Source: an uncultured Bacteroidales bacterium (GTDB lineage Bacteria; Bacteroidota; Bacteroidia; Bacteroidales; F082). From it: a DNA stretch of 64,000 nucleotides. The translations under genes and the position numbers were made by a program. Positions 1 through 64,000 of this stretch are shown here, one piece after another (the first letter of the stretch is position 1; every line of letters begins with the position of its first letter). The notes beneath the pieces are model-generated. The model saw nothing but the letters and a program-made list of their open reading frames with translations. It did no database searches and was not told the DNA's origin. Location of the stretch: NCBI GenBank assembly GCA_947303055.1, contig CAMYXV010000001.1:3961-67960 (forward strand), read 5' to 3'.

Positions 1-195
1 GTTGAGGTTATTGAAAAGCGCCAAGGCCTTAAGATTGCTTGTCTGGAAGGCATTGCATATCGTAACGGTTGGATTACCGAGGAAAAGATGCGTTCTCTTG
101 CCCAGCCGATGCTGAAAAACCAGTACGGACAGTATCTGTTGAAGGTGATTGACGAGATGAAAAACGAAATAAACTCTGAAACATTTAAAGAATAA
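1..195 (+). CDS. rfbA: glucose-1-phosphate thymidylyltransferase RfbA, C-terminal fragment (5' end lies outside the window)
   Basis: Frame 1 reads [49 protein letters not shown]... to TAA at 193-195. It is almost identical to the C-terminus of the complete RfbA at 43975-44892. Confidence 0.85.
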
Positions 196-209
196 TAAAA
201 CATTACACT

Positions 210-749
210 ATGGAATTAAAAGGAAGTAAAACCGAAAAGAATCTCATGGAGGCCTTTGCTGGCGAATCCATGGCACGCAACAAATACACATATTTTGCCT
301 CGAAGGCCAAGAAAGACGGATATGTCCAGATTTCGAAGATATTTGAGGAGACTGCAGCCAACGAACAGGAACATGCCAAGATTTGGTTTAAGTATCTGCA
401 CGACGGCGAGGTACCAGGCACTGAGGCTAACTTGAAAGCCGCCGCTGAAGGCGAGAACTTCGAGTGGACCGACATGTATGCCCGCATGGCTAAAGAAGCA
501 CGCGAGGAAGGTTTCAAAGAGATCGCTGCGAAGTTTGAGATGGTGGCCGCCATCGAAAAGGAACACGAGGAACGTTATCGCAAACTTTTGAATAATATCG
601 AGGAAGGCATCGTCTTCTCTCGCGATGGCGACAGAATCTGGAAATGCTCAAATTGCGGTCATATCGTCATCGGCAAGAAAGCCCCGCAAATCTGTCCGGT
701 TTGCAACCATCCGCAGGCGTATTTCGAGTTGAATGCTGAGAATTATTGA
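210..749 (+). CDS. rbr: rubrerythrin
   Basis: Ferritin-like diiron motifs ([20 protein letters not shown]) plus a C-terminal rubredoxin-type CxxC...CxxC (CSNCGH...[12 protein letters not shown]). Confidence 0.9.
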
Positions 750-764
750 TATCTGTCTATTATC

Positions 765-1232
765 ATGACACATCTTACAGAAAAAGAACATGAAGCACAG
801 ATGGCTAGCATGCGCGAGTTTGACGAGCAGATGCCATGTGTGGGAATCTTCTGGTATGACTCGGAGGATCACTCGTTCTTTGGTGTGCGTAAAAAGGAGT
901 TGACTCCCCAAATGGTGGAAGAGGCGGCTGATAAGGGAAAGCCTTTTATCAACTATCCGAATTTGCACCGTCAAGTTTGGGCAAAAGAGTATTTCCGCGC
1001 ATTAGCTAATAATTCTGAGACAAAGTTCAAAGGTGATTACACTCAGATTCCTCGTGGTCGTGTTGCTTGGTCAGTTAATAAATTCATTGTTCTCGTTGGC
1101 AAATGGGCTGAACCGATTCAAGACAAATTGACAGAATTATTGGAAAAGGAGTTTTCGTTGCCATATTTTGAGTTTGTATATGATCCACATTGGGATTTGG
1201 GGCACGGTTGGAGTGGGGATATGCCGAAATAA
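765..1232 (+). CDS. hypothetical protein (155 aa)
   Basis: Clean ORF 16 nt after rbr on the same strand. No motif recognised. Confidence 0.55.
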   Translation: MTHLTEKEHEAQMASMREFDEQMPCVGIFWYDSEDHSFFGVRKKELTPQMVEEAADKGKPFINYPNLHRQVWAKEYFRALANNSETKFKGDYTQIPRGRVAWSVNKFIVLVGKWAEPIQDKLTELLEKEFSLPYFEFVYDPHWDLGHGWSGDMPK

Positions 1233-1250
1233 TTTATAAACATAAAGATT

Positions 1251-1760
1251 ATGAAAAATCTACTAACATTATTAATTATGTGTCTCTGCTTTTTCACTGG
1301 CTGCAAGGCGCAATCGAAGGTTGACAATTCAGTGTCGGGTGATTTGAATCTCGACAAATATCTCGGCGATTGGTATGAGATAGCTCGTTTTGACCATAAA
1401 TTTGAACGTGGAATTCAATTCTGCAAAGCCCAGTATTCACTACGTGAAGATGGTAAGGTTGCAGTTTTGAACACTGGTATCAAAGACGGCAAACATAGCG
1501 AGGCTAAAGGTAAGGCGAAGTTCACTGATAATCCAAGAGTTTTAAGAGTTTTGTTCTTTGGTCCATTTTATGGCGACTATCGCATCATGCTCTTAGATGA
1601 ATATTATCAATGGGTTTTAGTTGGTGGCAGCGATGAGAGTTATTTGTGGATACTTTCACGTACACCAAAACTAACAGATGATGTAAAAGATATCGTCCTC
1701 GCCGAAGCGACAAGAAGAGGGTACGATGTGCAGAAGTTGATTTGGGTGGAGCAGGAATAG
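1251..1760 (+). CDS. blc: bacterial lipocalin (Blc-type outer-membrane lipoprotein)
   Basis: Lipoprotein signal with lipobox (LCFFTGC) and the lipocalin signature LDKYLGDWYEIARFDHKFERG. Confidence 0.85.
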   Translation: MKNLLTLLIMCLCFFTGCKAQSKVDNSVSGDLNLDKYLGDWYEIARFDHKFERGIQFCKAQYSLREDGKVAVLNTGIKDGKHSEAKGKAKFTDNPRVLRVLFFGPFYGDYRIMLLDEYYQWVLVGGSDESYLWILSRTPKLTDDVKDIVLAEATRRGYDVQKLIWVEQE

Positions 1761-1844
1761 ATATTAGTATGTGAATAAATATTACACAAAAAAAGAGAAT
1801 AAATGATCATAAAATACAAATACATCAAAAAATATCTTTTATTG

Positions 1845-2096
1845 ATGGCTGTAGAACAGCTTTTAGATGAGTATAAGGAAAATGGATTTGAAATAAAATC
1901 CCAATATCCTATTATTGGCTCTCTAAGAGTGGATTTATTTGCGGTCAAAGGAGATGAAAGGATAGCTATTGAGTTTGTGGATAATCAAACTTCTGATGAT
2001 ACAGTATCACGATTGCAGCAAATCGCGCAGGAAGAGGATTTTGTCCTAAAACTTATAGACATTTCAGCTATACAATTAGAATACAAAAACTTATGA
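1845..2096 (+). CDS. small hypothetical protein (about 83 aa from the MAVEQLL start); possibly a nuclease-like fold
   Basis: Its stop overlaps the next start by ATGA at 2093-2096. The stretch SLRVDLFAVKGDERIAIEFVD loosely resembles a PD-(D/E)xK core, but the ExK element is not intact. The start could be the upstream ATG at 1803. Confidence 0.4.
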   Translation: MAVEQLLDEYKENGFEIKSQYPIIGSLRVDLFAVKGDERIAIEFVDNQTSDDTVSRLQQIAQEEDFVLKLIDISAIQLEYKNL

Positions 2097-3454
2097 CATA
2101 TTTAAAACGCATAAAAACAAGTAATTTTAAATGCTTCTCAGACGAAGTTGATATAGAACTTGGTAAGTTGACGTTACTTACTGGTGCTAATAGTACAGGT
2201 AAAAGTTCGTTGATGTACAGTGTGCTAGGTGCTTTGCAGTCACCGAGATTCCCATATGAGTATTCTGCCAATGGGCGATTTGTGAATATGGGCAGTTTCT
2301 CTGAGATGGTATTTAGACATGACAATTCCCTTCCAATTGGGGTTTCTTTTACTTTGGTCGATAACGGAGTCCCAATTGACATTGAAACGACGTGGGAGTA
2401 TAGAGAATACAACGATCAGCCTGTTCTAAAGAATTACAAGGCACATTCTGAAGACTTCAAAATTAGTATCAAACCCAAAGAGGATGGTAATGAAACAGAT
2501 TTTATACTTGATTTAGATTATGATCCTAGGAGTATTCTTAAAGTGCATGGTTTTGAACAGTTTATGTCGGGTCTTTTTCAGGTGTTTGATACAAACAATT
2601 TGACGAAGAAAGACAAAGACATTTCGAACAAAATCAGAGATGTGTACAAGAAACGCACTATTGTGAAGGACGTTCTTTTAGTAGCAAATGATAAGGGCTT
2701 GAATTGCCCTAATGATATTAGTGCTTCCGTAGCATTCGGAATAGTCGACGGCTTGATAAGAGATGCAATTAATCGTTATAAAAACAAAATGAACTTTATT
2801 AGTTCTTATCGTTTGGCAGCAGAACGCATTTATCTTGAAGAGAGTCTAACCGACGGGAAAATTCAGGCTTCGGGTAAAGGTTTTGTTAATCAAATGCTTT
2901 ATTGGCGAGAAAGCAATCGTAAAAACTATGAATCTCTAATTAATGCCATGAGGTTCATGAAAGTACTTTATGATATTGAGCCGGAAAGAATAGGTGGTGG
3001 GCAGTTTAAAATAGGTGTTACTATTCATAAAGATGGCCCCAAAGCTTCATTAAGCGATGTGGGTTTCGGCATTTCACAATTGCTACCTATTATTGTTGGT
3101 GATATTGAACTAGGTAATGAATCAACGCTCTTTTCAGCGCAGCCAGAGATACATCTTCATCCAAATGCTCAAGCAAATTATGCCGACTATCTTGTCAGTC
3201 AAATAGCTCAAAATAAAAACTATATAGTTGAAACACACAGCGAATATTTACTCAATCGTATTCGACTGGCTATAGTTAAAGGTCAATTGAATGAAGACGA
3301 TATTCGTGTTTATTATCTCTCTCAAGAACATGATACCACAAAATTGTATCCAATTGTTTTTACAAAAAGTGGGCAAATTAATGGTGCTCCTAGTGATTTT
3401 TTTGAGACATATATGATTGATGTGATGAATATAGCGATGGAAGCAGTGGGATGA
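2093..3454 (+). CDS. ABC/SMC-like AAA ATPase (AAA_21/DUF3696-like)
   Basis: Walker A GANSTGKSS near the N-terminus, FGISQLLPIIV, Walker B/D-loop QPEIHLHPNAQ, and H-loop ETHSEYLLNRIR. No transmembrane segments. Confidence 0.8.
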   Translation: MTYLKRIKTSNFKCFSDEVDIELGKLTLLTGANSTGKSSLMYSVLGALQSPRFPYEYSANGRFVNMGSFSEMVFRHDNSLPIGVSFTLVDNGVPIDIETTWEYREYNDQPVLKNYKAHSEDFKISIKPKEDGNETDFILDLDYDPRSILKVHGFEQFMSGLFQVFDTNNLTKKDKDISNKIRDVYKKRTIVKDVLLVANDKGLNCPNDISASVAFGIVDGLIRDAINRYKNKMNFISSYRLAAERIYLEESLTDGKIQASGKGFVNQMLYWRESNRKNYESLINAMRFMKVLYDIEPERIGGGQFKIGVTIHKDGPKASLSDVGFGISQLLPIIVGDIELGNESTLFSAQPEIHLHPNAQANYADYLVSQIAQNKNYIVETHSEYLLNRIRLAIVKGQLNEDDIRVYYLSQEHDTTKLYPIVFTKSGQINGAPSDFFETYMIDVMNIAMEAVG

Positions 3455-3930
3455 AACACGATATTTTTATTGATAACAATATTGCCTGTAAATTTTCTAA
3501 TCCGGCAGATCCAGAGTATAAGGAACTTATTCGTTGGTTGATGGATAATCACAAAATAGAGGATGGTAAAGATGATGATAGAGCATATTTAGTTGTATCT
3601 CAAAAGCTATTAGCGGAGTATTATCGTTCTTGTAGAGATGCTGTTGGCAAAACATCAATTCCAATGATTATAAATCAGTTAACAAAAGATGGGCGTCTTG
3701 CACGATTTTCTAATGAGGAAATCAAAGGATTCAAAAGTAAATATTTTACAAAAGCAATAGAAAAGAAACTAAGATCTAATAATGAAGATTGTGAGCATAT
3801 TCCTCCAGTTCTGATGTCCGATAGGAAATATGCACTGACTTACGATGATAACTTCACATATGACTTGGAACATTTTCCTGGTTTTACTGTTATTGTACAA
3901 AAACGTCCCGAGGATATACCATATCGTTAA
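3451..3930 (+). CDS. hypothetical partner protein (159 aa), possibly PIN-like
   Basis: ATGA start/stop overlap with the ATPase at 3451-3454. The N-terminal DIFIDNNIA resembles the first acidic strand of PIN domains. This is weak. Confidence 0.5.
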   Translation: MKHDIFIDNNIACKFSNPADPEYKELIRWLMDNHKIEDGKDDDRAYLVVSQKLLAEYYRSCRDAVGKTSIPMIINQLTKDGRLARFSNEEIKGFKSKYFTKAIEKKLRSNNEDCEHIPPVLMSDRKYALTYDDNFTYDLEHFPGFTVIVQKRPEDIPYR

Positions 3931-3986
3931 ATAGCGTCTGGAGATATGCATGAATAAATAAGTTGTATTATTAATGCAAATTATAA

Positions 3987-5336
3987 ATGTCCGTTATAGT
4001 AAATACGAAAATACAACCTTTGGTTGACGATTTGAGATGGGTATTGCCAGGTGAATTTTTGGCATCGACTGCATTCAAGCGGTGGATGGTGGAAAAGAAT
4101 CTGGACGAGGATTGGAAAGAGTTTGTTAGTATTGTTCGTCAAAACCGAAACGTTGTTGTATTAGGTTACGACCATGATGCTGGTGATGCAAGGGATGCAC
4201 TCGGATATTTGATAAATAGGATTTTTGAGCAACAAAAAACAAAGTTGCCTAAATTTGTGTATGAGTTGTTAGAGTTCTATTCGGAAGAAAAATCAGAGCA
4301 TGTTGATGCATCAAATATTAAAAAAGATTTGTATGCTGCAGGGTATTCGAAAAAAACGGTATCCAAGTTCGACAACTTTTCTGATTCAAAGCTAAAAGTA
4401 ATGAAAGAAACAGAGAATAATTCCCAGATGGTAAAACCAGTGACTAATAAGAAAAAGACACCAATGGTTTTTATCAGTCATTCTCATGGGGATGAAGATT
4501 TCGTTAAAGCTCTTGTCAATTTGCTGGAAGATATTGGCCTTGGCGCAAAAACAATGTTTTGTAGCTCTGTTAGAGAATATGGGATAAAACTTAGTGGCGA
4601 TATATTTGAAACAATACGCCAATTGTTTCATGAGCACGAACTGTATGTGATTTTTGTGCATTCACCGCGTTTCTATAACAGTGTGGTTTCATTGAACGAA
4701 ATGGGTGCTGCTTGGGTTTTAAGGACAGATTTTTGTTCTTTCTTAACAAATGATATGTCCTATGACCAAATGAACGGTGTTGTTAACAATGCGAAAATAT
4801 CTATTAAGGTTGATGACAAAGATGCCCCATCTTTGTTGAACGAATTGTATAAACAGCTAACACAACTCTTTGCACTTTCAGAAATGGATATGAACAAATG
4901 GGAACGCAAACGCGATCAGTTCATTACACTTGTACGAAATTTAAAGTATGATGAGGTTAAGAAAACCGTTGAAGAGAAAAATGTTGACATGGAGTATAAA
5001 AAGCTTCAAATAGCCAAGATGAAAGCTGAAGCCGAGGACCGTCATAAGGCTTATATCCGTGGCAATATTGTTAAAGATTATCAGGGTAAACGCACTTTAA
5101 AAATATTCAATGCAGGGCAAAGTACTGCGCGAAATGTCCTGGTAGAATGGCTTAATGAAAGTGATCGTGTCATTGTTAGAGGTGAATTTTATAATATTGG
5201 AGAGTTAACCCCTCAAAATGCGCGAAGCTATACTTTGTTGTTATCTATCGGGTGTCCGGATACAATGAATCTTCGATACACATGGGATGATGATTTCGCT
5301 GTTGGAAATAAACTTGAAGAAACATTGCAATTATAA
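3987..5336 (+). CDS. TIR-domain protein (449 aa) with unknown N- and C-terminal domains
   Basis: TIR core MVFISHSHGDEDFVKALVNLLEDIGL ... YVIFVHSPRFYNSVVSLNEMGAAWVL, with a candidate catalytic Glu in NEMG. A coiled-coil follows, then a roughly 90 aa C-terminal domain. Confidence 0.8.
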   Translation: MSVIVNTKIQPLVDDLRWVLPGEFLASTAFKRWMVEKNLDEDWKEFVSIVRQNRNVVVLGYDHDAGDARDALGYLINRIFEQQKTKLPKFVYELLEFYSEEKSEHVDASNIKKDLYAAGYSKKTVSKFDNFSDSKLKVMKETENNSQMVKPVTNKKKTPMVFISHSHGDEDFVKALVNLLEDIGLGAKTMFCSSVREYGIKLSGDIFETIRQLFHEHELYVIFVHSPRFYNSVVSLNEMGAAWVLRTDFCSFLTNDMSYDQMNGVVNNAKISIKVDDKDAPSLLNELYKQLTQLFALSEMDMNKWERKRDQFITLVRNLKYDEVKKTVEEKNVDMEYKKLQIAKMKAEAEDRHKAYIRGNIVKDYQGKRTLKIFNAGQSTARNVLVEWLNESDRVIVRGEFYNIGELTPQNARSYTLLLSIGCPDTMNLRYTWDDDFAVGNKLEETLQL

Positions 5337-5342
5337 CGAACA

Positions 5343-5618
5343 ATGAAAAAGAATTATAGTAAAAATATCAGTTTGCGCTGTGTCACATGTGGGAGTGATT
5401 CAGATTTTGAGAGTAATGATGATAAAACATACATTGTATGCAAAAAATGTAATCGTGAATACCTTGGAGGTTATAGTGAATTGGTGGAATTAAATGAAGG
5501 CCTCATCAATGATGAAGTTATGAAAACCAAAAAAGAGTTAGCTCAAGATATGCAAAAGGAGATTACAGAGAGGTTAAAAAACGCTTTTAAGGGGAATAAG
5601 TATATTCATATTAAGTGA
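5343..5618 (+). CDS. small zinc-ribbon protein (91 aa)
   Basis: CVTCGS...CKKCNREY four-Cys ribbon. Starts 6 nt after the TIR gene on the same strand. Confidence 0.5.
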   Translation: MKKNYSKNISLRCVTCGSDSDFESNDDKTYIVCKKCNREYLGGYSELVELNEGLINDEVMKTKKELAQDMQKEITERLKNAFKGNKYIHIK

Positions 5619-5839
5619 AAATTAAAAAGTAACTGATGTTTGCCAAGCAAAGCATGCAAGAGCGATGAAAGTTTGAAGAAAAAAGATTACAAGGCTAGAC
5701 TGTCATATACTGTAATTGTGTGTCGATGACTTAAGGTCATATTCGTACCAAGTTCGAATCAAGTTAGAAGGATAGTGAAGGATATGGGACGAAGAAAAAG
5801 CGAAGAAATAAATATAAAAATTTAAAATATCTATAACAA

Positions 5840-6129
5840 ATGATCACCATCGGAATTATCGCCTGCGCCCCCGTGCCTGGAGCCCTCAAAGACTGGTTGG
5901 AACACAACAACCCTGAGTGCTAGCTTTTCATCTGTGATCCTCCTAAGGGATATAATGATGACCTGAGCAATGTGGATATTGCATGAAGACTGGCCATCAG
6001 GTGTGCTACATGCTCGAGTTCCTCACCGAGCGCACGCATATCGAGGACTTCAAGAAGCAGACCATGGTCTTCACGGGCGCGCACGAGCTGAATGTGCATT
6101 TCCGTGGGGTGGAGGAACATATATAAAAA
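5840..6129 (+). pseudogene. GC-rich decayed coding fragments of unknown family
   Basis: The ATG at 5840 opens a frame that hits an in-frame TAG at 5921-5923 and continues as LFICDPPKGYNDDLSNVDIA. A second short frame (MKTGHQVCYMLEFLTERTHIEDFKKQ...) follows after a frame change. There is no intact ORF on either strand. Confidence 0.3.
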
Positions 6130-6206
6130 GAACACGGACCGCACCCGTGAAGTGCAATCCGTGTTCAAAAGGAAGCGTTCTGAAAGGCTGAAACAAGGCA
6201 CTCTAT

Positions 6207-6235
6207 TAAGCTTCTAAGCTACTAAGCGATTAAGC
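6207..6235. repeat. TAAGCnnn x4 array, strict 8-nt phase
   Basis: TAAGC occurs at 6207, 6215, 6223 and 6231. The array overlaps the stop of the minus-strand amidase gene. Confidence 0.8.
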
Positions 6236-6649
6236 GGGTTGCAAATCGCGATATTCGTTTGCAGCGTCGAAGCAGGGGCAGGCCTTCATGGGGTTGAAAA
6301 CGTTGTGGCCCATGATCAAGGCCTTGGGGAACTGAGCGTGAAGCTCTTCGAGTAGTTGGCGCATCGCAAGCTTTTGAGCCTCGGTGCGGGTGTCGGCAGG
6401 GCGACCTTCGGTGTCCAAGCCGCCTTCGTAGCAGATGCCAATGGAGTGGCGGTTGTGGTTTTGGCAATGGGCACCGATCATATCGTACGGGCGACCGTCT
6501 TCAATGGTGCCGTCGCGGCGAATCACCTTGTGGTAGCCGCAACCTTTCCAGCCGTGGGCACGATGCCAGCGGTCGATGTCCTCAACAGAGCTTTGCTGCC
6601 AAGGACGCACTGCGGAGCAGTGGATGATGATAAGTGTGATAACTCTCAT
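6230..6649 (-). CDS. N-acetylmuramoyl-L-alanine amidase (Amidase_2 / PGRP-like)
   Basis: IIHCSA, GYHKVIRRDGTIEDGRP, GAHCQNHNRHSIGICYEGG. This is the short amidase type common next to Bacteroidales polysaccharide loci. Confidence 0.85.
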   Translation of the reverse strand: MRVITLIIIHCSAVRPWQQSSVEDIDRWHRAHGWKGCGYHKVIRRDGTIEDGRPYDMIGAHCQNHNRHSIGICYEGGLDTEGRPADTRTEAQKLAMRQLLEELHAQFPKALIMGHNVFNPMKACPCFDAANEYRDLQPA

Positions 6650-6657
6650 AATGGTAA

Positions 6658-6686
6658 TTGATAATTGAAAGTTGAGAATTGATAAT
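6658..6686. repeat. TTGAnnn x4 array, 7-nt phase, immediately 5' of the amidase start codon
   Basis: TTGA occurs at 6658, 6665, 6672 and 6679 (TTGATAA TTGAAAG TTGAGAA TTGATAA). Confidence 0.75.
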
Positions 6687-6699
6687 TTGGTTAGAAGAA

Positions 6700-6771
6700 G
6701 TTCAAAGGTTCAAAAGGTTCAAGAGATAGAAGCTGCAACTTGAACATCTTAAATCCCTTAAACCCTTGAAC
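6700..6771. repeat. GTTCAA / CTTAAA / CTTGAA word array, 8-9 nt spacing
   Basis: GTTCAA at 6700, 6708 and 6717. CTTAAA at 6748 and 6757. CTTGAA at 6765. Confidence 0.6.
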
Positions 6772-6805
6772 TTTCACTGAGAGTCCGAATTAACGGTGAG
6801 GAGGA

Positions 6806-7003
6806 TTACATAGCCATGTAGGCTGCGGCGGCTACCGCGCCACTGGTTGTGGCTGCACCGGCCAAGAGGAGGCCAATCAAGTAGGCCAACACTTTGAGGA
6901 CGATGACCCACCAGGGGTCGTTAGCTTTGATACCGGCTTCTTGAGCCTTCTCAGGATTTGCCAGAATCTCTTCGATCTGGGCTTTTGTTAACTTGATTTT
7001 CAT
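6806..7003 (-). CDS. small membrane protein (65 aa), holin-like topology
   Basis: Start taken at MKIKLTKAQIEEIL (ATG at 7001-7003). There is a single hydrophobic helix, WWVIVLKVLAYLIGLLLAGAATT. The upstream extension to 7138 reads like non-coding AT-rich sequence. Confidence 0.5.
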   Translation of the reverse strand: MKIKLTKAQIEEILANPEKAQEAGIKANDPWWVIVLKVLAYLIGLLLAGAATTSGAVAAAAYMAM

Positions 7004-7044
7004 TGCTTTGAAGTTTTTAATGTTAATAATTCGAAAAAAAATAC

Positions 7045-7052
7045 TATCTTTG
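7045..7052 (+). promoter_or_regulatory. Bacteroidetes -7 promoter element (TAnnTTTG)
   Basis: TATCTTTG followed by CAAAAAAT, 19 nt upstream of the ATG at 7071. The same TTTGCAAAAAAT context occurs at 61842. Confidence 0.5.
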
Positions 7053-7070
7053 CAAAAAATTTGAATAGAC

Positions 7071-7340
7071 ATGTGTACAGTCCAGATAAAGATAGATGAT
7101 GCCAAGATGCGGCAGATCAACCCCAATCTCACCACCACCGAGAGTATTGGTGACTGGTTGCAGCGGGAGGTTGACGATTTACTCGACGATTATGTCAGCG
7201 ATCTGTCAATGCCCCCTTGCAGCCGCACCCGAGAGGAGATGATGGCCATCTGCGACCAGCGTATGGACGACATCCTCACAGGCCGTTCCACCACCATCCC
7301 TCACGATGAAGTGATGCGCCGCATGAATGAGAAATACTAA
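7071..7340 (+). CDS. hypothetical protein (89 aa), antitoxin-like small acidic protein
   Basis: Clean ORF behind the promoter motif. The C-terminal IPHDEVMRRMNEKY tail resembles antitoxin-type proteins, but no partner toxin is adjacent. Confidence 0.45.
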   Translation: MCTVQIKIDDAKMRQINPNLTTTESIGDWLQREVDDLLDDYVSDLSMPPCSRTREEMMAICDQRMDDILTGRSTTIPHDEVMRRMNEKY

Positions 7341-7426
7341 ACAACCGTCGCAACCCCGCTGCCTTGCGCCGTCTTTTGCTAGGGTTGAGATAGTCCAGAG
7401 CTCGGAGTCAGCTTCAAGTTGACCCT

Positions 7427-7491
7427 TAAACTTTAAACTTTGAACTTTGAACTGTCAACTGCTCTAAACTCTACACACTAAACTCTAAACT
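7427..7491. repeat. T(A/G/C)AAC word array, 7-nt phase, between convergent genes
   Basis: TAAAC at 7427 and 7434, TGAAC at 7441 and 7448, TCAAC at 7455, then TAAAC at 7465, 7479 and 7486. Confidence 0.7.
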
Positions 7492-7500
7492 GAGCGAAGC

Positions 7501-8409
7501 TTACTCAGTCTCCGGATTCTCGCCACCTTCGCCCTTCGTGAACACCTTGGTGGTCACCGAGCTCGAAACACCGTCCTTCACGGCGATGGCCTTCACAGTG
7601 GTAGTGTCAGTGATGGTCAGAGCCTCAGAGTAGGCGGTGCTTGCGGAGGTAGGAGTGGAACCGTCAACGGTGTAGTGGATCGAGGCTCCTGCGGTGGCGC
7701 AGCTGATGGTTGCCGAAGTGCTTTCAGCAAACGGAGTCGTACCGCTGATTACCGGAGCAGCCACAGCGGGCGTTTCGGAACCCGAGCCAGAACCCGAACC
7801 CGAGCCTGAGCCGCCACCCGAACCAGAGCTTGAACCACTTGAACCGCTTGAACCGCTTTCAACCACCACAGTCGAGCCATCCGGGTTGAATGTGGTAGTG
7901 GTGCCGTTCTCAGCCACAATGACCACGATGGTGCTGGCGCCCGCAGCGGCGCGCAGGGTGATGGTCGAGGGCCATTCGCCTTCCAGATACACCTCGCCGT
8001 AGCCCGCCAGGCGACCGATGGTGATGGCCTTGGGGTTGGCGGCGGCGTAGGCGCAGATGGCCTCTTCCACATCGTCGATGGTGACAATCTCGCCAGCCAC
8101 CATCACGTCGGCCAGCGTGTCGAGGGCGGCGCGGAGTGCCTTGCCGTTCACCGCATAGTAGCGGTTGGTGGCGTTGCCGTTGCCCTTGGGCGTGAAGGTC
8201 TGCTTGATGGTGCGCAGATGGTACTTCAGGTGCATCTGGATCATCTTGAAGATGGCCTGGCGCTTCAGCGCGGCAGGGGTGGTGTAAGCCTTCGCAGGCA
8301 TGATGGGGTTAGAACGGACAAAAGTCTTGCCGTTGCGTACCACGTAAGTGATACCGTCGATGGTGCCAGCCGTCTTACGACCAGGACCGATCTGTTTAAT
8401 AGTTGCCAT
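7501..8409 (-). CDS. secreted/surface-type protein with a Ser/Gly linker and a C-terminal Fn3-associated (CHB_HEX_C-like) domain
   Basis: Low-complexity SGSSGSSGSSSGSGGGSGSGSGSGSGS linker. The C-terminal IHYTVDGSTPTSASTAYSEALTITDTTTVKAIAVKDG is typical of chitobiase/hexosaminidase C-terminal-like modules. Confidence 0.6.
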   Translation of the reverse strand: MATIKQIGPGRKTAGTIDGITYVVRNGKTFVRSNPIMPAKAYTTPAALKRQAIFKMIQMHLKYHLRTIKQTFTPKGNGNATNRYYAVNGKALRAALDTLADVMVAGEIVTIDDVEEAICAYAAANPKAITIGRLAGYGEVYLEGEWPSTITLRAAAGASTIVVIVAENGTTTTFNPDGSTVVVESGSSGSSGSSSGSGGGSGSGSGSGSGSETPAVAAPVISGTTPFAESTSATISCATAGASIHYTVDGSTPTSASTAYSEALTITDTTTVKAIAVKDGVSSSVTTKVFTKGEGGENPETE

Positions 8410-8425
8410 GATTTTTTAATTTAAA

Positions 8426-8460
8426 TTGATAGTTGATAATTGAAAATTGATAATTGAAGA
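8426..8460. repeat. TTGAnnn x5 array, 7-nt phase, immediately 5' of the 7501-8409 start codon
   Basis: TTGA at 8426, 8433, 8440, 8447 and 8454. Confidence 0.75.
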
Positions 8461-8653
8461 AAGAGTCACCTAAGTTTCAGCCTATATCCAGTATGTCAAA
8501 GAACGCTTGTCATCAGAAGGTCAGTTGTTCTGTCTGATTGACGGTGCAATAATACAACTGTTTGAAAGTCAATATCTTAAATAGAAACTTCGTGAAACTT
8601 TCTTACAACTTTCAGTACTAAAATCAGTCGTTTACCAACCAAAAAAGAAAGTT

Positions 8654-9181
8654 ATGGACATCAACATTCAGGGCAACCCAGGTACGGGCAATACCTTCCA
8701 GGAGATAAAAATCGGGCATGTGGAGAACTATGTTCCCAATGCCACGCAGGTGGTGAACAACTACTATGGCAATCAAGGCAAGCCTAAAGGCGAAGGTCCG
8801 GCCATCGACAAATCCGTTATCCGTAAGGCTATTCTCGAAGATGCAAGCAAGTTGCTCGATATGGTTTATAAGCCGAAGCAAGCCATCTGGATGAGCCTCT
8901 GGAACGATATTATCGACCTCCCTGCGGTGAAGATTGATATCTTCATACCAGGCAAGCAGAACGACAAACTCTATAAGCGAATCCTGTTTGCCGCTATCGT
9001 TCACTACCTTGGCAGCGACGAGAACAACTGCCTGGGCTGGTTCAGCCACTACAACGCCTCCGACATCGCTGAAACCCTCGTGGGTTCATCCTTGAAGTCT
9101 ATGCGTGGCGAACTCGGAGCACAGCCCTCCGACGAAGTCCAAACCGCCATCAACAACCTCATCAACGAGAAATACTCTTGA
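8654..9181 (+). CDS. hypothetical protein (175 aa)
   Basis: Clean GC-rich ORF. The N-terminal peptide is Gly/Asn-rich (MDINIQGNPGTGNTFQEIKIGHVENYV). Confidence 0.6.
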   Translation: MDINIQGNPGTGNTFQEIKIGHVENYVPNATQVVNNYYGNQGKPKGEGPAIDKSVIRKAILEDASKLLDMVYKPKQAIWMSLWNDIIDLPAVKIDIFIPGKQNDKLYKRILFAAIVHYLGSDENNCLGWFSHYNASDIAETLVGSSLKSMRGELGAQPSDEVQTAINNLINEKYS

Positions 9182-9214
9182 ACCCTTAAACTCATGAACT
9201 CTTGAACCAATCAT

Positions 9215-9242
9215 TAACCTTTAACCTTTAACCTTTAACCGT
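9215..9242. repeat. TAACCTT x4 tandem repeat (7 nt)
   Basis: TAACC at 9215, 9222, 9229 and 9236, between the stop at 9181 and the start at 9249. Confidence 0.85.
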
Positions 9243-9248
9243 TATTTA

Positions 9249-10499
9249 ATGACCGCTTCCGACCTATATCGCAAACTCTACTATTGCGGCTACACCGACA
9301 TCGAGGCCTATCTGCATGACAACCCCGTTAACCGCTACATCTACAAGCAGTTGATCGAACTGAGGCAGAACGGCACGGTGAAGACGCCCACACTGACCCT
9401 CTTCAACGAGGTGTACTATCAGTGCGTGAAGGTGCAGACCGACCGCCTGCCGGGCGAGGAGGTGCAGCGCCGCTATCTGCGCGATACCGAGGATTGGCTT
9501 GGCTCATGCAATTCCGCCCTGCTGGTGATGAGCATCGTGTGGGCACTCATGAAACGCAAGTTCAAACCCTCCTTCAGCGACGAGTGCTTTGTTGAGCAGA
9601 TGACCCCGGTCGTGAAGAATGGCGACTATTCCATCCTGGCCGCAAAACTGGTTCAGTTCATGACCTCCGAAAGCATCTACACGCCCTACGAGTTCAAGAC
9701 CATGCCCAGCCCGGTCAACACCCTCCCAATAGGCAATTCTTACGAAGGTGATGAGATGTGGCGTACGGTCACTGAACATTTCACCCCCTCCGTGGTTGAG
9801 GGTCTGCTGACGCTCTATACCAACCGTGCCGAGCAAGGCGACCTGCTCAACTGCATTGTGGGTGGTATGTCGTACGAGGAAAAACGCGACAACACCGAGC
9901 TGGTGCGCCGACTGAGGGAGAACATCGAGAAGGGCGACTACCTGCCCCATGGCAACTATTTTGACAATCAGGATGACGACCCTGATACCGACTACGACTT
10001 CATGTTTGCCGCCAACCTCAAACAGACCATGGAGGAGGCCTACGACGACCGTGCCGAGCAATACAAGCAGGAGCGCGACACCTATAAATATCGTTTGGAG
10101 GAGCAAAAGAAAGCCCATGCCGCCGAGATTGCCCGCTTGGAGGCCAACTATCAGGCCGAGATTGCCCGCCTGAAAACCCTGCTGGAGCAACAGCCCCAGC
10201 CCGTAGCCCCGGCACCGGAAGCCGCAACCCCAACCGCCGCCGCCGAACCCGCCTTCACCCTCACCGAGATGGTGGCACTCGTGAAGGAGCGTTTCAGCAA
10301 GCCGGGTGCCGACGAGGTGAGTGCCATGTTCTACAGCCTTGCCGCCGAACACCAATACCTTAGCGGCGATGTACTCAAGCTTATCAACGGCATCGTTCCT
10401 GCCGTCTTGCAGCGCGACAGCCGCAACCAATATTTCGAGCTGCCCAACGTACAGCAGTTCAACAACAACCCCGGGAACGTAAACAACAACCCCCAATGA
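9249..10499 (+). CDS. hypothetical protein (416 aa) with an internal coiled-coil/Pro-Ala linker
   Basis: Repeated AEIARLEANYQAEIARLKT, then QPQPVAPAPEAATPTAAAEP. The stop overlaps the next start by ATGA at 10496-10499. Confidence 0.65.
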   Translation: MTASDLYRKLYYCGYTDIEAYLHDNPVNRYIYKQLIELRQNGTVKTPTLTLFNEVYYQCVKVQTDRLPGEEVQRRYLRDTEDWLGSCNSALLVMSIVWALMKRKFKPSFSDECFVEQMTPVVKNGDYSILAAKLVQFMTSESIYTPYEFKTMPSPVNTLPIGNSYEGDEMWRTVTEHFTPSVVEGLLTLYTNRAEQGDLLNCIVGGMSYEEKRDNTELVRRLRENIEKGDYLPHGNYFDNQDDDPDTDYDFMFAANLKQTMEEAYDDRAEQYKQERDTYKYRLEEQKKAHAAEIARLEANYQAEIARLKTLLEQQPQPVAPAPEAATPTAAAEPAFTLTEMVALVKERFSKPGADEVSAMFYSLAAEHQYLSGDVLKLINGIVPAVLQRDSRNQYFELPNVQQFNNNPGNVNNNPQ

Positions 10500-13400
10500 C
10501 CAAGACCAGTCCTCAAAACAGCAAACGGAACTTTCAGCTTCGGCAAAAGTATCTGCACATCTTCTTCAGCTATACCAAGCGTTCGAGCGCCCTCCATAGC
10601 CTGAAGAGCATTGTGGATATCGAGTCGTTGCGCGAGGTGCAGAAAAGCATCGGCACCTTTGTGCCCACGCTGAAGGCTGAGATTGAGGGCTGCCTCTTCC
10701 CAGCCGACTTCAAGGAGCTTTGCTCCACGCTGGTGTCGTTTGTGCGACCCTTCTCCCTGCAGTCCGAGCTGATATGGCTCAGCAGCTATCTGATCGACTA
10801 TCAGCAGGAGCTGCACTGGTTCTTGGAAAAGAAAGAGCGTTTCGAGCAGAAGTTCCTCTTGGGCGAGTTTGCCGATTGCTACGACATTTTAGAGGAGGTG
10901 AAAGGCAAAATCGGCGTGTCGCTCTGGTACTACGAGTCCATGTTCCTGCTCTACGAGTATTGGGACAAGCGCAAGGAGGGCGACCTGCTGATGTCGGCCT
11001 GCCTCGAACAGACCAAAGATGCCGACACCAACCACCTTCAGTCGCTCGTATATATGCTTCATCTCAGAAGCACCACCAACATTTCGCCCTACAAGTTCGA
11101 CGACGACCTCGACTCGCTCTACAAGCAGAACAAGACCCTGCTGCATGAGGATTACTACCGCTACGTGCTCTTCCGCCTCAACATGTTCAACAACCTCCGT
11201 CAGGAGGAACTGTCGTTCAACATGATGTTCGAGTCGCTGTCGGCCTTGGTCGATCGCTATCTGATGGCGGTGAATGTCATCAAGGCATCGGCTGTGAATG
11301 AGAAGCTTGACGATGAGCTGATTGCCCGTGCCAGGTATCTCTACTCAAAAACCGACGACAAGGAGTTGCTGCCCCTGCTGGCCAAGGATTCCAAACGCAT
11401 GAAGGCATCCTACTACAACGCCTCCTTCATCGGCATTCTCGACAGCTTCTATGGCGGCGACTACCAGCGCACGGTGCAGCTGTGCCGCGAGTATGTCAAG
11501 GGCGATGCCAGCCTGTTTGATGTGCTGGTCGTCTATTGCCGTTCGCTGGTCTATCTCGGTCAGAGCTATGAGGGCATCTACCCCTTGCCCAATGCCCCTG
11601 TCAACAAGTTGTGCAGCAGAATCTACAGCGTGCTCACCGAAAAAGACAACCACGAGACCGTCTATTCGCTCTACCAGATGAACAAGAACCTCTATGGGTT
11701 CCATCTGGCGGCCTCGATGCACGTGTTCGTGATGAAGGAGCTGAACGAGCCGGTTGAAGACCGCTACCGTGTCTATTGGACCAGCTGTTTCGACCCCGAC
11801 TTTGCCACCTCGGCCTACTCCGACCCCAACGCAGCCGTTGAATACCTGAATTCCTATCCCGACTGCCATGCGTCGCTGGTTTGCAAGGCTACGCTGGCCA
11901 GGATTGAGGGCAGCGAGCTTCAGTCTGGCACAATATCCAACAATGTGGTGACACCTCACAACGCCACCGTTAAGATGGCCAACGAGGACTATGCGGCGGC
12001 CTACCAGCTGTGGAGCGATTTCTACGACGCTTCTGAGGCGTGGCTGCCCAACCGCCAGAAAGCGGTGAGGAACATGGTGAGCTGTCTCCACAAGTCGGGC
12101 CAGACCGGGCAGGCCATCACGCTCTATGTCGATTGCTTGCTCAACGATCAGGCCGCCACCCTCAAGGTTGACACCGATGCCATCATCAAGAGCCTTCAGG
12201 ACAATCTCTATGAAGGCATCCGCCGCAATATCGACCTTGCCATCTTCATGGGTCTCAACTGCAAGGATGGCGTTGACAAGAGCTTCATTCTCCTGGAGTA
12301 TTGCGAAACCAAGGAGGTCACACTGCCTTCCGAGCTGATAGGCAAGCTTGACGAGCCTCTCGACCGGCAGGAGGTGTTCTTCGCCATCTTGGACGACGAC
12401 GAAACCCTGCGGCACTATTTCAATATTCCCAGCCTCAAGGAACGCCTGAACGAGCGACTGAAAATCATCAACTATCTCGTCAAACTCGACACCCCCAACA
12501 AGGAGGTTTATCAGCAACGGCAGAAAGAGGTGGAGGATGCCCTGCTGGTCTATCGCGTGTCAAAAAACCTCAACGAGGGCAAGATTTACGCCAACGACCA
12601 AGCCATCCTGAAATACAAGCTCACCGAGATTGACGGCCTTTTCAAACGCTTCATGCGTCTGTTCGATATGATTGTCAACGAGCACAGCCGCATCTATGTC
12701 ATCGATTTCAAACATTCCACAGTGCTCTACACCCAGGACGGCTACGATGGCGAAAAGGTGAAGTCGAAGACCAGCATCAGCGAAAACGGCATCTACGAGG
12801 TGTTCTATTCGCTCTACGACTATGTGCTCGACAAGTTCCTCTACAGCGAGTTCGGTCTGGTGGCCTACCTGAGCACCCGTGTGCGTCACGGCGAACTGGA
12901 GAGCAAGCTGCGCCCCGAGCTGGCACAGCGCAACCTCATCCTCTCCATGAAGGACAACACCTATCAGGATACCTCCTATTGGCGTGAGCAATACAACCTG
13001 TCGCCAGCCGAGAACACCACCGTCAACACCGCCCTCGCCAAGTTCTCGCGCGACTTCGATGCCGAGGTCATCGACCTCATCAAGGAACGCCTGCAAATCT
13101 ACGACCGCGAGAAGAAGCCCAAAGGCCTCTTCAACTACACCATCGACGAGAACGAGCTGGCCCACAAGACCATGGAGATTGGCATTTTGACCAAGGATGC
13201 GGGGGGAAGCCGCGAGGAGTTCTGCCGGCTGGTGATCAAGTGGCTCTGGCAGAAGACCGAAGTCTGCCTGACAGAAATCAGACATTACATCGCCGGTGAG
13301 TTCACCGAGAAGATCAATGGACTGTTCGAGACCCTGAAGGCCGACCTCAGCACCGAGGCACTCCCCGTGGGACACGCCTACTCTTTCCTTCAGGCCACCA

Positions 13401-13987
13401 TTGCCGAGGCCTCATCGGTCATCGCCAGCCGCCTGAAGACCATCGAGTGCTGGTTCAACATCACCGGCACCAAGCTCGACGATGTTGACATCAAGCAGCT
13501 CACCTATCAGGTATGCAACAACACCCGCACCACCTACAACCAAATCAAGGTGGCGGGCAAGCCCCGCATCGATGGCGAGTCGTTCAAAATCAAGTCGTCC
13601 TACGTGCTGCACTATGCCGACATGCTGAGCAATCTGGTGGCCAATATGATCAAGCATGGCGTCGCCGACGAGACGGGCACCAAAGCCATCACACTCAACT
13701 TTGCCATTTCCGACAAAATGGTGGCCATGCATTTCGAGAACAAGGTGGAGACGGGGCAGGAGGAACACCTGAACCAGATCTTCACCGAGAAGCTCTCCAG
13801 CAAAGCCTCGTTCTTCAACGCCGAAGGCGGCAGCGGCATCGCCAAGGTCAACAAGATTCTGCGTGCCGACTTCCAGAACAGCGACAACGAGTTGAAGATA
13901 TGGGCTGAGAATGGCACTTGTGTGACCGAAGTGAAACTCTTTACCGAAAATCTTAGAAGCAATGTGCAAGAAAGTGCTTGTGATTGA
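10496..13987 (+). CDS. dtcA: soluble giant sensor histidine kinase (DtcA-like): long helical/TPR-like N-terminus + GHKL ATPase
   Basis: Candidate H-box STRVRHGELESKL, N-box LSNLVANMIKHG and G-box AEGGSGIAKVNKIL at the C-terminus. The roughly 900 aa N-terminal region has no transmembrane helices. Confidence 0.75.
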   Translation: MTKTSPQNSKRNFQLRQKYLHIFFSYTKRSSALHSLKSIVDIESLREVQKSIGTFVPTLKAEIEGCLFPADFKELCSTLVSFVRPFSLQSELIWLSSYLIDYQQELHWFLEKKERFEQKFLLGEFADCYDILEEVKGKIGVSLWYYESMFLLYEYWDKRKEGDLLMSACLEQTKDADTNHLQSLVYMLHLRSTTNISPYKFDDDLDSLYKQNKTLLHEDYYRYVLFRLNMFNNLRQEELSFNMMFESLSALVDRYLMAVNVIKASAVNEKLDDELIARARYLYSKTDDKELLPLLAKDSKRMKASYYNASFIGILDSFYGGDYQRTVQLCREYVKGDASLFDVLVVYCRSLVYLGQSYEGIYPLPNAPVNKLCSRIYSVLTEKDNHETVYSLYQMNKNLYGFHLAASMHVFVMKELNEPVEDRYRVYWTSCFDPDFATSAYSDPNAAVEYLNSYPDCHASLVCKATLARIEGSELQSGTISNNVVTPHNATVKMANEDYAAAYQLWSDFYDASEAWLPNRQKAVRNMVSCLHKSGQTGQAITLYVDCLLNDQAATLKVDTDAIIKSLQDNLYEGIRRNIDLAIFMGLNCKDGVDKSFILLEYCETKEVTLPSELIGKLDEPLDRQEVFFAILDDDETLRHYFNIPSLKERLNERLKIINYLVKLDTPNKEVYQQRQKEVEDALLVYRVSKNLNEGKIYANDQAILKYKLTEIDGLFKRFMRLFDMIVNEHSRIYVIDFKHSTVLYTQDGYDGEKVKSKTSISENGIYEVFYSLYDYVLDKFLYSEFGLVAYLSTRVRHGELESKLRPELAQRNLILSMKDNTYQDTSYWREQYNLSPAENTTVNTALAKFSRDFDAEVIDLIKERLQIYDREKKPKGLFNYTIDENELAHKTMEIGILTKDAGGSREEFCRLVIKWLWQKTEVCLTEIRHYIAGEFTEKINGLFETLKADLSTEALPVGHAYSFLQATIAEASSVIASRLKTIECWFNITGTKLDDVDIKQLTYQVCNNTRTTYNQIKVAGKPRIDGESFKIKSSYVLHYADMLSNLVANMIKHGVADETGTKAITLNFAISDKMVAMHFENKVETGQEEHLNQIFTEKLSSKASFFNAEGGSGIAKVNKILRADFQNSDNELKIWAENGTCVTEVKLFTENLRSNVQESACD

Positions 13988-14411
13988 GGACAACGAGGCG
14001 AAACTGAACAAACTCAGGCAGTTTTGCGCCGACTATTGGCCCGGCTATCAGGTGGAGTGCCGCAGCTCTTACAACACCGCGCTGAGCGAGGTGGTGCATC
14101 GGGGCAAGTTCTACGACATCATCCTGCTCGATGTCAGCATGAACACCTACGAGGTGAACGGCGATGCCTCCGACGGCGAGCAGGAGCCGCTGGCAGGAGC
14201 CAATATACTGCGCTTCATGAAGCTGCGCAAAATCAATGTGCCGGTCATCGTGGTCACCATGTACGAGAGCTTTGTGGACGGCATCCGCATCGACAGGCTC
14301 GATGAGGGCTTCCGCGCCAAATACCCCGAGTTCTACAAAGGCTATGTCTATTATAACCTGAAAAACGAGGATTGGATCAACAAACTTAACGAATTAATGG
14401 CAGGGATATGA
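13962..14411 (+). CDS. dtcB: stand-alone receiver (REC) domain protein (DtcB-like)
   Basis: VLVIEDNE, phospho-acceptor context IILLDVSM, and VIVVTMYE. There is no output domain. The start lies 26 nt inside the kinase ORF. Confidence 0.8.
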   Translation: MCKKVLVIEDNEAKLNKLRQFCADYWPGYQVECRSSYNTALSEVVHRGKFYDIILLDVSMNTYEVNGDASDGEQEPLAGANILRFMKLRKINVPVIVVTMYESFVDGIRIDRLDEGFRAKYPEFYKGYVYYNLKNEDWINKLNELMAGI

Positions 14412-15649
14412 TTAGGGTATTGATTATGGACGACACCCCCGAAAAAACCAGCAAGATAAAATCGGTGCTGATGGGGAAGTGCATGCTGCACGAGAGCGAA
14501 ATCACCGTGGCCAAGTCAATCAACAGCGGACGGCGTATGCTTTCGGCTGAAAGCTACGACCTGCTTATCCTCGACCTGGTGATGCCTGTCAACGACGGCG
14601 AGGAGGTGGGTGCCGAGGGGCAGAGCGAAGGCTTCATTGATGAGCTTTCGCGCGTGGGCCGTCTGAACAAGCCTATCTATATCATTGCTCTTACGCAATA
14701 CAAGGAGAAGATTGAGGAGAACCGCCAGACCTACGCCAAAAAGCTGTGGAAGCTGATACATTACGACCTGAAGCAGACCGAGTGGGAAGATGTGTTGCAG
14801 GATGCGGTGGATACCATCATCGAGACCAAGCGGAAACTCTTGGAGCATATCGCGAAGGAGAACCGCTTCGATGTGGGGTTGCTCTGCGCCCTTCCCGAGG
14901 AGTTTGAGATGATGAAGGCTGCCACCTCGCCCAATTGGGTGGTGAAGGAGGACGACCATTCGCCCTTCAACCTCTACACCCTTCAGGTGCGTACCGAAAA
15001 CGGCCATTCGCTCCGTTTGCTGGCCTGCTGTTGCAATGCGCCCGGAATGCAGGCTGCGTCGGTGGCGGCATCCTATATGTTGAGCCGATATGGCCTCGCG
15101 ATACTGTTTATGACGGGTTTCTGTGCAGGCTTCAAAAAAGACGGAGTGAACCGTGGCGACCTGTTTGTTGCCGACTCCGAATACGACTATGGCAGCGGCA
15201 AACTGGCACGCAACGCCAACAACGACCAGGTGCTCAACACCGAGCAGAAGCAGTATCCATGTTCATTTGAATTATTGGGCAAGCTTAATGCCTTCATTGC
15301 TGCGCAGAATATGCCCGACAAGTTGCGCACCGAGCTCGAAAGGGTGGGTTATCTGCAAGAGGAGATGGGCCAGCCCGCCATCCATGTGGCTCCTGGCACC
15401 TGTGGCTCGTATGTGGTGGGCGACGAAGCCTTTATGAATAAGCTGCGTAAGGAAGGCAACCGCAAGCTTACAGGGCTTGACATGGAAGGCTATGGCCTGT
15501 ATCTGGCCGGTCACATGCTGAAGAAAGACTGTGTGCTGGTGAAAGGCATCGCCGACTATGGCGACGGTGTGAAAGACGACAAGTATCACCGCACCTGCTC
15601 CTACGCCAGTGCCTGGTTTGTGATGCGATTTATCAAGGTGATGCTGTAA
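14408..15649 (+). CDS. dtcC: response regulator with a PNP_UDP_1-type nucleoside phosphorylase/nucleosidase effector domain (DtcC-like)
   Basis: REC motifs VLIMDD, LLILDLVMP and IIALTQY. The C-terminal half carries FDVGLLCALPEEFEMM, LTGLDMEGYGLYLAG and VKGIADYGD. ATGA overlap with the previous gene. Confidence 0.85.
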   Translation: MIRVLIMDDTPEKTSKIKSVLMGKCMLHESEITVAKSINSGRRMLSAESYDLLILDLVMPVNDGEEVGAEGQSEGFIDELSRVGRLNKPIYIIALTQYKEKIEENRQTYAKKLWKLIHYDLKQTEWEDVLQDAVDTIIETKRKLLEHIAKENRFDVGLLCALPEEFEMMKAATSPNWVVKEDDHSPFNLYTLQVRTENGHSLRLLACCCNAPGMQAASVAASYMLSRYGLAILFMTGFCAGFKKDGVNRGDLFVADSEYDYGSGKLARNANNDQVLNTEQKQYPCSFELLGKLNAFIAAQNMPDKLRTELERVGYLQEEMGQPAIHVAPGTCGSYVVGDEAFMNKLRKEGNRKLTGLDMEGYGLYLAGHMLKKDCVLVKGIADYGDGVKDDKYHRTCSYASAWFVMRFIKVML

Positions 15650-15655
15650 AACCAT

Positions 15656-15710
15656 TAAGCAACTAAGCAATTAAGCAAATCTATAAACTATAAACCATAC
15701 ACTATAAACT
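15656..15710. repeat. TAAGCnnn x3 (8-nt phase) followed by TATAAAC-type 7-nt words
   Basis: TAAGC at 15656, 15664 and 15672. TATAAAC at 15683, 15690 and 15704. The array starts 7 nt after the dtcC-like stop. Confidence 0.8.
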
Positions 15711-15806
15711 TTAAAAGCATAGCGTGCCATTGATCTTACGCGCAGTCAGTGCCGCACAAGGGGCTGAAAGGTCTTCCGCACAGCCTGGAAGCCCCCAATA
15801 TAATGA

Positions 15807-15861
15807 GGCAGTGCAATCCCGCAAGTCTCTCAAATATGGTTCAATTCCCTGCGGGACTGCC
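15807..15861 (+). promoter_or_regulatory. imperfect hairpin just upstream of the first polysaccharide-locus gene
   Basis: GGCAGT(15807-12)/ACTGCC(15856-61) and CCCGCA(15818-23)/TGCGGG(15850-55) give 12 bp, with a 5-nt bulge and a 26-nt loop. It lies 10 nt before the ATG at 15871. Confidence 0.35.
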
Positions 15862-15870
15862 TTATATTAA

Positions 15871-16839
15871 ATGAACTTGTTGAACTCGTATAATAATTTA
15901 ATTCATAAATATATGTTACCATTACCACTTTCTACTTATTTCAAAGAGCCTAAACGTATAATACTTGGAATAGTCCATCGGTTCTGGTTCTTGTTTCCGG
16001 ACAAAACAAGTATTAAGATACAATATAAGGCGTATATGGGTCGTAAACTCAATTTAAGGAATCCTAAACGGTTTTCAGAGAAGTTACAATGGTTAAAGTT
16101 GTATGATCGCAAGCCTCATTACACTACAATGGTTGACAAAATCACCGTTAAAGATTATGTTGCTAATATCATTGGCAAACAATACATTATTCCAACATTA
16201 GGTATATGGCATCATTTTGATGAGATTAATTTCGATACATTGCCCGATAAGTTTGTATTAAAGACGAACAATGGTGGTGGCGGCGGTGGTGTCGTAATTT
16301 GTAGAGATAAAAAGAGTTTCGATAAAGAGAAGGCAAAGAATATATTAGAGGCTTCTTTAAAAGAAAGTATATATCGTGATTTTCGCGAATGGCCTTATAA
16401 AAATGTAAAACCGATGATATTGGCGGAACAAATGCTTGAGGATGATGGTGTGCATGGGTTGATGGATTATACAGACGAAGGTATAAAAGATTATAAGTTC
16501 TATTGTTTTAATGGTTGCCCAAAAGTTCTTTTGATTGCTTCAAACAGGTTTACAACACACAACTTAAATTATTTTGATATGGATTTTCGACCATTATCAA
16601 TCACTTCTGTTGATGGTAACCCAGTAGATTCAAATCTAATAAAAAAACCTAGAACATTCGAAGAAATGAAAAAGGTGGCAAGTTTACTCTCTGAAGGAAT
16701 GTCATTTATACGAGTGGATTTATATGAAGTACAAGGCAAAGTATATTTCGGAGAATTGACTTTTTTTGACTCTTCTGGTTACGATAACTTAAATTCAGAT
16801 GAAATAGATTTGAAATGGGGTTCGTGGATAGAATTGTAA
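15871..16839 (+). CDS. ATP-grasp fold amidoligase (TupA-like)
   Basis: FSEKLQWLKLYDRKPHYTTMVDKITVKDYV, FVLKTNNGGGGGGVVICRDK and DYKFYCFNGCPKVLLIASNRF. Confidence 0.75.
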   Translation: MNLLNSYNNLIHKYMLPLPLSTYFKEPKRIILGIVHRFWFLFPDKTSIKIQYKAYMGRKLNLRNPKRFSEKLQWLKLYDRKPHYTTMVDKITVKDYVANIIGKQYIIPTLGIWHHFDEINFDTLPDKFVLKTNNGGGGGGVVICRDKKSFDKEKAKNILEASLKESIYRDFREWPYKNVKPMILAEQMLEDDGVHGLMDYTDEGIKDYKFYCFNGCPKVLLIASNRFTTHNLNYFDMDFRPLSITSVDGNPVDSNLIKKPRTFEEMKKVASLLSEGMSFIRVDLYEVQGKVYFGELTFFDSSGYDNLNSDEIDLKWGSWIEL

Positions 16840-16930
16840 AATATTTGATTATTTGATGAATAGAATTAATGTAAAATTGTTTGTAAATATATTATTTCAA
16901 TTTGTTTAGATTTCCAAGTTTTTATTAAAT

Positions 16931-18469
16931 ATGGCAACGACATCACGTATAGAAAATACAACCCGAAATATGACTTTCGCCACGATTTCTCAAATTGTGA
17001 CCATTGGTCTTAATGTGATTAGTCGTGCTGTTTTTGTCAGAGTTTTGGCCGCTGAATATATGGGATTAAGCGGTTTGTTCTCAAATGTATTAGGCTTATT
17101 GTCGCTTGCAGAGCTGGGTATAGGAGCTGCTATTACTTATAGTTTATACGCACCAATAAAAAATGACGACCATGAAAAAATCAAGTCATTTATGCGTCTA
17201 TATAAAATGACGTATTGGGCTATCGGTATTTTCATATTCGTTGTCGGTTTATGCCTAACTCCTTTTATTGACAGTTTTATTAAAGAACGCCCTAATATTC
17301 CTTATCTTGAGTTGATTTTTATACTATTTGTTGTTCAATCGTCAAGCTCTTATTTCTTTAGCTATAAGACTCATTTCTTTACAGCAACCCAAAACGATTA
17401 TATACTTCAAAAGTACAAGATAGTTTTTTCTTTTATCCAGGTTGTACTACAAATATTTTATTTGTTAGTGTTCAAGGAATATTTCGGCTTTTTGATAATA
17501 GGTATTGTATTCCCATTTATAAACAATGTCTATGCATCAGTTAAAGTTGATGAAAAGTATCCTTACCTAAAAGAGAAAGCTAAAAAACTATCATCTGAAG
17601 AATTAAAACCTGTCAAAAAGAATGTATTAGCGCTTTTTTTATACAAGATAGCCCAAAAACTATCAGCTACAATAGATACAATTATTGTGTCCAAATTCAT
17701 GGGTATTATCGAAGTGGCTATATATTATAATTACCACTATATCCTTGCATTTGCTGATATGTTTTTCATTCAAATACTTGGTGCTATTACGCCTTCGCTT
17801 GGTAATCTTTTGGTGGATGATGACAATGAGAAAAAAGTAAAAACATTTGGTACGCTTCAATTCGTCTATTACTGGGTTGGAACTTATATGGGCGTTGGTT
17901 TCATTGTGCTATTTAATACATTTGTTAATATTTGGCTCGGCCCCGATTATTTATTTCCTCAGGCCATTGTAATAGCACTTGCTATAAGCACTACGGTTAC
18001 AAATTTCCAACGACCATGTTCTCTGATGCGTGATGCGGGGGGGCTGTTTTGGTATGGGAAGTTGCGCCCCGTTGCTTCAATGATTATTAATGTTGTGGCA
18101 TCTATCTTGCTTGTTAAACTTATTGGGACAATAGGCGTTGTAATAGGGACAATTCTCTCAAAAGTTTTGACATACACATGGTATGACCCCTACATTGTTT
18201 ATAAACATGCAATTAAAGGCTCATTGAAAAAGTACTTTATTAAATATTTGTTCCATTGGGGCATTTTCGCAGCATTTGCTTTTGGATGCGATTATTTGTA
18301 CAAACTCACTTCATTAAATGGAGTTTTAGGGCTAATTGTAGGATTTTTGATCGTAACGTTAATTGTCAATGGCGGTTTCATATTGATGTTCAGGAATAGC
18401 TATGATTATAATTACCTTAAAGACAATGTATTTAGAACAGCACTCGTAAAGTTAAAGATACACAAATAG
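16931..18469 (+). CDS. wzx: oligosaccharide flippase (Wzx / polysaccharide biosynthesis protein family)
   Basis: 512 aa multi-pass membrane protein with MOP/Wzx-like organisation, in a polysaccharide-locus context. Confidence 0.75.
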   Translation: MATTSRIENTTRNMTFATISQIVTIGLNVISRAVFVRVLAAEYMGLSGLFSNVLGLLSLAELGIGAAITYSLYAPIKNDDHEKIKSFMRLYKMTYWAIGIFIFVVGLCLTPFIDSFIKERPNIPYLELIFILFVVQSSSSYFFSYKTHFFTATQNDYILQKYKIVFSFIQVVLQIFYLLVFKEYFGFLIIGIVFPFINNVYASVKVDEKYPYLKEKAKKLSSEELKPVKKNVLALFLYKIAQKLSATIDTIIVSKFMGIIEVAIYYNYHYILAFADMFFIQILGAITPSLGNLLVDDDNEKKVKTFGTLQFVYYWVGTYMGVGFIVLFNTFVNIWLGPDYLFPQAIVIALAISTTVTNFQRPCSLMRDAGGLFWYGKLRPVASMIINVVASILLVKLIGTIGVVIGTILSKVLTYTWYDPYIVYKHAIKGSLKKYFIKYLFHWGIFAAFAFGCDYLYKLTSLNGVLGLIVGFLIVTLIVNGGFILMFRNSYDYNYLKDNVFRTALVKLKIHK

Positions 18470-18477
18470 ATAGTATT

Positions 18478-19533
18478 ATGAAGATAGGTATTTTAACGGC
18501 AACGCGAACTGATAACAATGGCACAGATCTTCAAGCATTGGCGATGCTCAATATGTTTCGAAGGTTAGGAGCCGGTGATGTTGAATTAATTGATTATGTG
18601 TGCCAAGGGTTGGAATCATCCAGATATTTGCTTAAACCACTCTCTTTACGTAAGATATTATATTATCCTATTAAATTGTGTTTGCATTATAAACACGTTC
18701 GCTTCCGAGATCTATATTTTAAAAAATCGTCAACAAAGTTTAATCAAGAAACATTGGCCACTGCACAATACGAAAAAATAGTGGTGGGAAGTGACCAAAT
18801 ATGGAACTTAATTATAACAGATAATGACCTTTCGTTTTTTTTGCCTTTTGAAAGAAAAGGTCTTAGAAAATACTCTTATGCTGCCTCAATAGGGCGAGAT
18901 GACATTCATTCATGGGAAAGCAAGTTTTTATTATCAGAAAAACTGAATGATTTTCAGACCGTTTCCGTTCGTGAAGATTCTGCGGTTAAAACCCTTTCTG
19001 AAATTGGAATCACAGCACGACATGATTTGGATCCTATTTTAATGGGAAGCGTTGATGATTGGAAAGGGTTTATTAAGAGAACAAGAAATGAGAAATATAT
19101 GGTTATCTATTTTATGGATTCCCATTCATCAGCATGGAGTAAAGCAAAAGAATTAGCGAAAATAAAAGGTTGGGATGTTATCAATATTAACCCTGTTTTA
19201 AGAAGTTATGGTGGTGTTAGTACTCTTCGATGTGTGGGCGTGGACGAGTGGTTAAGTCTTATCGCCAATGCTGAAATGATATTTACTAGTTCTTACCATT
19301 GCTTGTCTTTCGCTATCCTATTTAACAAATCATTCTGTTTGGTTCCAGAAGATAATTCGGTTCAAAACAATGCAAGGATGATTGATTTGGTAAATAGAGT
19401 TGGTTTGCAGAAATGTATATATAATCAGTCGTATGACTATTCTCAAATAATTGATTGGGGCTCGGTGAACACAGTTGTCGGTGAATTGCGAAGGAAATCA
19501 GAAGAATATGTAAGATTAATTATAAACAATTGA
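18478..19533 (+). CDS. polysaccharide pyruvyl transferase family protein
   Basis: MKIGILT...NNGTDLQALAM N-terminus and IFTSSYHCLSFAILFNKSF motif. Confidence 0.75.
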   Translation: MKIGILTATRTDNNGTDLQALAMLNMFRRLGAGDVELIDYVCQGLESSRYLLKPLSLRKILYYPIKLCLHYKHVRFRDLYFKKSSTKFNQETLATAQYEKIVVGSDQIWNLIITDNDLSFFLPFERKGLRKYSYAASIGRDDIHSWESKFLLSEKLNDFQTVSVREDSAVKTLSEIGITARHDLDPILMGSVDDWKGFIKRTRNEKYMVIYFMDSHSSAWSKAKELAKIKGWDVININPVLRSYGGVSTLRCVGVDEWLSLIANAEMIFTSSYHCLSFAILFNKSFCLVPEDNSVQNNARMIDLVNRVGLQKCIYNQSYDYSQIIDWGSVNTVVGELRRKSEEYVRLIINN

Positions 19534-20351
19534 ATATGAATATAAGAAAAGAAGTAAATAAATATCCTCGGTTTGTCAGGTTTATAAGGTTTATATATCA
19601 TGATATACTGGAAGGTTTTTTCAATGGTTATTATTGGTTTATGATTCGTTATCGCTTGTCTATTCATAATAATGAAGTAAATAAGCTGAAAGAGATGGGG
19701 TTTGAAGATGTTATAATCTTTAAATCAAGAACTTGGCGAATTGGTAAGGGCTTGGACAAGGCTTATCGAAGGTATTATACAGCTAATTATCAACACAACC
19801 CTTGTTTTATTAAGATTGCTGAGAACGATAAAACCATACAAAATGAAATTATAACGGCAAATCGCATTAAGAAGGAGAATTGGAATTTTACCCCCTCCAT
19901 TTTGATTGCAGACCCCTGTTTTATGGGAAAGAGAAAATTATTGGCAGTTTCTTTTACAGATGGTCTCCATCCTATTCCAAATAACATCACTTCAGATAAT
20001 TTAAAGATATTATGTGCTCAATTTGTTCAAATACATGAATCTTTGATTAAGGCTCATTTAGTACACGCAGATATTCATAGAGGTAATCTAATGTTAAATT
20101 CGGCTAACCATTTGGTGTTGCTTGACTTCGGAATAAGTAAGTTTCTTAACGAAGATAACGAAATAGATTATAAGGCCCGTCCAGGAACTTTCTATAAAAA
20201 GACCGAACAAGGTCGTATATATGACGATGCATATTCTTTTCTAAAGATGATCGAAAAATTGCCAGCTTGTGCAACGATTGATAAAAGTGATGAATATAAG
20301 ACCATTGTTAATCGCATAGGATTAGCTCAGTTCGAAGTAAAAATAAATTAG
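19530..20351 (+). CDS. protein-kinase-like phosphotransferase
   Basis: Catalytic loop HADIHRGNLML and LLDFGISKF (DFG). ATGA-type overlap with the upstream gene. Confidence 0.65.
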   Translation: MNMNIRKEVNKYPRFVRFIRFIYHDILEGFFNGYYWFMIRYRLSIHNNEVNKLKEMGFEDVIIFKSRTWRIGKGLDKAYRRYYTANYQHNPCFIKIAENDKTIQNEIITANRIKKENWNFTPSILIADPCFMGKRKLLAVSFTDGLHPIPNNITSDNLKILCAQFVQIHESLIKAHLVHADIHRGNLMLNSANHLVLLDFGISKFLNEDNEIDYKARPGTFYKKTEQGRIYDDAYSFLKMIEKLPACATIDKSDEYKTIVNRIGLAQFEVKIN

Positions 20352-20356
20352 AAATC

Positions 20357-21406
20357 ATGAAAATAGAATTATTGACTATTTGGCACGAAATGAATTACGG
20401 TGCAGAATTGCAGGCGTATGCTACAGTCAAAATGCTTCAACAGCTTGGTCATCAAGTAGAAATGATAAATATTCAGTTGGCTGATTGCCATGTGTCTAAT
20501 GTTAGAGGTAAACTAGCTAATATGGTCTCCTTTTTTGGACCTGTTTCTAAAAAATATAATTCGTTTTGGAATAAACACATTCCAGTCACACGAAGGTATC
20601 ACACTATTGATGAGATTCAATCAATGCCCCCGAAAGGTGATGTTTATATGGTGGGAAGTGATCAGGTATGGAACCCAGAACTAACTGGTGATTTTGCGAA
20701 ACTTTTTTTCCTTGATTTTGGCGACAATAATGTTCGTCGTATCAGTTATGCATCAAGTTTTGGCACATCTGAATGGATGGCTCCTGAACTAACCGAGGAT
20801 GTAAGAAGTTTATTACAACGATTTGACCATATCAGTTGTCGTGAATTAAGCGGTGTTAGAATCCTCAAAGAAACATTTGAAAAGGAATCAACACTGGTTC
20901 TTGACCCAACCCTTTTATTTAAAAACTATAGGGAATTAACAGGCTCATTGAACCAACAAAAGTCGTTGGTCTTTTATCCTTTATATGATGACCCTGAATT
21001 AGGTGAATATGCATCCGTCCTTGCTGAACGATTACATTTGAAACTTGTTAATAACAAAAAAACAACCACGGTATTAGGGAAAATCACTTGGGATCGTGTG
21101 GGTATTGAAGAGTGGGTAAAAAACATTGCGGAATCTCAATTTGTATTGACGCGCTCTTTTCATGGCTTGGTATTTAGTTTGTTGTATAAAAAACCTTTCG
21201 CCATAATAGCAAATAGAAATAATCGTGGAACCCGGGTGTTGAATCTTCTTGAACAGCTTGGACTGTCGGATAGGTATTATAGAAGTTTTGAGGATTGTGA
21301 TAATGCACAACCTTGGAATAAGGTCATAGATTATGATGCCGTTCATGCTAAAATAGAATTGCTAAGAACAAAATCCATAGATTATCTAAAAAACGCACTT
21401 AAATGA
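20357..21406 (+). CDS. polysaccharide pyruvyl transferase family protein
   Basis: NYGAELQAYAT and LTRSFHGLVFSLLYKKPF motifs. Paralogous to 18478-19533. Confidence 0.75.
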   Translation: MKIELLTIWHEMNYGAELQAYATVKMLQQLGHQVEMINIQLADCHVSNVRGKLANMVSFFGPVSKKYNSFWNKHIPVTRRYHTIDEIQSMPPKGDVYMVGSDQVWNPELTGDFAKLFFLDFGDNNVRRISYASSFGTSEWMAPELTEDVRSLLQRFDHISCRELSGVRILKETFEKESTLVLDPTLLFKNYRELTGSLNQQKSLVFYPLYDDPELGEYASVLAERLHLKLVNNKKTTTVLGKITWDRVGIEEWVKNIAESQFVLTRSFHGLVFSLLYKKPFAIIANRNNRGTRVLNLLEQLGLSDRYYRSFEDCDNAQPWNKVIDYDAVHAKIELLRTKSIDYLKNALK

Positions 21407-22587
21407 ATATTTGTTTTATGACATATTTCCCCATGATTCCATATCGTGGTGGAGTTCAACGTGTGACTACAATATTGAGTCATGAATTGGTGCGCAGAGG
21501 GCATAATGTATGTTTTTTGTGCTATGACGCTAGTAGAGATAATCAAATGTTGGAAAGAGAAATTGAATTTCCACAATATTATTTGGATATTTCATCAAAT
21601 AATAGGGGAAAAATAGGTGTCCTAATTCATAATTTTTTAGTTGAACACAAGATTGACTATTTAATAAGCCAAGAACAGGATAAGGGAAGTGAATTGTTAT
21701 TGGAGGTGATTGATAATAGTGTTTCTGTGATATCTGTGCATCATGTAGTTCCATTAGCGGGGCGGTATGCGACTAGAAAGAGTATAATACGAATGCCAAG
21801 TGACACATTGAGAATGATTATTATTAAAACTATTGCATTAATTAGCCCCCGGTTTTTTTCTTGGTACCGGATCAAAAAAGAGCGTAATGTTTTTAATAAG
21901 GTTATTCGCTATTCTGATAAATTTGTCTTTATTTCAGAACGTCATCTTAAACGTGTGTTGGAATGCATGCCCAATGTCCCTAGTTCCAAATTAGCCGCTA
22001 TCAACAATCCAAATACATTTGACACGAACAATCCTGTTTTTTTTGAAACAAAGAAAAATATCATTCTATGGGTTGGAAGGGTTGATGCTAATAAAAATTG
22101 TATGGATTTTATTAAAGCATGGAAGATGTTTTCAAAAACTAATTCTGATTGGGAGGCAATGGTTGCAGGAGAAGGACCTTTATTATCAGAATGTAAACAA
22201 TGGGCAGATTCTCATAAAGTAGATAGGATTACTTTTTGGGGGAATTATAAAAATATGATAGATCTATATAGGATAGCTAAAATATTTGTTTCAACATCAT
22301 ATAGCGAATCATGGGGTATGTCTTTGACCGAGGCTATGTCTATGGGGTGCGTACCCTGTGTTTATAATACTTATGAGACACTAGCAGATATTATTAAGGA
22401 TGGTGTTGATGGGATACTTTGTGAACCTAAACCCAGTCAATTAGCATATGCTTTGGCTAAGATTGCATGTGATGAAATAGGGATGGCCTCAATGGCTGCT
22501 GCTGCTCGGATTTCAGTGTCGCGTTTTTCTGTGTCAAATATATGTGACCAATGGGAAGAATTGTTGTTTACTAATAAAACGAAATAG
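21403..22587 (+). CDS. glycosyltransferase family 4 (GT-B)
   Basis: SYSESWGMSLTEAMSMGCVPCV (E-x7-E region). Confidence 0.8.
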   Translation: MNICFMTYFPMIPYRGGVQRVTTILSHELVRRGHNVCFLCYDASRDNQMLEREIEFPQYYLDISSNNRGKIGVLIHNFLVEHKIDYLISQEQDKGSELLLEVIDNSVSVISVHHVVPLAGRYATRKSIIRMPSDTLRMIIIKTIALISPRFFSWYRIKKERNVFNKVIRYSDKFVFISERHLKRVLECMPNVPSSKLAAINNPNTFDTNNPVFFETKKNIILWVGRVDANKNCMDFIKAWKMFSKTNSDWEAMVAGEGPLLSECKQWADSHKVDRITFWGNYKNMIDLYRIAKIFVSTSYSESWGMSLTEAMSMGCVPCVYNTYETLADIIKDGVDGILCEPKPSQLAYALAKIACDEIGMASMAAAARISVSRFSVSNICDQWEELLFTNKTK

Positions 22588-22589
22588 AA

Positions 22590-23846
22590 ATGACAATGAA
22601 ATGGCTTAAAGAGAACGATAAAGCAAAGCAAGGGAAATATATATTATATTTTCTATGGCCGTTCGGTGCTTGGGTTTATAGTTTAAAAGAACCAAGAAGC
22701 AAATCAACTTATGTTGTTTTTTTCTTATTTTCTGTGTTATTATTATGGCACATGGCACCAGCCGGCGTTAGTGGTGATTATCATGACTTCTTAGGTGTAT
22801 TAGATGAATTTAATTCCATTGATTTGACCACTAGTGAGTTTGTTGATGAAGTAATTGCTTTTTTCACTTTTTCGGATAATGCACCAAAAGAGCTGTATGG
22901 TGATTTTTTAACCTGGTTCACAAAACTCTTCACAAATAATTACCATTTTTTCTTTTTATTAGCGGCAATTCCAGTTGCTTTGTTTCAGTTAAAGAGTTTA
23001 CGATTAGTGACGTCTGATGATTGTTTTCAACCAGGATTTTATGCTATTGTTTCATTAATGCTGATGATACTTCCTCGTGATATGATTTCTGTACAAAATC
23101 CGAGGTTTACTACCGGTTTTTGGCTGTTTGTCTGTTGTGCATTATATTTGTTTAACTCAAAAAAAATTAAAATTAAATACCTGTTTCCTTTGCTATTACT
23201 GCCTGTTTTCCATTCGGGTATGTGGCTTGCAACAATTATGGTTGTGTTTTTTTTAATCATCCCCAAAAATATAAGAGTATTGGAAATATTGGCAATTGGT
23301 TCAATTCCTTTTGTTTTCATTGATCCGGAAATCATGCCTTCTTATGACTTGGGATTTCTACCAAGCAAGCTTGCAAGTTGGGTGGATACCTACACGTCAG
23401 ATGAGGCGTATGCCAATCTGGTTATGCACGAAGGTAAAGCTGGTTTTTATTTTGTAGGGCAAGTGATTTCTATAGGAACAAAAGTTTTGTATATCATTAT
23501 GGCCGTTCAAGTGATTAGAAACAAGCAAACTTTAATAAGTAGAGAAAATGGTTATGCATTTTACCCTTTCTTTCTATTAACCTTTTTCATAGTTAATATG
23601 ATTCAATTCGTCCCAGAATTAGGAAGTAGATATTATGGGGTATTAAGAATATTTACTTTTTTTATTTGGTATAAAACTTTTCATTTTTCTCGTCCAGCTA
23701 TTTATAATTTGTTATTTGTTTCTTGTGCTTGGAAAATGTTGTTTAGGTATGGTTATGTATTGGGTGGCGCTTTGTCGGTTAATATGCCGCCTGATATTTT
23801 TGTTACCCCGCTGCCTTATCTTATTGGAAAGGGATTGTGGTGGTAA
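22590..23846 (+). CDS. putative Wzy-type polysaccharide polymerase (EpsG-like multi-pass membrane protein)
   Basis: 418 aa, highly hydrophobic, about 10 or more predicted helices. Position is typical for a polymerase. Confidence 0.6.
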   Translation: MTMKWLKENDKAKQGKYILYFLWPFGAWVYSLKEPRSKSTYVVFFLFSVLLLWHMAPAGVSGDYHDFLGVLDEFNSIDLTTSEFVDEVIAFFTFSDNAPKELYGDFLTWFTKLFTNNYHFFFLLAAIPVALFQLKSLRLVTSDDCFQPGFYAIVSLMLMILPRDMISVQNPRFTTGFWLFVCCALYLFNSKKIKIKYLFPLLLLPVFHSGMWLATIMVVFFLIIPKNIRVLEILAIGSIPFVFIDPEIMPSYDLGFLPSKLASWVDTYTSDEAYANLVMHEGKAGFYFVGQVISIGTKVLYIIMAVQVIRNKQTLISRENGYAFYPFFLLTFFIVNMIQFVPELGSRYYGVLRIFTFFIWYKTFHFSRPAIYNLLFVSCAWKMLFRYGYVLGGALSVNMPPDIFVTPLPYLIGKGLWW

Positions 23847-23915
23847 TATTTCAAAGGGGAACTCTATAGAAAATTTGAAATCAGGTTTTATTAACACAAT
23901 TGAATAAATAGTACA

Positions 23916-24986
23916 ATGAGAATTTTGTGTTTAATCGAGTCACTTGGTTCTGGAGGAGCAGAACGACAGCTGACAGGTTTGGCTGTGATGTTGAAACAGC
24001 AAGGTATTGAAGTTGAAGTTGCATATTACATCAAGGAAGAATTTTATCTTGGCTTTTTACAAGAAAATAACGTAAGTGTCCAATATTTACCTAAGGCGGC
24101 AAGCGTTTATAAGCGTTTTTTTGTGCTAAAAGAATACATTCGCACGAAAAACCCTGATGTTGTAGTGTCATATTCACCAGCCACAAGCATGATAACTGGT
24201 TTGCTGAAAGCACTTGGCGCCAAGTTCAAATTGATTGCTTCGGAGCGTAACACCACCCAAAGCCTCAGCAGACGTGAAAAGAGTAAGTTCTTCTTTTGCC
24301 GTTGGGCAGATGTGATTGTGCCTAACTCATACGCACAAGGGGCTTTCATCAAAAAGCATTACCCAAAATACGAATCAAAAGTTAGTGTGATTACCAACTT
24401 TGTGGATACCGACTTTTTCTGTCCAGAGGGAGAAAAGATGTTTGACTCCCAGACTTGTAGGATGGCTTGTGTGAGCCGCTTGGCAGCACAAAAAAATGTA
24501 TTGGGTTTCATTGATGTGGTGAAGCGGCTGAAAGATGAAAACGTACCCGTTCAGATTGACTGGTATGGTAGCACCAATACGGACTATGGTCAGAAATGTA
24601 TGGACAAAGCTAAGAACCTTGGTCTTGATGGTATAATATGCTTCAAAGGTGAGACCAATGATATACGCACGGTCTATCGTCAGTATGACGTAATGTGTCT
24701 TCCGTCATTCTACGAGGGATTCCCCAATGTGGTATGCGAAGCTATGAGTTGTGGCACCCCTATTCTATGCGGCAATGTGTGCGACAATGGCTATATCGTA
24801 ACAGATGGCGAAAACGGACTGCTGTTTGACCCCAAGAGCGTGGATGATATGATTGAGAAGATTAAAGCATTTGTGTCAATGACCGCAGAGCAGCGCAAAG
24901 CGATGAGTGAAGCCAACAGGCATAAAGCCTTGGGACTATTCTCTACTACAGCTTTTATTGAGAAATACAGAAAGATAATATTATAA
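23916..24986 (+). CDS. glycosyltransferase family 4
   Basis: LIESLGSGGAERQL and YEGFPNVVCEAMSCGTPIL. Confidence 0.85.
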   Translation: MRILCLIESLGSGGAERQLTGLAVMLKQQGIEVEVAYYIKEEFYLGFLQENNVSVQYLPKAASVYKRFFVLKEYIRTKNPDVVVSYSPATSMITGLLKALGAKFKLIASERNTTQSLSRREKSKFFFCRWADVIVPNSYAQGAFIKKHYPKYESKVSVITNFVDTDFFCPEGEKMFDSQTCRMACVSRLAAQKNVLGFIDVVKRLKDENVPVQIDWYGSTNTDYGQKCMDKAKNLGLDGIICFKGETNDIRTVYRQYDVMCLPSFYEGFPNVVCEAMSCGTPILCGNVCDNGYIVTDGENGLLFDPKSVDDMIEKIKAFVSMTAEQRKAMSEANRHKALGLFSTTAFIEKYRKIIL

Positions 24987-26167
24987 TGAAAAAATTATAT
25001 TTGTTTACAGTAAAATATCCTTTTACGATCGATACTGAATGTTTCTTGGATGATGAAATAAAATACCTATCTCAGGTTTTTGATAGTATTGAAATCATTC
25101 CGCTACAGTTTGAAACGGCAGAAAAGAAACTTCTTCCAAAAAATTGTCAAGCCGTTTTACCGGTTTTCTCCAATAAGCTCTCATTCTTATTTAATGGACT
25201 GTTTAATTGGAGGGCCTTCCGCAAGATGTTCCCTCTTTTATTCAAGAACGACACTTTAACAGACAAGGTGCATCGTAGTGATTGGATAAAGGCATATACC
25301 ACTGCAACAAATTTGCTGAACAACAAAGAAGTCAAGCGAATTGAGCGAAACTTACAGACATCGGATGTATGTTACTTCTATTGGGGTAAATGGAGTAATT
25401 TGTTAGCCTATTTTTGGAAAGATAAGTGCCATTTAGTATCGCGGTTTCATGGTCAAGGCGATTTATGGGAGGAGGATCATAGAGGGTTTGTTCCTATGCG
25501 AAAAGAGGTTGTTGAATCATTAGATGCGGCTGTCATTATCTCTTATAAAGGAGAAAAGTATTTTAAAGAAAAATATCCAGAAAGTAAAACTAAAGTATTC
25601 CCATTAGGTTCAAATGACATTACTTATATGATCCCAGAAAAATCAGAAGTAGTCAAAGTGTTAAGTTGCTCTACGGTGTCATTGCTGAAAAGGGTTACAT
25701 TGATATACCAATCGCTACTTGAAATTAAAGACTTGAAAATAGAATGGACCCATATTGGTGACGGGGCGGAAATGGAAAATCTCAAAGTATTGATAGCAGA
25801 GAGAAAACATGACAATGTGAAAGTTAAGCTGATGGGGTTGATGCAACACGAAGATGTGTTAGATTATTATACAAAGAATAGTTTTAACGTTTTTATTAAT
25901 TTGAGCACGAACGAAGGAGTCCCTGTTTCCATTATGGAAGCCATTTGTTGTAATATCCCCATTGTGGCCACTAACGTGGGTGGCAATTCAGAGATTGTTA
26001 CTTCAGAGACAGGTCTGCTGGTAAGCGCCAACCCAACACCGCAAGAGGTAGCCGAGGCTATCACGGCTGTGGTGAAAGGCCATTATACCCCACGAGAGTA
26101 CTGGGTCAATCACTACAACGCAGAAAAAAACTATACAGCATTTGCACAATTTTTAACCAACTTATAA
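24986..26167 (+). CDS. glycosyltransferase (GT-B fold)
   Basis: STNEGVPVSIMEAICCNIPIVATNVGGNSEIV. Confidence 0.75.
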   Translation: MKKLYLFTVKYPFTIDTECFLDDEIKYLSQVFDSIEIIPLQFETAEKKLLPKNCQAVLPVFSNKLSFLFNGLFNWRAFRKMFPLLFKNDTLTDKVHRSDWIKAYTTATNLLNNKEVKRIERNLQTSDVCYFYWGKWSNLLAYFWKDKCHLVSRFHGQGDLWEEDHRGFVPMRKEVVESLDAAVIISYKGEKYFKEKYPESKTKVFPLGSNDITYMIPEKSEVVKVLSCSTVSLLKRVTLIYQSLLEIKDLKIEWTHIGDGAEMENLKVLIAERKHDNVKVKLMGLMQHEDVLDYYTKNSFNVFINLSTNEGVPVSIMEAICCNIPIVATNVGGNSEIVTSETGLLVSANPTPQEVAEAITAVVKGHYTPREYWVNHYNAEKNYTAFAQFLTNL

Positions 26168-26175
26168 ATAAGATT

Positions 26176-27156
26176 ATGCGAGACCGTTCACTTGACCTTG
26201 GCAAAGGTTTGGCTATTTTATTTGTCTACATAGGGCATAGCATATTGTATCACCCAATTAATATTGGAGCAATACCTTGGTGTAGGGTGTTGGCTGATAT
26301 GATCACATCGTTTAATATGCCTATGTTTTTTATTATTTCAGGATATCTCTTTTCGAAGACGAGAAAGAGTACGGCTGAATTGTATAAAGGAAAAACAATG
26401 CGTATTCTAATACCTTATCTTTTTACAATGTTAATACTTGTTTGTGCAAAATTAGTACTTCCAACTTCCATGTCATATAATACAGCAGCCGAAGGTGGTC
26501 TTAAATCACTAATTATGAATGCATTGTTTTATGGTGGCGATAGATGGTTTGTTTATACGCTCTTTATTATGTTCATGCTACTTATACCTGTTAGAGGTCA
26601 GTTGAAGAACAAATGGTTTGACATTGCGGTAATCGGTGTGTTGACAGTAGTGTATTTTATGAAATTTATGCCTACAATATTCGCTTTGGAAAAAGTATTT
26701 TACTATATGGTTTTTTTTATAGCGGGTTACCTGCTTGACAAACATTATCCAGCAATCAAGGCTTGGTCGTTAAAATTCTGGTGGTTTGTTTATTTTGTTT
26801 TTCTTTTGGCAAATATTGTATTTGTTAGGCAATTATGCCATTTCCCATTTGTGTTTCGTTTCATACTTCCATTTTCTGGTTCTTTGGCGGTTATGACTAT
26901 GGCATTCCAGTTGGAAAAGGTAATTGACAAGAGCAAAGTTGCACAGTATATCGAGTATTGTGGAAAATATTCGTTGCAATTCTATCTGTTTACCTTCTGC
27001 TATCCTTTGATTCGCTGGGGCATTGTTTCCGTACTTCATATTACAAATCCATTTGTCATCCTGTCATCGGTATTCGTACTGCAATTGATTACTATTACTA
27101 TTATAGTCGAGGTAACACGGCGGATTAAATGGTTGAAAATACCTTGTGGATATTAA
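26176..27156 (+). CDS. acyltransferase family 3 (membrane O-acetyltransferase)
   Basis: RSLDLGKGLAILFVYIGH N-terminus and about 10 hydrophobic helices. Confidence 0.8.
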   Translation: MRDRSLDLGKGLAILFVYIGHSILYHPINIGAIPWCRVLADMITSFNMPMFFIISGYLFSKTRKSTAELYKGKTMRILIPYLFTMLILVCAKLVLPTSMSYNTAAEGGLKSLIMNALFYGGDRWFVYTLFIMFMLLIPVRGQLKNKWFDIAVIGVLTVVYFMKFMPTIFALEKVFYYMVFFIAGYLLDKHYPAIKAWSLKFWWFVYFVFLLANIVFVRQLCHFPFVFRFILPFSGSLAVMTMAFQLEKVIDKSKVAQYIEYCGKYSLQFYLFTFCYPLIRWGIVSVLHITNPFVILSSVFVLQLITITIIVEVTRRIKWLKIPCGY

Positions 27157-27228
27157 TAATGGTTAAAGGTTAGTTGGTGATTGATGATTATGTTTGAATT
27201 ATTTGTACGAGATTTAAAAAGATAAATA

Positions 27229-28464
27229 ATGGAAAAATATTTTGTACTTCTTGGAGAAAACCCGCTCCTGTGGGGGCAGGTTTGCCATTTGCGTGAATTA
27301 GGCTATAAAGTCATCCTTGTGGCGTGGAGCGAGAAGCCCCGCATTGAGGGTGATATATATATCCAGAAAGATATTAAGGATGCACCGGCCATTATTGCCG
27401 AACTGGAAGCTCGTGGGCTTAAAGGCAAGGTGGGTGGAGCCCTGTCGAGCATCGACTTGGCTGCGCCTACGGTGAATGCCATCAACGGCTGGTGCGGCAA
27501 CAAAACCATGCCCGAAAAGTTCAACAGCGTGCTCACCAAAGAGGAAATGCGCGATGCCTGGATGAAGGCTGGTGTGTTCAACCGCATTTCGAAGATGGAC
27601 GATGAGTTCCCGTTGGAGGAGATTTACGGAGCTTCGCAACGGATGAAACTTATCTGCAAGCCCAATGTGGCGGCCAGCTCGCGTGGCATCACCATTTTGG
27701 AAAAAGGCCAAACCCGTGATGCGTTGGAGGAGGCATTGGCCAAGGCCAAAGAGACTTCTTTCGATGGCAAATGCTTGATAGAGGAGTTTGTGGAAGGCGA
27801 GGAGTTTACGGTGGATATGCTGGGTGATGCCTACGGCAATGTGAATTGCTACAGCAGCTCCATACAGCACCATTCGCTCTATGCCCTAAAGAACCACGTG
27901 ACGGTGATTCACCATTGGAACTCCCGCAAGTATGACGACGAAACCTGGGTGCGCATTGCCAACTTCGGCATTGCTTGCTACAAAGCATTGGGCTTGCACA
28001 GCATGTTTGGCCATCTTGAAATCATTATGAAAGAGGACGGCTCTTTCACCCCAGTGGAGATGGGTGCCCGCAGCAGCGGCTTCATTTGCAGCCACACGGT
28101 GTGGAAAGCCTCGGGTCACGACTACCTTGGTGACTATGTGCGTATGCTGCATGGCGAAGCCATTGAGCCAGGCAACTATATGAACGGCAAAGATGCCTCG
28201 ATGTGGTTTGGTTATGATATTCCTTCCCATAGCCATTCGGTGGCTGAAACCAACATCACTGAATTTCTTGACCCTCGTATCACCGTTCTTTTTGAAAACC
28301 ATGATGGTTTGAAGGTGGGTGTGGACTATGGCGACTACATCAACGATGGTGACCGCGACAAGTTTGGCTATGCCATACTCTGTGGCCCACGCGATGTAAT
28401 GACCTATGAGAGCGTGCAGGAATCGAACGAGAAGTTTTTGGACAAGTTCTTGGGACGTAAATAG
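27229..28464 (+). CDS. ATP-grasp domain protein
   Basis: ICKPNVAASSRGITILEKG and CLIEEFVEGEEFTVDMLGD motifs. It is visibly GC-richer than both neighbours. Confidence 0.75.
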   Translation: MEKYFVLLGENPLLWGQVCHLRELGYKVILVAWSEKPRIEGDIYIQKDIKDAPAIIAELEARGLKGKVGGALSSIDLAAPTVNAINGWCGNKTMPEKFNSVLTKEEMRDAWMKAGVFNRISKMDDEFPLEEIYGASQRMKLICKPNVAASSRGITILEKGQTRDALEEALAKAKETSFDGKCLIEEFVEGEEFTVDMLGDAYGNVNCYSSSIQHHSLYALKNHVTVIHHWNSRKYDDETWVRIANFGIACYKALGLHSMFGHLEIIMKEDGSFTPVEMGARSSGFICSHTVWKASGHDYLGDYVRMLHGEAIEPGNYMNGKDASMWFGYDIPSHSHSVAETNITEFLDPRITVLFENHDGLKVGVDYGDYINDGDRDKFGYAILCGPRDVMTYESVQESNEKFLDKFLGRK

Positions 28465-28560
28465 CATAGAGCAGACATAGTGCAGCAATACTGATGGAAA
28501 GCACTTGGCATACTGTTCGCATAGTCAAAACCCCCGTTTGAGTATGCCATGACTATGCCT

Positions 28561-28603
28561 ACACTATGCGATGAGTATGCCAACACTATGCGATCACTAT
28601 GGG
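28561..28603. repeat. 22-bp direct repeat, about 1.5-2 copies (ACACTATGCGATGAGTATGCCA)
   Basis: ACACTATGCGAT at 28561 and 28583. GAGTATGCCA at 28540 and 28573. Confidence 0.7.
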
Positions 28604-28624
28604 AAAGGTCACTTTACAGCGACG

Positions 28625-28733
28625 GTTCAAAAGGTTCAAGAAGTTCAAAAAGTTTAAGTATTGAAACCTGAAACCTGAAACTTGGATCTTTGAACCTTGA
28701 ACCTTGAACTAATAAGCAATTAAGCTACTAAGC
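28625..28733. repeat. composite word arrays: GTTCAA (9 nt) x3, GAAACCT (7 nt) x3, TGAACCT (7 nt) x3, TAAGCnnn (8 nt) x3
   Basis: GTTCAA at 28625, 28634 and 28643. GAAACCT at 28663 and 28670. TGAACCT at 28691 and 28698. TAAGC at 28713, 28721 and 28729. Confidence 0.8.
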
Positions 28734-28751
28734 AATTAAACAAACAGAAAT

Positions 28752-29861
28752 ATGATTCCATTTTTGAGTCTAAAAGATGTCACCGCTTTGCACGGTGATG
28801 AGATTAACGAGGCCGTCACCCGTGTGGTGAATGGCGGCTGGTACCTCCAGGGTGAGGAGAACAAACGCTTCGAAGCCAACTATGCCAACTTCATCGGTGC
28901 CAAACACTGCATTGGCTGCGCCAACGGCTTGGATGCCCTGATTTGGATCTTCCGTGCCTATATCGAGCTGGGTGTGATGCAGCCTGGTGACGAAGTGATT
29001 GTTCCGGCCAACACCTATATTGCCACCATCCTCTCCATTACCGAGAATGGCTTGAAACCCATCTTGGTGGAGCCTAAGTTGAACACCTTGGAGATTGACG
29101 ATGACCTGATTGAAGCCTCCATCACACCTAAGACCAAAGCAATCTGCATTGTTCACCTCTATGGCCGCAATGCCTACACCGACAAGATCGGTGCCTTGTG
29201 CAAGAAATATAACTTGAAACTTATTGAGGACAACGCACAGGCCCACGGATGCAAGCATACCGATGGCCGCACTACGGGTTCCATCGGTGATGCAGCAGGT
29301 CATTCATTCTATCCAGGAAAGAACCTTGGCGCATTAGGCGATGGCGGAGCAGTGACTACCAGCGATGATGCATTGGCTGAAGCTGTCCGTACATTGGCTA
29401 ACTATGGCTCGCAAAAGAAGTATGTGTTCAAATATACAGGTCGTAATAGCCGTTTGGATGAGGTTCAGGCTGCGGTGCTCGATGTGAAGTTGAAATATTT
29501 GGTTGAGGACAATGCTCATCGTAAGCAGGTGGCTAACTACTATTACGACCATATCAGCAACCCGCTGATTACCTTGCCCGACCGCTTGCCCGATGAGCAG
29601 AACGCTTATCACTTGTTCCCGATCCTGGTAGCTGATGGCAAGCGTGATGCCTTGCACGACTATCTGGAGCAGAACGGAGTGGGCACAGTGATTCACTATC
29701 CCATCGCCCCGCACAAGCAGGAGTGCTACAAAGAGTGGAATGGTATGAGCTTCCCCATCACCGAAAGCATTGCCAACGAGGAACTGAGTTTGCCTATCGG
29801 CCCTGCTATTTCTCATGATGAGGTTGCAACTGTTGTCAAACTCATCAACCAATTCAAATAA
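28752..29861 (+). CDS. DegT/DnrJ/EryC1/StrS family sugar aminotransferase
   Basis: GWYLQGEENKRFE, CANGLDAL, and the PLP-Lys context HSFYPGKNLGALGDGGAVTT. Confidence 0.9.
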   Translation: MIPFLSLKDVTALHGDEINEAVTRVVNGGWYLQGEENKRFEANYANFIGAKHCIGCANGLDALIWIFRAYIELGVMQPGDEVIVPANTYIATILSITENGLKPILVEPKLNTLEIDDDLIEASITPKTKAICIVHLYGRNAYTDKIGALCKKYNLKLIEDNAQAHGCKHTDGRTTGSIGDAAGHSFYPGKNLGALGDGGAVTTSDDALAEAVRTLANYGSQKKYVFKYTGRNSRLDEVQAAVLDVKLKYLVEDNAHRKQVANYYYDHISNPLITLPDRLPDEQNAYHLFPILVADGKRDALHDYLEQNGVGTVIHYPIAPHKQECYKEWNGMSFPITESIANEELSLPIGPAISHDEVATVVKLINQFK

Positions 29862-29865
29862 CAAT

Positions 29866-29886
29866 TAAGCAACTAAGCTATTAAGC
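29866..29886. repeat. TAAGCnnn x3 array, 8-nt phase
   Basis: TAAGC at 29866, 29874 and 29882, between the stop at 29861 and the start at 29892. Confidence 0.8.
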
Positions 29887-29891
29887 AAAAG

Positions 29892-31133
29892 ATGAAGATT
29901 TGGATAATAAATTTTTATACAAGCCCCGACTGTGCTAACCCGCGTTATAATAAATTAGCTCGATATTTTATGGATGCGGGGCATGAAGTGATAACCTTCA
30001 ATGCTAGTCGTGTTTCCCAAATATCCGAAAACGACTTCAAAGGTGGCTGTTTTCTTGAAAGACAATATGGTGATTTCAAATTTGTACATGTTGATGTACC
30101 AGCGTTTAATGGTAATGTGGTAAAGAGGATGTTCTCAATTTGGAAGTTTGCAAAGAACATACTTAAAGGTGCCAATCAGTTTGAACATCCAGACGTAATA
30201 TTACATAATATTCATCCACCTTTTGATTATCCAATTGTTAGGCTTGCAAAGAAACTCAAATGTAAATATGTTGCTGAAGCGTGGGACTTGTGGCCTGAGG
30301 ATTTCGTTACTTTTGGATTGGTAGGTCGCAATAATCCGGCTTTGAAGATTGCATACGCCATCGAGAGAAAATTTTATTATGCTTCCGATGACATCATCTT
30401 CACCTTCTTAGGGGCTTTCGACTATCTGAAACGTCAGGGTTGGATGAAAGAACAGGGTGGAAAAATTGACCCTGCTCATCTGCACTATATAAACAATGGT
30501 ATCGATTTGGGTGAGTTTGAAAAGAACAAGGTGGCTTATCCACGTAAAGATGAGGATATGAATGATCCAAGCCTAACAAAGATTGTTTATTTGGGTTCTA
30601 TCAATAAAGCCAACAATGTCAAGACTCTTATTGATGCGGCTGCTATTTTGAAGGACAATCCAAAGTATCGCTTCTTTATCTATGGCAATGGTGCTTATCG
30701 TCCGGAATTAGAGCAGTATGTGAAGGACAACCATATTGACAACGTGGTGTTCAAAGAAACTAAGATTCCTTTTGATGAGTGTGCGTGGGTGGTGAGTCAG
30801 GCTACAGTGAATGTAATGAACTATGAAAAGAATTTTGGTTGGGCTGGTGTTAGTTCAGGCAAAATGTTCTTATACCTTGCTGCGGGCAAGCCTATAGTCT
30901 GTAATATTGATATCGCTTACGATAATGTTATAGAAGATAAAGATTTGGGAGTTGCACATGATTTAACCACACCAGAAGAATTTGCCATGGCGATACGCAG
31001 CCTTGCGGAGCAACCTCGGGCAAGTTATGATGCGATGTGTGAAAGGGTAAGAGAAGTTGCAAAGAGATTTGATTATAAAGTGTTGGCTGCTCAAGAACTT
31101 GAAGTAATTGAGAATGCTGTTAGAGCTAATTAA
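29892..31133 (+). CDS. glycosyltransferase (WbuB-like GT4)
   Basis: N-terminus MKIWIINFYTSPDCANPRYNKLARYF and GT-B length. The motif match is weaker than for the other glycosyltransferases. Confidence 0.65.
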   Translation: MKIWIINFYTSPDCANPRYNKLARYFMDAGHEVITFNASRVSQISENDFKGGCFLERQYGDFKFVHVDVPAFNGNVVKRMFSIWKFAKNILKGANQFEHPDVILHNIHPPFDYPIVRLAKKLKCKYVAEAWDLWPEDFVTFGLVGRNNPALKIAYAIERKFYYASDDIIFTFLGAFDYLKRQGWMKEQGGKIDPAHLHYINNGIDLGEFEKNKVAYPRKDEDMNDPSLTKIVYLGSINKANNVKTLIDAAAILKDNPKYRFFIYGNGAYRPELEQYVKDNHIDNVVFKETKIPFDECAWVVSQATVNVMNYEKNFGWAGVSSGKMFLYLAAGKPIVCNIDIAYDNVIEDKDLGVAHDLTTPEEFAMAIRSLAEQPRASYDAMCERVREVAKRFDYKVLAAQELEVIENAVRAN

Positions 31134-32169
31134 CGCCACTCTTTGCAAACGACCTTTGAACGAGAAGGTGTTTGCTGAGGCAACCGAGGAAGATTGGCAG
31201 CAGTGCTTTGACTTGGCATTGCAGCAGATTGTGCTGGCCATGACTTTCCCGGCTATGTCATCGCTGCCAAAGGAATTAAGGCCGTCTTTTACTCTATGGT
31301 CAAAGTGGATGGCATACACACAAAGCATTGCTGAGCACTCACAATATAAACGACAGGTGGTAGAGAAGATGGGCTCATGGTTAGTTGAAGAAGGTTTGTC
31401 AACAACTATTTTGAAAGGATTCTCTTTGTCGGCTCTTTATCCAAATCCGAACTTGAGGGAGTTTAGTGATATTGACATCTTTTCTGGTGAATCCTACGAT
31501 GCAGTGAATGCTTGTTTTGCCAAGCATGGGGTGAAGGTAGATAGTGTGGATGGTCATCATGCATACCTTAAGGTTGACGGCATTTCAGTGGAACACCATT
31601 TCGCTTTTTCAAATACCAAAGTGAAAGATGGCTTGGTTGGCCCGGAAGAAGGCCTGCAACAATTGGCAGTTAAAGACCCACGGCCATCATCTATACAAGG
31701 GATCAACTTTCCAAACCCTGTTTTCACTGCCTTGTTTGTGGGCTGGCATGCTTATGAGCATTTCTTGCAAGAGAAGATAGAATTGCGGCACGTTATTGAT
31801 TGGGCATTAGCCTTAAAACAGTTGACAAAACAGGAGGCTGAAACGCTGGATGAAATAAAACGAAATACAGGCTGGGGTGAGTTTTGTGATACTCTTACCT
31901 CGATAGCGATTCATCACCTAAAACTACCACAAGAATGGTTCTTGACAGAAGAGCTTACATCCTATGCGCATGAAGAGCGCGTTTGGAATGACATATTAAA
32001 AGCCCCACGCACTAAAATAAGCAAGTCATCAAACTTCCGCCGCATTTATATCGCTAAGCGTATGCTTAAGAATGGTTGGAAACTTGACCAGTATGCCGAT
32101 GTAAGCGCAAAAAGATGGCTTTGGAAATCGTTTGTGGGGCATTTGAAAAAATCGTATTTTATTCAATAA
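31108..32169 (+). CDS. uncharacterised nucleotidyltransferase-family protein (NTP_transf_5-like)
   Basis: LKGFSLSALYPNPNLREFSDIDIF core. It overlaps the previous gene by 26 nt, so the true start is uncertain. Confidence 0.5.
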   Translation: MRMLLELINATLCKRPLNEKVFAEATEEDWQQCFDLALQQIVLAMTFPAMSSLPKELRPSFTLWSKWMAYTQSIAEHSQYKRQVVEKMGSWLVEEGLSTTILKGFSLSALYPNPNLREFSDIDIFSGESYDAVNACFAKHGVKVDSVDGHHAYLKVDGISVEHHFAFSNTKVKDGLVGPEEGLQQLAVKDPRPSSIQGINFPNPVFTALFVGWHAYEHFLQEKIELRHVIDWALALKQLTKQEAETLDEIKRNTGWGEFCDTLTSIAIHHLKLPQEWFLTEELTSYAHEERVWNDILKAPRTKISKSSNFRRIYIAKRMLKNGWKLDQYADVSAKRWLWKSFVGHLKKSYFIQ

Positions 32170-32180
32170 AAACACTTTAA

Positions 32181-32816
32181 ATGAAACATCTAATTATACT
32201 CGGAGCTGGTGGCATGGGACGGCAAGTGCTGTCGTTTGCCAAAACGTGCGATGGTTTTGAAAAAGAATATGACATCAAGGGGTTTCTTGATGACAACCTT
32301 GAAGCTATGAAGGATTTTCCTGGTTATCCCCCTGTACTGGGAACTGTTGATAATTACAAGGTTGAAACCGACGATGTGTTTTTCAACTCTATCGGTGACG
32401 TGCAGTCCAAGAAACGCTGTATCAACAAGATTCTTGCCAAGGGCGGCGATTTCATTACCTTGGTTCATCCCACGGCACAGGTGTCGCCTGGGACTAAGAT
32501 AGGAAAAGGTTGTATGATCGGCTCTTTGGTGGGCATTGGGGTGGAGACAACTATTGGCGATTTCTGTCTGATTCAAAGCAAGGCAACCATTGGTCACGAT
32601 GTGCATATTGCTGATTATGCCAGGATAGATTGTAATGTGGTGCTGATAGCAGGAGTCTATGTGGGTAATGACGTTTGTATCCATACATCGTCTGTCATCA
32701 ATCACAATGTGAAAATTGCCGATGGTGCAACAGTGGGGGCTATGAGCTTTGTTATCAGAAACGTTAAAGCGGGTCAAACCGTATTTGGTAATCCGGCAAA
32801 AAAAATACTTGAATAA
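32181..32816 (+). CDS. NeuD/PglB-type sugar N/O-acetyltransferase (left-handed beta-helix)
   Basis: LIILGAGGMGRQV Rossmann-like N-terminus followed by hexapeptide repeats. Confidence 0.8.
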   Translation: MKHLIILGAGGMGRQVLSFAKTCDGFEKEYDIKGFLDDNLEAMKDFPGYPPVLGTVDNYKVETDDVFFNSIGDVQSKKRCINKILAKGGDFITLVHPTAQVSPGTKIGKGCMIGSLVGIGVETTIGDFCLIQSKATIGHDVHIADYARIDCNVVLIAGVYVGNDVCIHTSSVINHNVKIADGATVGAMSFVIRNVKAGQTVFGNPAKKILE

Positions 32817-33559
32817 TGAATAATCCGTTTTCACTTGAAGGTAAAACCCTGTTGGTAACAGGCTCGTCATCCAACATCGGCAGGAAAATTGCTATCCGTT
32901 GTGCTGAGATGGGTGCCAAGATAATTGTTGTGGCCAGAGACGAAGAGCGCATGAAAGCCACTGTGGCTGATTTGGCTGGCAATGGTCACCAGTATTACGC
33001 TGTTGACTTGTCGAATGCTGAGTCAATTGCTAATTTGGCTGAGGTATTGCCTGTGTTGGATGGCGTTGTGCTTTGTGCTGCAAGGTTCGACAGTACTCCT
33101 GTTAAGAACATCAAAAGAGAATTGGTGCAGGATATGTTCAACACCAACACTTTCGCCAACTTCGACCTGATACAGAAACTGCTGAAGAAGAAAAAAATCA
33201 ACAAGGGAGGCTCCATCGTCTTCATATCTTCGGTTGCATCCATGCGACCCTATAAAGGCAATTCGTTGTATTCAGCGACCAAAGGAGCAATTAATTCGTT
33301 CTCCAAAGTGTTGGCAACCGAATTGGGTTCGCAAAGAATTAGAGTAAACTGCGTCCATCCAGGCATTGTGCCTCGTGATGGTGGTGTACGTGAGGGCGCA
33401 TTGACCGTTGAGCAGCAAAGAGAAGAAATGGCAAAATTCCCATTGGGTATGGGTGAGACAGACGATATCGCTTACGCTTCAGTTTATCTGCTCTCTGACG
33501 TTTCTAAATGGGTAACGGGTATCGACCTGATAGTGGACGGTGGACAATCATTAATTTGA
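32816..33559 (+). CDS. SDR family oxidoreductase (3-oxoacyl-ACP reductase-like)
   Basis: TGSSSNIGRKIA and YSATKGAINSF (YxxxK). Confidence 0.85.
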   Translation: MNNPFSLEGKTLLVTGSSSNIGRKIAIRCAEMGAKIIVVARDEERMKATVADLAGNGHQYYAVDLSNAESIANLAEVLPVLDGVVLCAARFDSTPVKNIKRELVQDMFNTNTFANFDLIQKLLKKKKINKGGSIVFISSVASMRPYKGNSLYSATKGAINSFSKVLATELGSQRIRVNCVHPGIVPRDGGVREGALTVEQQREEMAKFPLGMGETDDIAYASVYLLSDVSKWVTGIDLIVDGGQSLI

Positions 33560-33581
33560 AGAAATAAAAAATAATCTAATT

Positions 33582-34520
33582 ATGAAAGCATTTATTTTCC
33601 CTGGCCAAGGATGCCAGAAAGAAGGAATGGGTAAGGATTTATATGAAAACTTCCCCAAAGCGAGAGCAATCTTTGAACAAGCTAATGACATCTTAGGCGA
33701 GCGTTTTAGTGATACGTTATTCACTGCATCAGAAGATTTACTGATGGACACTCGCTATACCCAGATGGGCGTATTTATCTATGAGTGTGCGCTTGCTATG
33801 GGACAGGATGAAATAAGACCCGACTGTGTGGCTGGTCACTCTCTTGGAGAATATGCCGCATTGGTGGTTTCTGGCGTGCTGTCATACGAAGAGGGCGTTA
33901 AGTTTATCAAGAAACGCGGAGAGGTATTCTATGAGGCATTCCAGAAGCACCCCAGTGCCATGGGGGCTATTATTGGTATTTCTGAAGAGCAAGTGTTAGA
34001 AGTGTTGAAACGTGTGACAGAAGAAGATAACGAAAACCTCTATATTGCCAATTATAATGGCCCAGGACAATTAGTGATTACGGGTGCAAGGGGTTCGGTG
34101 AAGAAAGCATGCAAGATATTCAAGGAGATGGGAGCCAAGCGAGCCTTAGTATTGCCTCAGAAGGGTGTAGGACATTCACCAAACTCGGCAGAAGAAGGAG
34201 CTATTCTTGGTGAAGAGTTGAAGAAACTGCATTTCCGTGAGGCTCAGATACCTATTTATCAGGATGCCGATGGTTTGCCACACACTGATCCACAAGAGAT
34301 TCTGGAGAATCAGATTAAGTTGATGACTTATCCTGTGCAGTGGACCAATATCACGTTCAATATGGTGAAAAACGGTGTGAACGAATTCTATGAGTGTGGT
34401 ACAGATGACACACTCCAGAAAATTATAAAGAGAATGACCCCAGAGTCTCTAGTCACTTCGTTGGTTCATACCCCCATCTATGAAGGAAAAGTTCAAGATT
34501 TCGCGATAGTGAAAGAATAG
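33582..34520 (+). CDS. ACP S-malonyltransferase-like acyltransferase (divergent FabD paralogue)
   Basis: FPGQGCQKEGMG and GHSLGEYAAL. Confidence 0.8.
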   Translation: MKAFIFPGQGCQKEGMGKDLYENFPKARAIFEQANDILGERFSDTLFTASEDLLMDTRYTQMGVFIYECALAMGQDEIRPDCVAGHSLGEYAALVVSGVLSYEEGVKFIKKRGEVFYEAFQKHPSAMGAIIGISEEQVLEVLKRVTEEDNENLYIANYNGPGQLVITGARGSVKKACKIFKEMGAKRALVLPQKGVGHSPNSAEEGAILGEELKKLHFREAQIPIYQDADGLPHTDPQEILENQIKLMTYPVQWTNITFNMVKNGVNEFYECGTDDTLQKIIKRMTPESLVTSLVHTPIYEGKVQDFAIVKE

Positions 34521-34551
34521 TTTATTTATTAACACTTTAAATCATTAAACA

Positions 34552-34779
34552 ATGACATTAGATGAATTTGTAAAGGCATTCGCTGCCGAGTTCGATGACA
34601 CTCCTGAGGAGACCTTCAAGCCCGAAACTCATTACAGAGAGCTGGACGAGTGGGGTTCACTGGTGGCCTTGTCAATCATCTCCATGGTTGACGACGAGAT
34701 GGACAAGCGCGTTACTGGCGCTGACCTGCGTAACTGCACCACCATAGAGGAACTCTATAACCTCGTGGAGTCAAAGTAA
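34552..34779 (+). CDS. acyl carrier protein
   Basis: 75 aa acidic protein. Candidate phosphopantetheine Ser in LDEWGSLVALSII. Confidence 0.7.
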   Translation: MTLDEFVKAFAAEFDDTPEETFKPETHYRELDEWGSLVALSIISMVDDEMDKRVTGADLRNCTTIEELYNLVESK

Positions 34780-34852
34780 AACCAAACTTTGGGAAGCACA
34801 CATCCAAACCGTGTGTGTGCTTCCCTTTATTCCAAAATGTTAATCTGATTAT

Positions 34853-35920
34853 ATGTCATCAATTAGTGTAAAAAACATAGCCATCAAAGGTATGGCAGGT
34901 TGTGTGCCGGAACGTGTGGAGGAAAACCGCAACTATCCGGGCATGACGGCTGAAGAAATTCAGAAATATATTGCAGCCACTGGTGTGGAACGTCGCCATT
35001 GCGCCATTCACGACGGTAGCATCTGCACCTCTGACCTCTGTCAGAAGGCTGCTGAAAAGTTATTGACTGACCTTGGTTGGGATAAGAGCGAGATTGATCT
35101 ACTGATTTTTGTTTCTCATACCACCGATTATAAACTGCCTGCCACAGGCATTGTGTTGCAGGACAAAATGGGCATCCCTACTTCGTGCCTTGCTTTCGAC
35201 ATTACCCTTGGTTGCTCCGGCTTTCTGGTAGGGCTTGGTGTGATGGGCAACCTTATGGCCTCTGGCTCGTTTCGCAAGGGTCTTCTCATGGTGGGCAACA
35301 CTCAGTCGGAATATGCCAGCCCCGAAGACCGCAGCATGAAGCTGTTGCTTGGCGATGCCGGTACTGTAACCGCCATTGAATACGACCCCAACTCGAAAGA
35401 TGAGGTCAATATTACTTATATGTCCGATGGCTCTGGCCGCCAATTTGTTATCCTTCCCGATGGAGGTTCACGTAATCCTGTCAACGAGAAATCGTTCATC
35501 ATGGAAGACTGTGGTGGCGGCATCCGTCGTACGCGCCTGCACGAAAAGATGATTGGCGACGAGGTGTTCTCCTATGGCACCCACTTCATCCCGAAGGTGT
35601 ATGAGGAGATGCGTTCGAAGTTCAATATCGAACCTGACGAGGTGGACTACCTGCTGCTGCATCAGGCCAACAAGTTCCTTTGCGAGAAACTGCGCAAGAA
35701 ATTGAAATTCCCGCCCGAGAAGGTGCCTTACAACATTCAAGAGTTTGGCAATACCAGCGGTGCTACCATTCCGTTGCTGATGATTACGGAATTGCAGAAA
35801 GAGCTTTACGACCGTCAGCTGAATATGCTTGCCGCCACCATTGGTGTGGGCTTCTCGCTTGGCGTGGCCCAAATCAAGACCCATGGCGGTATTATTGTTC
35901 CCGATTTGATGTATTTGTAA
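34853..35920 (+). CDS. 3-oxoacyl-ACP synthase III (FabH-like)
   Basis: Cys-His-Asn triad contexts DITLGCSGF, LLHQANKF and FGNTSGATIP. Confidence 0.85.
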   Translation: MSSISVKNIAIKGMAGCVPERVEENRNYPGMTAEEIQKYIAATGVERRHCAIHDGSICTSDLCQKAAEKLLTDLGWDKSEIDLLIFVSHTTDYKLPATGIVLQDKMGIPTSCLAFDITLGCSGFLVGLGVMGNLMASGSFRKGLLMVGNTQSEYASPEDRSMKLLLGDAGTVTAIEYDPNSKDEVNITYMSDGSGRQFVILPDGGSRNPVNEKSFIMEDCGGGIRRTRLHEKMIGDEVFSYGTHFIPKVYEEMRSKFNIEPDEVDYLLLHQANKFLCEKLRKKLKFPPEKVPYNIQEFGNTSGATIPLLMITELQKELYDRQLNMLAATIGVGFSLGVAQIKTHGGIIVPDLMYL

Positions 35921-35921
35921 T

Positions 35922-36665
35922 ATGAACAATCCGTTTACTTTAGAGGGCAAGACTATTCTTGTCACAGGAGCCTCGTCTGGTATTGGACGTGGCATCTGCA
36001 TCGACTGCTCCAAGATGGGAGCCAAGGTTCACCTGATGGCACGCAACGAGGAACGTCTGAACGAAACCCTTGCCCAGATGGAAGGCGAGGGACATGTGAT
36101 ACATAAGGCAGACTTGTGCAGCACGGATGACATCAACGCTTTGGTGGATGAACTGCCTGTGATTGACGGTGTGGTGCTGTGTGCTGGCATCATCAAGACC
36201 ATGCCTGTGAAGAACATCAGCGAAGAGGCCATGACCGAAATCTTCAATGCCAACATTATGGGCGACATCAAGATTTGCAGTCGCCTGTTGAAGAAGAAGA
36301 AACTGAACCATGGCGGTTCGGTGGTGTTTATCTCATCGGTTTCCACATTCAACGTGAAGGTGGGCAACTCGCTCTATTCAGCCACCAAAGGCGCGGTCAA
36401 CTCGTTTGCCAAGGCGATGGCTTTGGAGGTATCGAAGCAGGAGATGCGTGTCAACTGCATCCAGCCGGGCTTTGTGCCGTCAAGCATTTTGAGTAGTGGT
36501 GCCATTGAGGAAGATGCCTTCCTGAAGTTCTATGCCGAGCGTCATCCGCTGGGCTTCGGCACGCCCACTGACATTGCCAATGGTTGTATCTATCTCTTGT
36601 CCGATGCCTCGCGTTGGGTGACGGGCAGTATTTTTACCATCGATGGAGGATATACTCTGCAATAA
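35922..36665 (+). CDS. SDR family oxidoreductase
   Basis: TGASSGIGRGI and YSATKGAVNSF. The N-terminus MNNPFTLEGKT is paralogous to 32816 and 39668. Confidence 0.85.
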   Translation: MNNPFTLEGKTILVTGASSGIGRGICIDCSKMGAKVHLMARNEERLNETLAQMEGEGHVIHKADLCSTDDINALVDELPVIDGVVLCAGIIKTMPVKNISEEAMTEIFNANIMGDIKICSRLLKKKKLNHGGSVVFISSVSTFNVKVGNSLYSATKGAVNSFAKAMALEVSKQEMRVNCIQPGFVPSSILSSGAIEEDAFLKFYAERHPLGFGTPTDIANGCIYLLSDASRWVTGSIFTIDGGYTLQ

Positions 36666-37332
36666 CATCAAGGTGTTGAGCTTTGTCAATGCTCCTGTTC
36701 CTTCCAACACGTTTTTGCTTGTTCGGGAGGATGGGCATTGCATTGTCATCGACCCCGGCACCAAGGAACAAGCCGATGTGCGTGACTATATCCAGTCACA
36801 CGGTCTGACGCTTGACTATATCATCCTCACACACGAACACTTTGACCATTGTTGGGGTGTGAATTACCTGCTTGACTGTTTCCCGTCAGCCAAGGTGGTG
36901 GCCACCAAGTTGTGTACCGAATGGGTGCAAACCCCGATGAACTATTTCAACCAGCTGTATTACAACTCCGATGAGATGTACCAAATCAAAAAGGTGGATG
37001 TGATTGTGGATGAGGTGGGCTGGAAGTTGATGTGGGGCGATAATCCTGTCGTGTTTGTCAACACCCCCGGCCATACCAGCAAAGGAATGTGCATAGAAAT
37101 AGGGGGTTGCCTGTTTACTGGCGACACCGTCTTATATCGTACTAAGCCGTTTATCAAGAAACGTTATGGAGGCTCGCTGCCAGTGTTGAAACAGAGCATT
37201 GATACCATATACCACTCTTATTCGGGCGATACCAAGGTGTTTCCTGGTCATGGAGATTCATTCCTGTTGAAAGAAACTAAAGAATTTTATTATAAATATT
37301 TTAACGACAAGAAAGATGAAATGTCTGATTGA
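36643..37332 (+). CDS. MBL-fold metallo-hydrolase
   Basis: ILTHEHFDHCWG (HxHxDH) and FPGHGDSF. Confidence 0.8.
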   Translation: MEDILCNNIKVLSFVNAPVPSNTFLLVREDGHCIVIDPGTKEQADVRDYIQSHGLTLDYIILTHEHFDHCWGVNYLLDCFPSAKVVATKLCTEWVQTPMNYFNQLYYNSDEMYQIKKVDVIVDEVGWKLMWGDNPVVFVNTPGHTSKGMCIEIGGCLFTGDTVLYRTKPFIKKRYGGSLPVLKQSIDTIYHSYSGDTKVFPGHGDSFLLKETKEFYYKYFNDKKDEMSD

Positions 37333-38347
37333 TAACATTGATATTAAGTGTATCGCAACCTGCTTGCCCGAAGGCATACTCGAAATGTCTTCATTGAAAG
37401 AACGTTTTGGTGAAAAAGCAGTGGAAGATACCGTTAAAGGCAGTGGCATTGAACGTTTGCATGTGGCTGCCGATCATGAAACCACGGCCGATCTGTGTGA
37501 ACGTGCCGCAAACAATCTGTTCGAAGCCACAGGATTTGACAGAAATGAAATTGATGGAGTGGTGTTTGTGTCGCAGACCATGGATTACTTCAACCCTGCC
37601 ACCTCATGTGTATTGCAGGGCAAACTGGGGTTGCCTGAAGAGTGTGTTTGCTTTGACATTGCATACGGTTGCAGCGGCTATATCTATGGCATGTTCCAAG
37701 CAGCCGTTTTGATTAGCTCAGGTGCTTGCAAGAATGTGCTGGTGCTGGCTGGCGACACCAATTCAAAAATGGTGGACAAAAACAAACATTCGTCGCTGAT
37801 GGTGTTTGGCGATGCCGGTTCGGCCACATTGGTCTCCAAAGGCGAAAACAAAATGGGATTCCATATTTGCTCTGATGGCTACAACTACCAGACGGTGCTC
37901 AACGACAGAATGGGATTCCGCAAATTCCCAGAGAATACCCGTCCGGACTATCAGCCTGACCCTGCCATGAGTGGTGACGACGTGTTCAGCTTTATCGTGA
38001 ATGTGGGGCCAAAGACCATCAAGACCGTAATCGAACTGATGGGTTGGGACAAGGACGATGTGGACTTCTTCGGCCTGCATCAGGCTACCAAAATCACTGT
38101 CGATTTCATGCGCAAGAAACTGAAACTGGCGCATCCCGAAAGGGCTCCGTTCGACATACAGAACTATGGCAACACAGGTCCTACCACCGTGCCGATGGTG
38201 CTGACCGACTACCCGCATCGTGCCGAGGGTATAGACACCTCCTCTTGGAACAAGGTGGTCATGGCCGCCTATGGTGTAGGACTTTCGTGGGGCAGTGTGG
38301 CCTGTGACTTGTCGAAGACATTGATACTTAAACCGATTAATCAATAA
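37316..38347 (+). CDS. 3-oxoacyl-ACP synthase III-like
   Basis: DIAYGCSGY, GLHQATKI and YGNTGPTTVP. Confidence 0.8.
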   Translation: MKCLIDNIDIKCIATCLPEGILEMSSLKERFGEKAVEDTVKGSGIERLHVAADHETTADLCERAANNLFEATGFDRNEIDGVVFVSQTMDYFNPATSCVLQGKLGLPEECVCFDIAYGCSGYIYGMFQAAVLISSGACKNVLVLAGDTNSKMVDKNKHSSLMVFGDAGSATLVSKGENKMGFHICSDGYNYQTVLNDRMGFRKFPENTRPDYQPDPAMSGDDVFSFIVNVGPKTIKTVIELMGWDKDDVDFFGLHQATKITVDFMRKKLKLAHPERAPFDIQNYGNTGPTTVPMVLTDYPHRAEGIDTSSWNKVVMAAYGVGLSWGSVACDLSKTLILKPINQ

Positions 38348-38379
38348 ATTCAATTATTAACAATTAAATATTTAGAGTT

Positions 38380-38610
38380 ATGGAATTAAAAGATTTTATT
38401 GCAAACTTTGCAGAACAGTTTGACGAAACCGACGTTAACGAATTCAAGCCCGAAACCGTTTTCCACGATTTGGAAGAGTATTCATCACTGGTAGCCCTTT
38501 CCATCATTGCCATGATCAACGAGGAGTATGACGTTACTCTCAAAGGTGATGACATGAGCGCAGCCGTGACCATCGAAGATCTTTTCAATATCGTTAAAAG
38601 CAAGATGTAA
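38380..38610 (+). CDS. acyl carrier protein
   Basis: 76 aa. LEEYSSLVALSIIAMINEE is paralogous to 34552-34779. Confidence 0.7.
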   Translation: MELKDFIANFAEQFDETDVNEFKPETVFHDLEEYSSLVALSIIAMINEEYDVTLKGDDMSAAVTIEDLFNIVKSKM

Positions 38611-39671
38611 TGGCTTTCTTAGAAGTTAAAAACGTCAGAATTGCCGGTATGAGTGCCGGTGTTCCCAAGCGTGTCATCAACAACATGGAGCAGTTTAACG
38701 ATTACTCCAAGGATTATGATGCCGCAGCGTTTGTGGAACAGACCGGTGTGCTGGAACGCAGAGTGGACAACATTCCCACTTCCGACCTCTGTGTTCCAGC
38801 TGCCGTGCAGCTAATGAATGACCTGGGTTGGGAGAAGGCCGATGTGGATGCGGTGCTTTTTGTGTCGCAAAACACCGACTATATCCTTCCTGCCACCGCT
38901 TGCATTGTGCAGGAACGACTTGGCCTGAGCAAGGAATGTTATGCCATGGACATTGCCATGGGATGCTCGGGCTGGGTTTACGGCCTCAGTGCTGCCTTGT
39001 CGTTGATGCAAGGAGGAACCATAAAGAAAGCTCTGTTGATGTGCGGCGATGCCAAGCGTCGCTCGCAATACGACGGTCCGCTGTTTGGCTTTGCCGGAAC
39101 GGTAACGGCATTGGTGTATGATGAAGGTTGCAGTAGCATCAAGTTCCATCTGGGAACAGATGGCGGCAGCTATGATGCCATCATCATCCCAGACGGCGGT
39201 GCCCGCAACCAGGTTACACCCAAGTCGTTCGAACTGGAAGAGTTCGATGGCAAGATGGTACACCGTCTGGAAAGCCGTATGAAAGGCATGGATGTGTTTG
39301 CTTTCGGTATCTCAACCGTGCCGAAGTCGGTGAAGCAGCTGTCAGAACACTTTGGAATAGACTATCAAGATGCTGACTACTATGTGTTCCATCAAGCCAA
39401 CATGAAAATGAACAACATGATTATGAAGAAGCTGAAATTGCCGCAGGAGAAAGTGCCGTCGTGCATGTACTGGTTTGGCAACACTTCTTCAGCGTCTATC
39501 CCTTTGACCATCGTCACCCAATTGGGTGATAAATGCCAAGACCACAAGCGATTCCTTTGTTGCGGTTTCGGTGTGGGATTGTCGTGGGGTACGGTCGTGT
39601 TTGAAACTGACAACCTGGTGCTTTCAAAATTAGTTGAAGTTGAAGAAGACAAAAATACAAAATGGGTATGA
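38610..39671 (+). CDS. 3-oxoacyl-ACP synthase III-like
   Basis: DIAMGCSGW, VFHQANMK and FGNTSSASIP. Confidence 0.85.
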   Translation: MAFLEVKNVRIAGMSAGVPKRVINNMEQFNDYSKDYDAAAFVEQTGVLERRVDNIPTSDLCVPAAVQLMNDLGWEKADVDAVLFVSQNTDYILPATACIVQERLGLSKECYAMDIAMGCSGWVYGLSAALSLMQGGTIKKALLMCGDAKRRSQYDGPLFGFAGTVTALVYDEGCSSIKFHLGTDGGSYDAIIIPDGGARNQVTPKSFELEEFDGKMVHRLESRMKGMDVFAFGISTVPKSVKQLSEHFGIDYQDADYYVFHQANMKMNNMIMKKLKLPQEKVPSCMYWFGNTSSASIPLTIVTQLGDKCQDHKRFLCCGFGVGLSWGTVVFETDNLVLSKLVEVEEDKNTKWV

Positions 39672-40417
39672 GTTATAATCCTTTTTCACTTGAGGGCAAG
39701 ACTATTCTTGTCACAGGCGCATCATCGGGCATTGGCCGTGGTGCCGCCATCGAATGCGCTAAGATGGGCGCAAAAGTCATCATTACAGCCCGTAATGAGG
39801 ATCGCTTGAAAGAAACCTTATCGCAATTGGAGGGTGAAGGACACGTGATGCGTGTTTGCGACCTTACCGACAACGAGGCCATCAAGGAGATGGTCAACAG
39901 CCTGCCTGAATTGCAAGGCGTTGTCAACAATGCAGGTTTCACCACCATCCAGCCCATACCTTTCATCAACGAGGAGGAGTTTCTCAAAATCATGCAGGTA
40001 AATACCATGGCACCTGTGTTGACATTGAAATACCTGATGAAGAAGAAGAAACTGAAATCAGGTGCTTCTGTTGTTTTCACCAGTTCATTAGCTGGTATTG
40101 GTACCATGTCGGTGGGCAATACCATGTATGGTTGTAGTAAGGGAGCTATCAGTGCCTTTATCAAAGGTGCTGCAAAGGAATTGGCTGCCAAGAACATTCG
40201 AGTGAATGCCGTGTGCCCCGGTCTGGTTGACTCCCAAATATTGGCATCGGGAACCATTACCGACGACCAATTGAAAAAGACTTTGGAATTGTACCCTCTT
40301 GGCCGTTCTGGCAAACCTGAAGACGTAGCTTGGGCTATGGTGTATTTGCTTTCGGATGCCTCCAGCTGGATTACCGGTGTGAACCTGCCCGTTGACGGAG
40401 GCCGTGAACTTTATTGA
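39668..40417 (+). CDS. SDR family oxidoreductase
   Basis: TGASSGIGRGAA and YGCSKGAISAF. Start chosen at MSYNPFSLEGKT (ATGA overlap with the upstream stop, matching the paralogue N-termini). An alternative ATG lies at 39662. Confidence 0.85.
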   Translation: MSYNPFSLEGKTILVTGASSGIGRGAAIECAKMGAKVIITARNEDRLKETLSQLEGEGHVMRVCDLTDNEAIKEMVNSLPELQGVVNNAGFTTIQPIPFINEEEFLKIMQVNTMAPVLTLKYLMKKKKLKSGASVVFTSSLAGIGTMSVGNTMYGCSKGAISAFIKGAAKELAAKNIRVNAVCPGLVDSQILASGTITDDQLKKTLELYPLGRSGKPEDVAWAMVYLLSDASSWITGVNLPVDGGRELY

Positions 40418-40430
40418 TAAATGAATAGCG

Positions 40431-41546
40431 ATGGCATTTTATAATTTACCAAACATTAGAATAGCGGCAGTGGCATCGGCTGTGCCGACCGAGGTGGTGA
40501 AACTGGAGAGTTTTGCCGACAAGTTCGGTGCTGACTATGTTGAAAAATACAAAGAGCAGACTGGTGTTCAACAGTTCAGAAAGACTCGCGAGCACCAGAC
40601 CGCTTCCGACTTGGCTTTTGCTGCGGCAGAGAATATTATCAACACCAAGGGCATTGACCGCGAATCGATAGGTGCGCTGGTCTTCATAGCCCATTCCAAG
40701 GACTATTGGCGTCCCGCCACGGCCTGTGTGCTTCACAAGCGGCTAGGGCTGAACAAGGATTGTGCTGCTTTCGACATCAGCTTGGCTTGTTCGGCAGTGC
40801 CTTACGGCATGTATGTGGTGGGGTCAATGATGATGACTTCCGATATTGACCGTGCATTGCTGCTGGTGGGTGAGACCCCACAGAAAATTACCAATCCTGA
40901 TGACAAGTCATCGTGTATGCTGATTGGCGAGGGCGGTGGTGCTTTCCTCTTGGAGAAGAGCAATGCCGAAGGTGCCGGCATCAGTGGCATTTGCCGTTCA
41001 TTCGGCCAAGGCTACAATGCCATTATTATGCCCGGTGGTGGCTTCCGAAACCCTAATCCGCCAACGGAAGAGTATGTGTGGAAAGACGGCAACCGTCGTT
41101 CGATGTATAACGTGATGATGCGGGGCGAGGACGTTTTTGCCTTCACCATTTCCGACATACCCAAGACTATCAAGGAGTATTTGGCCAAGGTGGAAAAAAC
41201 GGTTGAGGACTTCGACTGCTTGGCAGTCCATCAGGCCAATAAGTTCATCCTCCAGATGCTTTGCAAGAAGCTGAAAGTGGGGCAGGAGAAGATGCCGATG
41301 TGTCTCGATCGCTACGGCAACACTTCGGCAGCATCCATCCCTATGGTGCTGGGCGATGTGTATGGCAATAGAGATGATGCAAAAGACATCAATGTTTTGA
41401 TGAGCGGTTTTGGTGTAGGTTTGAGTTGGGGCGTTTGCTCTGCAAAGATCTCTCCAAAAGACATTCTGCCCATCATTGAAACGGACGAAATCTTTGAAGA
41501 GGGTATCATCAACACACCAGAGGATTATTATAACTTAAGCAAATAA
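40431..41546 (+). CDS. 3-oxoacyl-ACP synthase III-like
   Basis: DISLACSAV, AVHQANKF and YGNTSAASIP. Confidence 0.8.
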   Translation: MAFYNLPNIRIAAVASAVPTEVVKLESFADKFGADYVEKYKEQTGVQQFRKTREHQTASDLAFAAAENIINTKGIDRESIGALVFIAHSKDYWRPATACVLHKRLGLNKDCAAFDISLACSAVPYGMYVVGSMMMTSDIDRALLLVGETPQKITNPDDKSSCMLIGEGGGAFLLEKSNAEGAGISGICRSFGQGYNAIIMPGGGFRNPNPPTEEYVWKDGNRRSMYNVMMRGEDVFAFTISDIPKTIKEYLAKVEKTVEDFDCLAVHQANKFILQMLCKKLKVGQEKMPMCLDRYGNTSAASIPMVLGDVYGNRDDAKDINVLMSGFGVGLSWGVCSAKISPKDILPIIETDEIFEEGIINTPEDYYNLSK

Positions 41547-41554
41547 AGAAAAGT

Positions 41555-42460
41555 ATGAACATCAAGAAAGCCATAAGTGAGGCAAAGAGTATCATCAATG
41601 CTGACAACATCATACTGTACTTTCCCAACGTCAAGGCGAAAGAGCATCGGGTGAACCTGCATGTTTCGGATATGAAGCAGAAGGGGGATGTGGATGCCAA
41701 TGATGAAACACGAAACGCTTATAACCTCGGAGACTATTTCGGGGTTATTGTTGTGAATTGGATGCTTCAGCGAAAAGGGCTTTCTCTTGATGACTATGTG
41801 GAGAAGAAGAAGCATCTTTTGACGGTAGGTTCCGGGGCAGTGAAGTCCTATCAGAACATGACCATTTGGGGGTCTGGTGTTGAAAGGGAATTGCCACAAA
41901 GGTTCAGAAGGTTCTTCCAAAAGAGTTGGTATAGGAAGCTGGACATCCGTGCCGTTAGAGGTCCCAAGTCAAGAGAGTATTTGATGAGACTTGGACACAA
42001 AGTACCTGAGGTATATGGTGACCCTGCCATATTGATGCCGCTGATTTACAGTGATTTAACGGGGGGTAATGAGGGGTATGATATTTCCATTATCCCTCAG
42101 TTAGTTACAGAGAAGGGCATTCGGGAAAAATATCCCGATGCCCACATTATCAGCATGAATACTAATGACTACAAGAGTGTCATAGACCAGATTGTTCAAA
42201 GCAAGTTGATTATCAGTTCCTCACTGCATGGTGTGATTCTGGCAGATGCATACGGGGTGCCATCTGTATGGTATCGCGGTCTTGGTAAAGACATCGACTT
42301 CAAGTATCTGGATTATTACGCCAGTACGGACAGAAAGCCAGAGACAATACCGACAACGATAGAAGAGGCAATGAACACCAAACCATTGCCACTACCTGAT
42401 TTGAAACCTTTACAAGAAGGATTGTTGAAATCGTTCCCATACGATTTGTGGGATAAATAA
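41555..42460 (+). CDS. polysaccharide pyruvyl transferase family protein
   Basis: IISSSLHGVILADAYGVPSVW. Confidence 0.7.
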   Translation: MNIKKAISEAKSIINADNIILYFPNVKAKEHRVNLHVSDMKQKGDVDANDETRNAYNLGDYFGVIVVNWMLQRKGLSLDDYVEKKKHLLTVGSGAVKSYQNMTIWGSGVERELPQRFRRFFQKSWYRKLDIRAVRGPKSREYLMRLGHKVPEVYGDPAILMPLIYSDLTGGNEGYDISIIPQLVTEKGIREKYPDAHIISMNTNDYKSVIDQIVQSKLIISSSLHGVILADAYGVPSVWYRGLGKDIDFKYLDYYASTDRKPETIPTTIEEAMNTKPLPLPDLKPLQEGLLKSFPYDLWDK

Positions 42461-42467
42461 TAAAAAC

Positions 42468-43331
42468 ATGGCAAAAGCATACGTATTCCCCGGTCAGGGA
42501 GCCCAGTTCGTAGGCATGGGCAAAGACCTCTATGAGAGCAATCCCAAAGCCAAAGAATTGTTCGACAAAGCCAACGACATACTTGGCTACCGTATCACCG
42601 ATATTATGTTTAATGGTGACAGCGATGACTTGAAACAAACCAAAGTCACCCAACCTGCCGTCTTCCTGCATTCAGTTATCTCGGCACTGTGCATGGAAGA
42701 TTTCCACCCCGATATGGTGGCCGGTCACTCCCTTGGCGAATTTTCGGCTTTGGTGGCCGCTGGCGCATTGACCTTCGAGGATGGTCTCCGCTTGGTATAT
42801 GCCCGTGCCATGGCTATGCAGAAAGCTTGCGAAGCTGCACCATCAACCATGGCAGCCATCATCAATCTGCCAGATGAAACCATCGAGAAGGTTTGTGCTG
42901 AGCTGAGCAAGGATGGTCAAGTGGTAGTCCCAGCCAACTACAACAGCCCCGGTCAAGTGGTCATCTCTGGAAATGTGGAGGCCATTAAAGAGGCTTGTAC
43001 CAAGCTAAAAGAGGCTGGTGCAAAACGTGCTTTGCCTTTGGCTGTGGGTGGCGCATTCCATTCACCGCTGATGGAGCCAGCCCGCATTGAGTTGGCTGCT
43101 GCTATCGAGAAAGCCCCAGTGAGCAAATCTATTTGCCCTGTGTACCAGAATGTGGATGCATTGCCGCATACCGACCCAGTGGAAATTAAGGACAACCTGC
43201 TGAAGCAGTTGACCGCCCCCGTCCGCTGGACTCAGAGCGTCATCAACATGATTAACGACGGCATGACCGAGTTTGTTGAGTGCGGTCCAGGCCAGGTGTT
43301 GACGGGGTTGATTGGTAGGATAATGAAGTAA
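42468..43331 (+). CDS. fabD: malonyl-CoA:ACP transacylase
   Basis: FPGQGAQFVGMG, GHSLGEFSAL and GGAFHSPLM. Canonical FabD length. Confidence 0.9.
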   Translation: MAKAYVFPGQGAQFVGMGKDLYESNPKAKELFDKANDILGYRITDIMFNGDSDDLKQTKVTQPAVFLHSVISALCMEDFHPDMVAGHSLGEFSALVAAGALTFEDGLRLVYARAMAMQKACEAAPSTMAAIINLPDETIEKVCAELSKDGQVVVPANYNSPGQVVISGNVEAIKEACTKLKEAGAKRALPLAVGGAFHSPLMEPARIELAAAIEKAPVSKSICPVYQNVDALPHTDPVEIKDNLLKQLTAPVRWTQSVINMINDGMTEFVECGPGQVLTGLIGRIMK

Positions 43332-43342
43332 ATAATAAGACT

Positions 43343-43951
43343 ATGTATAAACACTTTTTCAAGAGGGTTTTAGATATCCTCATATCAGGTATTGCCTTAT
43401 TGTTAATTGGCTGGTTCTTGATTATTGTCACCATTTTCCTTCACTTTGCGAACAAGGGGGCTGGTGCTTTCTTTTTCCAAGAACGACCGGGTAAGAATGC
43501 CAAGATTTTCAAAGTCATCAAGTTTAAGACCATGACTGATGAACGTGATGAAAATGGTAATTTACTGCCTGATTCACTGCGATTGACAAAAGTTGGGAAA
43601 TTTGTGCGCAGCACGTCTGTTGATGAGTTACCTCAGTTGATCAACGTTTTCAAAGGTGACATGTCGTTGATTGGCCCTCGGCCATTGTTGGTGCAATACC
43701 TGCCATTATATTCTCCAGAGCAGGCACGTCGTCATGAAGTGCGACCGGGCATCAGCGGCTGGGCACAATGTCATGGCCGCAACGCCATCAGCTGGAAAGA
43801 AAAGTTCGCATTAGACGTTTGGTATGTTGACCATTGCACTTTTTGGACAGACATCCGCATTATATTCATCACCATCAAGAACGTGTTACAACGCAAGGAT
43901 ATTGACTTTGACGGTGCTGCTGAATTGAAAGCGTTTGATGGAACGAACTAA
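43343..43951 (+). CDS. undecaprenyl-phosphate sugar-phosphate transferase (bacterial sugar transferase family, initiating enzyme)
   Basis: One N-terminal transmembrane helix, DELPQLINVFKGDMSLIGPRP and RPGISGWAQ. Confidence 0.9.
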   Translation: MYKHFFKRVLDILISGIALLLIGWFLIIVTIFLHFANKGAGAFFFQERPGKNAKIFKVIKFKTMTDERDENGNLLPDSLRLTKVGKFVRSTSVDELPQLINVFKGDMSLIGPRPLLVQYLPLYSPEQARRHEVRPGISGWAQCHGRNAISWKEKFALDVWYVDHCTFWTDIRIIFITIKNVLQRKDIDFDGAAELKAFDGTN

Positions 43952-43974
43952 AGAAATAATTAAACATCAGTAAT

Positions 43975-44892
43975 ATGAAAGGTATAGTATTAGCAGGCGG
44001 CAGTGGTACCCGCCTTTATCCAATTACAAAAGGAGTTAGCAAACAGTTGCTTCCTATTTATGACAAGCCGATGGTGTATTACCCCATCTCGGCCTTGATG
44101 CTGGCGGGCATTCGTGACATCCTCATCATCAGCACGCCTTACGACCTGCCGGGCTTCCGCCGTCTGCTGGGCGACGGCTCGGACTACGGTGTGCATTTCG
44201 AGTATGCCGAGCAGCCTTCACCCGACGGCCTGGCACAGGCATTTATCATCGGTGAGAAGTTCATCGGCAACGACAGCGCTTGCCTGGTTTTAGGCGACAA
44301 CATTTTCTATGGTGCCGGTTTTACCACCCTGCTCCGCAATGCCGTGAAGGATGCCGAGGAGAACAAGAAAGCCACCGTGTTTGGCTACTGGGTGAGTGAC
44401 CCCGAACGTTACGGTGTGGCGGAGTTCGACCGCCAGGGCAACTGCCTCAGCATTGAGGAGAAACCCAAGGAGCCCAAAAGCAACTACGCCGTGGTGGGCC
44501 TCTATTTCTACCCCAACAAGGTGGTGAACGTGGCCAAGACCATCAAGCCCTCTGCCCGTGGCGAACTGGAAATCACCACGGTGAACCAAGAGTTCTTGAA
44601 AGACGGTGAACTGAAAGTCCAAGTCTTTGGCCGTGGCTTCGCATGGCTTGACACGGGTACGCATGATTCGCTTTCAGAGGCATCGACCTTCGTGGAGGTG
44701 ATCGAGAAACGCCAAGGCCTGAAGGTGGCTTGCTTGGAAGGCATCGCCTACCGTAATGGCTGGATCACGGAAGAAAAGATGCGCGAGCTGGCCAAGCCGA
44801 TGCTGAAGAACCAGTATGGGCAGTATCTGCTGAAGGTAATTGAGGAGAAGAAAGCGGAGATAGACTCGGATTCGTTCCGCTACACTGAATAA
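43975..44892 (+). CDS. rfbA: glucose-1-phosphate thymidylyltransferase
   Basis: [26 protein letters not shown], and full RfbA length. Confidence 0.95.
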
Positions 44893-44898
44893 TGGTGG

Positions 44899-45792
44899 GT
44901 GACTATGGCAACAGTTGATGATGTAAGAATCATAGAGCTGCCCAAGTTCTTGGACGCTCGAGGCAACCTTTCGTTTGCTGAGCAATTGAATCATATTCCG
45001 TTTGAGATTAAGCGGACGTATTGGATTTACGATGTGCCCGGTGGTGAAGCCAGAGGTGGACATGCTTTCAGGCAGAACCAGGAAGTGGTGGTTGCCTTAT
45101 CCGGCTCGTTTGACGTGATTGTCGATGACGGCAACCAGCGAAAGACCTTCGCCTTGAACCGTTCCTACTACGGGCTCTATATCCCCGCAGGGCTTTGGCG
45201 TACGATGGAGAATTTTTCCACCAATTCATTGGCTTTGGAGTTTGGATCCATGCATTATGATGTGAACGATTACATCTATGACTATGAGGAATACCTCCAG
45301 CTTCGCAAGGCGATTCCTGAACAGAAACCATTGGTTGCTGTTAACGAACCATCGGCCTCGACTGCGATGCCAGTAAAAAAATACAACGTCTTCGACTGCT
45401 CCATGGTGGAACTCGACCGACACCACAGCGACCGCAAGGGCAACCTCACAGTGGTGGAGAACGGTCAGACCTTGCCCTTTGACGTGAAGCGCGTGTACTA
45501 CCTCTACGACGTGCCAGGTGGCGAGAACCGCGGCTCGCACGCTCATAAAGAATTGAGCCAGCTGATTATTGCTGCTTCTGGCTCTTTCACTGTTACGTTA
45601 GATGACGGTAAATGCAAACGGTCGTTTTTCCTCAATCGTCCTTACCAAGGTTTGTATGTGAAACCAGGAATGTGGCGTGACTTGGAGGACTTCTCCTCGG
45701 GAGCCGTCTGCATGGTGCTGGCCAGCGATGTGTATCTGGCTTCGGATTATATTAGGGATTATCAGGAGTTTTTGGAGTTTAGAAATCAATAA
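44899..45792 (+). CDS. tandem-duplicated FdtA/WxcM-like sugar 3,4-ketoisomerase (two cupin domains)
   Basis: Two copies of the motif set are present. Copy 1: LPKFLDARGNLSFAE...YDVPGGEARGGHAF. Copy 2: LDRHHSDRKGNLTVVE...YDVPGGENRGSHAH. Confidence 0.8.
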   Translation: MTMATVDDVRIIELPKFLDARGNLSFAEQLNHIPFEIKRTYWIYDVPGGEARGGHAFRQNQEVVVALSGSFDVIVDDGNQRKTFALNRSYYGLYIPAGLWRTMENFSTNSLALEFGSMHYDVNDYIYDYEEYLQLRKAIPEQKPLVAVNEPSASTAMPVKKYNVFDCSMVELDRHHSDRKGNLTVVENGQTLPFDVKRVYYLYDVPGGENRGSHAHKELSQLIIAASGSFTVTLDDGKCKRSFFLNRPYQGLYVKPGMWRDLEDFSSGAVCMVLASDVYLASDYIRDYQEFLEFRNQ

Positions 45793-45802
45793 ACATCATA
45801 TT

Positions 45803-47092
45803 ATGTCAGAAAGAAAACGTATTTATCTCTGCCTCGCCCACATGTCGGACGAAGGCCTTGAACAAAAGTATATCAAAGAAGCATTCGACACCAATTGGGT
45901 GGTGCCGCTTGGACCGAACGTTAACGGATTTGAAAAGGACCTCGAGGAATTCGTGGGTCAGAACAAAAGGGTAGTGGCCTTGTCTGCAGGTACTGCTGCT
46001 GTACATCTGGCTTTGATTGCCTGCGGTGTGAAGTCTGGTGATGAAGTGTGCGTGCAGAGCTTCACTTTCTGTGCTTCGTCGCACCCGATTACTTATCTGG
46101 GGGCTACACCAATCTTCATCGATAGCGAGAAGGATACCTGGAATATGGATCCGGAACTGCTGGAAGAGGCCATTAAAGATCGTATTGCCAAGACGGGCAA
46201 GAAGCCAAAAGCGATTGTCCCTGTGGCTTTGTATGGAATGCCTTATCAGATTGATAAGATTATGGCCATTGCTGAGAAGTATGATATTCCAGTTGTCGAG
46301 GATGCTGCCGAGGGCTTCGGTAGCCGCTGGAAAGGTCAGGTACTGGGCACCTTTGGTAAATACGGTGTACTATCGTTCAATGGCAACAAGATGATTACCA
46401 CTTCTGGTGGCGGTGCTCTGGTGACCGCCAACGAGGACGAGTGGCGCGAGATTATGATGTATGCCACGCAGTATCGCGAGAGCTATCCTTATTATCAACA
46501 CGAGAAGATTGGTTTCAACTACCGTATGAGTAACATCTGCGCTGGTATCGGCCGTGGTCAGATGACGGTGGTGAATCAGCACATAGAACACCACAAACAC
46601 GTACAGGCTCTTTACGAGGAGCTGCTGGCTGGCGTGCCCGGCATCGCCGTGCATTCGCAGCCTAAAGGTCACACAGATAGCACAGATAACACAGATAAGG
46701 TTCCTGTCTTCGACAGTAACTATTGGTTATGTACCATAACCCTTGACCCCTTGCTCCGCATCAAAGGTCAGGAGAACGCCTACAAGACCATCGTGACCGG
46801 TGCCGTGGGTGGCGCTGCCGGTGTGATTCATGCCGCTTCGTCAGCTGTTACGAACTGCCAGCCTAACGACAACGTTGAAGCACTCCGCGTCTTCATGGAT
46901 GCCGCTGGCATTGAGGCCCGTCCCGTGTGGAAGCCCATGCACAAGCAGCCAGTCTATAAGAACTGCCCCGCCTATGTCAATGGCGTTTCAGAGGCCATTT
47001 TCAAAGTGGGTATGTGTTTGCCTGCCGGACCGTATGTGAGCGACGAGGATGTGAAGTATATTGTAAGCTGCATCAAAGATGCAATTAAGTAG
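45803..47092 (+). CDS. DegT-family PLP-dependent sugar aminotransferase
   Basis: Start at MSERKRIYLCLAHMS (the track ORF from 45677 overlaps the previous gene). LSFNGNKMITTSGGGAL carries the PLP Lys. Paralogue of the gene starting at 62983. Confidence 0.85.
   Translation: MSERKRIYLCLAHMSDEGLEQKYIKEAFDTNWVVPLGPNVNGFEKDLEEFVGQNKRVVALSAGTAAVHLALIACGVKSGDEVCVQSFTFCASSHPITYLGATPIFIDSEKDTWNMDPELLEEAIKDRIAKTGKKPKAIVPVALYGMPYQIDKIMAIAEKYDIPVVEDAAEGFGSRWKGQVLGTFGKYGVLSFNGNKMITTSGGGALVTANEDEWREIMMYATQYRESYPYYQHEKIGFNYRMSNICAGIGRGQMTVVNQHIEHHKHVQALYEELLAGVPGIAVHSQPKGHTDSTDNTDKVPVFDSNYWLCTITLDPLLRIKGQENAYKTIVTGAVGGAAGVIHAASSAVTNCQPNDNVEALRVFMDAAGIEARPVWKPMHKQPVYKNCPAYVNGVSEAIFKVGMCLPAGPYVSDEDVKYIVSCIKDAIK
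46672..46697 (+). repeat. in-frame 9-nt tandem repeat CACAGATAn x3 inside the aminotransferase gene
   Basis: CACAGATA at 46672, 46681 and 46690, encoding TDSTDNTDK. Confidence 0.8.
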
Positions 47093-47113
47093 CCTTGATA
47101 GTCAGCTGGGAAG

Positions 47114-47134
47114 TTGATAGTTGAATGTTGAGAG
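47114..47134. repeat. TTGAnnn x3 array (7-nt phase) just 5' of the WbuC start
   Basis: TTGA at 47114, 47121 and 47128 (also 47095). Confidence 0.6.
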
Positions 47135-47139
47135 TATCA

Positions 47140-47538
47140 ATGGTTATCACACAAGCGATATTAGATGATTTATCGAGGCGGGCGAAGAACTCGCCTCGGT
47201 TGCGTATGAATCTCGATTTACGTAACTCAGAATAGGACTGTTCCCAAAGGATGCTCAATGCCATTGAACCCGGTTCTCCTGAATGCATACACAGACATCA
47301 GCATACATCGGAAACCGTTGTTTGTATTAGAGGCCGAGTGGTGGAAGAATTTTATGACGAGTTGGAGCGTATCTGCACGGATTCGATCGTGCTAACACCC
47401 AATGGCCCCAACGTAGCAATTAACATCCCTGCCGGCCAATGGCACTCTATCCGTGCGGTGGAATCAGGCTCTGTGGTGCTTGCCGTGAAAGATGGGAAGT
47501 ATGAGCCGCTGGGAGAGGAAGATATATTGGCTCTATAA
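47140..47538 (+). pseudogene. wbuC: WbuC-family cupin, interrupted by an in-frame amber codon
   Basis: The ATG at 47140 gives MVITQAILDDLSRRAKNSPRLRMNLDLRNSE, then TAG at 47233-47235. The same frame continues as DCSQRMLNAIEPGS...HRHQHTSETVVCIRG (the track ORF 47251-47538). Confidence 0.7.
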
Positions 47539-47614
47539 TTCAGGTTTTTTTAAGCTTTTTCTCATTTATGTATAAGCCGCTTGGCGTGGAATATAATGGG
47601 GTAACATTCTAACA

Positions 47615-48514
47615 ATGAAAAAGAACAAGCTAGCATACGAACAGGTGATTGATAATCTCAGCAGAGCCGGTGTTGACTACTATTCTTCTGCTGAGTATGA
47701 AATACAAATCCTTAAAAGCGCTTTTGAAAAATGCGATGACTCTTGTCTGTACCCTTATGTCCCTATGAGATTGGTGGCTCTAATGGAAGGCTATTTTCAA
47801 GAGCTTTATTCCAATATCATCGATGCTGATGTTAAGTATAGAAAGAACTTTGCAAAGCTTGTGAAAGATTTGCAGTTTGAGTCACCCATCATTGATTCTT
47901 TTGAGCGGAATACTATCACATTTGGCGAATATGCGTCAATGTTGTTGTCGTGCAACAAACATGAAGATGTACTGACCAATATTTCTACCTTACTTGACAC
48001 TGACAAACTTAAAGAGAAGTTTAAAGATACTAGCATACTGTCAGATGTAAAAGAAGTTTTCTATTATCGACATATATTTTGTCACGAGATTGCCGGTAAC
48101 ATAATATTAGAGCATAGTAAAATCCTGAAAATGATAGACTCTGTATCTGATTTTATGAGAATCGCTGGTGACTTCGTTTCATCAATCTTATATCCCAATG
48201 CTCCCGAATTAACACCTGATATTATTGATGAGGCCATGAGAGACTTTGAGGCAAAAGACAAGGAACTTCGTGAGCTAATAAAATGGTTGAAAGAAAATGT
48301 GGATATTGAATATTTGGGCACTGATTTCAACTTTATGGATGTCTTTGAGGAATATAGGAAAAGACGTACAGAAAAAGTGTGTGAGCAATATGCCGATGGA
48401 ACAATCTATGGCTACATCTATGCCCAATCAATGGCCGAAATAACAGAAGAACTCATAAACGGTTTGAAAAAGAAATATAGGGTTTGGTTAAGGGCATATA
48501 ATTTACCGCACTAA
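47615..48514 (+). CDS. hypothetical protein (299 aa) with a candidate HEPN Rx4H motif
   Basis: All-helical-looking sequence. FYYRHIFCHEIAG contains R-x4-H followed by E. AT-rich composition. Confidence 0.45.
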   Translation: MKKNKLAYEQVIDNLSRAGVDYYSSAEYEIQILKSAFEKCDDSCLYPYVPMRLVALMEGYFQELYSNIIDADVKYRKNFAKLVKDLQFESPIIDSFERNTITFGEYASMLLSCNKHEDVLTNISTLLDTDKLKEKFKDTSILSDVKEVFYYRHIFCHEIAGNIILEHSKILKMIDSVSDFMRIAGDFVSSILYPNAPELTPDIIDEAMRDFEAKDKELRELIKWLKENVDIEYLGTDFNFMDVFEEYRKRRTEKVCEQYADGTIYGYIYAQSMAEITEELINGLKKKYRVWLRAYNLPH

Positions 48515-48525
48515 GGATTTATGGT

Positions 48526-48755
48526 ATGACGCAAGACGAACGCTGGCTTGCGAAGTAACAAGAAGTAATGGATTTAATGGAAGCTAATCATCAGAATCCA
48601 TCACGACATAGAATATAGGAACACGATATGCTGAACTGGCTCAAAACCACGAGAAAAAAGATGAATGCAGGGGAGTTGAAAGAATAGAGAATAAAAAGTT
48701 TGAGAAGTTGTTGGAGTTGGGGGAAAAGTGTAAGTGGGTGAATCAGTGGAAATGA
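48526..48755 (+). pseudogene. decayed helicase-associated (HA) domain gene fragment
   Basis: One frame reads MTQDERWLAK*QEVMDLMEANHQNPSRHRI*EHDMLNWLKTTRKKMNAGELKE*. After a frameshift it continues as NKKFEKLLELGEKCKWVNQWK*. That gives three in-frame stops plus one frameshift. Confidence 0.6.
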
Positions 48756-48793
48756 GCATTTTTTGTATCTAATAATCTAAGTATTATAACATT

Positions 48794-50986
48794 ATGACTA
48801 TGATAATACGCAATGCTGGTGATAAAGATCATGACAAAACGTATTGCGTGTTTGCTATCCGTGTGAATAGAGATGGCTCAACGGGTCAGCGTAAACTGAT
48901 GGCCGATGTGCCGTATTATCTGATGCAAGGATTCTCAATAGACGGTGATACGATAAGGATAGAAAAACATGCGGACACTCTTCTTCGGGACAGCATATTC
49001 AACCAATCATATCAAAATCAAACAACTCGTGCGCATTTGAATTTTAGTGCCATTGTGGGAATGAATGGCTCTGGAAAAAGCACATTAGTTGAATATATGC
49101 TTCGGTTGATTAACAATTTTTCGGCTTCGGTTTTTGGTGAATATAAGAAGAATGTGGCAACAGACAGATTGCATTTTATTGATGGTGTTGATGGCGAGCT
49201 TTATTATTATTCAAAGGGATTGCCGTATTGTTTAGCAGTTAAGAATGACAAGGTTTCCCTATCCCATTACTCATTCAAAAGGATCACTGATGACAATGGT
49301 GCGTTCCTGTTTGAAAGAGATTGTGATTTTTATAATAACCACAGAAGCGGTGACAATGAAAAAAATCATGCTCCTTTTTATGAATCCACCAATCGTGACA
49401 TTAAAAATTTCTTTTACACGTTAGTCTCGAATCACTCTATTTATGCGTATAATGCAAATGATTTTGAAAATGAATGTTGTGATAATTTAGTAGAACGTCG
49501 TTTTGACAAGGAGTACTATACGAGTCATCAACTTGAGATGCCTGAAGAGATAAATACAAAGGAGTATTCGGTAGAAGAAAGATGTTGGCTGCATGGTCTT
49601 TTTCATAAGAACGATGGGTATCAGATTCCTTTGGTTCTTAATCCATTCAGAAAAGAAGGTTGTATTGACATCAACAATGAAAACAAACTGGCTAAAGAAA
49701 GGCTTGTGTCGCTAATTGTCAGTCCGGGCAGTGAGTTTCGCAGGATTAACGGCCATTTGGAAGTTGTCAGCCTCACTTTGAAGAGGAAGACTGATACATA
49801 CGACCGAAACTATATAAACACAAAACTTAAGGCTGGCATTGACAACGATGAAGACTATGAGGCGATAAAATCCATTATCTTTGAAGAATGGCTTGATGTT
49901 TTGAATGTTGACAAAGACTTTGGTAAAGGGAAACGGTATTATGAAGATACAAAGAATTATGTTTGTTACAAAACTTTGAAGATAGCGAAACAATACCGCC
50001 AATACCAATTCTTTTTCGATAGGTTTCAAAAGAAAGCATGGAAACTTGTTGGTGATGATATACAACAATTGATAGAAAGATTATTACTTGATTCATCTCA
50101 TATTACAGGGAAACTGTTCCAAGCGCTTAACTATTTGATTTTTGACATTTATAATGATGAGGCTATTGAGCAACCAATGCCACTCGATTCAATTAAAATG
50201 CAAAAAAAGGCAGATGGTTCAAAGATTGAATATCCACAAACATTTCTAAGCGCATCGAAGGTTAAACTGATACCATCCCCAATTTTTAATGTCACCATTG
50301 ATTTGAAAGATTCAAATGATGGTAGGGTTGTTGATTTCGAGACTTTAAGTTCTGGAGAAAGGCAATTAACCTATGCGGTTAGTTCACTCCTATACCATTT
50401 GAACAATATTGATTCGGTGGCCGAAGACAATAATGGATTAAGGCTTGTTTACAAGAAGGTAAACATAATTCTTGAGGAAGTTGAGCTATATTTTCACCCC
50501 GAATTACAAAAGCAACTTGTAAAATACATCATTGATGGCGTTGGACAACTCAATTTTATGTCTATCCAAGGTATCAATTTCATTTTGGTTACACATTCGC
50601 CATTTGTTCTGTCAGACATTCCGTCAACCAATATCCTGGCATTGACTAAGGATGGTATGGTAAGCGATGGTATTCGTTCGTTTGGGTCTAATATACACGA
50701 CATGCTGAAGGATAGCTTCTTCCTTCAAACAGGATGGATTGGTGATTTTGCTCAGGATCATATACATCGACTGGTTGAGCAATTGCAGGAGAATCATTTA
50801 GATAAAGAAGAATGTGAAAAACTGCATAGAAAGATTATGCTGATTGACGAACCTGTAATGCGGACACTGCTTCTTGAAAAATATCATGATGTATGTTCTG
50901 AACCGATGGCCGAACAGCGCATTGCTGAACTTGAGAAAGAATTGAAAGAATTAAAGGTAGATAGACCGGATGTGGAAGTTAAATAA
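48794..50986 (+). CDS. ABC/SMC-like AAA ATPase (Septu PtuA-like), 730 aa
   Basis: Walker A GMNGSGKST, signature-like LSSGERQLTYAVSSLLYHL, Walker B NIILEEVELYFHPELQ and H-loop ILVTHSPFVLSDIP. Confidence 0.75.
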   Translation: MTMIIRNAGDKDHDKTYCVFAIRVNRDGSTGQRKLMADVPYYLMQGFSIDGDTIRIEKHADTLLRDSIFNQSYQNQTTRAHLNFSAIVGMNGSGKSTLVEYMLRLINNFSASVFGEYKKNVATDRLHFIDGVDGELYYYSKGLPYCLAVKNDKVSLSHYSFKRITDDNGAFLFERDCDFYNNHRSGDNEKNHAPFYESTNRDIKNFFYTLVSNHSIYAYNANDFENECCDNLVERRFDKEYYTSHQLEMPEEINTKEYSVEERCWLHGLFHKNDGYQIPLVLNPFRKEGCIDINNENKLAKERLVSLIVSPGSEFRRINGHLEVVSLTLKRKTDTYDRNYINTKLKAGIDNDEDYEAIKSIIFEEWLDVLNVDKDFGKGKRYYEDTKNYVCYKTLKIAKQYRQYQFFFDRFQKKAWKLVGDDIQQLIERLLLDSSHITGKLFQALNYLIFDIYNDEAIEQPMPLDSIKMQKKADGSKIEYPQTFLSASKVKLIPSPIFNVTIDLKDSNDGRVVDFETLSSGERQLTYAVSSLLYHLNNIDSVAEDNNGLRLVYKKVNIILEEVELYFHPELQKQLVKYIIDGVGQLNFMSIQGINFILVTHSPFVLSDIPSTNILALTKDGMVSDGIRSFGSNIHDMLKDSFFLQTGWIGDFAQDHIHRLVEQLQENHLDKEECEKLHRKIMLIDEPVMRTLLLEKYHDVCSEPMAEQRIAELEKELKELKVDRPDVEVK

Positions 50987-51989
50987 AGTTGGTGGCTCGA
51001 TTCTGAAACAATATACACAAGAGTTGCTGGCCGATCTTAAAAAAGGGATAACAGAGAAACTATTGCCATCAGAGGTAAGTGTTTTGATTCCCAATTACGG
51101 GACATCTGTTGAAGATTTGTCGGTTTTAATAGATTTATTAACTGCAGAGCCACAACAGCTGATTGCGCTAAACACAGCAATCATGTCGCAACTTGTTTCA
51201 GGTTATACTGAAGCGGATTTGCTAGCGTATCAGAAAGCTAAAATAAAGAAAAACAAACAGTCTTCTGACATAAATCTTATCAATCAATACGAAGATGTAT
51301 TAGCGCGGCTGAAAGAAGCCTTTGATTACAAGGGTAATATAACAAACAATCCCAATAGGGCGTACCGTTTGACCGAGATGAAAGGCTCAAATGTTTGTAC
51401 ATACTGTAATCGGCAATACATCTTCACCGTAAACAAACCAAGAAACAGAAGTCTTAGGCATATTGTAAGGCCCGAACTGGATCATTGGTTTTGTCAAGAA
51501 TTATTTCCGCTACTTTCTTTGTCATTCTATAATCTTATTCCGAGTTGTCATATTTGCAATAGCACAGCAAAAGGAAGCGCTGTATTTAGTTTGTCAACAC
51601 ACATTCACCCATACATTCAGCACAATCCAAACCCTAACATATCTTTTAAGCCAGTGCCATCAACTTTATATCCTTCGCATATTGGAGTAAAGATTGACAG
51701 ACGACAGGGCTCTCGAGAAGATGCAACGATTAAGGCTTTTGCGCTGGATGAGATTTACGATTTACATGGACATTTGGAAGTTGAAGAACTTTTTAAATTC
51801 AATAATACATACAGTACAGGATATTTGAAGATAGTGTTTAAGGATTTGCTTAATGAATTCTGTCCGACTTTAACAAAAGCCGAAGTCTATCGGATGCTGT
51901 TCGGAACAGAATTGGACCCGAAAAGATTCGGAGAACGACCGATGAGCAAGTTGAAATATGACATATTGAAGTATCTTAAGGTAATTTGA
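50970..51989 (+). CDS. HNH endonuclease-family protein (Septu PtuB-like), 339 aa
   Basis: CTYCNRQY...RPELDHWFCQELFPLLSLSFYNLIPSCHICNSTAKG (CxxC...DH...N...CxxCN). It overlaps the upstream ATPase gene by 17 nt. Confidence 0.75.
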   Translation: MWKLNKVGGSILKQYTQELLADLKKGITEKLLPSEVSVLIPNYGTSVEDLSVLIDLLTAEPQQLIALNTAIMSQLVSGYTEADLLAYQKAKIKKNKQSSDINLINQYEDVLARLKEAFDYKGNITNNPNRAYRLTEMKGSNVCTYCNRQYIFTVNKPRNRSLRHIVRPELDHWFCQELFPLLSLSFYNLIPSCHICNSTAKGSAVFSLSTHIHPYIQHNPNPNISFKPVPSTLYPSHIGVKIDRRQGSREDATIKAFALDEIYDLHGHLEVEELFKFNNTYSTGYLKIVFKDLLNEFCPTLTKAEVYRMLFGTELDPKRFGERPMSKLKYDILKYLKVI

Positions 51990-51993
51990 TATA

Positions 51994-54900
51994 ATGACCA
52001 AACAAATGGAAGAAAGAGTAATCAATCAATTTGGTGTAAAACCCATATATATAGACAAGAACGAAGGGAAAATCCACATTGACAATAACTATGTGGAGGA
52101 ACCTTCTTTTGCCTTTAAGAATGGGTCATACGAGTTGCTTGGCTATACTCCAACCATTCAACCGTCCATACATAGGCCGGAAGTTAATCAAATAATAAAT
52201 TGGATAGAGAGGGATGCTTCTACCGACCAATCAGCCAGGATAGCGTTGCTTTATGGAAAGGCTGGTATTGGTAAGTCGGTGGTTATGCATGACGTTTTGG
52301 TTGCTTTGAATGATAATCCGGAGTACCTTGTTTATGGATTGAAGTCGGACCAGGTGGAGTTTGTGGATACGGATGACCTTGGTCGTAAAATACACTTGGC
52401 GCAACCCATTGATGTTGCCATTAGTGAGATGGCTCAGAAACATAAGCGAGTGGTTGTGCTTATTGATCAAATTGACGCTTTATCTTTATCGTTATCCTCA
52501 AATCGCGCTCCTTTACGTTCGGTGCTTAAACTGATAGGACAGATAAAAAATATACCACATGTAAGAGTTGTTATTTCGTGCCGTCCATATGACTTGGAGT
52601 ATGATCCGCTGCTTGATGAATTGCGGATAAAAAACAAATGGGAATTAAAGGAATTCACGCCAAATCAAGTTACCCAAATTCTACATGAAAACAATTGTCT
52701 AGAACGGGTGAGTGATAATTTGATGCGTTTTCTGGGGAATCCCCTCAACTTGTTCCTATTCTTAAAGGTTAAGCCCAACGAACAACTGACCGACTCGCTG
52801 TCAACTGATTTGTTGTACCATCAGTTGTGGAGGAAATATGTGACCGATGACAGTGTTCGCAAAGTGAATAAAGATAGGCTGTTGACATTGCTTGATGCTA
52901 TAGTGTCGGAAATGTACAAACGTCAGGAACTTTCGTTACACATTAGGGCTTTTGAAACAGAATACGATGCGGAGTTAAGATACCTTTTCACCAACGAACT
53001 ACTTCTGGTAACAAAAAATGGGCATATTCAGTTCTTTCACCAGACGTTGTTTGATTATGTCTATGCAAGAAGGTTTACTGAGCATGGATATGATTTGCTT
53101 GAAGGGCTGAAATCGCAACACCAAGGTCTATTCTCAAGGGCGGCGGTGAAAAGCATTTTGACTTTCCTCCGTGAGCAAGACCCGGCTAAATATATTGATG
53201 TAATAAACCAGTTGCTTTATGCTAAAAACGAGTATGGCAAGCCCGTTTATCGCTATCATCTGAAATCGCTTGTGTTGAGCAATATGGCCTTTTTTGATGA
53301 GCCTTTAAAGGAGGAAACAAATCTTATTGCCAAAAAAATATTTGACGATAAGGTATATATGGATGTGATTTTCGAATCGGTCCATACAGTCAACTGGTTT
53401 GATGTGGTATGGCAAACAATTAACAATAGAGGTGGTTGGAAATCGTTAAGTACAGACTATAAGGAAAAAGTAATGCTGATGTGCCAGAGAACACTTTGGT
53501 CTGATGCTGCGGTTGTGCTTGATAGAGTTGAGAGGTCATTGAATTGTAATAACGAAGCGGATTGCAAATACATCGGCAATTTGATTCAGTATTATGATTT
53601 GCGCTGCGACAGCAAAAAACTCATAGCTTTTTACAATAGACTAGTCAAGACACGAAATCCACTGGAATATACACATCTTTTAAAAAATATTCTGAAGGAA
53701 GATCCTGAATTTGTATGTCAGGAGTTGAAAGAGAATATTAGGCTTCAGTTACAGGAGAAGGAAACAGATAGCTTTCATCGCATTAAATTAAGCCATGAAA
53801 CTGAAATGCTCTATCATGAGTTGTTGCAAAAACACCATAAACGAGCCATACAACTCTTGATTGATTCGTTGACTCTTGTTTATGAATCAACGAAATATGA
53901 AATAGAAGGCTCCGATATATATAATTCATTAGAGTTTTTTACTTTCCAAAGGACATCAGGCGGAAATTTCGGAACCAAGTTTTCAGAGGATGCTGTAAAC
54001 ATTATTCTTGATGATTTTACCCAAAATGCTGATAGCGATCTCACCAAACGGTATCTTTCAGAATTTAGCTCAAGCAAACATGAAGGGTTTGTGTTTATTG
54101 CATTATTTGTATATGCATCGTGCCCGAACCTGTATAAGGATGAGTTTTGTAAGCTTGTTGTAAGCAGGCAGGTGCTGTCTAACGCCCCTACTTGGGTGGA
54201 ATATCAAGCTGTGGAAGCTTTAAAGGTAATATTCCCATTGTTGTCGGGTACTCAGAAGATTGCTGTCATTGATAGGATTCTTGCCATTGAAGATAATGGC
54301 GAAAAGAGGCTGTATCCTAAGGAGATGAGAGCGGAGAGGGTGGAATATCTTCATCCTATTCTTGATATTGATATACACAAAGGTAAAGCTCTTGAGGTTA
54401 TACCAATTGGCGAGCTGAGGAAACTTTCGTGGACAGCCTATCAGGAGCGCCAAAGAATTGATAGGAAGTTTAATAGCAGGCGTTTGGAAAATGTTAAGCC
54501 GTCAAGTTTTTCAGTCCATTCGGGTTGGAGTTCCCTAACTGTTGAGCAAGGTGTTAAAATGAGTTGTAAAACTTGGTACAACTCGATGCTTAAGTATAAC
54601 ACGAATGCCCATCATGAATGGAATAAACCCTCATTGACAGGTCAATGTGAATTATTCAGAGAGGTGGTGAGCCGCAATCCTGATAAGTATTTAGAACTAA
54701 TTGACAAGATAATCCAAGATGACGAGATTTTGTTGGCCTATCCAGAGGCAGGTATGCGTGGGCTGATTGATGCCAACAGGATAGCAGAGGCGGAACATGT
54801 GCTGCAAGGGATTCTTGGAGTAATTGGCAATGATGTTAATTCAGAAAAAAGGGGCTTTAGCATACATTCTTTCCTCTTTGCCATCAATGATATGATAAAG

Positions 54901-55941
54901 GGCGATACTATGCCTGAAAGCGTATTCAGATTATTGTGTAATACGCTTGTCAACGCCAAGGAACCCAAGGATGACATACATAAAGGAGAAAAGGACGTTT
55001 ATAATGTCGGCATCAATCAGGCACGGGGTAATGCCGGATATATGTTGGTTGAATGTGCCAAAAACACACAACACAAGGATGAGGTTTTTTCGACAATAGA
55101 ACAAATTGCAGAGACGGCATCGGTATATACAAGGGCTGCAATATTGTTGAATATGGCCGCACTAAATTTCTTGGATCAAAAAAGGAATGTAGTGTTGTTC
55201 AAGAAACTCTTGCACGACTATGATCCAAGGTTGATGTCAATGCCGGTTCATAATTACAATCCTTTGGTCTATTTCATCAACTATGCGGCTGATGATTTGA
55301 TAGATTTCTTTAACCATGCGGCAAATTGTCCCGATTGCTATCGTGAGCAGGTTGTTATATTGTGGTTGGCATGGTCGCACAATAATCATGATGAAAGGTT
55401 TAAAACTTTGCTTGATACAATGTGCGAAAACAGTCAAGAAGCAAGAATTTCATTGTTACATTTCTTGAGTACGTTGGGAAATAAAGCTGATGAAGATGCG
55501 TCTGCTTTCGTGTTACGTTTCTTTGATGCTCGGTTTGATTCAATGGAAATGGGAGATGCTTGTGATGACCTGTTCCACAATCTTGATTCATGGCCAGAAG
55601 AATTGCAGTTCCAGATAGCAGATGCATTTGTGACTTCTCCATTGAGTTCTCACAAGACAAATTCGTTCATTGGCTACTTGGCCGGATACGCAATAAAAGA
55701 CCCTGTCCAAACACTGAAATGGTTGGAACAAATCATACATGACAATGTTCCAGATGATTACTTTGTATGGAATAAAGTCATCGATGTAATCATACAATCC
55801 TACAATGGCATTAAGTCATTCAACGACAGCGCTTATCAAGATACTTTGGAGCATGCCCTTGATATGATAGATGGTGCCATGCTGAACCCTAGTAGGAAAT
55901 ACCTGGTTTCCAATTTCATCAACAAACTTGACAATGAATAA
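51994..55941 (+). CDS. NACHT-like STAND P-loop NTPase with a long helical-repeat C-terminus, 1315 aa
   Basis: Walker A LLYGKAGIGKSVVM, Walker B VVVLIDQIDAL, and the NACHT-type VVISCRPYDLEY motif. About 1000 aa of helical sequence follow. It starts 4 nt after the HNH gene. Confidence 0.75.
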   Translation: MTKQMEERVINQFGVKPIYIDKNEGKIHIDNNYVEEPSFAFKNGSYELLGYTPTIQPSIHRPEVNQIINWIERDASTDQSARIALLYGKAGIGKSVVMHDVLVALNDNPEYLVYGLKSDQVEFVDTDDLGRKIHLAQPIDVAISEMAQKHKRVVVLIDQIDALSLSLSSNRAPLRSVLKLIGQIKNIPHVRVVISCRPYDLEYDPLLDELRIKNKWELKEFTPNQVTQILHENNCLERVSDNLMRFLGNPLNLFLFLKVKPNEQLTDSLSTDLLYHQLWRKYVTDDSVRKVNKDRLLTLLDAIVSEMYKRQELSLHIRAFETEYDAELRYLFTNELLLVTKNGHIQFFHQTLFDYVYARRFTEHGYDLLEGLKSQHQGLFSRAAVKSILTFLREQDPAKYIDVINQLLYAKNEYGKPVYRYHLKSLVLSNMAFFDEPLKEETNLIAKKIFDDKVYMDVIFESVHTVNWFDVVWQTINNRGGWKSLSTDYKEKVMLMCQRTLWSDAAVVLDRVERSLNCNNEADCKYIGNLIQYYDLRCDSKKLIAFYNRLVKTRNPLEYTHLLKNILKEDPEFVCQELKENIRLQLQEKETDSFHRIKLSHETEMLYHELLQKHHKRAIQLLIDSLTLVYESTKYEIEGSDIYNSLEFFTFQRTSGGNFGTKFSEDAVNIILDDFTQNADSDLTKRYLSEFSSSKHEGFVFIALFVYASCPNLYKDEFCKLVVSRQVLSNAPTWVEYQAVEALKVIFPLLSGTQKIAVIDRILAIEDNGEKRLYPKEMRAERVEYLHPILDIDIHKGKALEVIPIGELRKLSWTAYQERQRIDRKFNSRRLENVKPSSFSVHSGWSSLTVEQGVKMSCKTWYNSMLKYNTNAHHEWNKPSLTGQCELFREVVSRNPDKYLELIDKIIQDDEILLAYPEAGMRGLIDANRIAEAEHVLQGILGVIGNDVNSEKRGFSIHSFLFAINDMIKGDTMPESVFRLLCNTLVNAKEPKDDIHKGEKDVYNVGINQARGNAGYMLVECAKNTQHKDEVFSTIEQIAETASVYTRAAILLNMAALNFLDQKRNVVLFKKLLHDYDPRLMSMPVHNYNPLVYFINYAADDLIDFFNHAANCPDCYREQVVILWLAWSHNNHDERFKTLLDTMCENSQEARISLLHFLSTLGNKADEDASAFVLRFFDARFDSMEMGDACDDLFHNLDSWPEELQFQIADAFVTSPLSSHKTNSFIGYLAGYAIKDPVQTLKWLEQIIHDNVPDDYFVWNKVIDVIIQSYNGIKSFNDSAYQDTLEHALDMIDGAMLNPSRKYLVSNFINKLDNE

Positions 55942-57154
55942 GGCGTATGAGTTGGAACAACTCCGACAATTGTTGATGAGTCCGGGATTAAAGTCGGGTC
56001 TTTATCTGCTTGATACAGATCTTTCTGATGAAGATATAGAGGCTTTTATAAAACATCAGGGCTTCTCGTCTTATGTGAAAGAATCCCTTTTTCCTTCAAT
56101 AGAGGGGTCTGCATTCGAACTTTTTGTAATAGGATTAAGTTACAAATGTAATGATAAGGTAATAGACGGCCTACGAGGTCAGCTTTTTACGGCAGAGGGG
56201 AAAAGGAAGGAAATAATCATATATAGTATGTTTATACAGATGATACAAACACTTTTCCCATCAGAGAAGTCTGTTTTACAGGTTGTGGGTGAGATGGACT
56301 TGTCAATGATTTGTCATGAGGATTTATGTTTGATAAACGAAGCTCTAGGTCACAATAGTGAGGTTGTTCTATTAATAAGCAAAAACAAGGGAGCTTTTTC
56401 GCAAAAGTGTGATCCTATAATAAATAGAGTTTCTTTTAAAGAAGAAAAAAAATACATATTTATGGAAAATAGATTGGACAAGGTGCACATTTCATACAAA
56501 CACGATGATGAACACAAAGATGTGTTAGAGGCTATAAAAAGAGGGTTGGATAAAAACAAAATCCCATATTCAATAGACGAATATGATATTCTTTATCGCG
56601 ACAATATTGAAGATTACGAAAAAGAGATAGGATTATCAGGAAGAGTTATTATGTTTGTAATACCATCATATCTGAAGTCGCTAGCCTGTATGTTTGAGAT
56701 GACACAAATGTTTAAAAATGGAAATGTTAGAGAACGACTATTCCCTGTAGTTGATATGAAAGGTATACGTCGAGACGGAGATGGGCTTAAAGAGATAAAA
56801 GATTATTGGCATAATGAAAAATGTAGAAAGTCTGAACAAATAAAGACAGAACCAGGTGGTTCGGAATTTATTCTCAAAGAAATCCAAAAAATCGATGAAA
56901 TTATCAATACTATGAATAAATTGTGGGATTTCTTGATTAATGAGAATACGGGTGATTATAAAAAGTTAATTGAAAACGATGCAGCATTGCTGATGGAGGA
57001 ACTAAAGAGATCGTTGCCTCAAGTCTCCGCTCCGATTGATAATGTTTTTGTTCCATCTGGTGATACTAAGCCAACCGAATATCAAACAGTTAATCAATAT
57101 GGTGAGAAATCTATCTATGTTCAGAATAATTCTGGGAACATTATTATAAACTGA
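55928..57154 (+). CDS. TIR-like domain protein (408 aa) with an unknown N-terminal domain
   Basis: KVHISYKHDDEHKDVLEAIKRGLDKNKIPYSID ... VIMFVIPSYLKSLACMFEMTQMF. It overlaps the NTPase gene by 14 nt. Confidence 0.7.
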   Translation: MTMNKAYELEQLRQLLMSPGLKSGLYLLDTDLSDEDIEAFIKHQGFSSYVKESLFPSIEGSAFELFVIGLSYKCNDKVIDGLRGQLFTAEGKRKEIIIYSMFIQMIQTLFPSEKSVLQVVGEMDLSMICHEDLCLINEALGHNSEVVLLISKNKGAFSQKCDPIINRVSFKEEKKYIFMENRLDKVHISYKHDDEHKDVLEAIKRGLDKNKIPYSIDEYDILYRDNIEDYEKEIGLSGRVIMFVIPSYLKSLACMFEMTQMFKNGNVRERLFPVVDMKGIRRDGDGLKEIKDYWHNEKCRKSEQIKTEPGGSEFILKEIQKIDEIINTMNKLWDFLINENTGDYKKLIENDAALLMEELKRSLPQVSAPIDNVFVPSGDTKPTEYQTVNQYGEKSIYVQNNSGNIIIN

Positions 57155-57408
57155 AATGTTATTATGCCATTAAAAAAGCCGCCTATGCAGACGGCTCGAT
57201 AATTTTACACTAGTGTGGTTTTTAGAGAGTGCCGAAGCGTGGATGAATGCCTAGATTTCATTCAAGCCTGTAGAGTTCTTCTCCAGGCGTGACGAATCCC
57301 TTTCGCTGAATGACCTCTTTGCAGATATTAATCAGTACACCTCCATGTGGGATTTGGCCTGAACATCCACTTGTTTAACGTCGCTATCTCCATAGTCCGA
57401 CGACCTAA

Positions 57409-58380
57409 ATGGCGGTGCAAAATTACAAAAAAATCATGACATACCCGATAGAAATCAAAGGAAAGACAAAAAAGCAAGTCACGAAGCTGAACCTTTCTGG
57501 TTGTAAATTAACTTCTTTCCCTGAAAACATATTTGAATATACCAACCTTACAAAGCTGGTTTTGAGCAACAATAGGATTAAGGTTATCCCAGCGGATATA
57601 CTGAAATTGAAGAAGCTCAAAATGCTTGATTTATCGAACAACGAAATAAAAGTCTTGCATAGTGCTGTATTCAAACTACCGAAATTGAAGATTCCGAATG
57701 TTTATGGAAACCAAATAAAAAAGTTCCCTAAACAGGTGTTTGAATCACATTTGGAAAAGATAATTGTTGGGAAAAACCCAATGGAAAACGAAGAAATAGA
57801 GAAAATAAGTTTGCTTTGTGAGGTAGTCGCAGATAAGAACCAATTCAGTTCTTCAACGATAAAAGTAGAAGAATCAAACAAGGGAGAAGTTAAAGTGGAA
57901 GATATGAAAAAAGACAAAAATACTGAGCAGAAACACAGCATTTTTATTAGTTATTCGCATAAGGATATGGAGTGGTTGGGTAGAGTAAAAACCCACTTAA
58001 AGCCACTGGCAAGATATTATAGCATTGACGAGTGGGATGACCAAAAGTTGAGGACAAGCGATAAGTGGAAAGAAGAAATAACAAAGGCTTTAAACAATGC
58101 TACGATAGCTATATTGTTGTTTTCTCCTGATTTTATGGCTTCTGATTTTATCGTCAATAACGAACTACAGCCTTTGCTCGATAATGCCAAAAGTGGTGGG
58201 GTGAGGATTATGCCTGTATTTGTAAGGCCGTGTGCAATGTTTGAAGAGAGTGGCCTTTCGGATTATCAGGCACCAAGCGGTAAGGAAAGGACATTAATTG
58301 AAATGAATGAAGGTGAAATTGACAGGACGTTGATGAAATTGGTTGAAGATATAAAACATTTTATCAATAAGAATAAATAA
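57409..58380 (+). CDS. leucine-rich-repeat + TIR domain protein (323 aa)
   Basis: LRR units (LNLSGCKLTSFPENIF, LTKLVLSNNRIKVIP, LKMLDLSNNEIKVL). TIR core HSIFISYSHKDMEWLGRVKTHLKPL ... IAILLFSPDFMASDFIVNNELQPLL. Confidence 0.85.
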   Translation: MAVQNYKKIMTYPIEIKGKTKKQVTKLNLSGCKLTSFPENIFEYTNLTKLVLSNNRIKVIPADILKLKKLKMLDLSNNEIKVLHSAVFKLPKLKIPNVYGNQIKKFPKQVFESHLEKIIVGKNPMENEEIEKISLLCEVVADKNQFSSSTIKVEESNKGEVKVEDMKKDKNTEQKHSIFISYSHKDMEWLGRVKTHLKPLARYYSIDEWDDQKLRTSDKWKEEITKALNNATIAILLFSPDFMASDFIVNNELQPLLDNAKSGGVRIMPVFVRPCAMFEESGLSDYQAPSGKERTLIEMNEGEIDRTLMKLVEDIKHFINKNK

Positions 58381-58412
58381 AAGTTGAAATAAACAAATAC
58401 ACAATAATTGCA

Positions 58413-59450
58413 ATGAAGAACATACTTGTGACTGGTGGTGCCGGGTTTATCGGCTCGAACTTGATAAAGCGTCTTTTCGCTGACTTGAAGGGCGCAACGA
58501 TTGTGAACATCGATAATATGAATGCCTATTACGATGTCAGTTTGAAAGAGTATCGCTTGAAGGAACTTGATGCGATGGTTCCCGAAGGGATAAACTATAA
58601 GTTTGTGAAAGGCTCAATTGCTGACAAGGCTTTGGTGGATAAACTCTTTGAGGACTATAAGTTCGATGTGGTGGTGAACCTTGCAGCCCAAGCTGGAGTT
58701 CGCTATAGCATCGAGAACCCTGACGTGTATATTGAAAGCAACATCATTGGTTTCTACAACATCCTCGAAGCCTGCCGCCACAACCCCGTGGAACATCTTG
58801 TGTATGCATCGTCATCCAGCGTGTATGGCGGCAACAAGAAGGTGCCGTTTGCGGTGGAGGACAGGGTGGACAACCCCGTTTCGCTCTATGCCGCCACCAA
58901 GAAGAGCAACGAGCTGTTTGCCCATTGCTACTCGAAGCTTTACAACATCCCATCAACTGGCCTTCGTTTCTTCACCGTGTATGGCCCTGCCGGAAGGCCC
59001 GACATGGCCTACTTCGGTTTCACCAACAAGCTGCTGCGTGGCGAAACTATCCAGATCTACAACTACGGCAACTGCCGCCGCGACTTCACCTACGTGGACG
59101 ACATTGTGGAAGGCATAGTGCGCGTGATGGCGAAAGCCCCTGAGAAACGCAATGGCGAAGACGGCCTGCCTCTGGCTCCATACGCGGTTTACAACATTGG
59201 TGGCGGCCAGCCGGAGAACCTGCTGGACTTTGTGCAGACGTTGCAAGAGGAGCTTTTGAGAGCTGGTGTCCTACCGCAGGACTATGACTTCGAAGCCCAC
59301 AAGCAGCTGGTGCCTATGCAGCCTGGTGATGTGCCGACCACGTATGCAGATGCTACGGCTTTGGAACGGGATTTCGGGTTTACTCCAAAGATTACGCTGA
59401 GAGAAGGATTGCGGAAGTTTGCGGAGTGGTATAAGGCTTACTACAAATAG
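58413..59450 (+). CDS. NAD-dependent nucleotide-sugar epimerase (UDP-glucuronate 4-epimerase-like)
   Basis: VTGGAGFIGSNL and YAATKKSNE (YxxxK). Extended SDR length. Confidence 0.9.
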   Translation: MKNILVTGGAGFIGSNLIKRLFADLKGATIVNIDNMNAYYDVSLKEYRLKELDAMVPEGINYKFVKGSIADKALVDKLFEDYKFDVVVNLAAQAGVRYSIENPDVYIESNIIGFYNILEACRHNPVEHLVYASSSSVYGGNKKVPFAVEDRVDNPVSLYAATKKSNELFAHCYSKLYNIPSTGLRFFTVYGPAGRPDMAYFGFTNKLLRGETIQIYNYGNCRRDFTYVDDIVEGIVRVMAKAPEKRNGEDGLPLAPYAVYNIGGGQPENLLDFVQTLQEELLRAGVLPQDYDFEAHKQLVPMQPGDVPTTYADATALERDFGFTPKITLREGLRKFAEWYKAYYK

Positions 59451-59512
59451 TTGTAGGTTTACGGCTTAAAAAGGCGTTCGGCGGTTTTACTGGACATAAT
59501 CATATAGAAGAA

Positions 59513-60235
59513 ATGTTGCCAATAAAAGAATTGACACCTGTAGAAAAGGAAATTGATGTATTGTTGGGGAAGTCGGCTTTCTACCTCCAGACCTATCGTG
59601 CGATTGATGCATTGAATATGTTGCAACAGGCACGGGAAATGGCAGAAACAAATGAAGTGAATAGTCAGATAAGAGCTGTCATCTATAGAAATATGGGGCA
59701 AGCCCAGTTTCAGTCGGGAAAATTCGACGATGCGATGAGCAATTTTATTCTCAGCTATGAAACCTTTGAAGATGAAAACGACAAAGCGGCAGCAGCAGGA
59801 TTGATCGCCGATTATTACCTGCAGGCTGGGAAGTGCGAGGAAGCCCATGGATATGCTAACAAGGCTTTAGGTTTGGCTAAAGCTCCCGAACTGATGGCAC
59901 ACCCATACCAGATTATGGGTGGCATAGCTATTGAAGAGGGAGACTATCCTAAAGCATTGGAATTAATGAACAAGGCTGCGGAAAAGGCAGAAGAGGCTCA
60001 TTGTATAACCGATCTGGCCATGATTATCATGGATATTTCGGTTATTTTTGTGAAGATGGGAAAACTGGAGACGGCTCTTAGTGAGATGTTCCGGGCGGAA
60101 CGCTATGTGAAGGAATGTAGGAATTGGGATTTGTATTTGCGCTGTGCCATCAGACGGGCTAAGGTTTTATACAAGATGGGACGAGACGAAGAGGCTAAAA
60201 AACTCGTATGCGCATTGGAGGAACATAAGCGATAG
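59513..60235 (+). CDS. tetratricopeptide-repeat protein (240 aa)
   Basis: Repeated 34-aa helical units (YRNMGQAQFQSGKFDDAMSNF, IADYYLQAGKCEEAHGYANKAL, MGGIAIEEGDYPKALELMNKA). Confidence 0.65.
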   Translation: MLPIKELTPVEKEIDVLLGKSAFYLQTYRAIDALNMLQQAREMAETNEVNSQIRAVIYRNMGQAQFQSGKFDDAMSNFILSYETFEDENDKAAAAGLIADYYLQAGKCEEAHGYANKALGLAKAPELMAHPYQIMGGIAIEEGDYPKALELMNKAAEKAEEAHCITDLAMIIMDISVIFVKMGKLETALSEMFRAERYVKECRNWDLYLRCAIRRAKVLYKMGRDEEAKKLVCALEEHKR

Positions 60236-60238
60236 AAG

Positions 60239-61327
60239 ATGGGTAAACTGATGTTCAGTGCAGCGGAAATAAACGCGCTCCCTACCATTTTGGACGTTGT
60301 GGAGCAACTATCTGTCGTGGAGAATCAAATGGCGCTTAGAACGTCGTCAATCATACCGCCCATGCAGTTTTTTGACGAAGGCCGCTACAGTTTTGTGTCG
60401 GATTCCCATAATCACAATATTGTACGCCTGATGCCAACGTCACAAACGCCATTTCTATTCTTTCGCGGGCAAAGCCGGTATCATGATCCATGTTATCCTA
60501 CATTATACAGAGGGGAAAAGGAAGGAGAGCTGGCGTCCGAAGAGGATGTGGCAAGCAATCGCATCAAAATATGTGAATTCTCTTTTTTGTTGGGCACACA
60601 TCCTGTTTTTCGCGAAGTAGCGCTTAATACCCATGTGGATATGGTGGCATTGGCTCAACACTATGGGCTGTCAACGGAGTATCTGGATATTACCAACAGT
60701 AAGTGGGTGGCAGCTTTCTTTGCCTCAACTCGTTATGAAGGTGACACGGATTCATATTGCCCTGTAGGGAGAGACTATGCTGAAGGATATGGTGTGATTT
60801 ATGTTGCGAAAGATGTTGTGGATCAATTTTCGGATGCTTTTTTTGAGAAGAACGAGGTGATCGGTTATCAGTATTTCGAGCGCCCCTCAAAACAGTCGTC
60901 ATTTGGATTTAAGCTGAATAAAGGTGAGGATTTCAATCAGCTGCCTTATTTTGAAAAAGTGTTTTTTAGGCACGATATAGAGGCCTCAAGCATTGTGTAC
61001 AATATGGCATATCGTCAAAATCGGTATGTGCCAAGAGACGAGCTTTCGAAACTGGCGCGTATCATAGCTGATAGTAATGAGGTGACAAGACAAGCATTGT
61101 TTAAGTGTTGGCAGACCTATTATCAAGATAAGGATCTCGTTTATTTGGATAAGGTGTGTGCAAATAAAGGATGGAAGATTCGCGAGGATACCAAGCCGAT
61201 AGCGAAGTTTGACGAGGCAGTTTTGGCTGACGATTGGAAAAAATGGAATGAATTTGGCCGTGAAAACCTGAAATCACGTATTCTACCGCTTATTGCAGTG
61301 ACCAGCGTCCCATATGAAAATGAATAG
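60239..61327 (+). CDS. FRG-domain protein (362 aa)
   Basis: FFRGQSRYHDPCYPTLYRG and ALAQHYGLSTEYLDITNSKWVAAFFA. It starts 3 nt after the TPR gene stop. Confidence 0.8.
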   Translation: MGKLMFSAAEINALPTILDVVEQLSVVENQMALRTSSIIPPMQFFDEGRYSFVSDSHNHNIVRLMPTSQTPFLFFRGQSRYHDPCYPTLYRGEKEGELASEEDVASNRIKICEFSFLLGTHPVFREVALNTHVDMVALAQHYGLSTEYLDITNSKWVAAFFASTRYEGDTDSYCPVGRDYAEGYGVIYVAKDVVDQFSDAFFEKNEVIGYQYFERPSKQSSFGFKLNKGEDFNQLPYFEKVFFRHDIEASSIVYNMAYRQNRYVPRDELSKLARIIADSNEVTRQALFKCWQTYYQDKDLVYLDKVCANKGWKIREDTKPIAKFDEAVLADDWKKWNEFGRENLKSRILPLIAVTSVPYENE

Positions 61328-61369
61328 AGTTGATCGGCTAACGTTATCCAAGCTGGATTATTAGCTGAA

Positions 61370-61609
61370 ATGTTCGACGATGAATACAATTATGTTAAGG
61401 CTTACCAACAATTAGTCTCTGCCAAAGAATCTCATAGGACGATTGAAGAGATTGTTGTTGATTTGCAAAACGAGTTGCGACCTATAAAGGAGGAATCGCT
61501 GCTTGTTCATGCTATGCGGTTGTTTGTTGAACTGGGCAATAGATCATCATCACCGCTTTATGAGCATCTTCAATCGCCAATGCGACAAACGCCTTTGCTC
61601 TTTGTGTGA
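61370..61609 (+). CDS. hypothetical protein (79 aa)
   Basis: ORF only. No motif. Confidence 0.3.
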   Translation: MFDDEYNYVKAYQQLVSAKESHRTIEEIVVDLQNELRPIKEESLLVHAMRLFVELGNRSSSPLYEHLQSPMRQTPLLFV

Positions 61610-61841
61610 ACTCTATAGAGAAAAAGTGAGTCAACGATTTGCAAATTATCTATCTAGAATAGGATTGCCATGATATTATTTGGGTCAAGTGGTTGTGAAT
61701 AATGCGCGATATTAAATTTCGCCATACGTCTTATGTTTTGATTGGAAGGCTTGATTATAAAACAAAATAATCAATGAAATATGATATGCGGCATCAAGAT
61801 AAGTGAGATTTGATAATTAGTGTTGATATGTAAAATATTTG

Positions 61842-61849
61842 TATATTTG
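61842..61849 (+). promoter_or_regulatory. Bacteroidetes -7 promoter element (TAnnTTTG)
   Basis: TATATTTG followed by CAAAAAAT, 18 nt upstream of the ATG at 61867. Confidence 0.5.
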
Positions 61850-61866
61850 CAAAAAATTATATCCAC

Positions 61867-62037
61867 ATGAAAAATAGGAATGACAATTTGTCAAAGATGT
61901 ATGAAGGTGTGATGAATGGTTTTAGTTCACAACCCTATGTTCCAGGCAATTGGCCGATGGAAAATGGCGTGTACAAACAATATTCAGCTTTTGAAAAAAC
62001 CAACAATTCTGTGGGAGGGACAAGTTATAATGATTAA
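61867..62037 (+). CDS. small ORF (56 aa), not in the supplied track (below its length cut-off)
   Basis: MKNRNDNLSKMYEGVMNGFSSQPYVPGNWPMENGVYKQYSAFEKTNNSVGGTSYND. It lies directly behind the promoter motif and 12 nt before the protease gene. Confidence 0.35.
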   Translation: MKNRNDNLSKMYEGVMNGFSSQPYVPGNWPMENGVYKQYSAFEKTNNSVGGTSYND

Positions 62038-62049
62038 TTTTTCTGTATT

Positions 62050-62958
62050 ATGCCAACATGGAGTGTACTTTTGAATGAAGCCAATAGGTTGGGGGCAAAA
62101 AACCCTAATGCTGCCATAAATTATATTGTTAGTCAAAAAAGGGATTTTCTCAAAAGATTATCAGAGAAAACAGGGAGAAATACTATTTTGTATTTCTCTG
62201 GTTTTCTACAAAAACAACCTTCAAATGATGCTTCCATAAATGATTTAGATATCAACGCTTTTATGGAAAATATCCATGGTTTGGATAAAAATGTCGGATT
62301 GGACTTAATATTACATACACCAGGCGGTGATTTGGCGGCGACCGAACATATTATTAAATATATAAAAACTTGTTTTCACGGCGACATTAGAGCTATAATA
62401 CCACAGATGGCTATGTCTGCGGGATCTATGATGGCGGTTTCATGTAAGTCGGTTGTTATGGGAAAACAATCATCTCTTGGCCCATTCGATCCACAGCTAA
62501 ATGGTGTGCCGTGCCAATCTGCTATTCGGGAGTTTTATAAGGCCGTTGATGATGTTTCAAAAAATGCCGCATCACTTGGATTGTGGCAGGCAATTCTGTC
62601 CAAATTGAATCCAACATTTTTAACCCTTTGTGCACAAGCTGATGAGCTTGCTGAAGAATTGACCGAGAAAATTTTAGCAGACAAAAATATTGACGAGGCT
62701 ACTAAAACTAAAATCAAAATGTTATTTGCCAAAAATGAAAACACCAAAACACATAGACGTCATATAGATAGGGATCAGTGCAGAGAAGCTGGCTTGGATA
62801 TAATCGATTTGGAGGATGATAATGATCTGCAGGATATTGTTCTAAGCATACATCATTGTTGTATGATATTGGCGGAAAAGACTCCTGTAATTAAAATTGT
62901 TGAAAATAATATTGGCGGCTGCTATATAAGAAATATGGCCATGCCTTCTCCAGTATAA
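62050..62958 (+). CDS. Clp-fold serine protease (S49 / SDH-family-like)
   Basis: ILHTPGGDLAATEHI and the nucleophile context QMAMSAGSMMAV. Confidence 0.75.
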   Translation: MPTWSVLLNEANRLGAKNPNAAINYIVSQKRDFLKRLSEKTGRNTILYFSGFLQKQPSNDASINDLDINAFMENIHGLDKNVGLDLILHTPGGDLAATEHIIKYIKTCFHGDIRAIIPQMAMSAGSMMAVSCKSVVMGKQSSLGPFDPQLNGVPCQSAIREFYKAVDDVSKNAASLGLWQAILSKLNPTFLTLCAQADELAEELTEKILADKNIDEATKTKIKMLFAKNENTKTHRRHIDRDQCREAGLDIIDLEDDNDLQDIVLSIHHCCMILAEKTPVIKIVENNIGGCYIRNMAMPSPV

Positions 62959-62982
62959 TAATTAATACCAAGAACACTAATC

Positions 62983-64000
62983 ATGTCATTGAAACGCATC
63001 CACCTCTGCCTCGCCCACATGTCGCCAACTGGCGCCGAGCAGCACTACATCCAGGAAGCGTTCAACACCAACTGGATTGCCCCGCTCGGTCCAAACGTCG
63101 ATGCTTTTGAGGAGGACTTAGAAAACTTTTTCAACTCTACACCAAAAATAGCCGCCATTTCATCCTGTACTGCCGCCATCCACATTGCACTCCTGCTTTT
63201 AGGCGTAGGCAAAGGCGACGAGGTGCTCTGTCAGTCATTCTCATTCTGCGCAAGCTCAAATCCCGTGACATATTGCGGTGCCACTCCAATCTTCGTTGAT
63301 TCAGAGGAAGATACATGGAATATGTCGCCTGAACTTCTCGAAGAAGCCATCAAAGACCGCATCGCCCAAACGGGTCGCAAACCGAAAGCAATAATTGTGG
63401 TTGACCTCTACGGTATGCCAGCCAAATGGGACGAAATAACCGCCATCAGCCAGAAATACGACATTCCCGTTATTGAAGACGCTGCCAACGCCCTTGGCTC
63501 GTATTACAAAGGCAAGCCCTGCGGCACTTTTGGCGATATCGCGACGCTTTCGTTCAACGGCAACAAGATGATAACCACTTCGGGCGGTGGAGCTATCATT
63601 TGCAAAGACGAGGCGACTAAGAAACGTGCCATTTTCCTTGCAACACAAGCCAAAGAGCCATTTTTGCATTACGAACACGAAACCATCGGCTTCAACTACC
63701 GAATGTCGAACATCTCCGCAGGCATCGGTCGCGGTCAGATGACGGTTTTGGAGGACCACATCAACCATCATAAACACGTTCACAAACTATATCGAGAATT
63801 ATTTTTGAACACTAATCTCACGAATAACACGAATATTTTTGTTCAAGATAATCCTAACGCTGATTTTGACTCCAACTTTTGGCTTACCACAATCCTTTTC
63901 AAGCAAGAACTCGACACCGAAACTTTCTGCCTTGAGCTTGATAAATCCGGCATAGAAGCGCGTCCACTCTGGAAACCAATGCATCTCCAGCCAGTTTATA
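62983..64000 (+). CDS. DegT-family PLP-dependent sugar aminotransferase, N-terminal part (3' end outside window)
   Basis: The ATG at 62983 gives MSLKRIHLCLAHMSPTGAEQHYIQEAFNTNWIAPLGPNV..., with LSFNGNKMITTSGGGAI. The frame is open to the window end. Paralogue of 45803-47092. It is not in the ORF track because it has no stop. Confidence 0.85.
   Translation, partial: MSLKRIHLCLAHMSPTGAEQHYIQEAFNTNWIAPLGPNVDAFEEDLENFFNSTPKIAAISSCTAAIHIALLLLGVGKGDEVLCQSFSFCASSNPVTYCGATPIFVDSEEDTWNMSPELLEEAIKDRIAQTGRKPKAIIVVDLYGMPAKWDEITAISQKYDIPVIEDAANALGSYYKGKPCGTFGDIATLSFNGNKMITTSGGGAIICKDEATKKRAIFLATQAKEPFLHYEHETIGFNYRMSNISAGIGRGQMTVLEDHINHHKHVHKLYRELFLNTNLTNNTNIFVQDNPNADFDSNFWLTTILFKQELDTETFCLELDKSGIEARPLWKPMHLQPVY

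Follow-up and report, generated by a model that had tools for sequence, protein, structure and literature searches.

A NACHT NTPase gene and an adjacent TIR effector gene sharing a short motif, downstream of a PDC-M62 pair, in an uncultured Bacteroidales bacterium

Within the window analysed here (the whole 64,000-nucleotide stretch), four co-directional genes form two separate modules, predicted to act against phages and placed end to end: an ATPase-nuclease pair (genes 1 and 2), and a NACHT NTPase followed by a TIR effector encoded in trans (genes 3 and 4; Table 1). A 21-aa motif rich in N, Q, G, I and V is found at the N-terminus of the NACHT protein and again at the C-terminus of the effector. 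The reading that we consider probable is that of two independent modules, a PDC-M62 pair and a two-component NLR system coupled through an amyloid-like motif. Coupling of the amyloid-signalling type has previously been seen in immune gene pairs of fungi and, in a few cases, of bacteria, and no description of such a NACHT-effector motif pair was found in the literature for Bacteroidota.

Table 1. Features of the four-gene locus (positions in the window)
Feature	Coordinates	Strand	Residues and remarks	Basis
Gene 1, ABC/SMC-type ATPase, PDC-M62A, Septu-PtuA-like	48794..50986	+	730 aa	ORF list; PADLOC and Pfam profiles
Gene 2, HNH-type nuclease partner, PDC-M62B	50970..51989	+	339 aa; 17-nt overlap with gene 1	ORF list; PADLOC profile, HNH motif
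Gene 3, NACHT STAND NTPase, NLR-like sensor, no fused effector	51994..55941	+	1315 aa; start 4 nt past gene 2	ORF list; Pfam NACHT
NLR-side motif	52021..52083	+	gene 3 aa 10-30: INQFGVKPIYIDKNEGKIHID	best ungapped match to gene 4 tail
NACHT NTPase core	52240..52689	+	gene 3 aa 83-232	Pfam, motif location
Sensor region, all-alpha HEAT/ARM-like solenoid	53074..55938	+	gene 3 aa ~361-1315	AF2 model, Foldseek
Gene 4, as listed	55928-57154	+	408 aa; TTG start	ORF list
Gene 4, revised start; trans effector (lineage-specific N-domain, TIR, helical tail, flexible linker, motif)	55934..57154	+	406 aa; ATG 55934; 8-nt overlap with gene 3 stop ATGAATAA	Pfam, AF2, Foldseek
N-terminal alpha/beta domain	55934..56434	+	gene 4 aa 1-167	AF2 pLDDT 85-93
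TIR domain	56483..56938	+	gene 4 aa ~184-335	Pfam TIR_2, AF2, Foldseek
Predicted catalytic Glu E255, in CMFEM	nt 56687-56701	+	gene 4	invariant in homologues
Variable Pro/Ser/Thr-rich linker	57020..57073	+	gene 4 aa 363-380	pLDDT below 50
Effector-side motif, extreme C-terminus	57089..57151	+	gene 4 aa 386-406: VNQYGEKSIYVQNNSGNIIIN	conserved in homologues

Gene calls, the upstream pair and synteny

The preliminary description of this DNA had given the gene boundaries as -17, +4 and -14 nt, and ORF listing reproduced all three. The last value, however, holds for the TTG-initiated frame; the probable start of gene 4 is ATG 55934 rather than TTG 55928, because all homologues begin with 'MNK...' at an ATG 8 nt inside the NACHT stop. 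Every sequence motif quoted at that time could be located in the four translations, and hundreds of full-length homologues (23-100% identity) prove that the genes are real. The four genes are AT-rich relative to their flanks, as had been noted (GC 0.36-0.41 versus about 0.49-0.54), and the low-GC island extends beyond them, to about 47.5-58.4 kb. This island interrupts a polysaccharide-biosynthesis operon. The two modules follow each other in it head to tail and probably share one transcript, and it additionally carries an LRR-TIR gene and an orphan gene of 299 aa.

Genes 1 and 2 had been assigned to the Septu (PtuAB) architecture. A Septu-like pair of ATPase and HNH genes was indeed found, but the Septu label is approximate and the best family is PDC-M62. 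Gene 1 (GMNGSGKST, aa 89-97; LSSGERQL, 518-525; LEEVELYFHP, 560-569; LVTHSPF, 598-604) matched PDC-M62A in the PADLOC profile search with E 5.3e-44, aa 47-722 aligning to profile positions 27-591 of 597, and matched AAA_21 and AAA_15 in Pfam. Gene 2, whose CxxCN...DH...N...CxxCN motif spans aa 143-197 (CTYCN, 143-147; ELDHW, 169-173; CHICN, 193-197), matched PDC-M62B with E 2.7e-48 over aa 61-338 and had no match in the Pfam profile search. Likeness to Septu PtuA/PtuB and PDC-M62 lies in the overlap of the two genes and in the combination of an AAA_15/21 ABC ATPase with an HNH nuclease. In contrast, the PtuA and PtuB models fitted partly and weakly: PADLOC PtuA models reached E 7e-17 in the C-terminal half of gene 1 only, NCBIfam PtuA gave 50 bits (cut-off 500), PtuB matched gene 2 with E 1.5e-5 only, and the PADLOC PtuA profiles are 289-545 positions long, shorter than gene 1. 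Judged by these profile matches, genes 1 and 2 are a Septu-like pair and belong to PDC-M62, a candidate family in PADLOC that they match full length. In the literature this computational candidate was found named in one survey only, and no experimental test of it was found.

Two readings of the whole had been offered, namely a Septu-like pair stacked on a split NLR-TIR system with its effector in trans, or a single composite of four genes. Synteny in about 100 related loci showed each module without the other, so the composite is rejected and the stacked arrangement is supported. PDC-M62 pairs with 59-66% identity were followed by unrelated genes (DUF4209 and a KAP NTPase; a 1521-aa protein without Pfam match and an AAA_13 protein; DUF5677), with no NACHT or TIR gene. 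About 60 other NACHT loci contained no homologue of gene 1 or gene 2. The genes found upstream of the NACHT gene varied widely (AAA_21+RloB, AAA_15+DUF4435, SMC_N, UpxY-like NusG, FRG, Fic, DegT+Bac_transf, KAP NTPase, AbiEii and DNA methylase). An effector gene was nearly always the next gene after the NACHT gene; in most Bacteroidales loci its start and the NACHT stop overlap by 8 nt, and both adjacency and overlap were kept across 23-100% identity. The effector itself was swapped among a TIR, a TIR-PLD fusion, a TIR followed by a PLD, a PLD alone, a split N-domain plus TIR and, as the smallest form, a 64-aa membrane (TM) peptide. The conserved unit is the NACHT gene with a trans effector.

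A composite in which the two pairs depend on each other, the ABC ATPase sensing and the NLR-TIR pair executing, for example, is therefore very unlikely. It would agree with the very tight spacing in one orientation (-17, +4 and -8 nt), with the presence of all four genes in two near-identical metagenomic contigs, and with the 5 contexts, among about 17, in which an ABC-ATPase gene and a small partner adjoin the NACHT gene on its upstream side, so that a loose functional link to such pairs is conceivable. However, these pairs come from different families (PDC-M62, AAA_21+RloB, AAA_15+DUF4435, SMC_N/DUF3696), many NACHT loci have none upstream, neither gene 3 nor gene 4 matched a PDC-M62 component in the PADLOC profile search, and the NACHT cassette generally sits tight against any upstream gene.

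The NACHT protein and its TIR effector

Profile search placed gene 3 inside the NACHT/STAND NTPases, as had been proposed (Pfam NACHT, 35.2 bits; cut-off 26.7). The residues of its Walker A (GKAGIGKS, aa 88-95), Walker B (VVLIDQID, aa 154-161) and ISCRPY (aa 194-199) motifs are invariant in the alignment of homologues; in all, 589 homologues of gene 3 were found. By sequence, SeAvs7 (9n00) is the closest relative of known structure, with E 1.9e-15 in the NTPase region only, and the sensor alone had no sequence match in the PDB. The long helical repeats expected behind the P-loop form a HEAT-like solenoid of roughly 950 aa in the AF2 model (aa 330-1315, mean pLDDT 88.9); its top Foldseek matches were importin-beta, CRM1 and CAND1, and the best TMq, 0.38, was obtained with the Avs4-portal complex 8dgf_B. 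Gene 3 is free of a fused effector, in agreement with the preliminary description, and at its N-terminus the 21-residue motif takes the place of the fused nuclease seen in relatives. The distant homologues combine all functions in one protein, either of about 1500 aa with a fused Mrr nuclease (Mrr_cat) or of another type with a weak Trypsin_2 match, and their fused effector domain occupies the position of the gene 3 motif.

Gene 4 has a TIR fold, as suggested before: it scored 37.5 bits against Pfam TIR_2 (cut-off 28), and its AF2 model (mean pLDDT 79.6) matched TIR domains of plant NLRs in Foldseek with probability 1.0 (TMt 0.46-0.60). HISYKHDD and CMFEM lie at aa 185-192 and 252-256. On this basis gene 4 appears to be a TIR effector of NADase type, and its predicted activity is supported by the catalytic Glu, E255, which is invariant across 39-42 homologues. 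The separate domain recognised ahead of the TIR adopts an alpha/beta fold in the model and is rare, with 39 clusters only among 1.84e9 representative proteins, all of them effectors of the NACHT-effector system or fragments thereof. It is common to TIR and PLD effectors, occurring in TIR proteins of about 400 aa, PLD proteins of 367 aa and stand-alone forms of 164-188 aa. On the other side of the TIR, the linker is poorly conserved in the homologue alignment.

Similarity and co-variation of the shared motif

Ten of the 21 residues are identical between the gene 3 and gene 4 motifs. In an ungapped BLOSUM62 comparison of the gene 4 tail with all of gene 3, the score was 57 at residue 10 and 16 at the next best position, and 2000 shuffles gave a mean of 18.8 +/- 4.4 and a maximum of 39. 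About 110 of 120 effector homologues carry the conserved motif C-terminally. Its composition departs from that of the remaining protein, with enrichment of N (4-fold), G and V (2-fold each), Q (1.8-fold) and I (1.7-fold) and depletion of L, P and K. The same bias has been reported for BASS motifs, in which N, Q, G, V and I are enriched and P and L depleted (Dyrka et al. 2020, bioRxiv 10.1101/2020.01.06.895854). An HMM for which only effector motifs were used found NACHT N-termini in about 30 proteins and reached them (best E 1.5e-6) ahead of any unrelated ORF among 2158 ORFs; the gene 3 motif of the window was weak against the family HMM (6.1 bits).

NLR-side and effector-side motifs scored 45.8 on average against each other, versus -17 +/- 9 for column shuffles. 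Over 8 diverged clades, cognate pairs shared 10.5 of 21 identities and non-cognate pairs 6.05 (phylogeny ignored), and the cognate effector gave the best score in 7 of the 8 clade rows. An exact permutation test, in which kinship is ignored, yielded 1/40,320 over the 8 clades, and the main clade alone gave p 0.00065, again with kinship ignored. The two sides differ systematically, with KNEG/IYVG in NLRs versus NNSG/IIIN in effectors. In the AF2 monomer model of gene 4 the motif is coil (pLDDT 55-61) behind a flexible linker, which agrees with how amyloid signalling motifs are described but is neutral as to amyloid formation; in PLD effectors and TIR-PLD fusions it lies between two globular domains, and the 64-aa effector of one relative (L108) consists of a TM helix plus the motif. 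A shared, co-varying motif of this kind fits the NLR-effector pairs of amyloid signalling (NWD2/HET-S, BASS, Bab/Agp), as far as its sequence can tell. The preliminary description did not mention the motif, which the follow-up regards as the strongest feature of the locus.

Proposed mechanism and relation to known systems

If the motif acts in this manner, the solenoid of gene 3 would bind a trigger, presumably a phage protein, and the NACHT protein would then oligomerise in an NTP-dependent way and gather its N-terminal motifs. The clustered motifs could form a beta-rich, amyloid-like assembly with a cross-beta templating role, which would capture and convert the cognate motif on the effector. 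Clustering of the TIR domains would lead to NAD+ cleavage and abortive infection. For sister loci, the model has a small membrane peptide or single-HKD PLD nucleases clustering instead.

It is possible, but rather unlikely, that the NACHT-TIR pair is real and its motif an ordinary docking peptide, contributing a beta-hairpin or strand-addition interface or placing the tail in a pocket of the oligomerised NLR. Similarity and co-variation need only direct mutual recognition, charged residues (E-K) are found in the conserved core, and the coupling could be conventional heterotypic beta-hairpin docking, considering that the two sides differ systematically. The internal position in PLD effectors and TIR-PLD fusions also speaks for docking and is less usual for an amyloid signalling motif, although RIPK1/3 likewise carry internal RHIM motifs. 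However, the length of about 21 aa, the enrichment in N/Q/G/V/I and depletion of P/L, the terminal position past a disordered linker, the layout of NLR N-terminus and effector C-terminus, and the TM-helix mini-effector all match described amyloid signalling systems, and one 21-aa peptide is common to structurally unrelated effectors. We consider it highly improbable that the motif is an address tag (membrane-targeting, protease or chaperone) read by a third party rather than a contact between the two proteins, a variant of which is that gene 4 might be a separate stand-alone TIR system. Sorting and degradation tags are also terminal, and stand-alone TIR genes are common, the neighbouring LRR-TIR gene being one. 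A third-party tag should nevertheless stay constant, whereas the motif diverges strongly between clades and is matched in cognate pairs; the conserved overlap and strict adjacency, and the location of the motif in place of the cis effector of all-in-one homologues, also argue for a contact.

With amyloid-like coupling as the preferred reading, the closest parallels are NWD2/HET-S and the BASS1-10 Bell/NLR pairs, which likewise consist of adjacent genes with an NLR N-terminal and effector C-terminal motif and cognate similarity. The resemblance extends to motif length (roughly 21-25 aa), composition bias and all-in-one relatives with a fused effector, and TIR2 effectors were noted among BASS pairs (bioRxiv 10.1101/2020.01.06.895854). 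The same survey reported BASS only from multicellular Actinobacteria, Cyanobacteria and similar groups, Bacteroidetes being absent from its text, whereas the pairs described here occur in unicellular, mostly host-associated Bacteroidota. Moreover, the NLR gene comes first here and overlaps the effector gene by 8 nt, the effectors are enzymes (TIR, PLD), up to two per sensor, the motif can sit between two domains, and its amyloid-like nature is a prediction. In E. coli, the neighbouring genes of the abortive-infection system Bab/Agp (BASS11) have been shown to be coupled by amyloid signalling (Ibarlosa et al. 2024, bioRxiv 10.1101/2024.11.07.622273); they, too, are an anti-phage pair in a defence island with a short motif shared by sensor N-terminus and effector C-terminus. 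The 64-aa TM-helix effector resembles Bab, but Bab is a pore-forming Bell-like domain and the effector here a TIR, and the BASS11 residues I87-G88-S89-V90, Q92, D99, N100 and four glycines showed no obvious fit to QxGxKSxYxENNxGxIxIN.

STAND systems coupled through EADs similarly combine a small module on the NTPase N-terminus with separately encoded effectors and predicted homotypic recruitment. However, EAD/Death-like adaptors fold into alpha-helical domains that are several tens of residues long (Kaur et al. 2020, 2021; PMC8195603), whereas the shared element here is a 21-aa, beta-prone, N/G-rich peptide, and no EAD model matched gene 3 or gene 4 in the Pfam profile search. Sequence and structure searches detected no similarity between the sensors of gene 3 and Avs7, and thus the Avs7 trigger is not transferable to gene 3. 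All-in-one NACHT/Avs proteins (bNACHT, Kibby et al. 2022/23; SeAvs7, Nature 2026, PMC13581612, PDB 9n00) share with gene 3 the NACHT NTPase module, a large helical C-terminal sensor and a defence-island context, a layout also found in its distant Mrr-NACHT homologues, and differ from it in that the effector of gene 3 is encoded separately.

Composition of the four-gene operon

The four co-directional genes with junctions of -17, +4 and -14 nt that had been noted were recovered in the ORF listing, and every sequence motif quoted in the preliminary description could be located in the proteins. Homologues of gene 4 start with 'MNK', their ATG giving an 8-nt overlap with the end of the NACHT gene; comparison therefore places the true start of gene 4 most likely at ATG 55934 (406 aa; overlap ATGAATAA) rather than at the listed TTG. 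The AT-richness relative to the flanks was also borne out (GC 0.36-0.41 across the four genes and about 0.5 outside), and the low-GC island (about 47.5-58.4 kb) proved to be wider than the four genes, additionally holding an orphan gene and a gene for an LRR-TIR protein.

Features of the defence island, its flanks and related loci
Feature	Position	Strand	Description
RmlA (NTP_transferase), FdtA, DegT, DUF6016 cupin	43975-47538		polysaccharide biosynthesis, upstream flank
Orphan gene	47615-48514	+	299 aa
Gene 1	48794-50986	+	730 aa; ATPase
Gene 2	50970-51989	+	339 aa; HNH
Gene 3	51994-55941	+	1315 aa; NACHT
NLR-side motif	gene 3, aa 10-30		INQFGVKPIYIDKNEGKIHID
Gene 4	55928-57154 as listed	+	408 aa, TTG start; TIR
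N-domain	gene 4, aa 1-167		confident alpha/beta fold (AF2)
TIR fold	gene 4		Foldseek: plant NLR TIR domains RUN1, RPS4, Roq1, probability 1.0
Helical tail	gene 4, after TIR		AF2
Disordered linker	gene 4, aa 363-380		AF2
Unstructured end	gene 4, last 25 residues		AF2
Effector-side motif	gene 4, aa 386-406 (last 21 residues)		VNQYGEKSIYVQNNSGNIIIN
Hairpin	57176-57197		3' of gene 4
LRR-TIR gene	57409-58380	+	323 aa; three LRR_8 repeats, then TIR_2
Epimerase gene	58413-59450		NAD-dependent; polysaccharide biosynthesis, downstream flank
TPR gene	59513-60235	+	
FRG-domain gene	60239-61327	+	PADLOC PDC-S15, E 7e-14
Second PDC-M62-like pair	L092:439-3721		806 aa + 291 aa
Extended NACHT variants	L011:10001-14293, L023:7626-11927, L030:7617-11918		1430-1433 aa
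NACHT relative with fused N-terminal domain	L035:7572-11786		1404-1406 aa, with clusters P0276-P0282
Shortened NACHT gene	L021:2119-4971		950 aa
Remnant ORF	L030:12262-12480		72 aa
Minimal effector candidate	L108:8918-9112		64 aa

Genes 1 and 2 (module A) are a catalogued candidate system, PDC-M62. Gene 1 matches the PADLOC profile PDC-M62A over its full length (E 5.3e-44, aa 47-722), and the adjacent gene 2, which overlaps it by 17 nt, matches PDC-M62B (E 2.7e-48, aa 61-338). The earlier label 'Septu-like' is fair as a description and fails as an assignment to Septu: the curated PtuA model NCBIfam NF041760, with an equivalog cut-off of 500 bits, gave 50.3 bits for gene 1 with only aa 503-681 aligned, and the PADLOC PtuA models matched partially (best E 7e-17). 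Gene 2 carries an HNH-type CxxCN...DH...N...CxxCN arrangement; the PtuB models reached only E 1.5e-5, and the Pfam search returned no HNH match. The sister contig L092 has another PDC-M62-like pair, diverged from genes 1 and 2 (32% and 31% identity, respectively) and located about 3 kb farther upstream than the first pair, with DegT, a DUF6016 cupin and the 299-aa orphan in between.

The preliminary description offered two readings of the operon, namely two systems stacked head-to-tail or one composite four-gene system with its effector supplied in trans. Synteny, for which about 100 related loci were collected, speaks for the former and against the latter. PDC-M62 pairs with 59-66% identity recur in other contexts, where they are followed by DUF4209 and a KAP NTPase, by a 1521-aa protein without Pfam match and an AAA_13 protein, or by DUF5677; the proposed survey of whether the PtuAB-like pair travels with NACHT and TIR genes thus found it elsewhere with unrelated genes behind it. 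Homologues of genes 1 and 2 were present in none of the other NACHT loci collected, and the four-gene arrangement was common only to near-identical contigs. The upstream neighbours of NACHT genes vary freely (AAA_21 with RloB, AAA_15 with DUF4435 twice, SMC_N/DUF3696, an UpxY-like NusG, FRG, Fic, DegT with Bac_transf, a VapE-like gene plus a KAP NTPase, AbiEii and a DNA methylase), and as a rule hardly any spacer separates the cassette from the gene before it, whichever that is. Of about 17 distinct contexts, 5 have an ABC-type ATPase with a small partner directly upstream of NACHT (gaps of 4-408 nt); these pairs, in L001, L007, L094, L095 and the window (48794-51989), belong to at least four different families. 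Since PDC-M62 and NACHT genes each have unrelated neighbours elsewhere, the composite reading is unsupported, and the four genes amount to a commonplace stacking of defence modules. For annotation, close packing of genes into an operon within a Bacteroidales polysaccharide locus does not by itself indicate a single system. As an overall explanation, we consider it fairly probable that two modules are stacked here and that the second, genes 3 and 4 (module B), is a motif-coupled NLR-TIR system.

The NACHT sensor and its interchangeable effectors

Gene 3 passed the Pfam NACHT cut-off (35.2 bits against 26.7), and its Walker A (GKAGIGKS) and Walker B (VVLIDQID) are invariant among homologues, in agreement with its earlier description as a NACHT/STAND NTPase. 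It was also said to have no fused effector, and indeed only 87 aa without domain match lie ahead of Walker A; the bNACHT/Avs layout with an N-terminal cis effector is absent. The AF2 model of aa 330-1315 (pLDDT 88.9) is an all-alpha HEAT/ARM-like solenoid, for which Foldseek returned importins, CRM1 and CAND1, the best TM-score (0.38) being that of an Avs4-portal complex; gene 3 is thus predicted to possess a large C-terminal repeat sensor of the kind expected of bNACHT/Avs proteins. Its only solved relative by sequence is Salmonella SeAvs7 (9n00, E 1.9e-15), and because this match covers the NTPase module alone, the trigger of gene 3 cannot be inferred from it. The bilobed Avs7/Dsr1-type sensor binds the phage major capsid protein, whereas the gene 3 sensor has no detectable likeness to it: there was no sequence match to 9n00, which also fell outside the top 50 Foldseek matches. 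Membership of Avs7 with a capsid trigger was therefore rejected, the NTPase being similar and the sensor dissimilar by both sequence and fold.

Distant homologues of gene 3 (23-34% identity; Flavobacteriia, Cytophagia and Sphingobacteriia) are all-in-one proteins of about 1500 aa that carry a fused Mrr-type nuclease (Mrr_cat) or, weakly, a trypsin-like domain, and their downstream partner is not conserved. The fused domain stops where the gene 3 alignment starts (about residue 34-59), so that the first 30 or so residues of gene 3 fill the slot of the cis effector.

Several other forms of the NACHT gene were observed. The extended variants have, before the motif, an N-terminal extension of about 125 aa that opens with a hydrophobic (membrane-like) segment, and their clusters are abundant (for instance, 208 members in P0069 and 363 in P0070). 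The L035 relative and clusters P0276-P0282 have a fused N-terminal domain of about 200 aa starting MLETLLPLIGKGIITGAASKGG…; this domain gave no Pfam match and is possibly a cis-fused membrane effector of the Bell/HeLo kind. Two decayed copies, the shortened NACHT gene and a remnant ORF retaining the effector motif alone, indicate turnover of the cassette.

Gene 4 had been described as a TIR protein, which was supported by Pfam (TIR_2, 37.5 bits against a cut-off of 28) and by a Foldseek TIR match. Its AF2 model (pLDDT 79.6, from an alignment that excluded three locus-derived rows) has five parts. The catalytic glutamate E255 is invariant in 39-42 homologues; gene 4 has, on the basis of sequence and model, a TIR fold with the catalytic residue, and its NADase activity is a prediction only. 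The N-domain gave nothing in a PDB profile search, and phmmer against 1.84e9 representative proteins found it in this system only. Two assignments of this domain were discarded: an AAA+ fold, for which Foldseek gave only weak whole-model matches (HslU, TnsC, ORC; TM <0.3), and a HAD-like 'DxDxS' reading, whose second Asp is not conserved.

Within the Bacteroidales clade (43-100% identity), the survey of gene 3-gene 4 pairing that had been proposed showed that the effector usually adjoins the NACHT gene; in most loci the downstream gene begins before the NACHT gene has ended, with an 8-nt overlap. The commonest effector, also present in the window, is N-domain-TIR-motif (about 402-408 aa). Alternatives include the N-domain and TIR-motif as two genes, TIR-motif alone, an N-domain-TIR-motif-PLD fusion, N-domain-motif-PLD, and a TIR gene with another N-domain-motif-PLD protein encoded by the next gene. 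In a flavobacterial relative the effector is a 64-aa protein consisting of one hydrophobic helix and the motif. This ORF, in L108, overlaps the NACHT stop and ends in a clade-matched motif (…ITMKGKNSTYIEKNKGKITIKK); it encodes a minimal effector that probably acts on the membrane and is similar to Bab, from Bab/Agp of E. coli. Judged by gene content across loci, the conserved unit is a NACHT gene plus one or more trans effectors, and module B is a split NLR-TIR system.

A motif common to sensor and effector

A short segment at the N-terminus of gene 3 recurs at the C-terminus of gene 4, with 10 of 21 residues identical. When the gene 4 tail was slid over all 1315 residues of gene 3, the best ungapped BLOSUM62 score was 57, at residue 10, and the runner-up 16, whereas 2000 shuffles gave 18.8 +/- 4.4 with a maximum of 39. 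An HMM built from 23 effector motifs alone and searched among 2158 ORFs ranked the effectors first and then about 30 NACHT N-termini (residues 5-24, best E 1.5e-6), ahead of every unrelated ORF; across 19 loci the mean NLR-versus-effector score was 45.8, compared with -17 +/- 9 for column shuffles. The coding stretches are identical at only 39 of 63 nt, and the similarity therefore does not come from a recent DNA duplication.

Adjacent genes with similar motifs at the NLR N-terminus and the effector C-terminus are a mark of amyloid signalling pairs (ASM/BASS/FASS), and composition and co-variation between cognate partners likewise follow their pattern. The motif is enriched in N (x4.05), G (x1.96), V (x1.96), Q (x1.8) and I (x1.7) and depleted in K (x0.64), P (x0.19) and L (x0.08); the same bias has been reported for bacterial amyloid signalling sequences (Dyrka, 2020; bioRxiv 10.1101/2020.01.06.895854). 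On the effector side it is preceded by a variable Pro/Ser/Thr-rich linker, and in the AF2 monomer model it stays coil. A further protein search seeded with diverged relatives yielded NACHT proteins of about 1300 aa across Bacteroidota, whose N-terminal motifs have drifted to clearly different variants. In all six variant loci examined, the downstream effector ends in the matching variant.

Motif variants in six diverged loci
Locus	NLR N-terminal motif	Effector C-terminal motif
L103	INQGGNNNLNIVNNNGSIYLN	INQGGKNNINIVNNSGPINIL
L104	INQDGSNNVNIGINKGTVNVN	INQSGENSIIIGNNNGTINIG
L105	VLQTGNKAVAINQNEGNVIFN	NYQSGDHAVIINNNTGNITFN
L106	ISQSGHHNSNIGINNGSVFIG	ITQSGEHNINTGLNNGTQNIK
L107	NNQTGDNNRMYLIAHADTVNI	NYQNGSNNKIYNIDNADNATF
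L108	KIILNDDSLYIEKNEGIINYV	ITMKGKNSTYIEKNKGKITIK

Among eight clade-level pairs, cognate motifs shared 10.5 of 21 residues and non-cognate motifs 6.05 (mean BLOSUM 52.9 versus 21.0), and the cognate effector was the best match in seven of the eight rows. With statistics that ignore phylogeny, the observed total was reached by none of the other 40,319 permutations (exact test, 1/40,320), and co-variation inside the main clade was smaller yet present (p = 0.00065). Such matched drift fits direct mutual recognition and is not the pattern expected of a tag that an unchanging third partner reads. Taken together, the comparative evidence for motif-mediated NLR-effector coupling in module B is strong.

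The nature of this coupling has to be weighed between amyloid-like templating and a conventional, non-amyloid docking interface between the two motifs. Docking remains a serious rival because the NLR-side and effector-side motifs differ systematically and because the motif is internal in PLD effectors. The coupling is probably amyloid-like. Domain identities, gene adjacency, modular effectors and the similarity and co-variation of the motifs are observed; the mechanism beyond these we infer. In an amyloid-like mechanism modelled on NWD2/HET-S, the BASS pairs and Bab/Agp, the last of which has been characterised by experiment, the solenoid of gene 3 would bind a phage protein and the NACHT protein would oligomerise in an NTP-dependent manner, bringing the N-terminal motifs into proximity; the clustered motifs would form a beta-rich nucleus that recruits and converts the C-terminal motif of the effector, and TIR clustering could then lead to NAD+ cleavage via E255 and to abortion of the infection. 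TIR domains and single-HKD PLD nucleases need self-association for their active sites, and proximity-driven activation would therefore be a natural fit for the swapped effectors. More tentatively, at a little under an even chance, this Bacteroidota NACHT family as a whole may have replaced its cis effector by a co-evolving motif, with amyloid-like templating firing interchangeable trans effectors (TIR, PLD, both or a membrane peptide).

That a trans effector can be reached by way of a short motif or adaptor common to both partners is already known. Amyloid signalling motifs have been described in fungi, where NLRs are known to act on cell-death effectors in this manner, and in multicellular bacteria, and TIR2 is listed among the effector domains (bioRxiv 10.1101/2020.01.06.895854). 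In bacteria, experiments have so far concerned one non-NLR system, Bab/Agp, whose BASS11 motif was shown to work in E. coli (bioRxiv 10.1101/2024.11.07.622273), and other cases are predicted for multicellular bacteria only (bioRxiv 10.1101/2020.01.06.895854). Alpha-helical EAD and Death-like adaptors were described by Kaur et al. (PMC8195603). In the literature searched, we found no mention of such motifs in Bacteroidetes and no description of the NACHT-then-effector order with an 8-nt overlap, of PLD and TIR-PLD effectors of this kind, of two motif-bearing effectors per sensor or of membrane-anchored NACHT variants; PADLOC had no model for genes 3-4 beyond marginal matches. If the reading for the whole NACHT family is true, the motif would represent a new amyloid-signalling family (it may yet belong to BASS1-11), and this would be the first genuine bacterial NLR to fire enzymatic TIR/PLD effectors by such a route, in unicellular commensals of the gut and mouth. 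If confirmed, the NACHT and TIR genes would offer a compact two-gene model in which to ask whether prion-like templating is a general wiring of bacterial NLRs to enzymatic effectors, explain how effector-less NACHT proteins signal and how one sensor can drive two different effectors, and show the mechanism at work in Bacteroidales that are abundant in association with humans. The co-varying variants are also ready-made candidates for orthogonal sensor-effector connectors.

The LRR-TIR gene and the surrounding polysaccharide locus

The LRR-TIR protein encoded behind gene 4 has a Toll-like-receptor-style layout and a ThsB-like match in PADLOC (E 2.5e-17). Its gene starts 254 nt after gene 4, beyond the hairpin, and its allele is only 58% identical in L092, which is otherwise nearly identical; given also that it lacks the motif and is absent from other loci, it was rejected as part of module B. 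Membership of Thoeris, which requires a ThsB TIR together with ThsA, was likewise rejected for the island: the ORF listing, PADLOC and Pfam gave no ThsA-like gene (SIR2/SLOG or Macro), and in PADLOC only the LRR-TIR gene and not gene 4 matched ThsB models. In L092 an AbiH gene follows the LRR-TIR gene.

A promoter and terminator scan gave matches no more frequent than in shuffles, sigma-70 rules being inapplicable to Bacteroidota, and the hairpin 3' of gene 4 was the sole feature noted. The 299-aa orphan, which marks the 5' edge of the island, had no match in Pfam, PADLOC or NCBIfam and is conserved (100% identity) together with the island in L092 and L093. The island splits a one-directional polysaccharide locus, and NACHT-effector cassettes also adjoin capsule or O-antigen genes (DegT, Bac_transf, UpxY-like NusG, glycosyltransferases and PS_pyruv_trans) in several unrelated Bacteroidales loci, including L005, L008, L011, L019 and L105. 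This adjacency suggests that the cassettes are co-transcribed with polysaccharide loci or that such loci hold a hotspot. Just past the epimerase gene, the TPR gene and, 3 nt on, the FRG-domain gene form a possible additional defence pair; in L012, too, an FRG protein is encoded, there by the gene directly upstream of NACHT.

Follow-up and report, generated by a model that had tools for sequence, protein, structure and literature searches.

A motif of 22-24 residues is found at the N-terminus of a NACHT-type sensor NTPase and at the C-terminus of the adjacent TIR-domain protein in an uncultured Bacteroidales bacterium, and the two peptides are probably copies of one signalling motif that couples the NACHT sensor to adjacent effectors in an amyloid-like way. 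Both genes lie in the window, by which we mean the whole stretch of 64,000 nucleotides that was analysed. A first-pass annotation had noticed the peptide pair and read it as a short homotypic adaptor element recruiting a separately encoded TIR effector to a sensor NTPase. The features of the locus are as follows:

51994-55941, forward strand: NACHT-type STAND NTPase (NLR-like sensor), 1315 aa (open reading frame and Pfam)
51997-52083, forward strand: N-terminal motif copy, NLR residues 2-30 (core 52018-52083, residues 9-30)
52240-52689, forward strand: NACHT NTPase domain, residues 83-232, Walker A GKAGIGKS (Pfam PF05729)
55934-55941, forward strand: 8 bp, ATGAATAA, in which the start of the TIR gene overlaps the NLR stop codon
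55934-57154, forward strand: TIR effector protein, 406 aa (open reading frame, Pfam, AF2 model)
56483-56752, forward strand: TIR_2 domain, residues 186-275 (Pfam PF13676, E = 3.9e-9)
57023-57064, forward strand: variable Pro/Ser/Thr/Gly-rich linker from the helical region to the motif (homologue comparison, AF2)
57065-57151, forward strand: C-terminal motif copy, final 29 residues (core 57086-57151)

The NLR protein belongs with the NACHT clade of STAND NTPases, having a NACHT domain with a Walker A motif followed by a large C-terminal region. Its layout runs from the N-terminal motif through the NACHT domain (PF05729 match at E = 1.4e-8; 35.2 bits against a cut-off of 26.7) to a C-terminal region of ~900 aa, which has no Pfam domain match and is presumed to be the sensor. 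Homologues of the NLR numbered 589, with the best 120 of the 589 being 62-100% identical, and G88, K89, G91, G93, K94 and S95 are invariant in their alignment. The NTPase domain is well folded in the AF2 model of residues 1-420, and residues 1-30 have a pLDDT of 34-53 in the single chain, with a low-confidence hairpin at residues 18-23/26-33 and the same pLDDT range across the motif region.

The TIR protein, for which 307 homologues were found, consists of an alpha/beta domain (residues 1-167), the TIR domain, a helical region (residues 282-360), a disordered linker and the C-terminal motif. The start codon of its gene is most likely the ATG at 55934 and not the TTG at 55928, because the resulting 406 aa equals the length of the homologues. 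The 8-bp overlap suggests co-transcription and translational coupling with the NLR gene, and the NLR and partner genes of related loci likewise abut or overlap. The AF2 model of the TIR protein has a mean pLDDT of 78 and its TIR part resembles the plant TIR structures RPS4, RUN1 and RPP1 (Foldseek, TM ~0.6). A PDB fold search with the whole model recovered the TIR domain only; an AAA+-like assignment of the N-terminal alpha/beta domain was set aside, the PDB matches being of low TM and not trusted. C252, M253, E255 and M256 (C-M-x-E-M in the 406-aa numbering) are invariant in the TIR homologue alignment, and E255 stands at what we take to be the position of the catalytic Glu of NADase TIRs, the plant counterpart being 'C-L-x-E-L'. 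The protein is predicted to be an NADase. The linker sequence differs among the TIR homologues and the motif behind it stays conserved; residues 364-406 have a pLDDT of ~40 and are modelled without secondary structure. Both motif copies are terminal and outside the catalytic domains, as the first-pass annotation had noticed, forming low-pLDDT tails beyond the folded domains, and they are apparently disordered in the monomer models.

Window positions 52018-52083 translate to VINQFGVKPIYIDKNEGKIHID (NLR residues 9-30) and positions 57086-57151 to TVNQYGEKSIYVQNNSGNIIIN, which is TIVNQYGEKSIYVQNNSGNIIIN without its second letter and forms the final 22 aa of the TIR protein. The coordinates, the gapless alignment and the ten identities given by the first-pass annotation were reproduced (10/22, BLOSUM62 score 57). 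The similarity continues upstream, with the final 29 residues of the TIR protein matching NLR residues 2-30 (TK..E..VNQ...), and all nine of the best 22-mer pairings between the two proteins fall on one diagonal. When the whole proteins were shuffled the best 22-mer score was 33.2 +/- 3.5 and a score of at least 57 was reached in 0/300 shuffles, and when shuffling was confined to 40 residues at the terminus of each protein 57 was reached in 1/5000. The peptide pair is real and far above chance. A DNA repeat was ruled out as the source of the likeness by the motif-coding DNA, in which 40/66 nt are identical between the NLR and TIR copies and the third codon positions agree in 9/22.

Conservation extends to both protein families. 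The C-terminus reads QNGEKSVYIENNxGxIxIN in around 110 of 120 TIR homologues (in its longer form, the C-terminal consensus is R.V.QNGEKSVYIENNxGxIxIN) and ~115 of 120 NACHT homologues, the best 120 of 589, start with VNQFGxKSIYIEKNEGxIYVG; the peptide is therefore kept on both sides of the orthologous pairs. The two family consensus sequences are alike at 13/21 positions, closer than the window pair itself, and the motif is conserved in homologues that are just 47-60% identical elsewhere. Q388 and G390 are invariant in the TIR homologue alignment, with N399, G401 and I405 nearly so. The common pattern, of 22-24 residues, is R-x-[VI]-x-Q-x-G-[ED]-K-S-[IV]-Y-[IV]-E-x-N-x-G-x-I-x-[IV], which has almost invariant residues at Q6, G8, N17 and G19 and alternating I/V in columns 12, 14, 21 and 23, and which reads as three short strands with two Gly-containing turns between them. 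The motif also conserves two Glu and, at column 10, a Lys, and these residues count against an amyloid reading.

Each side of the pair detects the other. An HMM of the TIR side matches the window NLR N-terminus at E = 8e-5 and other loci at E-values down to 6e-8, and an HMM of the NLR side matches the window TIR C-terminus at E = 3.4e-6 and effector C-termini down to 3e-8, with no unrelated ORF falling below E ~0.05 in the first set of 9,463 ORFs. The full set of 16,915 ORFs, from 1.7 Mb of related loci, gave 209 motif HMM matches at E <= 0.01: 85 are long NLR-type ORFs with the motif near the N-terminus, 100 are the C-termini of shorter ORFs, and the remaining 24 include 21 downstream effectors with an internal motif and 2 shortened NLR ORFs. 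Profile-profile comparison of the NLR and TIR sides (hhalign) gave a probability of 98.4% and E = 1e-14. Background occurrence in unrelated proteins had been named as a danger to the adaptor idea; the motif is rare, a motif-only profile retrieving 102 representatives among 1.84 billion proteins, with the motif terminal in 91 of them. No curated model in Pfam, PADLOC or NCBIfam covers it.

The motif matches come as neighbouring pairs or triplets, in keeping with the adjacency that the adaptor idea predicted: wherever the sequence of a related locus extends far enough downstream, the NLR gene is abutted or overlapped by a gene whose product ends in the motif. The same arrangement of sensor and effector motifs recurs in unrelated architectures (loci L132-L135). 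N-terminal copies are carried by NACHT and NB-ARC-TPR NTPases, and C-terminal copies by several TIR architectures, by proteins with one or two transmembrane helices and by EAD1, EAD11 and LRR-Roc-COR-EAD1 proteins. Internal copies occur ahead of a PLD domain in the product of a third gene and after a hydrophobic extension of ~125 aa in one NLR subfamily, so a free terminus is not needed. The PLD-domain protein and small membrane proteins of sister loci bear the same tag as their sensor, so that one sensor could fire several effectors. Distant NLR homologues that lack the motif have N-terminal extensions in its place, in one case (L028) a fused Mrr-type nuclease, which fits the earlier suggestion that the peptide explains an NTPase without a fused effector. 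Two neighbours of the window pair were rejected as members of the system: the downstream LRR-TIR gene (57409-58380) is without the motif and is not conserved beside the pair elsewhere, and the upstream Septu-like pair lies 4 nt from the NLR start, yet is unlinked in other loci.

Partner motifs also vary together. Motif identity is 0.475 in true pairs vs. 0.455 +/- 0.006 in permuted pairs (p = 7e-4), a small effect that is uncorrected for phylogeny. At least six independent lineages have partner-specific matched variants of their own: RTINIS in L031, F at column 5 in a human-gut clade (L093-L130), GIIN in L039, KPVY in L052, GDIHI in L133 and QYG, found in all three proteins of L135. Both partners in L031 carry the RTINIS variant with 0/6 identical codons, and recent gene conversion is therefore excluded.

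Clustering is required for the activation of TIR enzymes, and a mechanism can be proposed for this putative anti-phage pair. At rest, both motif copies would be disordered tails outside the folded domains. Sensing of an invader by the C-terminal region of the NTPase would lead the NACHT modules to oligomerise, gathering the N-terminal motifs, which may then fold cooperatively into a stacked beta-arch, an amyloid-like seed. On this seed the C-terminal motif of the TIR protein would be templated into the same fold and polymerise, and the clustered TIR domains, most likely NADases, would turn active and bring about death or arrest of the infected cell. Direct homotypic binding of the motif copies is, judging from their sequences, very likely; that this takes the form of amyloid-type templating rather than a finite complex is, by analogy, somewhat favoured.

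Amyloid signalling from an NLR to a cell-death effector is established in fungi and mammals and predicted in filamentous bacteria. Should the motif work alike, the principle would reach another phylum, one that is dominant in the human gut and mouth, the effector would be an enzyme (TIR), and a single tag would couple one sensor to several differing effectors. A terminal QxGxKS[IV]Y[IV]ExNxGxIxI could also serve as an annotation rule that flags the partner genes of effector-less STAND NTPases, and the motif offers a compact 24-residue handle for experiment and engineering. A broader reading, to which we give a little less than an even chance, is that this is an unclassified family of amyloid signalling motifs, distantly akin to BASS6, serving as a general effector tag of STAND-NTPase defence in Bacteroidota and Ignavibacteriota, with one NACHT sensor acting on TIR NADases, joined in sister loci by PLD nucleases and membrane-disrupting mini-proteins, and with wiring to EADs. 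If so, its span would cover human gut and oral Prevotella, Porphyromonas, Bacteroides and Tannerella, prion-like templating by an activated NACHT sensor would fire all three kinds of effector in parallel, and bridging proteins that join EAD1 or EAD11 to the motif would wire it into the EAD adaptor network.

The pairing could also be homotypic and yet finite, a stoichiometric beta-hairpin or beta-augmentation contact that involves neither prion-like amplification nor open-ended templating of amyloid. Each protomer of an NLR oligomer might, for example, bind a single effector tail, or the TIR protein might be held inactive in a resting heterodimer. The AF2 model shows the NLR copy as a plain hairpin (18-23/26-33), the conserved charges (E, K, E) are unusual in in-register stacking, and the motif tolerates internal positions; side-specific flavours have also long been kept, E[KR]NEG.IYVG in NLRs vs. 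ENN.G.I.IN in effectors, which fits a heterotypic interface whose two sides play distinct roles. Such a contact is nonetheless the unlikely case, given that the length of the motif, its conserved Gly/Asn/Gln, its alternating Ile/Val and its position in a low-confidence, apparently disordered tail that follows a flexible linker are all hallmarks of BASS and fungal motifs, and the members of these groups put to the test have to date all formed amyloid (bioRxiv 10.1101/2020.01.06.895854; 10.1101/2024.11.07.622273). A weak but specific profile likeness to BASS6 points the same way, and where one sensor shares its tag with two or three differently built effectors, a templated polymer accommodates them more easily than fixed sites would.

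Two further explanations have far less to recommend them. The peptide might be a tag through which some third factor, for instance a protease, a chaperone, or membrane-targeting or secretion machinery, assigns both proteins one fate, with the copies never touching each other, as could be supposed from its terminal position in both proteins and from the many carriers that are small membrane proteins. However, partner-specific matched variants would be unexpected with a conserved reader, no conserved third gene stands beside the pairs across architectures, and the polarity of sensor N-terminus and effector C-terminus is that of signalling motifs, leaving this explanation very improbable. Short peptides rich in N, I, K and G from an AT-rich genome also invite the suspicion of chance or low complexity (Asn/Ile-rich), or of a functionless leftover of recent duplication or gene conversion. 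This is scarcely credible in light of the shuffle tests, the rarity and terminal position of the motif in the protein universe searched, its retention at 47-60% identity elsewhere while the adjoining linker varies, the nucleotide divergence with random third positions, and the L031 codons, which all differ under the same residues.

Amyloid-like signalling from sensor to effector, the reading preferred here, has its nearest known counterparts in the bacterial amyloid signalling motifs BASS1-10 and in the fungal HET-s/HRAM, sigma and PP motifs (Dyrka et al., 2020, bioRxiv 10.1101/2020.01.06.895854). As in BASS, ~20-25 residues are common to the C-terminus of an effector and the start of a NACHT or NB-ARC NLR, the two genes being neighbours that often overlap; G, N and Q are conserved, hydrophobics alternate, and a flexible linker precedes the motif. 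TIR and other non-pore-forming effectors are also carriers of BASS motifs, and 'all-in-one' relatives with fused effectors exist. The differences are that the motif occurs in unicellular hosts, of the Bacteroidales and Ignavibacteriota, and not in filamentous Actinobacteria or Cyanobacteria, that the window order is NLR then effector whereas BASS pairs of the 2020 type are mostly effector then sensor, that the motif keeps a Lys whereas the BASS class is reported to be depleted in K, P and L, and that several tagged effectors can accompany one NLR and the motif is fused to EAD1 or EAD11 adaptors. The core words YIEKN, YIENN, KSIYI, KSVYV, YVENN, QNGEK, KSIYV, KSVYI, YVEKN, YIERN, KSLYI and EKNEG are absent from the BASS1-10 and unclassified sets, and motif core words occur in the BASS data files only in negative-set proteins. 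The motif fits the known BASS paradigm as a Bacteroidota variant that is absent from the BASS1-10 sets.

The closest single class is BASS6, with which set C09 was equated through its set size of 111 (PMC8086366 dataset). HMMs were built from the PMC8086366 supplement for eight classes (validation subset) and C09 (70 sequences), with the single BASS10 example omitted, and gave no significant match among all 16,915 locus ORFs. The best matches of the C09 HMM in that set include L002, L001 and the window TIR motif, at E = 1.7-17. The hhalign probability for BASS6 was 46-54% with the combined and TIR-side profiles (P ~1-2e-4 for these two) and 27% with the NLR-side profile, over 20-24 ungapped columns, the other BASS classes reaching <= 4.5%; 13/15 best HMM matches among BASS sequences are C09. 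The resemblance is visible in ..ASGERS[IV]A[IV]GGN.SG.[IV].TGD for C09 vs. ..QNGEKS[IV]Y[IV]ENN.G.I.IN for the motif, however, most C09 second turns are one residue longer, the C09 motif ends in TGD and not I.IN, and C09 is found in other phyla, mostly with Bell-domain effectors. Membership of BASS6 was rejected, these E-values and profile probabilities being below significance, and a distant BASS6 relationship is possible.

A functional parallel is provided by BASS11 of the Escherichia coli Bab/Agp system, where an amyloid signalling motif drives abortive infection (Ibarlosa et al., 2024, bioRxiv 10.1101/2024.11.07.622273). There too a motif is shared by the C-terminus of an effector, small and membrane-active, and the N-terminus of a large sensor, within a defence island and again in a unicellular host, and BASS11 has also been reported with TIR, EAD7, NACHT and NB-ARC. 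Bab/Agp is the best functional model because it is, to our knowledge, the sole case in which amyloid signalling has been shown to drive phage defence. Bab I87-G88-S89-V90, Q92, D99-N100 and four glycines do not fit the motif register, in a comparison that used the residue numbers named in the text of that paper (including Agp N12). [quoted passage not shown]

The adaptor idea of the first-pass annotation is supported by the conservation, pairing and matched variants of the motif, although its nearest class is an amyloid motif of the BASS/HET-s type and not a helical, Death-like EAD. EAD1-11 and the bacterial Death-like domains (Kaur, Burroughs, Iyer and Aravind, 2020/2021, PMC8195603) are likewise homotypic adaptors that link a regulatory NTPase with interchangeable effectors and occupy the same N- and C-terminal slots, however, they are folded helical domains of ~60-90 residues whereas the motif is a beta-prone peptide of 22-24 residues. 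Neither the NLR nor the TIR protein of the window has a Pfam EAD profile match, and classification of the motif as an EAD was rejected. The analogy holds at the level of function, with small adaptor proteins fusing the motif to EAD1 or EAD11, and because these EADs co-occur with the motif in one polypeptide, the motif is a module separate from them.

The neighbouring genes compared here encode a NACHT-type STAND NTPase (NLR) and a TIR protein of 406 aa, for which the first-pass annotation had described a common terminal peptide that looked like a homotypic adaptor recruiting the TIR effector to an NTPase without a fused effector. Translation of both sites returned exactly the peptides it had described, located as follows.

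51994-55941, + strand: NLR, 1315 aa, NACHT domain at residues 83-232 (Pfam)
52018-52083: NLR-side peptide, residues 9-30 of the NLR (translation)
57086-57151: TIR-side peptide, last 22 residues of the TIR_2-domain protein (translation)

The peptides align without gaps at 10/22 identities with a BLOSUM62 score of 57, and the similarity continues upstream to NLR residue 2, extending the alignment to 29 residues. The nine top 22-mer pairings between the two proteins lie on a single common diagonal. Between shuffled whole proteins the best score averaged 33.2 +/- 3.5, and 57 was reached in 0/300 shuffles; when shuffling was limited to both termini it was reached in only 1/5000. Translation, alignment and shuffling thus confirm the shared terminal peptide. 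The start codon of the TIR gene is almost certainly the ATG at 55934: read from there the protein has 406 aa, as in its homologues, and the gene has an 8-bp overlap with the NLR stop (ATGAATAA). A nucleotide repeat as the source of the pair is ruled out, since the coding segments share only 40/66 nt and their third positions are random.

This motif of 22-24 residues is conserved in both families. For the TIR protein 307 homologues were detected; the best 120 are 47-99% identical and about 400-407 aa long, the named sources being Prevotella pallens and Alloprevotella, and about 110 of them carry the C-terminal pattern R.V.QNGEKSVYIENNxGxIxIN, directly preceded by a Pro/Ser/Thr-rich linker that varies freely. 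The NLR has 589 detectable homologues, and about 115 of the best 120 (62-100% identical) begin with M..R.VNQ[FYN]G.KSIYIEKNEG.IYVG. The family consensus sequences, FRTVTQNGEKSVYIENNTGTIIIN and TVNQFGEKSIYIEKNEGQIYVGNA, are alike at 13/21 positions and so closer than the pair in the window. Read from the pattern, the layout would be a strand (R.V.Q), a Gly turn, a second strand (KS[IV]Y[IV]E), an N.G turn and a third strand (.I.I). No model in Pfam, NCBIfam or PADLOC covers the motif.

Each side also detects the other. Across 51 loci centred on NLR relatives in species genomes and 80 more centred on TIR relatives in metagenomes, an HMM from TIR C-termini alone detected NLR N-termini (E down to 6e-8) and one from NLR N-termini alone detected effector C-termini (E down to 3e-8); no unrelated ORF fell below E about 0.05 among the 9,463 six-frame ORFs of the first set. 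A joint HMM run over all 132 sources (1.7 Mb, 16,915 ORFs) returned 209 matches at E <= 0.01, comprising 85 long ORFs of NLR type (motif close to the N-terminus), 100 shorter ORFs (motif at the C-terminus) and 24 others (21 downstream effectors with an internal motif, 2 truncated NLR ORFs and 1 short second effector). At every locus with enough sequence, the NLR 3' end is abutted or overlapped by a motif-ending gene. Profile-profile alignment of the TIR side with the NLR side by hhalign gave 98.4% probability (E = 1e-14).

The two sides retain their own flavours, E[KR]NEG.IYVG in NLRs vs ENN.G.I.IN in effectors, and partners vary together. The identity of real pairs is slightly, though significantly, higher than that of permuted ones (0.475 vs 0.455 +/- 0.006, p = 7e-4; 60 unique pairs, with phylogeny ignored). 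More informative than this permutation are the discrete variants that partners share in separate lineages: both partners carry RTINIS in locus L031 and Phe at column 5 in a human-gut clade (L093-L130), and further matches are GIIN (L039), G[ST]IKI (L020), KPVY (L052), GDIHI (L133) and QYG, the last shared by the sensor, the TIR protein and a membrane mini-protein in L135. At each of the six residues shared in L031 the partners use different codons, and 0/6 third positions agree, which points to selection on the protein and not recent gene conversion. In a more distant NLR branch (L020, L021, L039; 33% identity), a diverged motif, TNVNQDGEIALYVGQNLGSIKIN, at residues about 150-215 comes after an N-terminal extension of about 190 aa that is Gln/Leu-rich and resembles a coiled coil, and the TIR partners have a matching diverged motif at the C-terminus (SVTQNGNTNFNINNNYGTIKIG).

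The motif is attached to a range of effectors. L001 and L015 encode short TIR proteins without the N-terminal domain, and L008 a TIR protein in which the motif is followed by an extension of about 95 aa. In L012, where it forms a second effector, and in L061, L066, L070 and others, an uncharacterised N-terminal domain of about 220-225 aa (EEFYQDEGWP...) precedes a terminal motif and there is no PLD domain; many sister loci, among them L002 and many from metagenomes, have a third gene in which the same domain is joined to an internal motif and a PLD-like nuclease domain (Pfam PLDc_2; L002 15139-16335, L055, L056, L068, L073, L081, L088, L091 and protein P0331). Two further TIR proteins, P0007 and P0113, have a C-terminal PLD domain, and L031, from Bacteroides hominis, encodes a 60-residue protein consisting of one transmembrane helix and the motif. 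Sensors vary too. In an NLR subfamily of about 1414-1434 aa (L012 9614-13927, L014, L019, L057, L058, L061, L064, L116; P0153, P0184, P0189, P0190 and others) the motif is preceded by about 125 aa of hydrophobic sequence with transmembrane-like helices and is therefore internal; this subfamily retains tagged TIR partners. Distant NLR homologues without the motif have N-terminal extensions instead; that of L028 is a fused Mrr-type nuclease, an 'all-in-one' counterpart.

A 30-position profile of the motif only (A3), searched against 1.84 billion representative proteins at E <= 1e-3, found 102 carriers, with the motif C-terminal in 65, N-terminal in 26 and internal in 11. N-terminal carriers are NACHT and NB-ARC-TPR NTPases, internal copies lie ahead of a PLD domain, and C-terminal carriers include several TIR architectures and 18 proteins having one or two transmembrane helices. 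Effector-associated domains (EADs) also precede a C-terminal motif, in small proteins made up of just EAD1 or EAD11 and the motif, some with two transmembrane helices (EAD11 + 2TM + motif), and in an LRR-Roc-COR-EAD1 protein (P0262, P0293, P0270, P0313, P0278, P0297; L132 4257-4994; L134), which suggests that these proteins bridge the EAD adaptor network and the motif. In L132-L135 the pairing holds in unrelated architectures and both gene orders, and one NTPase frequently has two tagged effectors. The hosts that carry a name are Prevotella pallens, Porphyromonas pasteri, Bacteroides hominis, Tannerella and Ignavibacteriota. The motif, its conservation, pairing, modularity and co-variation are established at the level of sequence; the adaptor interpretation is supported and sharpened.

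In the window, the NLR/TIR pair sits within a small defence island whose other members are the ORF at 47615-48514, the Septu-like pair and the LRR-TIR gene; these and the flanking genes are as follows.

about 36000-47100: capsular/O-antigen polysaccharide genes (sugar transferase, nucleotidyl transferase, FdtA, DegT aminotransferase, KAS III-like, pyruvyl transferase)
47615-48514: ORF of 299 aa at the upstream edge of the island, no Pfam or PADLOC match
48794-51989: Septu-like PDC-M62 A/B pair (PADLOC; PDC-M62A ATPase E = 5e-44, PDC-M62B HNH-like E = 3e-48)
57409-58380: LRR-TIR protein with a ThsB-like TIR (PADLOC E = 2.5e-17), immediately after the tagged TIR gene, motif absent
58413-59450: NAD-dependent epimerase gene, far side of the island
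59513-61327: adjacent genes for a TPR protein (240 aa) and an FRG-domain protein (362 aa), separated by 4 nt, after the epimerase gene

The stop codon of the PDC-M62 pair lies only 4 nt ahead of the NLR start codon, so that four defence genes are closely packed in a single co-directional array. With capsular genes on one side and the epimerase gene opposite, the island has the look of an insertion in a polysaccharide locus, and the TPR and FRG genes may be another small defence module. None of the island neighbours is conserved next to the NLR/TIR pair in other loci.

The AF2 model of the TIR protein (mean pLDDT 78) comprises a confident alpha/beta domain (1-167), a TIR domain resembling the plant TIRs RPS4 and RUN1 in a structure search, a helical region (282-360) and a tail (364-406) at pLDDT about 40 without secondary structure. 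In the NLR (residues 1-420 modelled) the NTPase domain is well folded, and residues 1-30 have pLDDT 34-53 with a low-confidence hairpin at 18-23/26-33. Given this low pLDDT, both copies appear as tails without confident structure in the monomer models. The alpha/beta domain (window 55934-56434; pLDDT about 90) matches no Pfam family and no known structure convincingly, and is dispensable for the motif-TIR unit because the short variants of L001 and L015 lack it.

The best-supported reading is that, once the NLR C-terminal region senses an invader, the NACHT modules would oligomerise and their clustered N-terminal motifs would nucleate a stacked beta-arch assembly, which would template and polymerise the C-terminal motif of the TIR protein, and the TIR domains so clustered would become catalytically active. 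TIR enzymes need self-association, and the homologue alignment has an invariant C-M-x-E-M segment at what we take to be the position of the catalytic-Glu motif of TIR NADases; we infer that the TIR protein is an NADase and that the pair serves in phage defence. The two motif copies very probably bind each other directly. As to the form of the complex, the chief alternative is an adaptor that makes a finite hairpin or beta-augmentation contact, which is favoured by the stability of the side-specific flavours and the conservation of charged residues; we lean slightly towards amyloid-type templating.

The bacterial amyloid signalling sequences (BASS) are motifs of ~25 residues shared between the C-termini of Bell-domain effectors, occasionally replaced by TIR2, CHAT or hydrolase domains, and the N-termini of adjacent NB-ARC/NACHT proteins (Dyrka et al., bioRxiv 10.1101/2020.01.06.895854). 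The window pair has the defining BASS architecture, as does fungal HET-S/NWD2, and in E. coli the Bab/Agp pair (BASS11) was shown to rely on a motif of this kind in conferring abortive infection (bioRxiv 10.1101/2024.11.07.622273). Membership in any described BASS family is not demonstrable: the core words of the motif are absent from every BASS file in the supplement of PMC8086366, and the class HMMs gave no significant matches. Profile-profile comparison (hhalign) picks out cluster C09, which we equate with BASS6 because its set numbers 111: the combined and TIR-side profiles reach 46-54% probability (P about 1-2e-4; 20-24 ungapped columns) and the NLR-side profile 27%, with all other classes at <= 4.5%. 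BASS11, compared by its reported residues only, appears to misfit the register of the motif, and no Bab- or Agp-like protein is among the A3 matches from the 1.84 billion representatives. In its way of working the motif is also like the EAD adaptors (Kaur et al., PMC8195603), but it is not an EAD. The literature searched apparently contains no description of this motif family, of its phylum, of its use with several effectors or of its fusion to EADs. Overall, the kind of system is already known, and the motif is filed as BASS-type, possibly a distant relative of BASS6.
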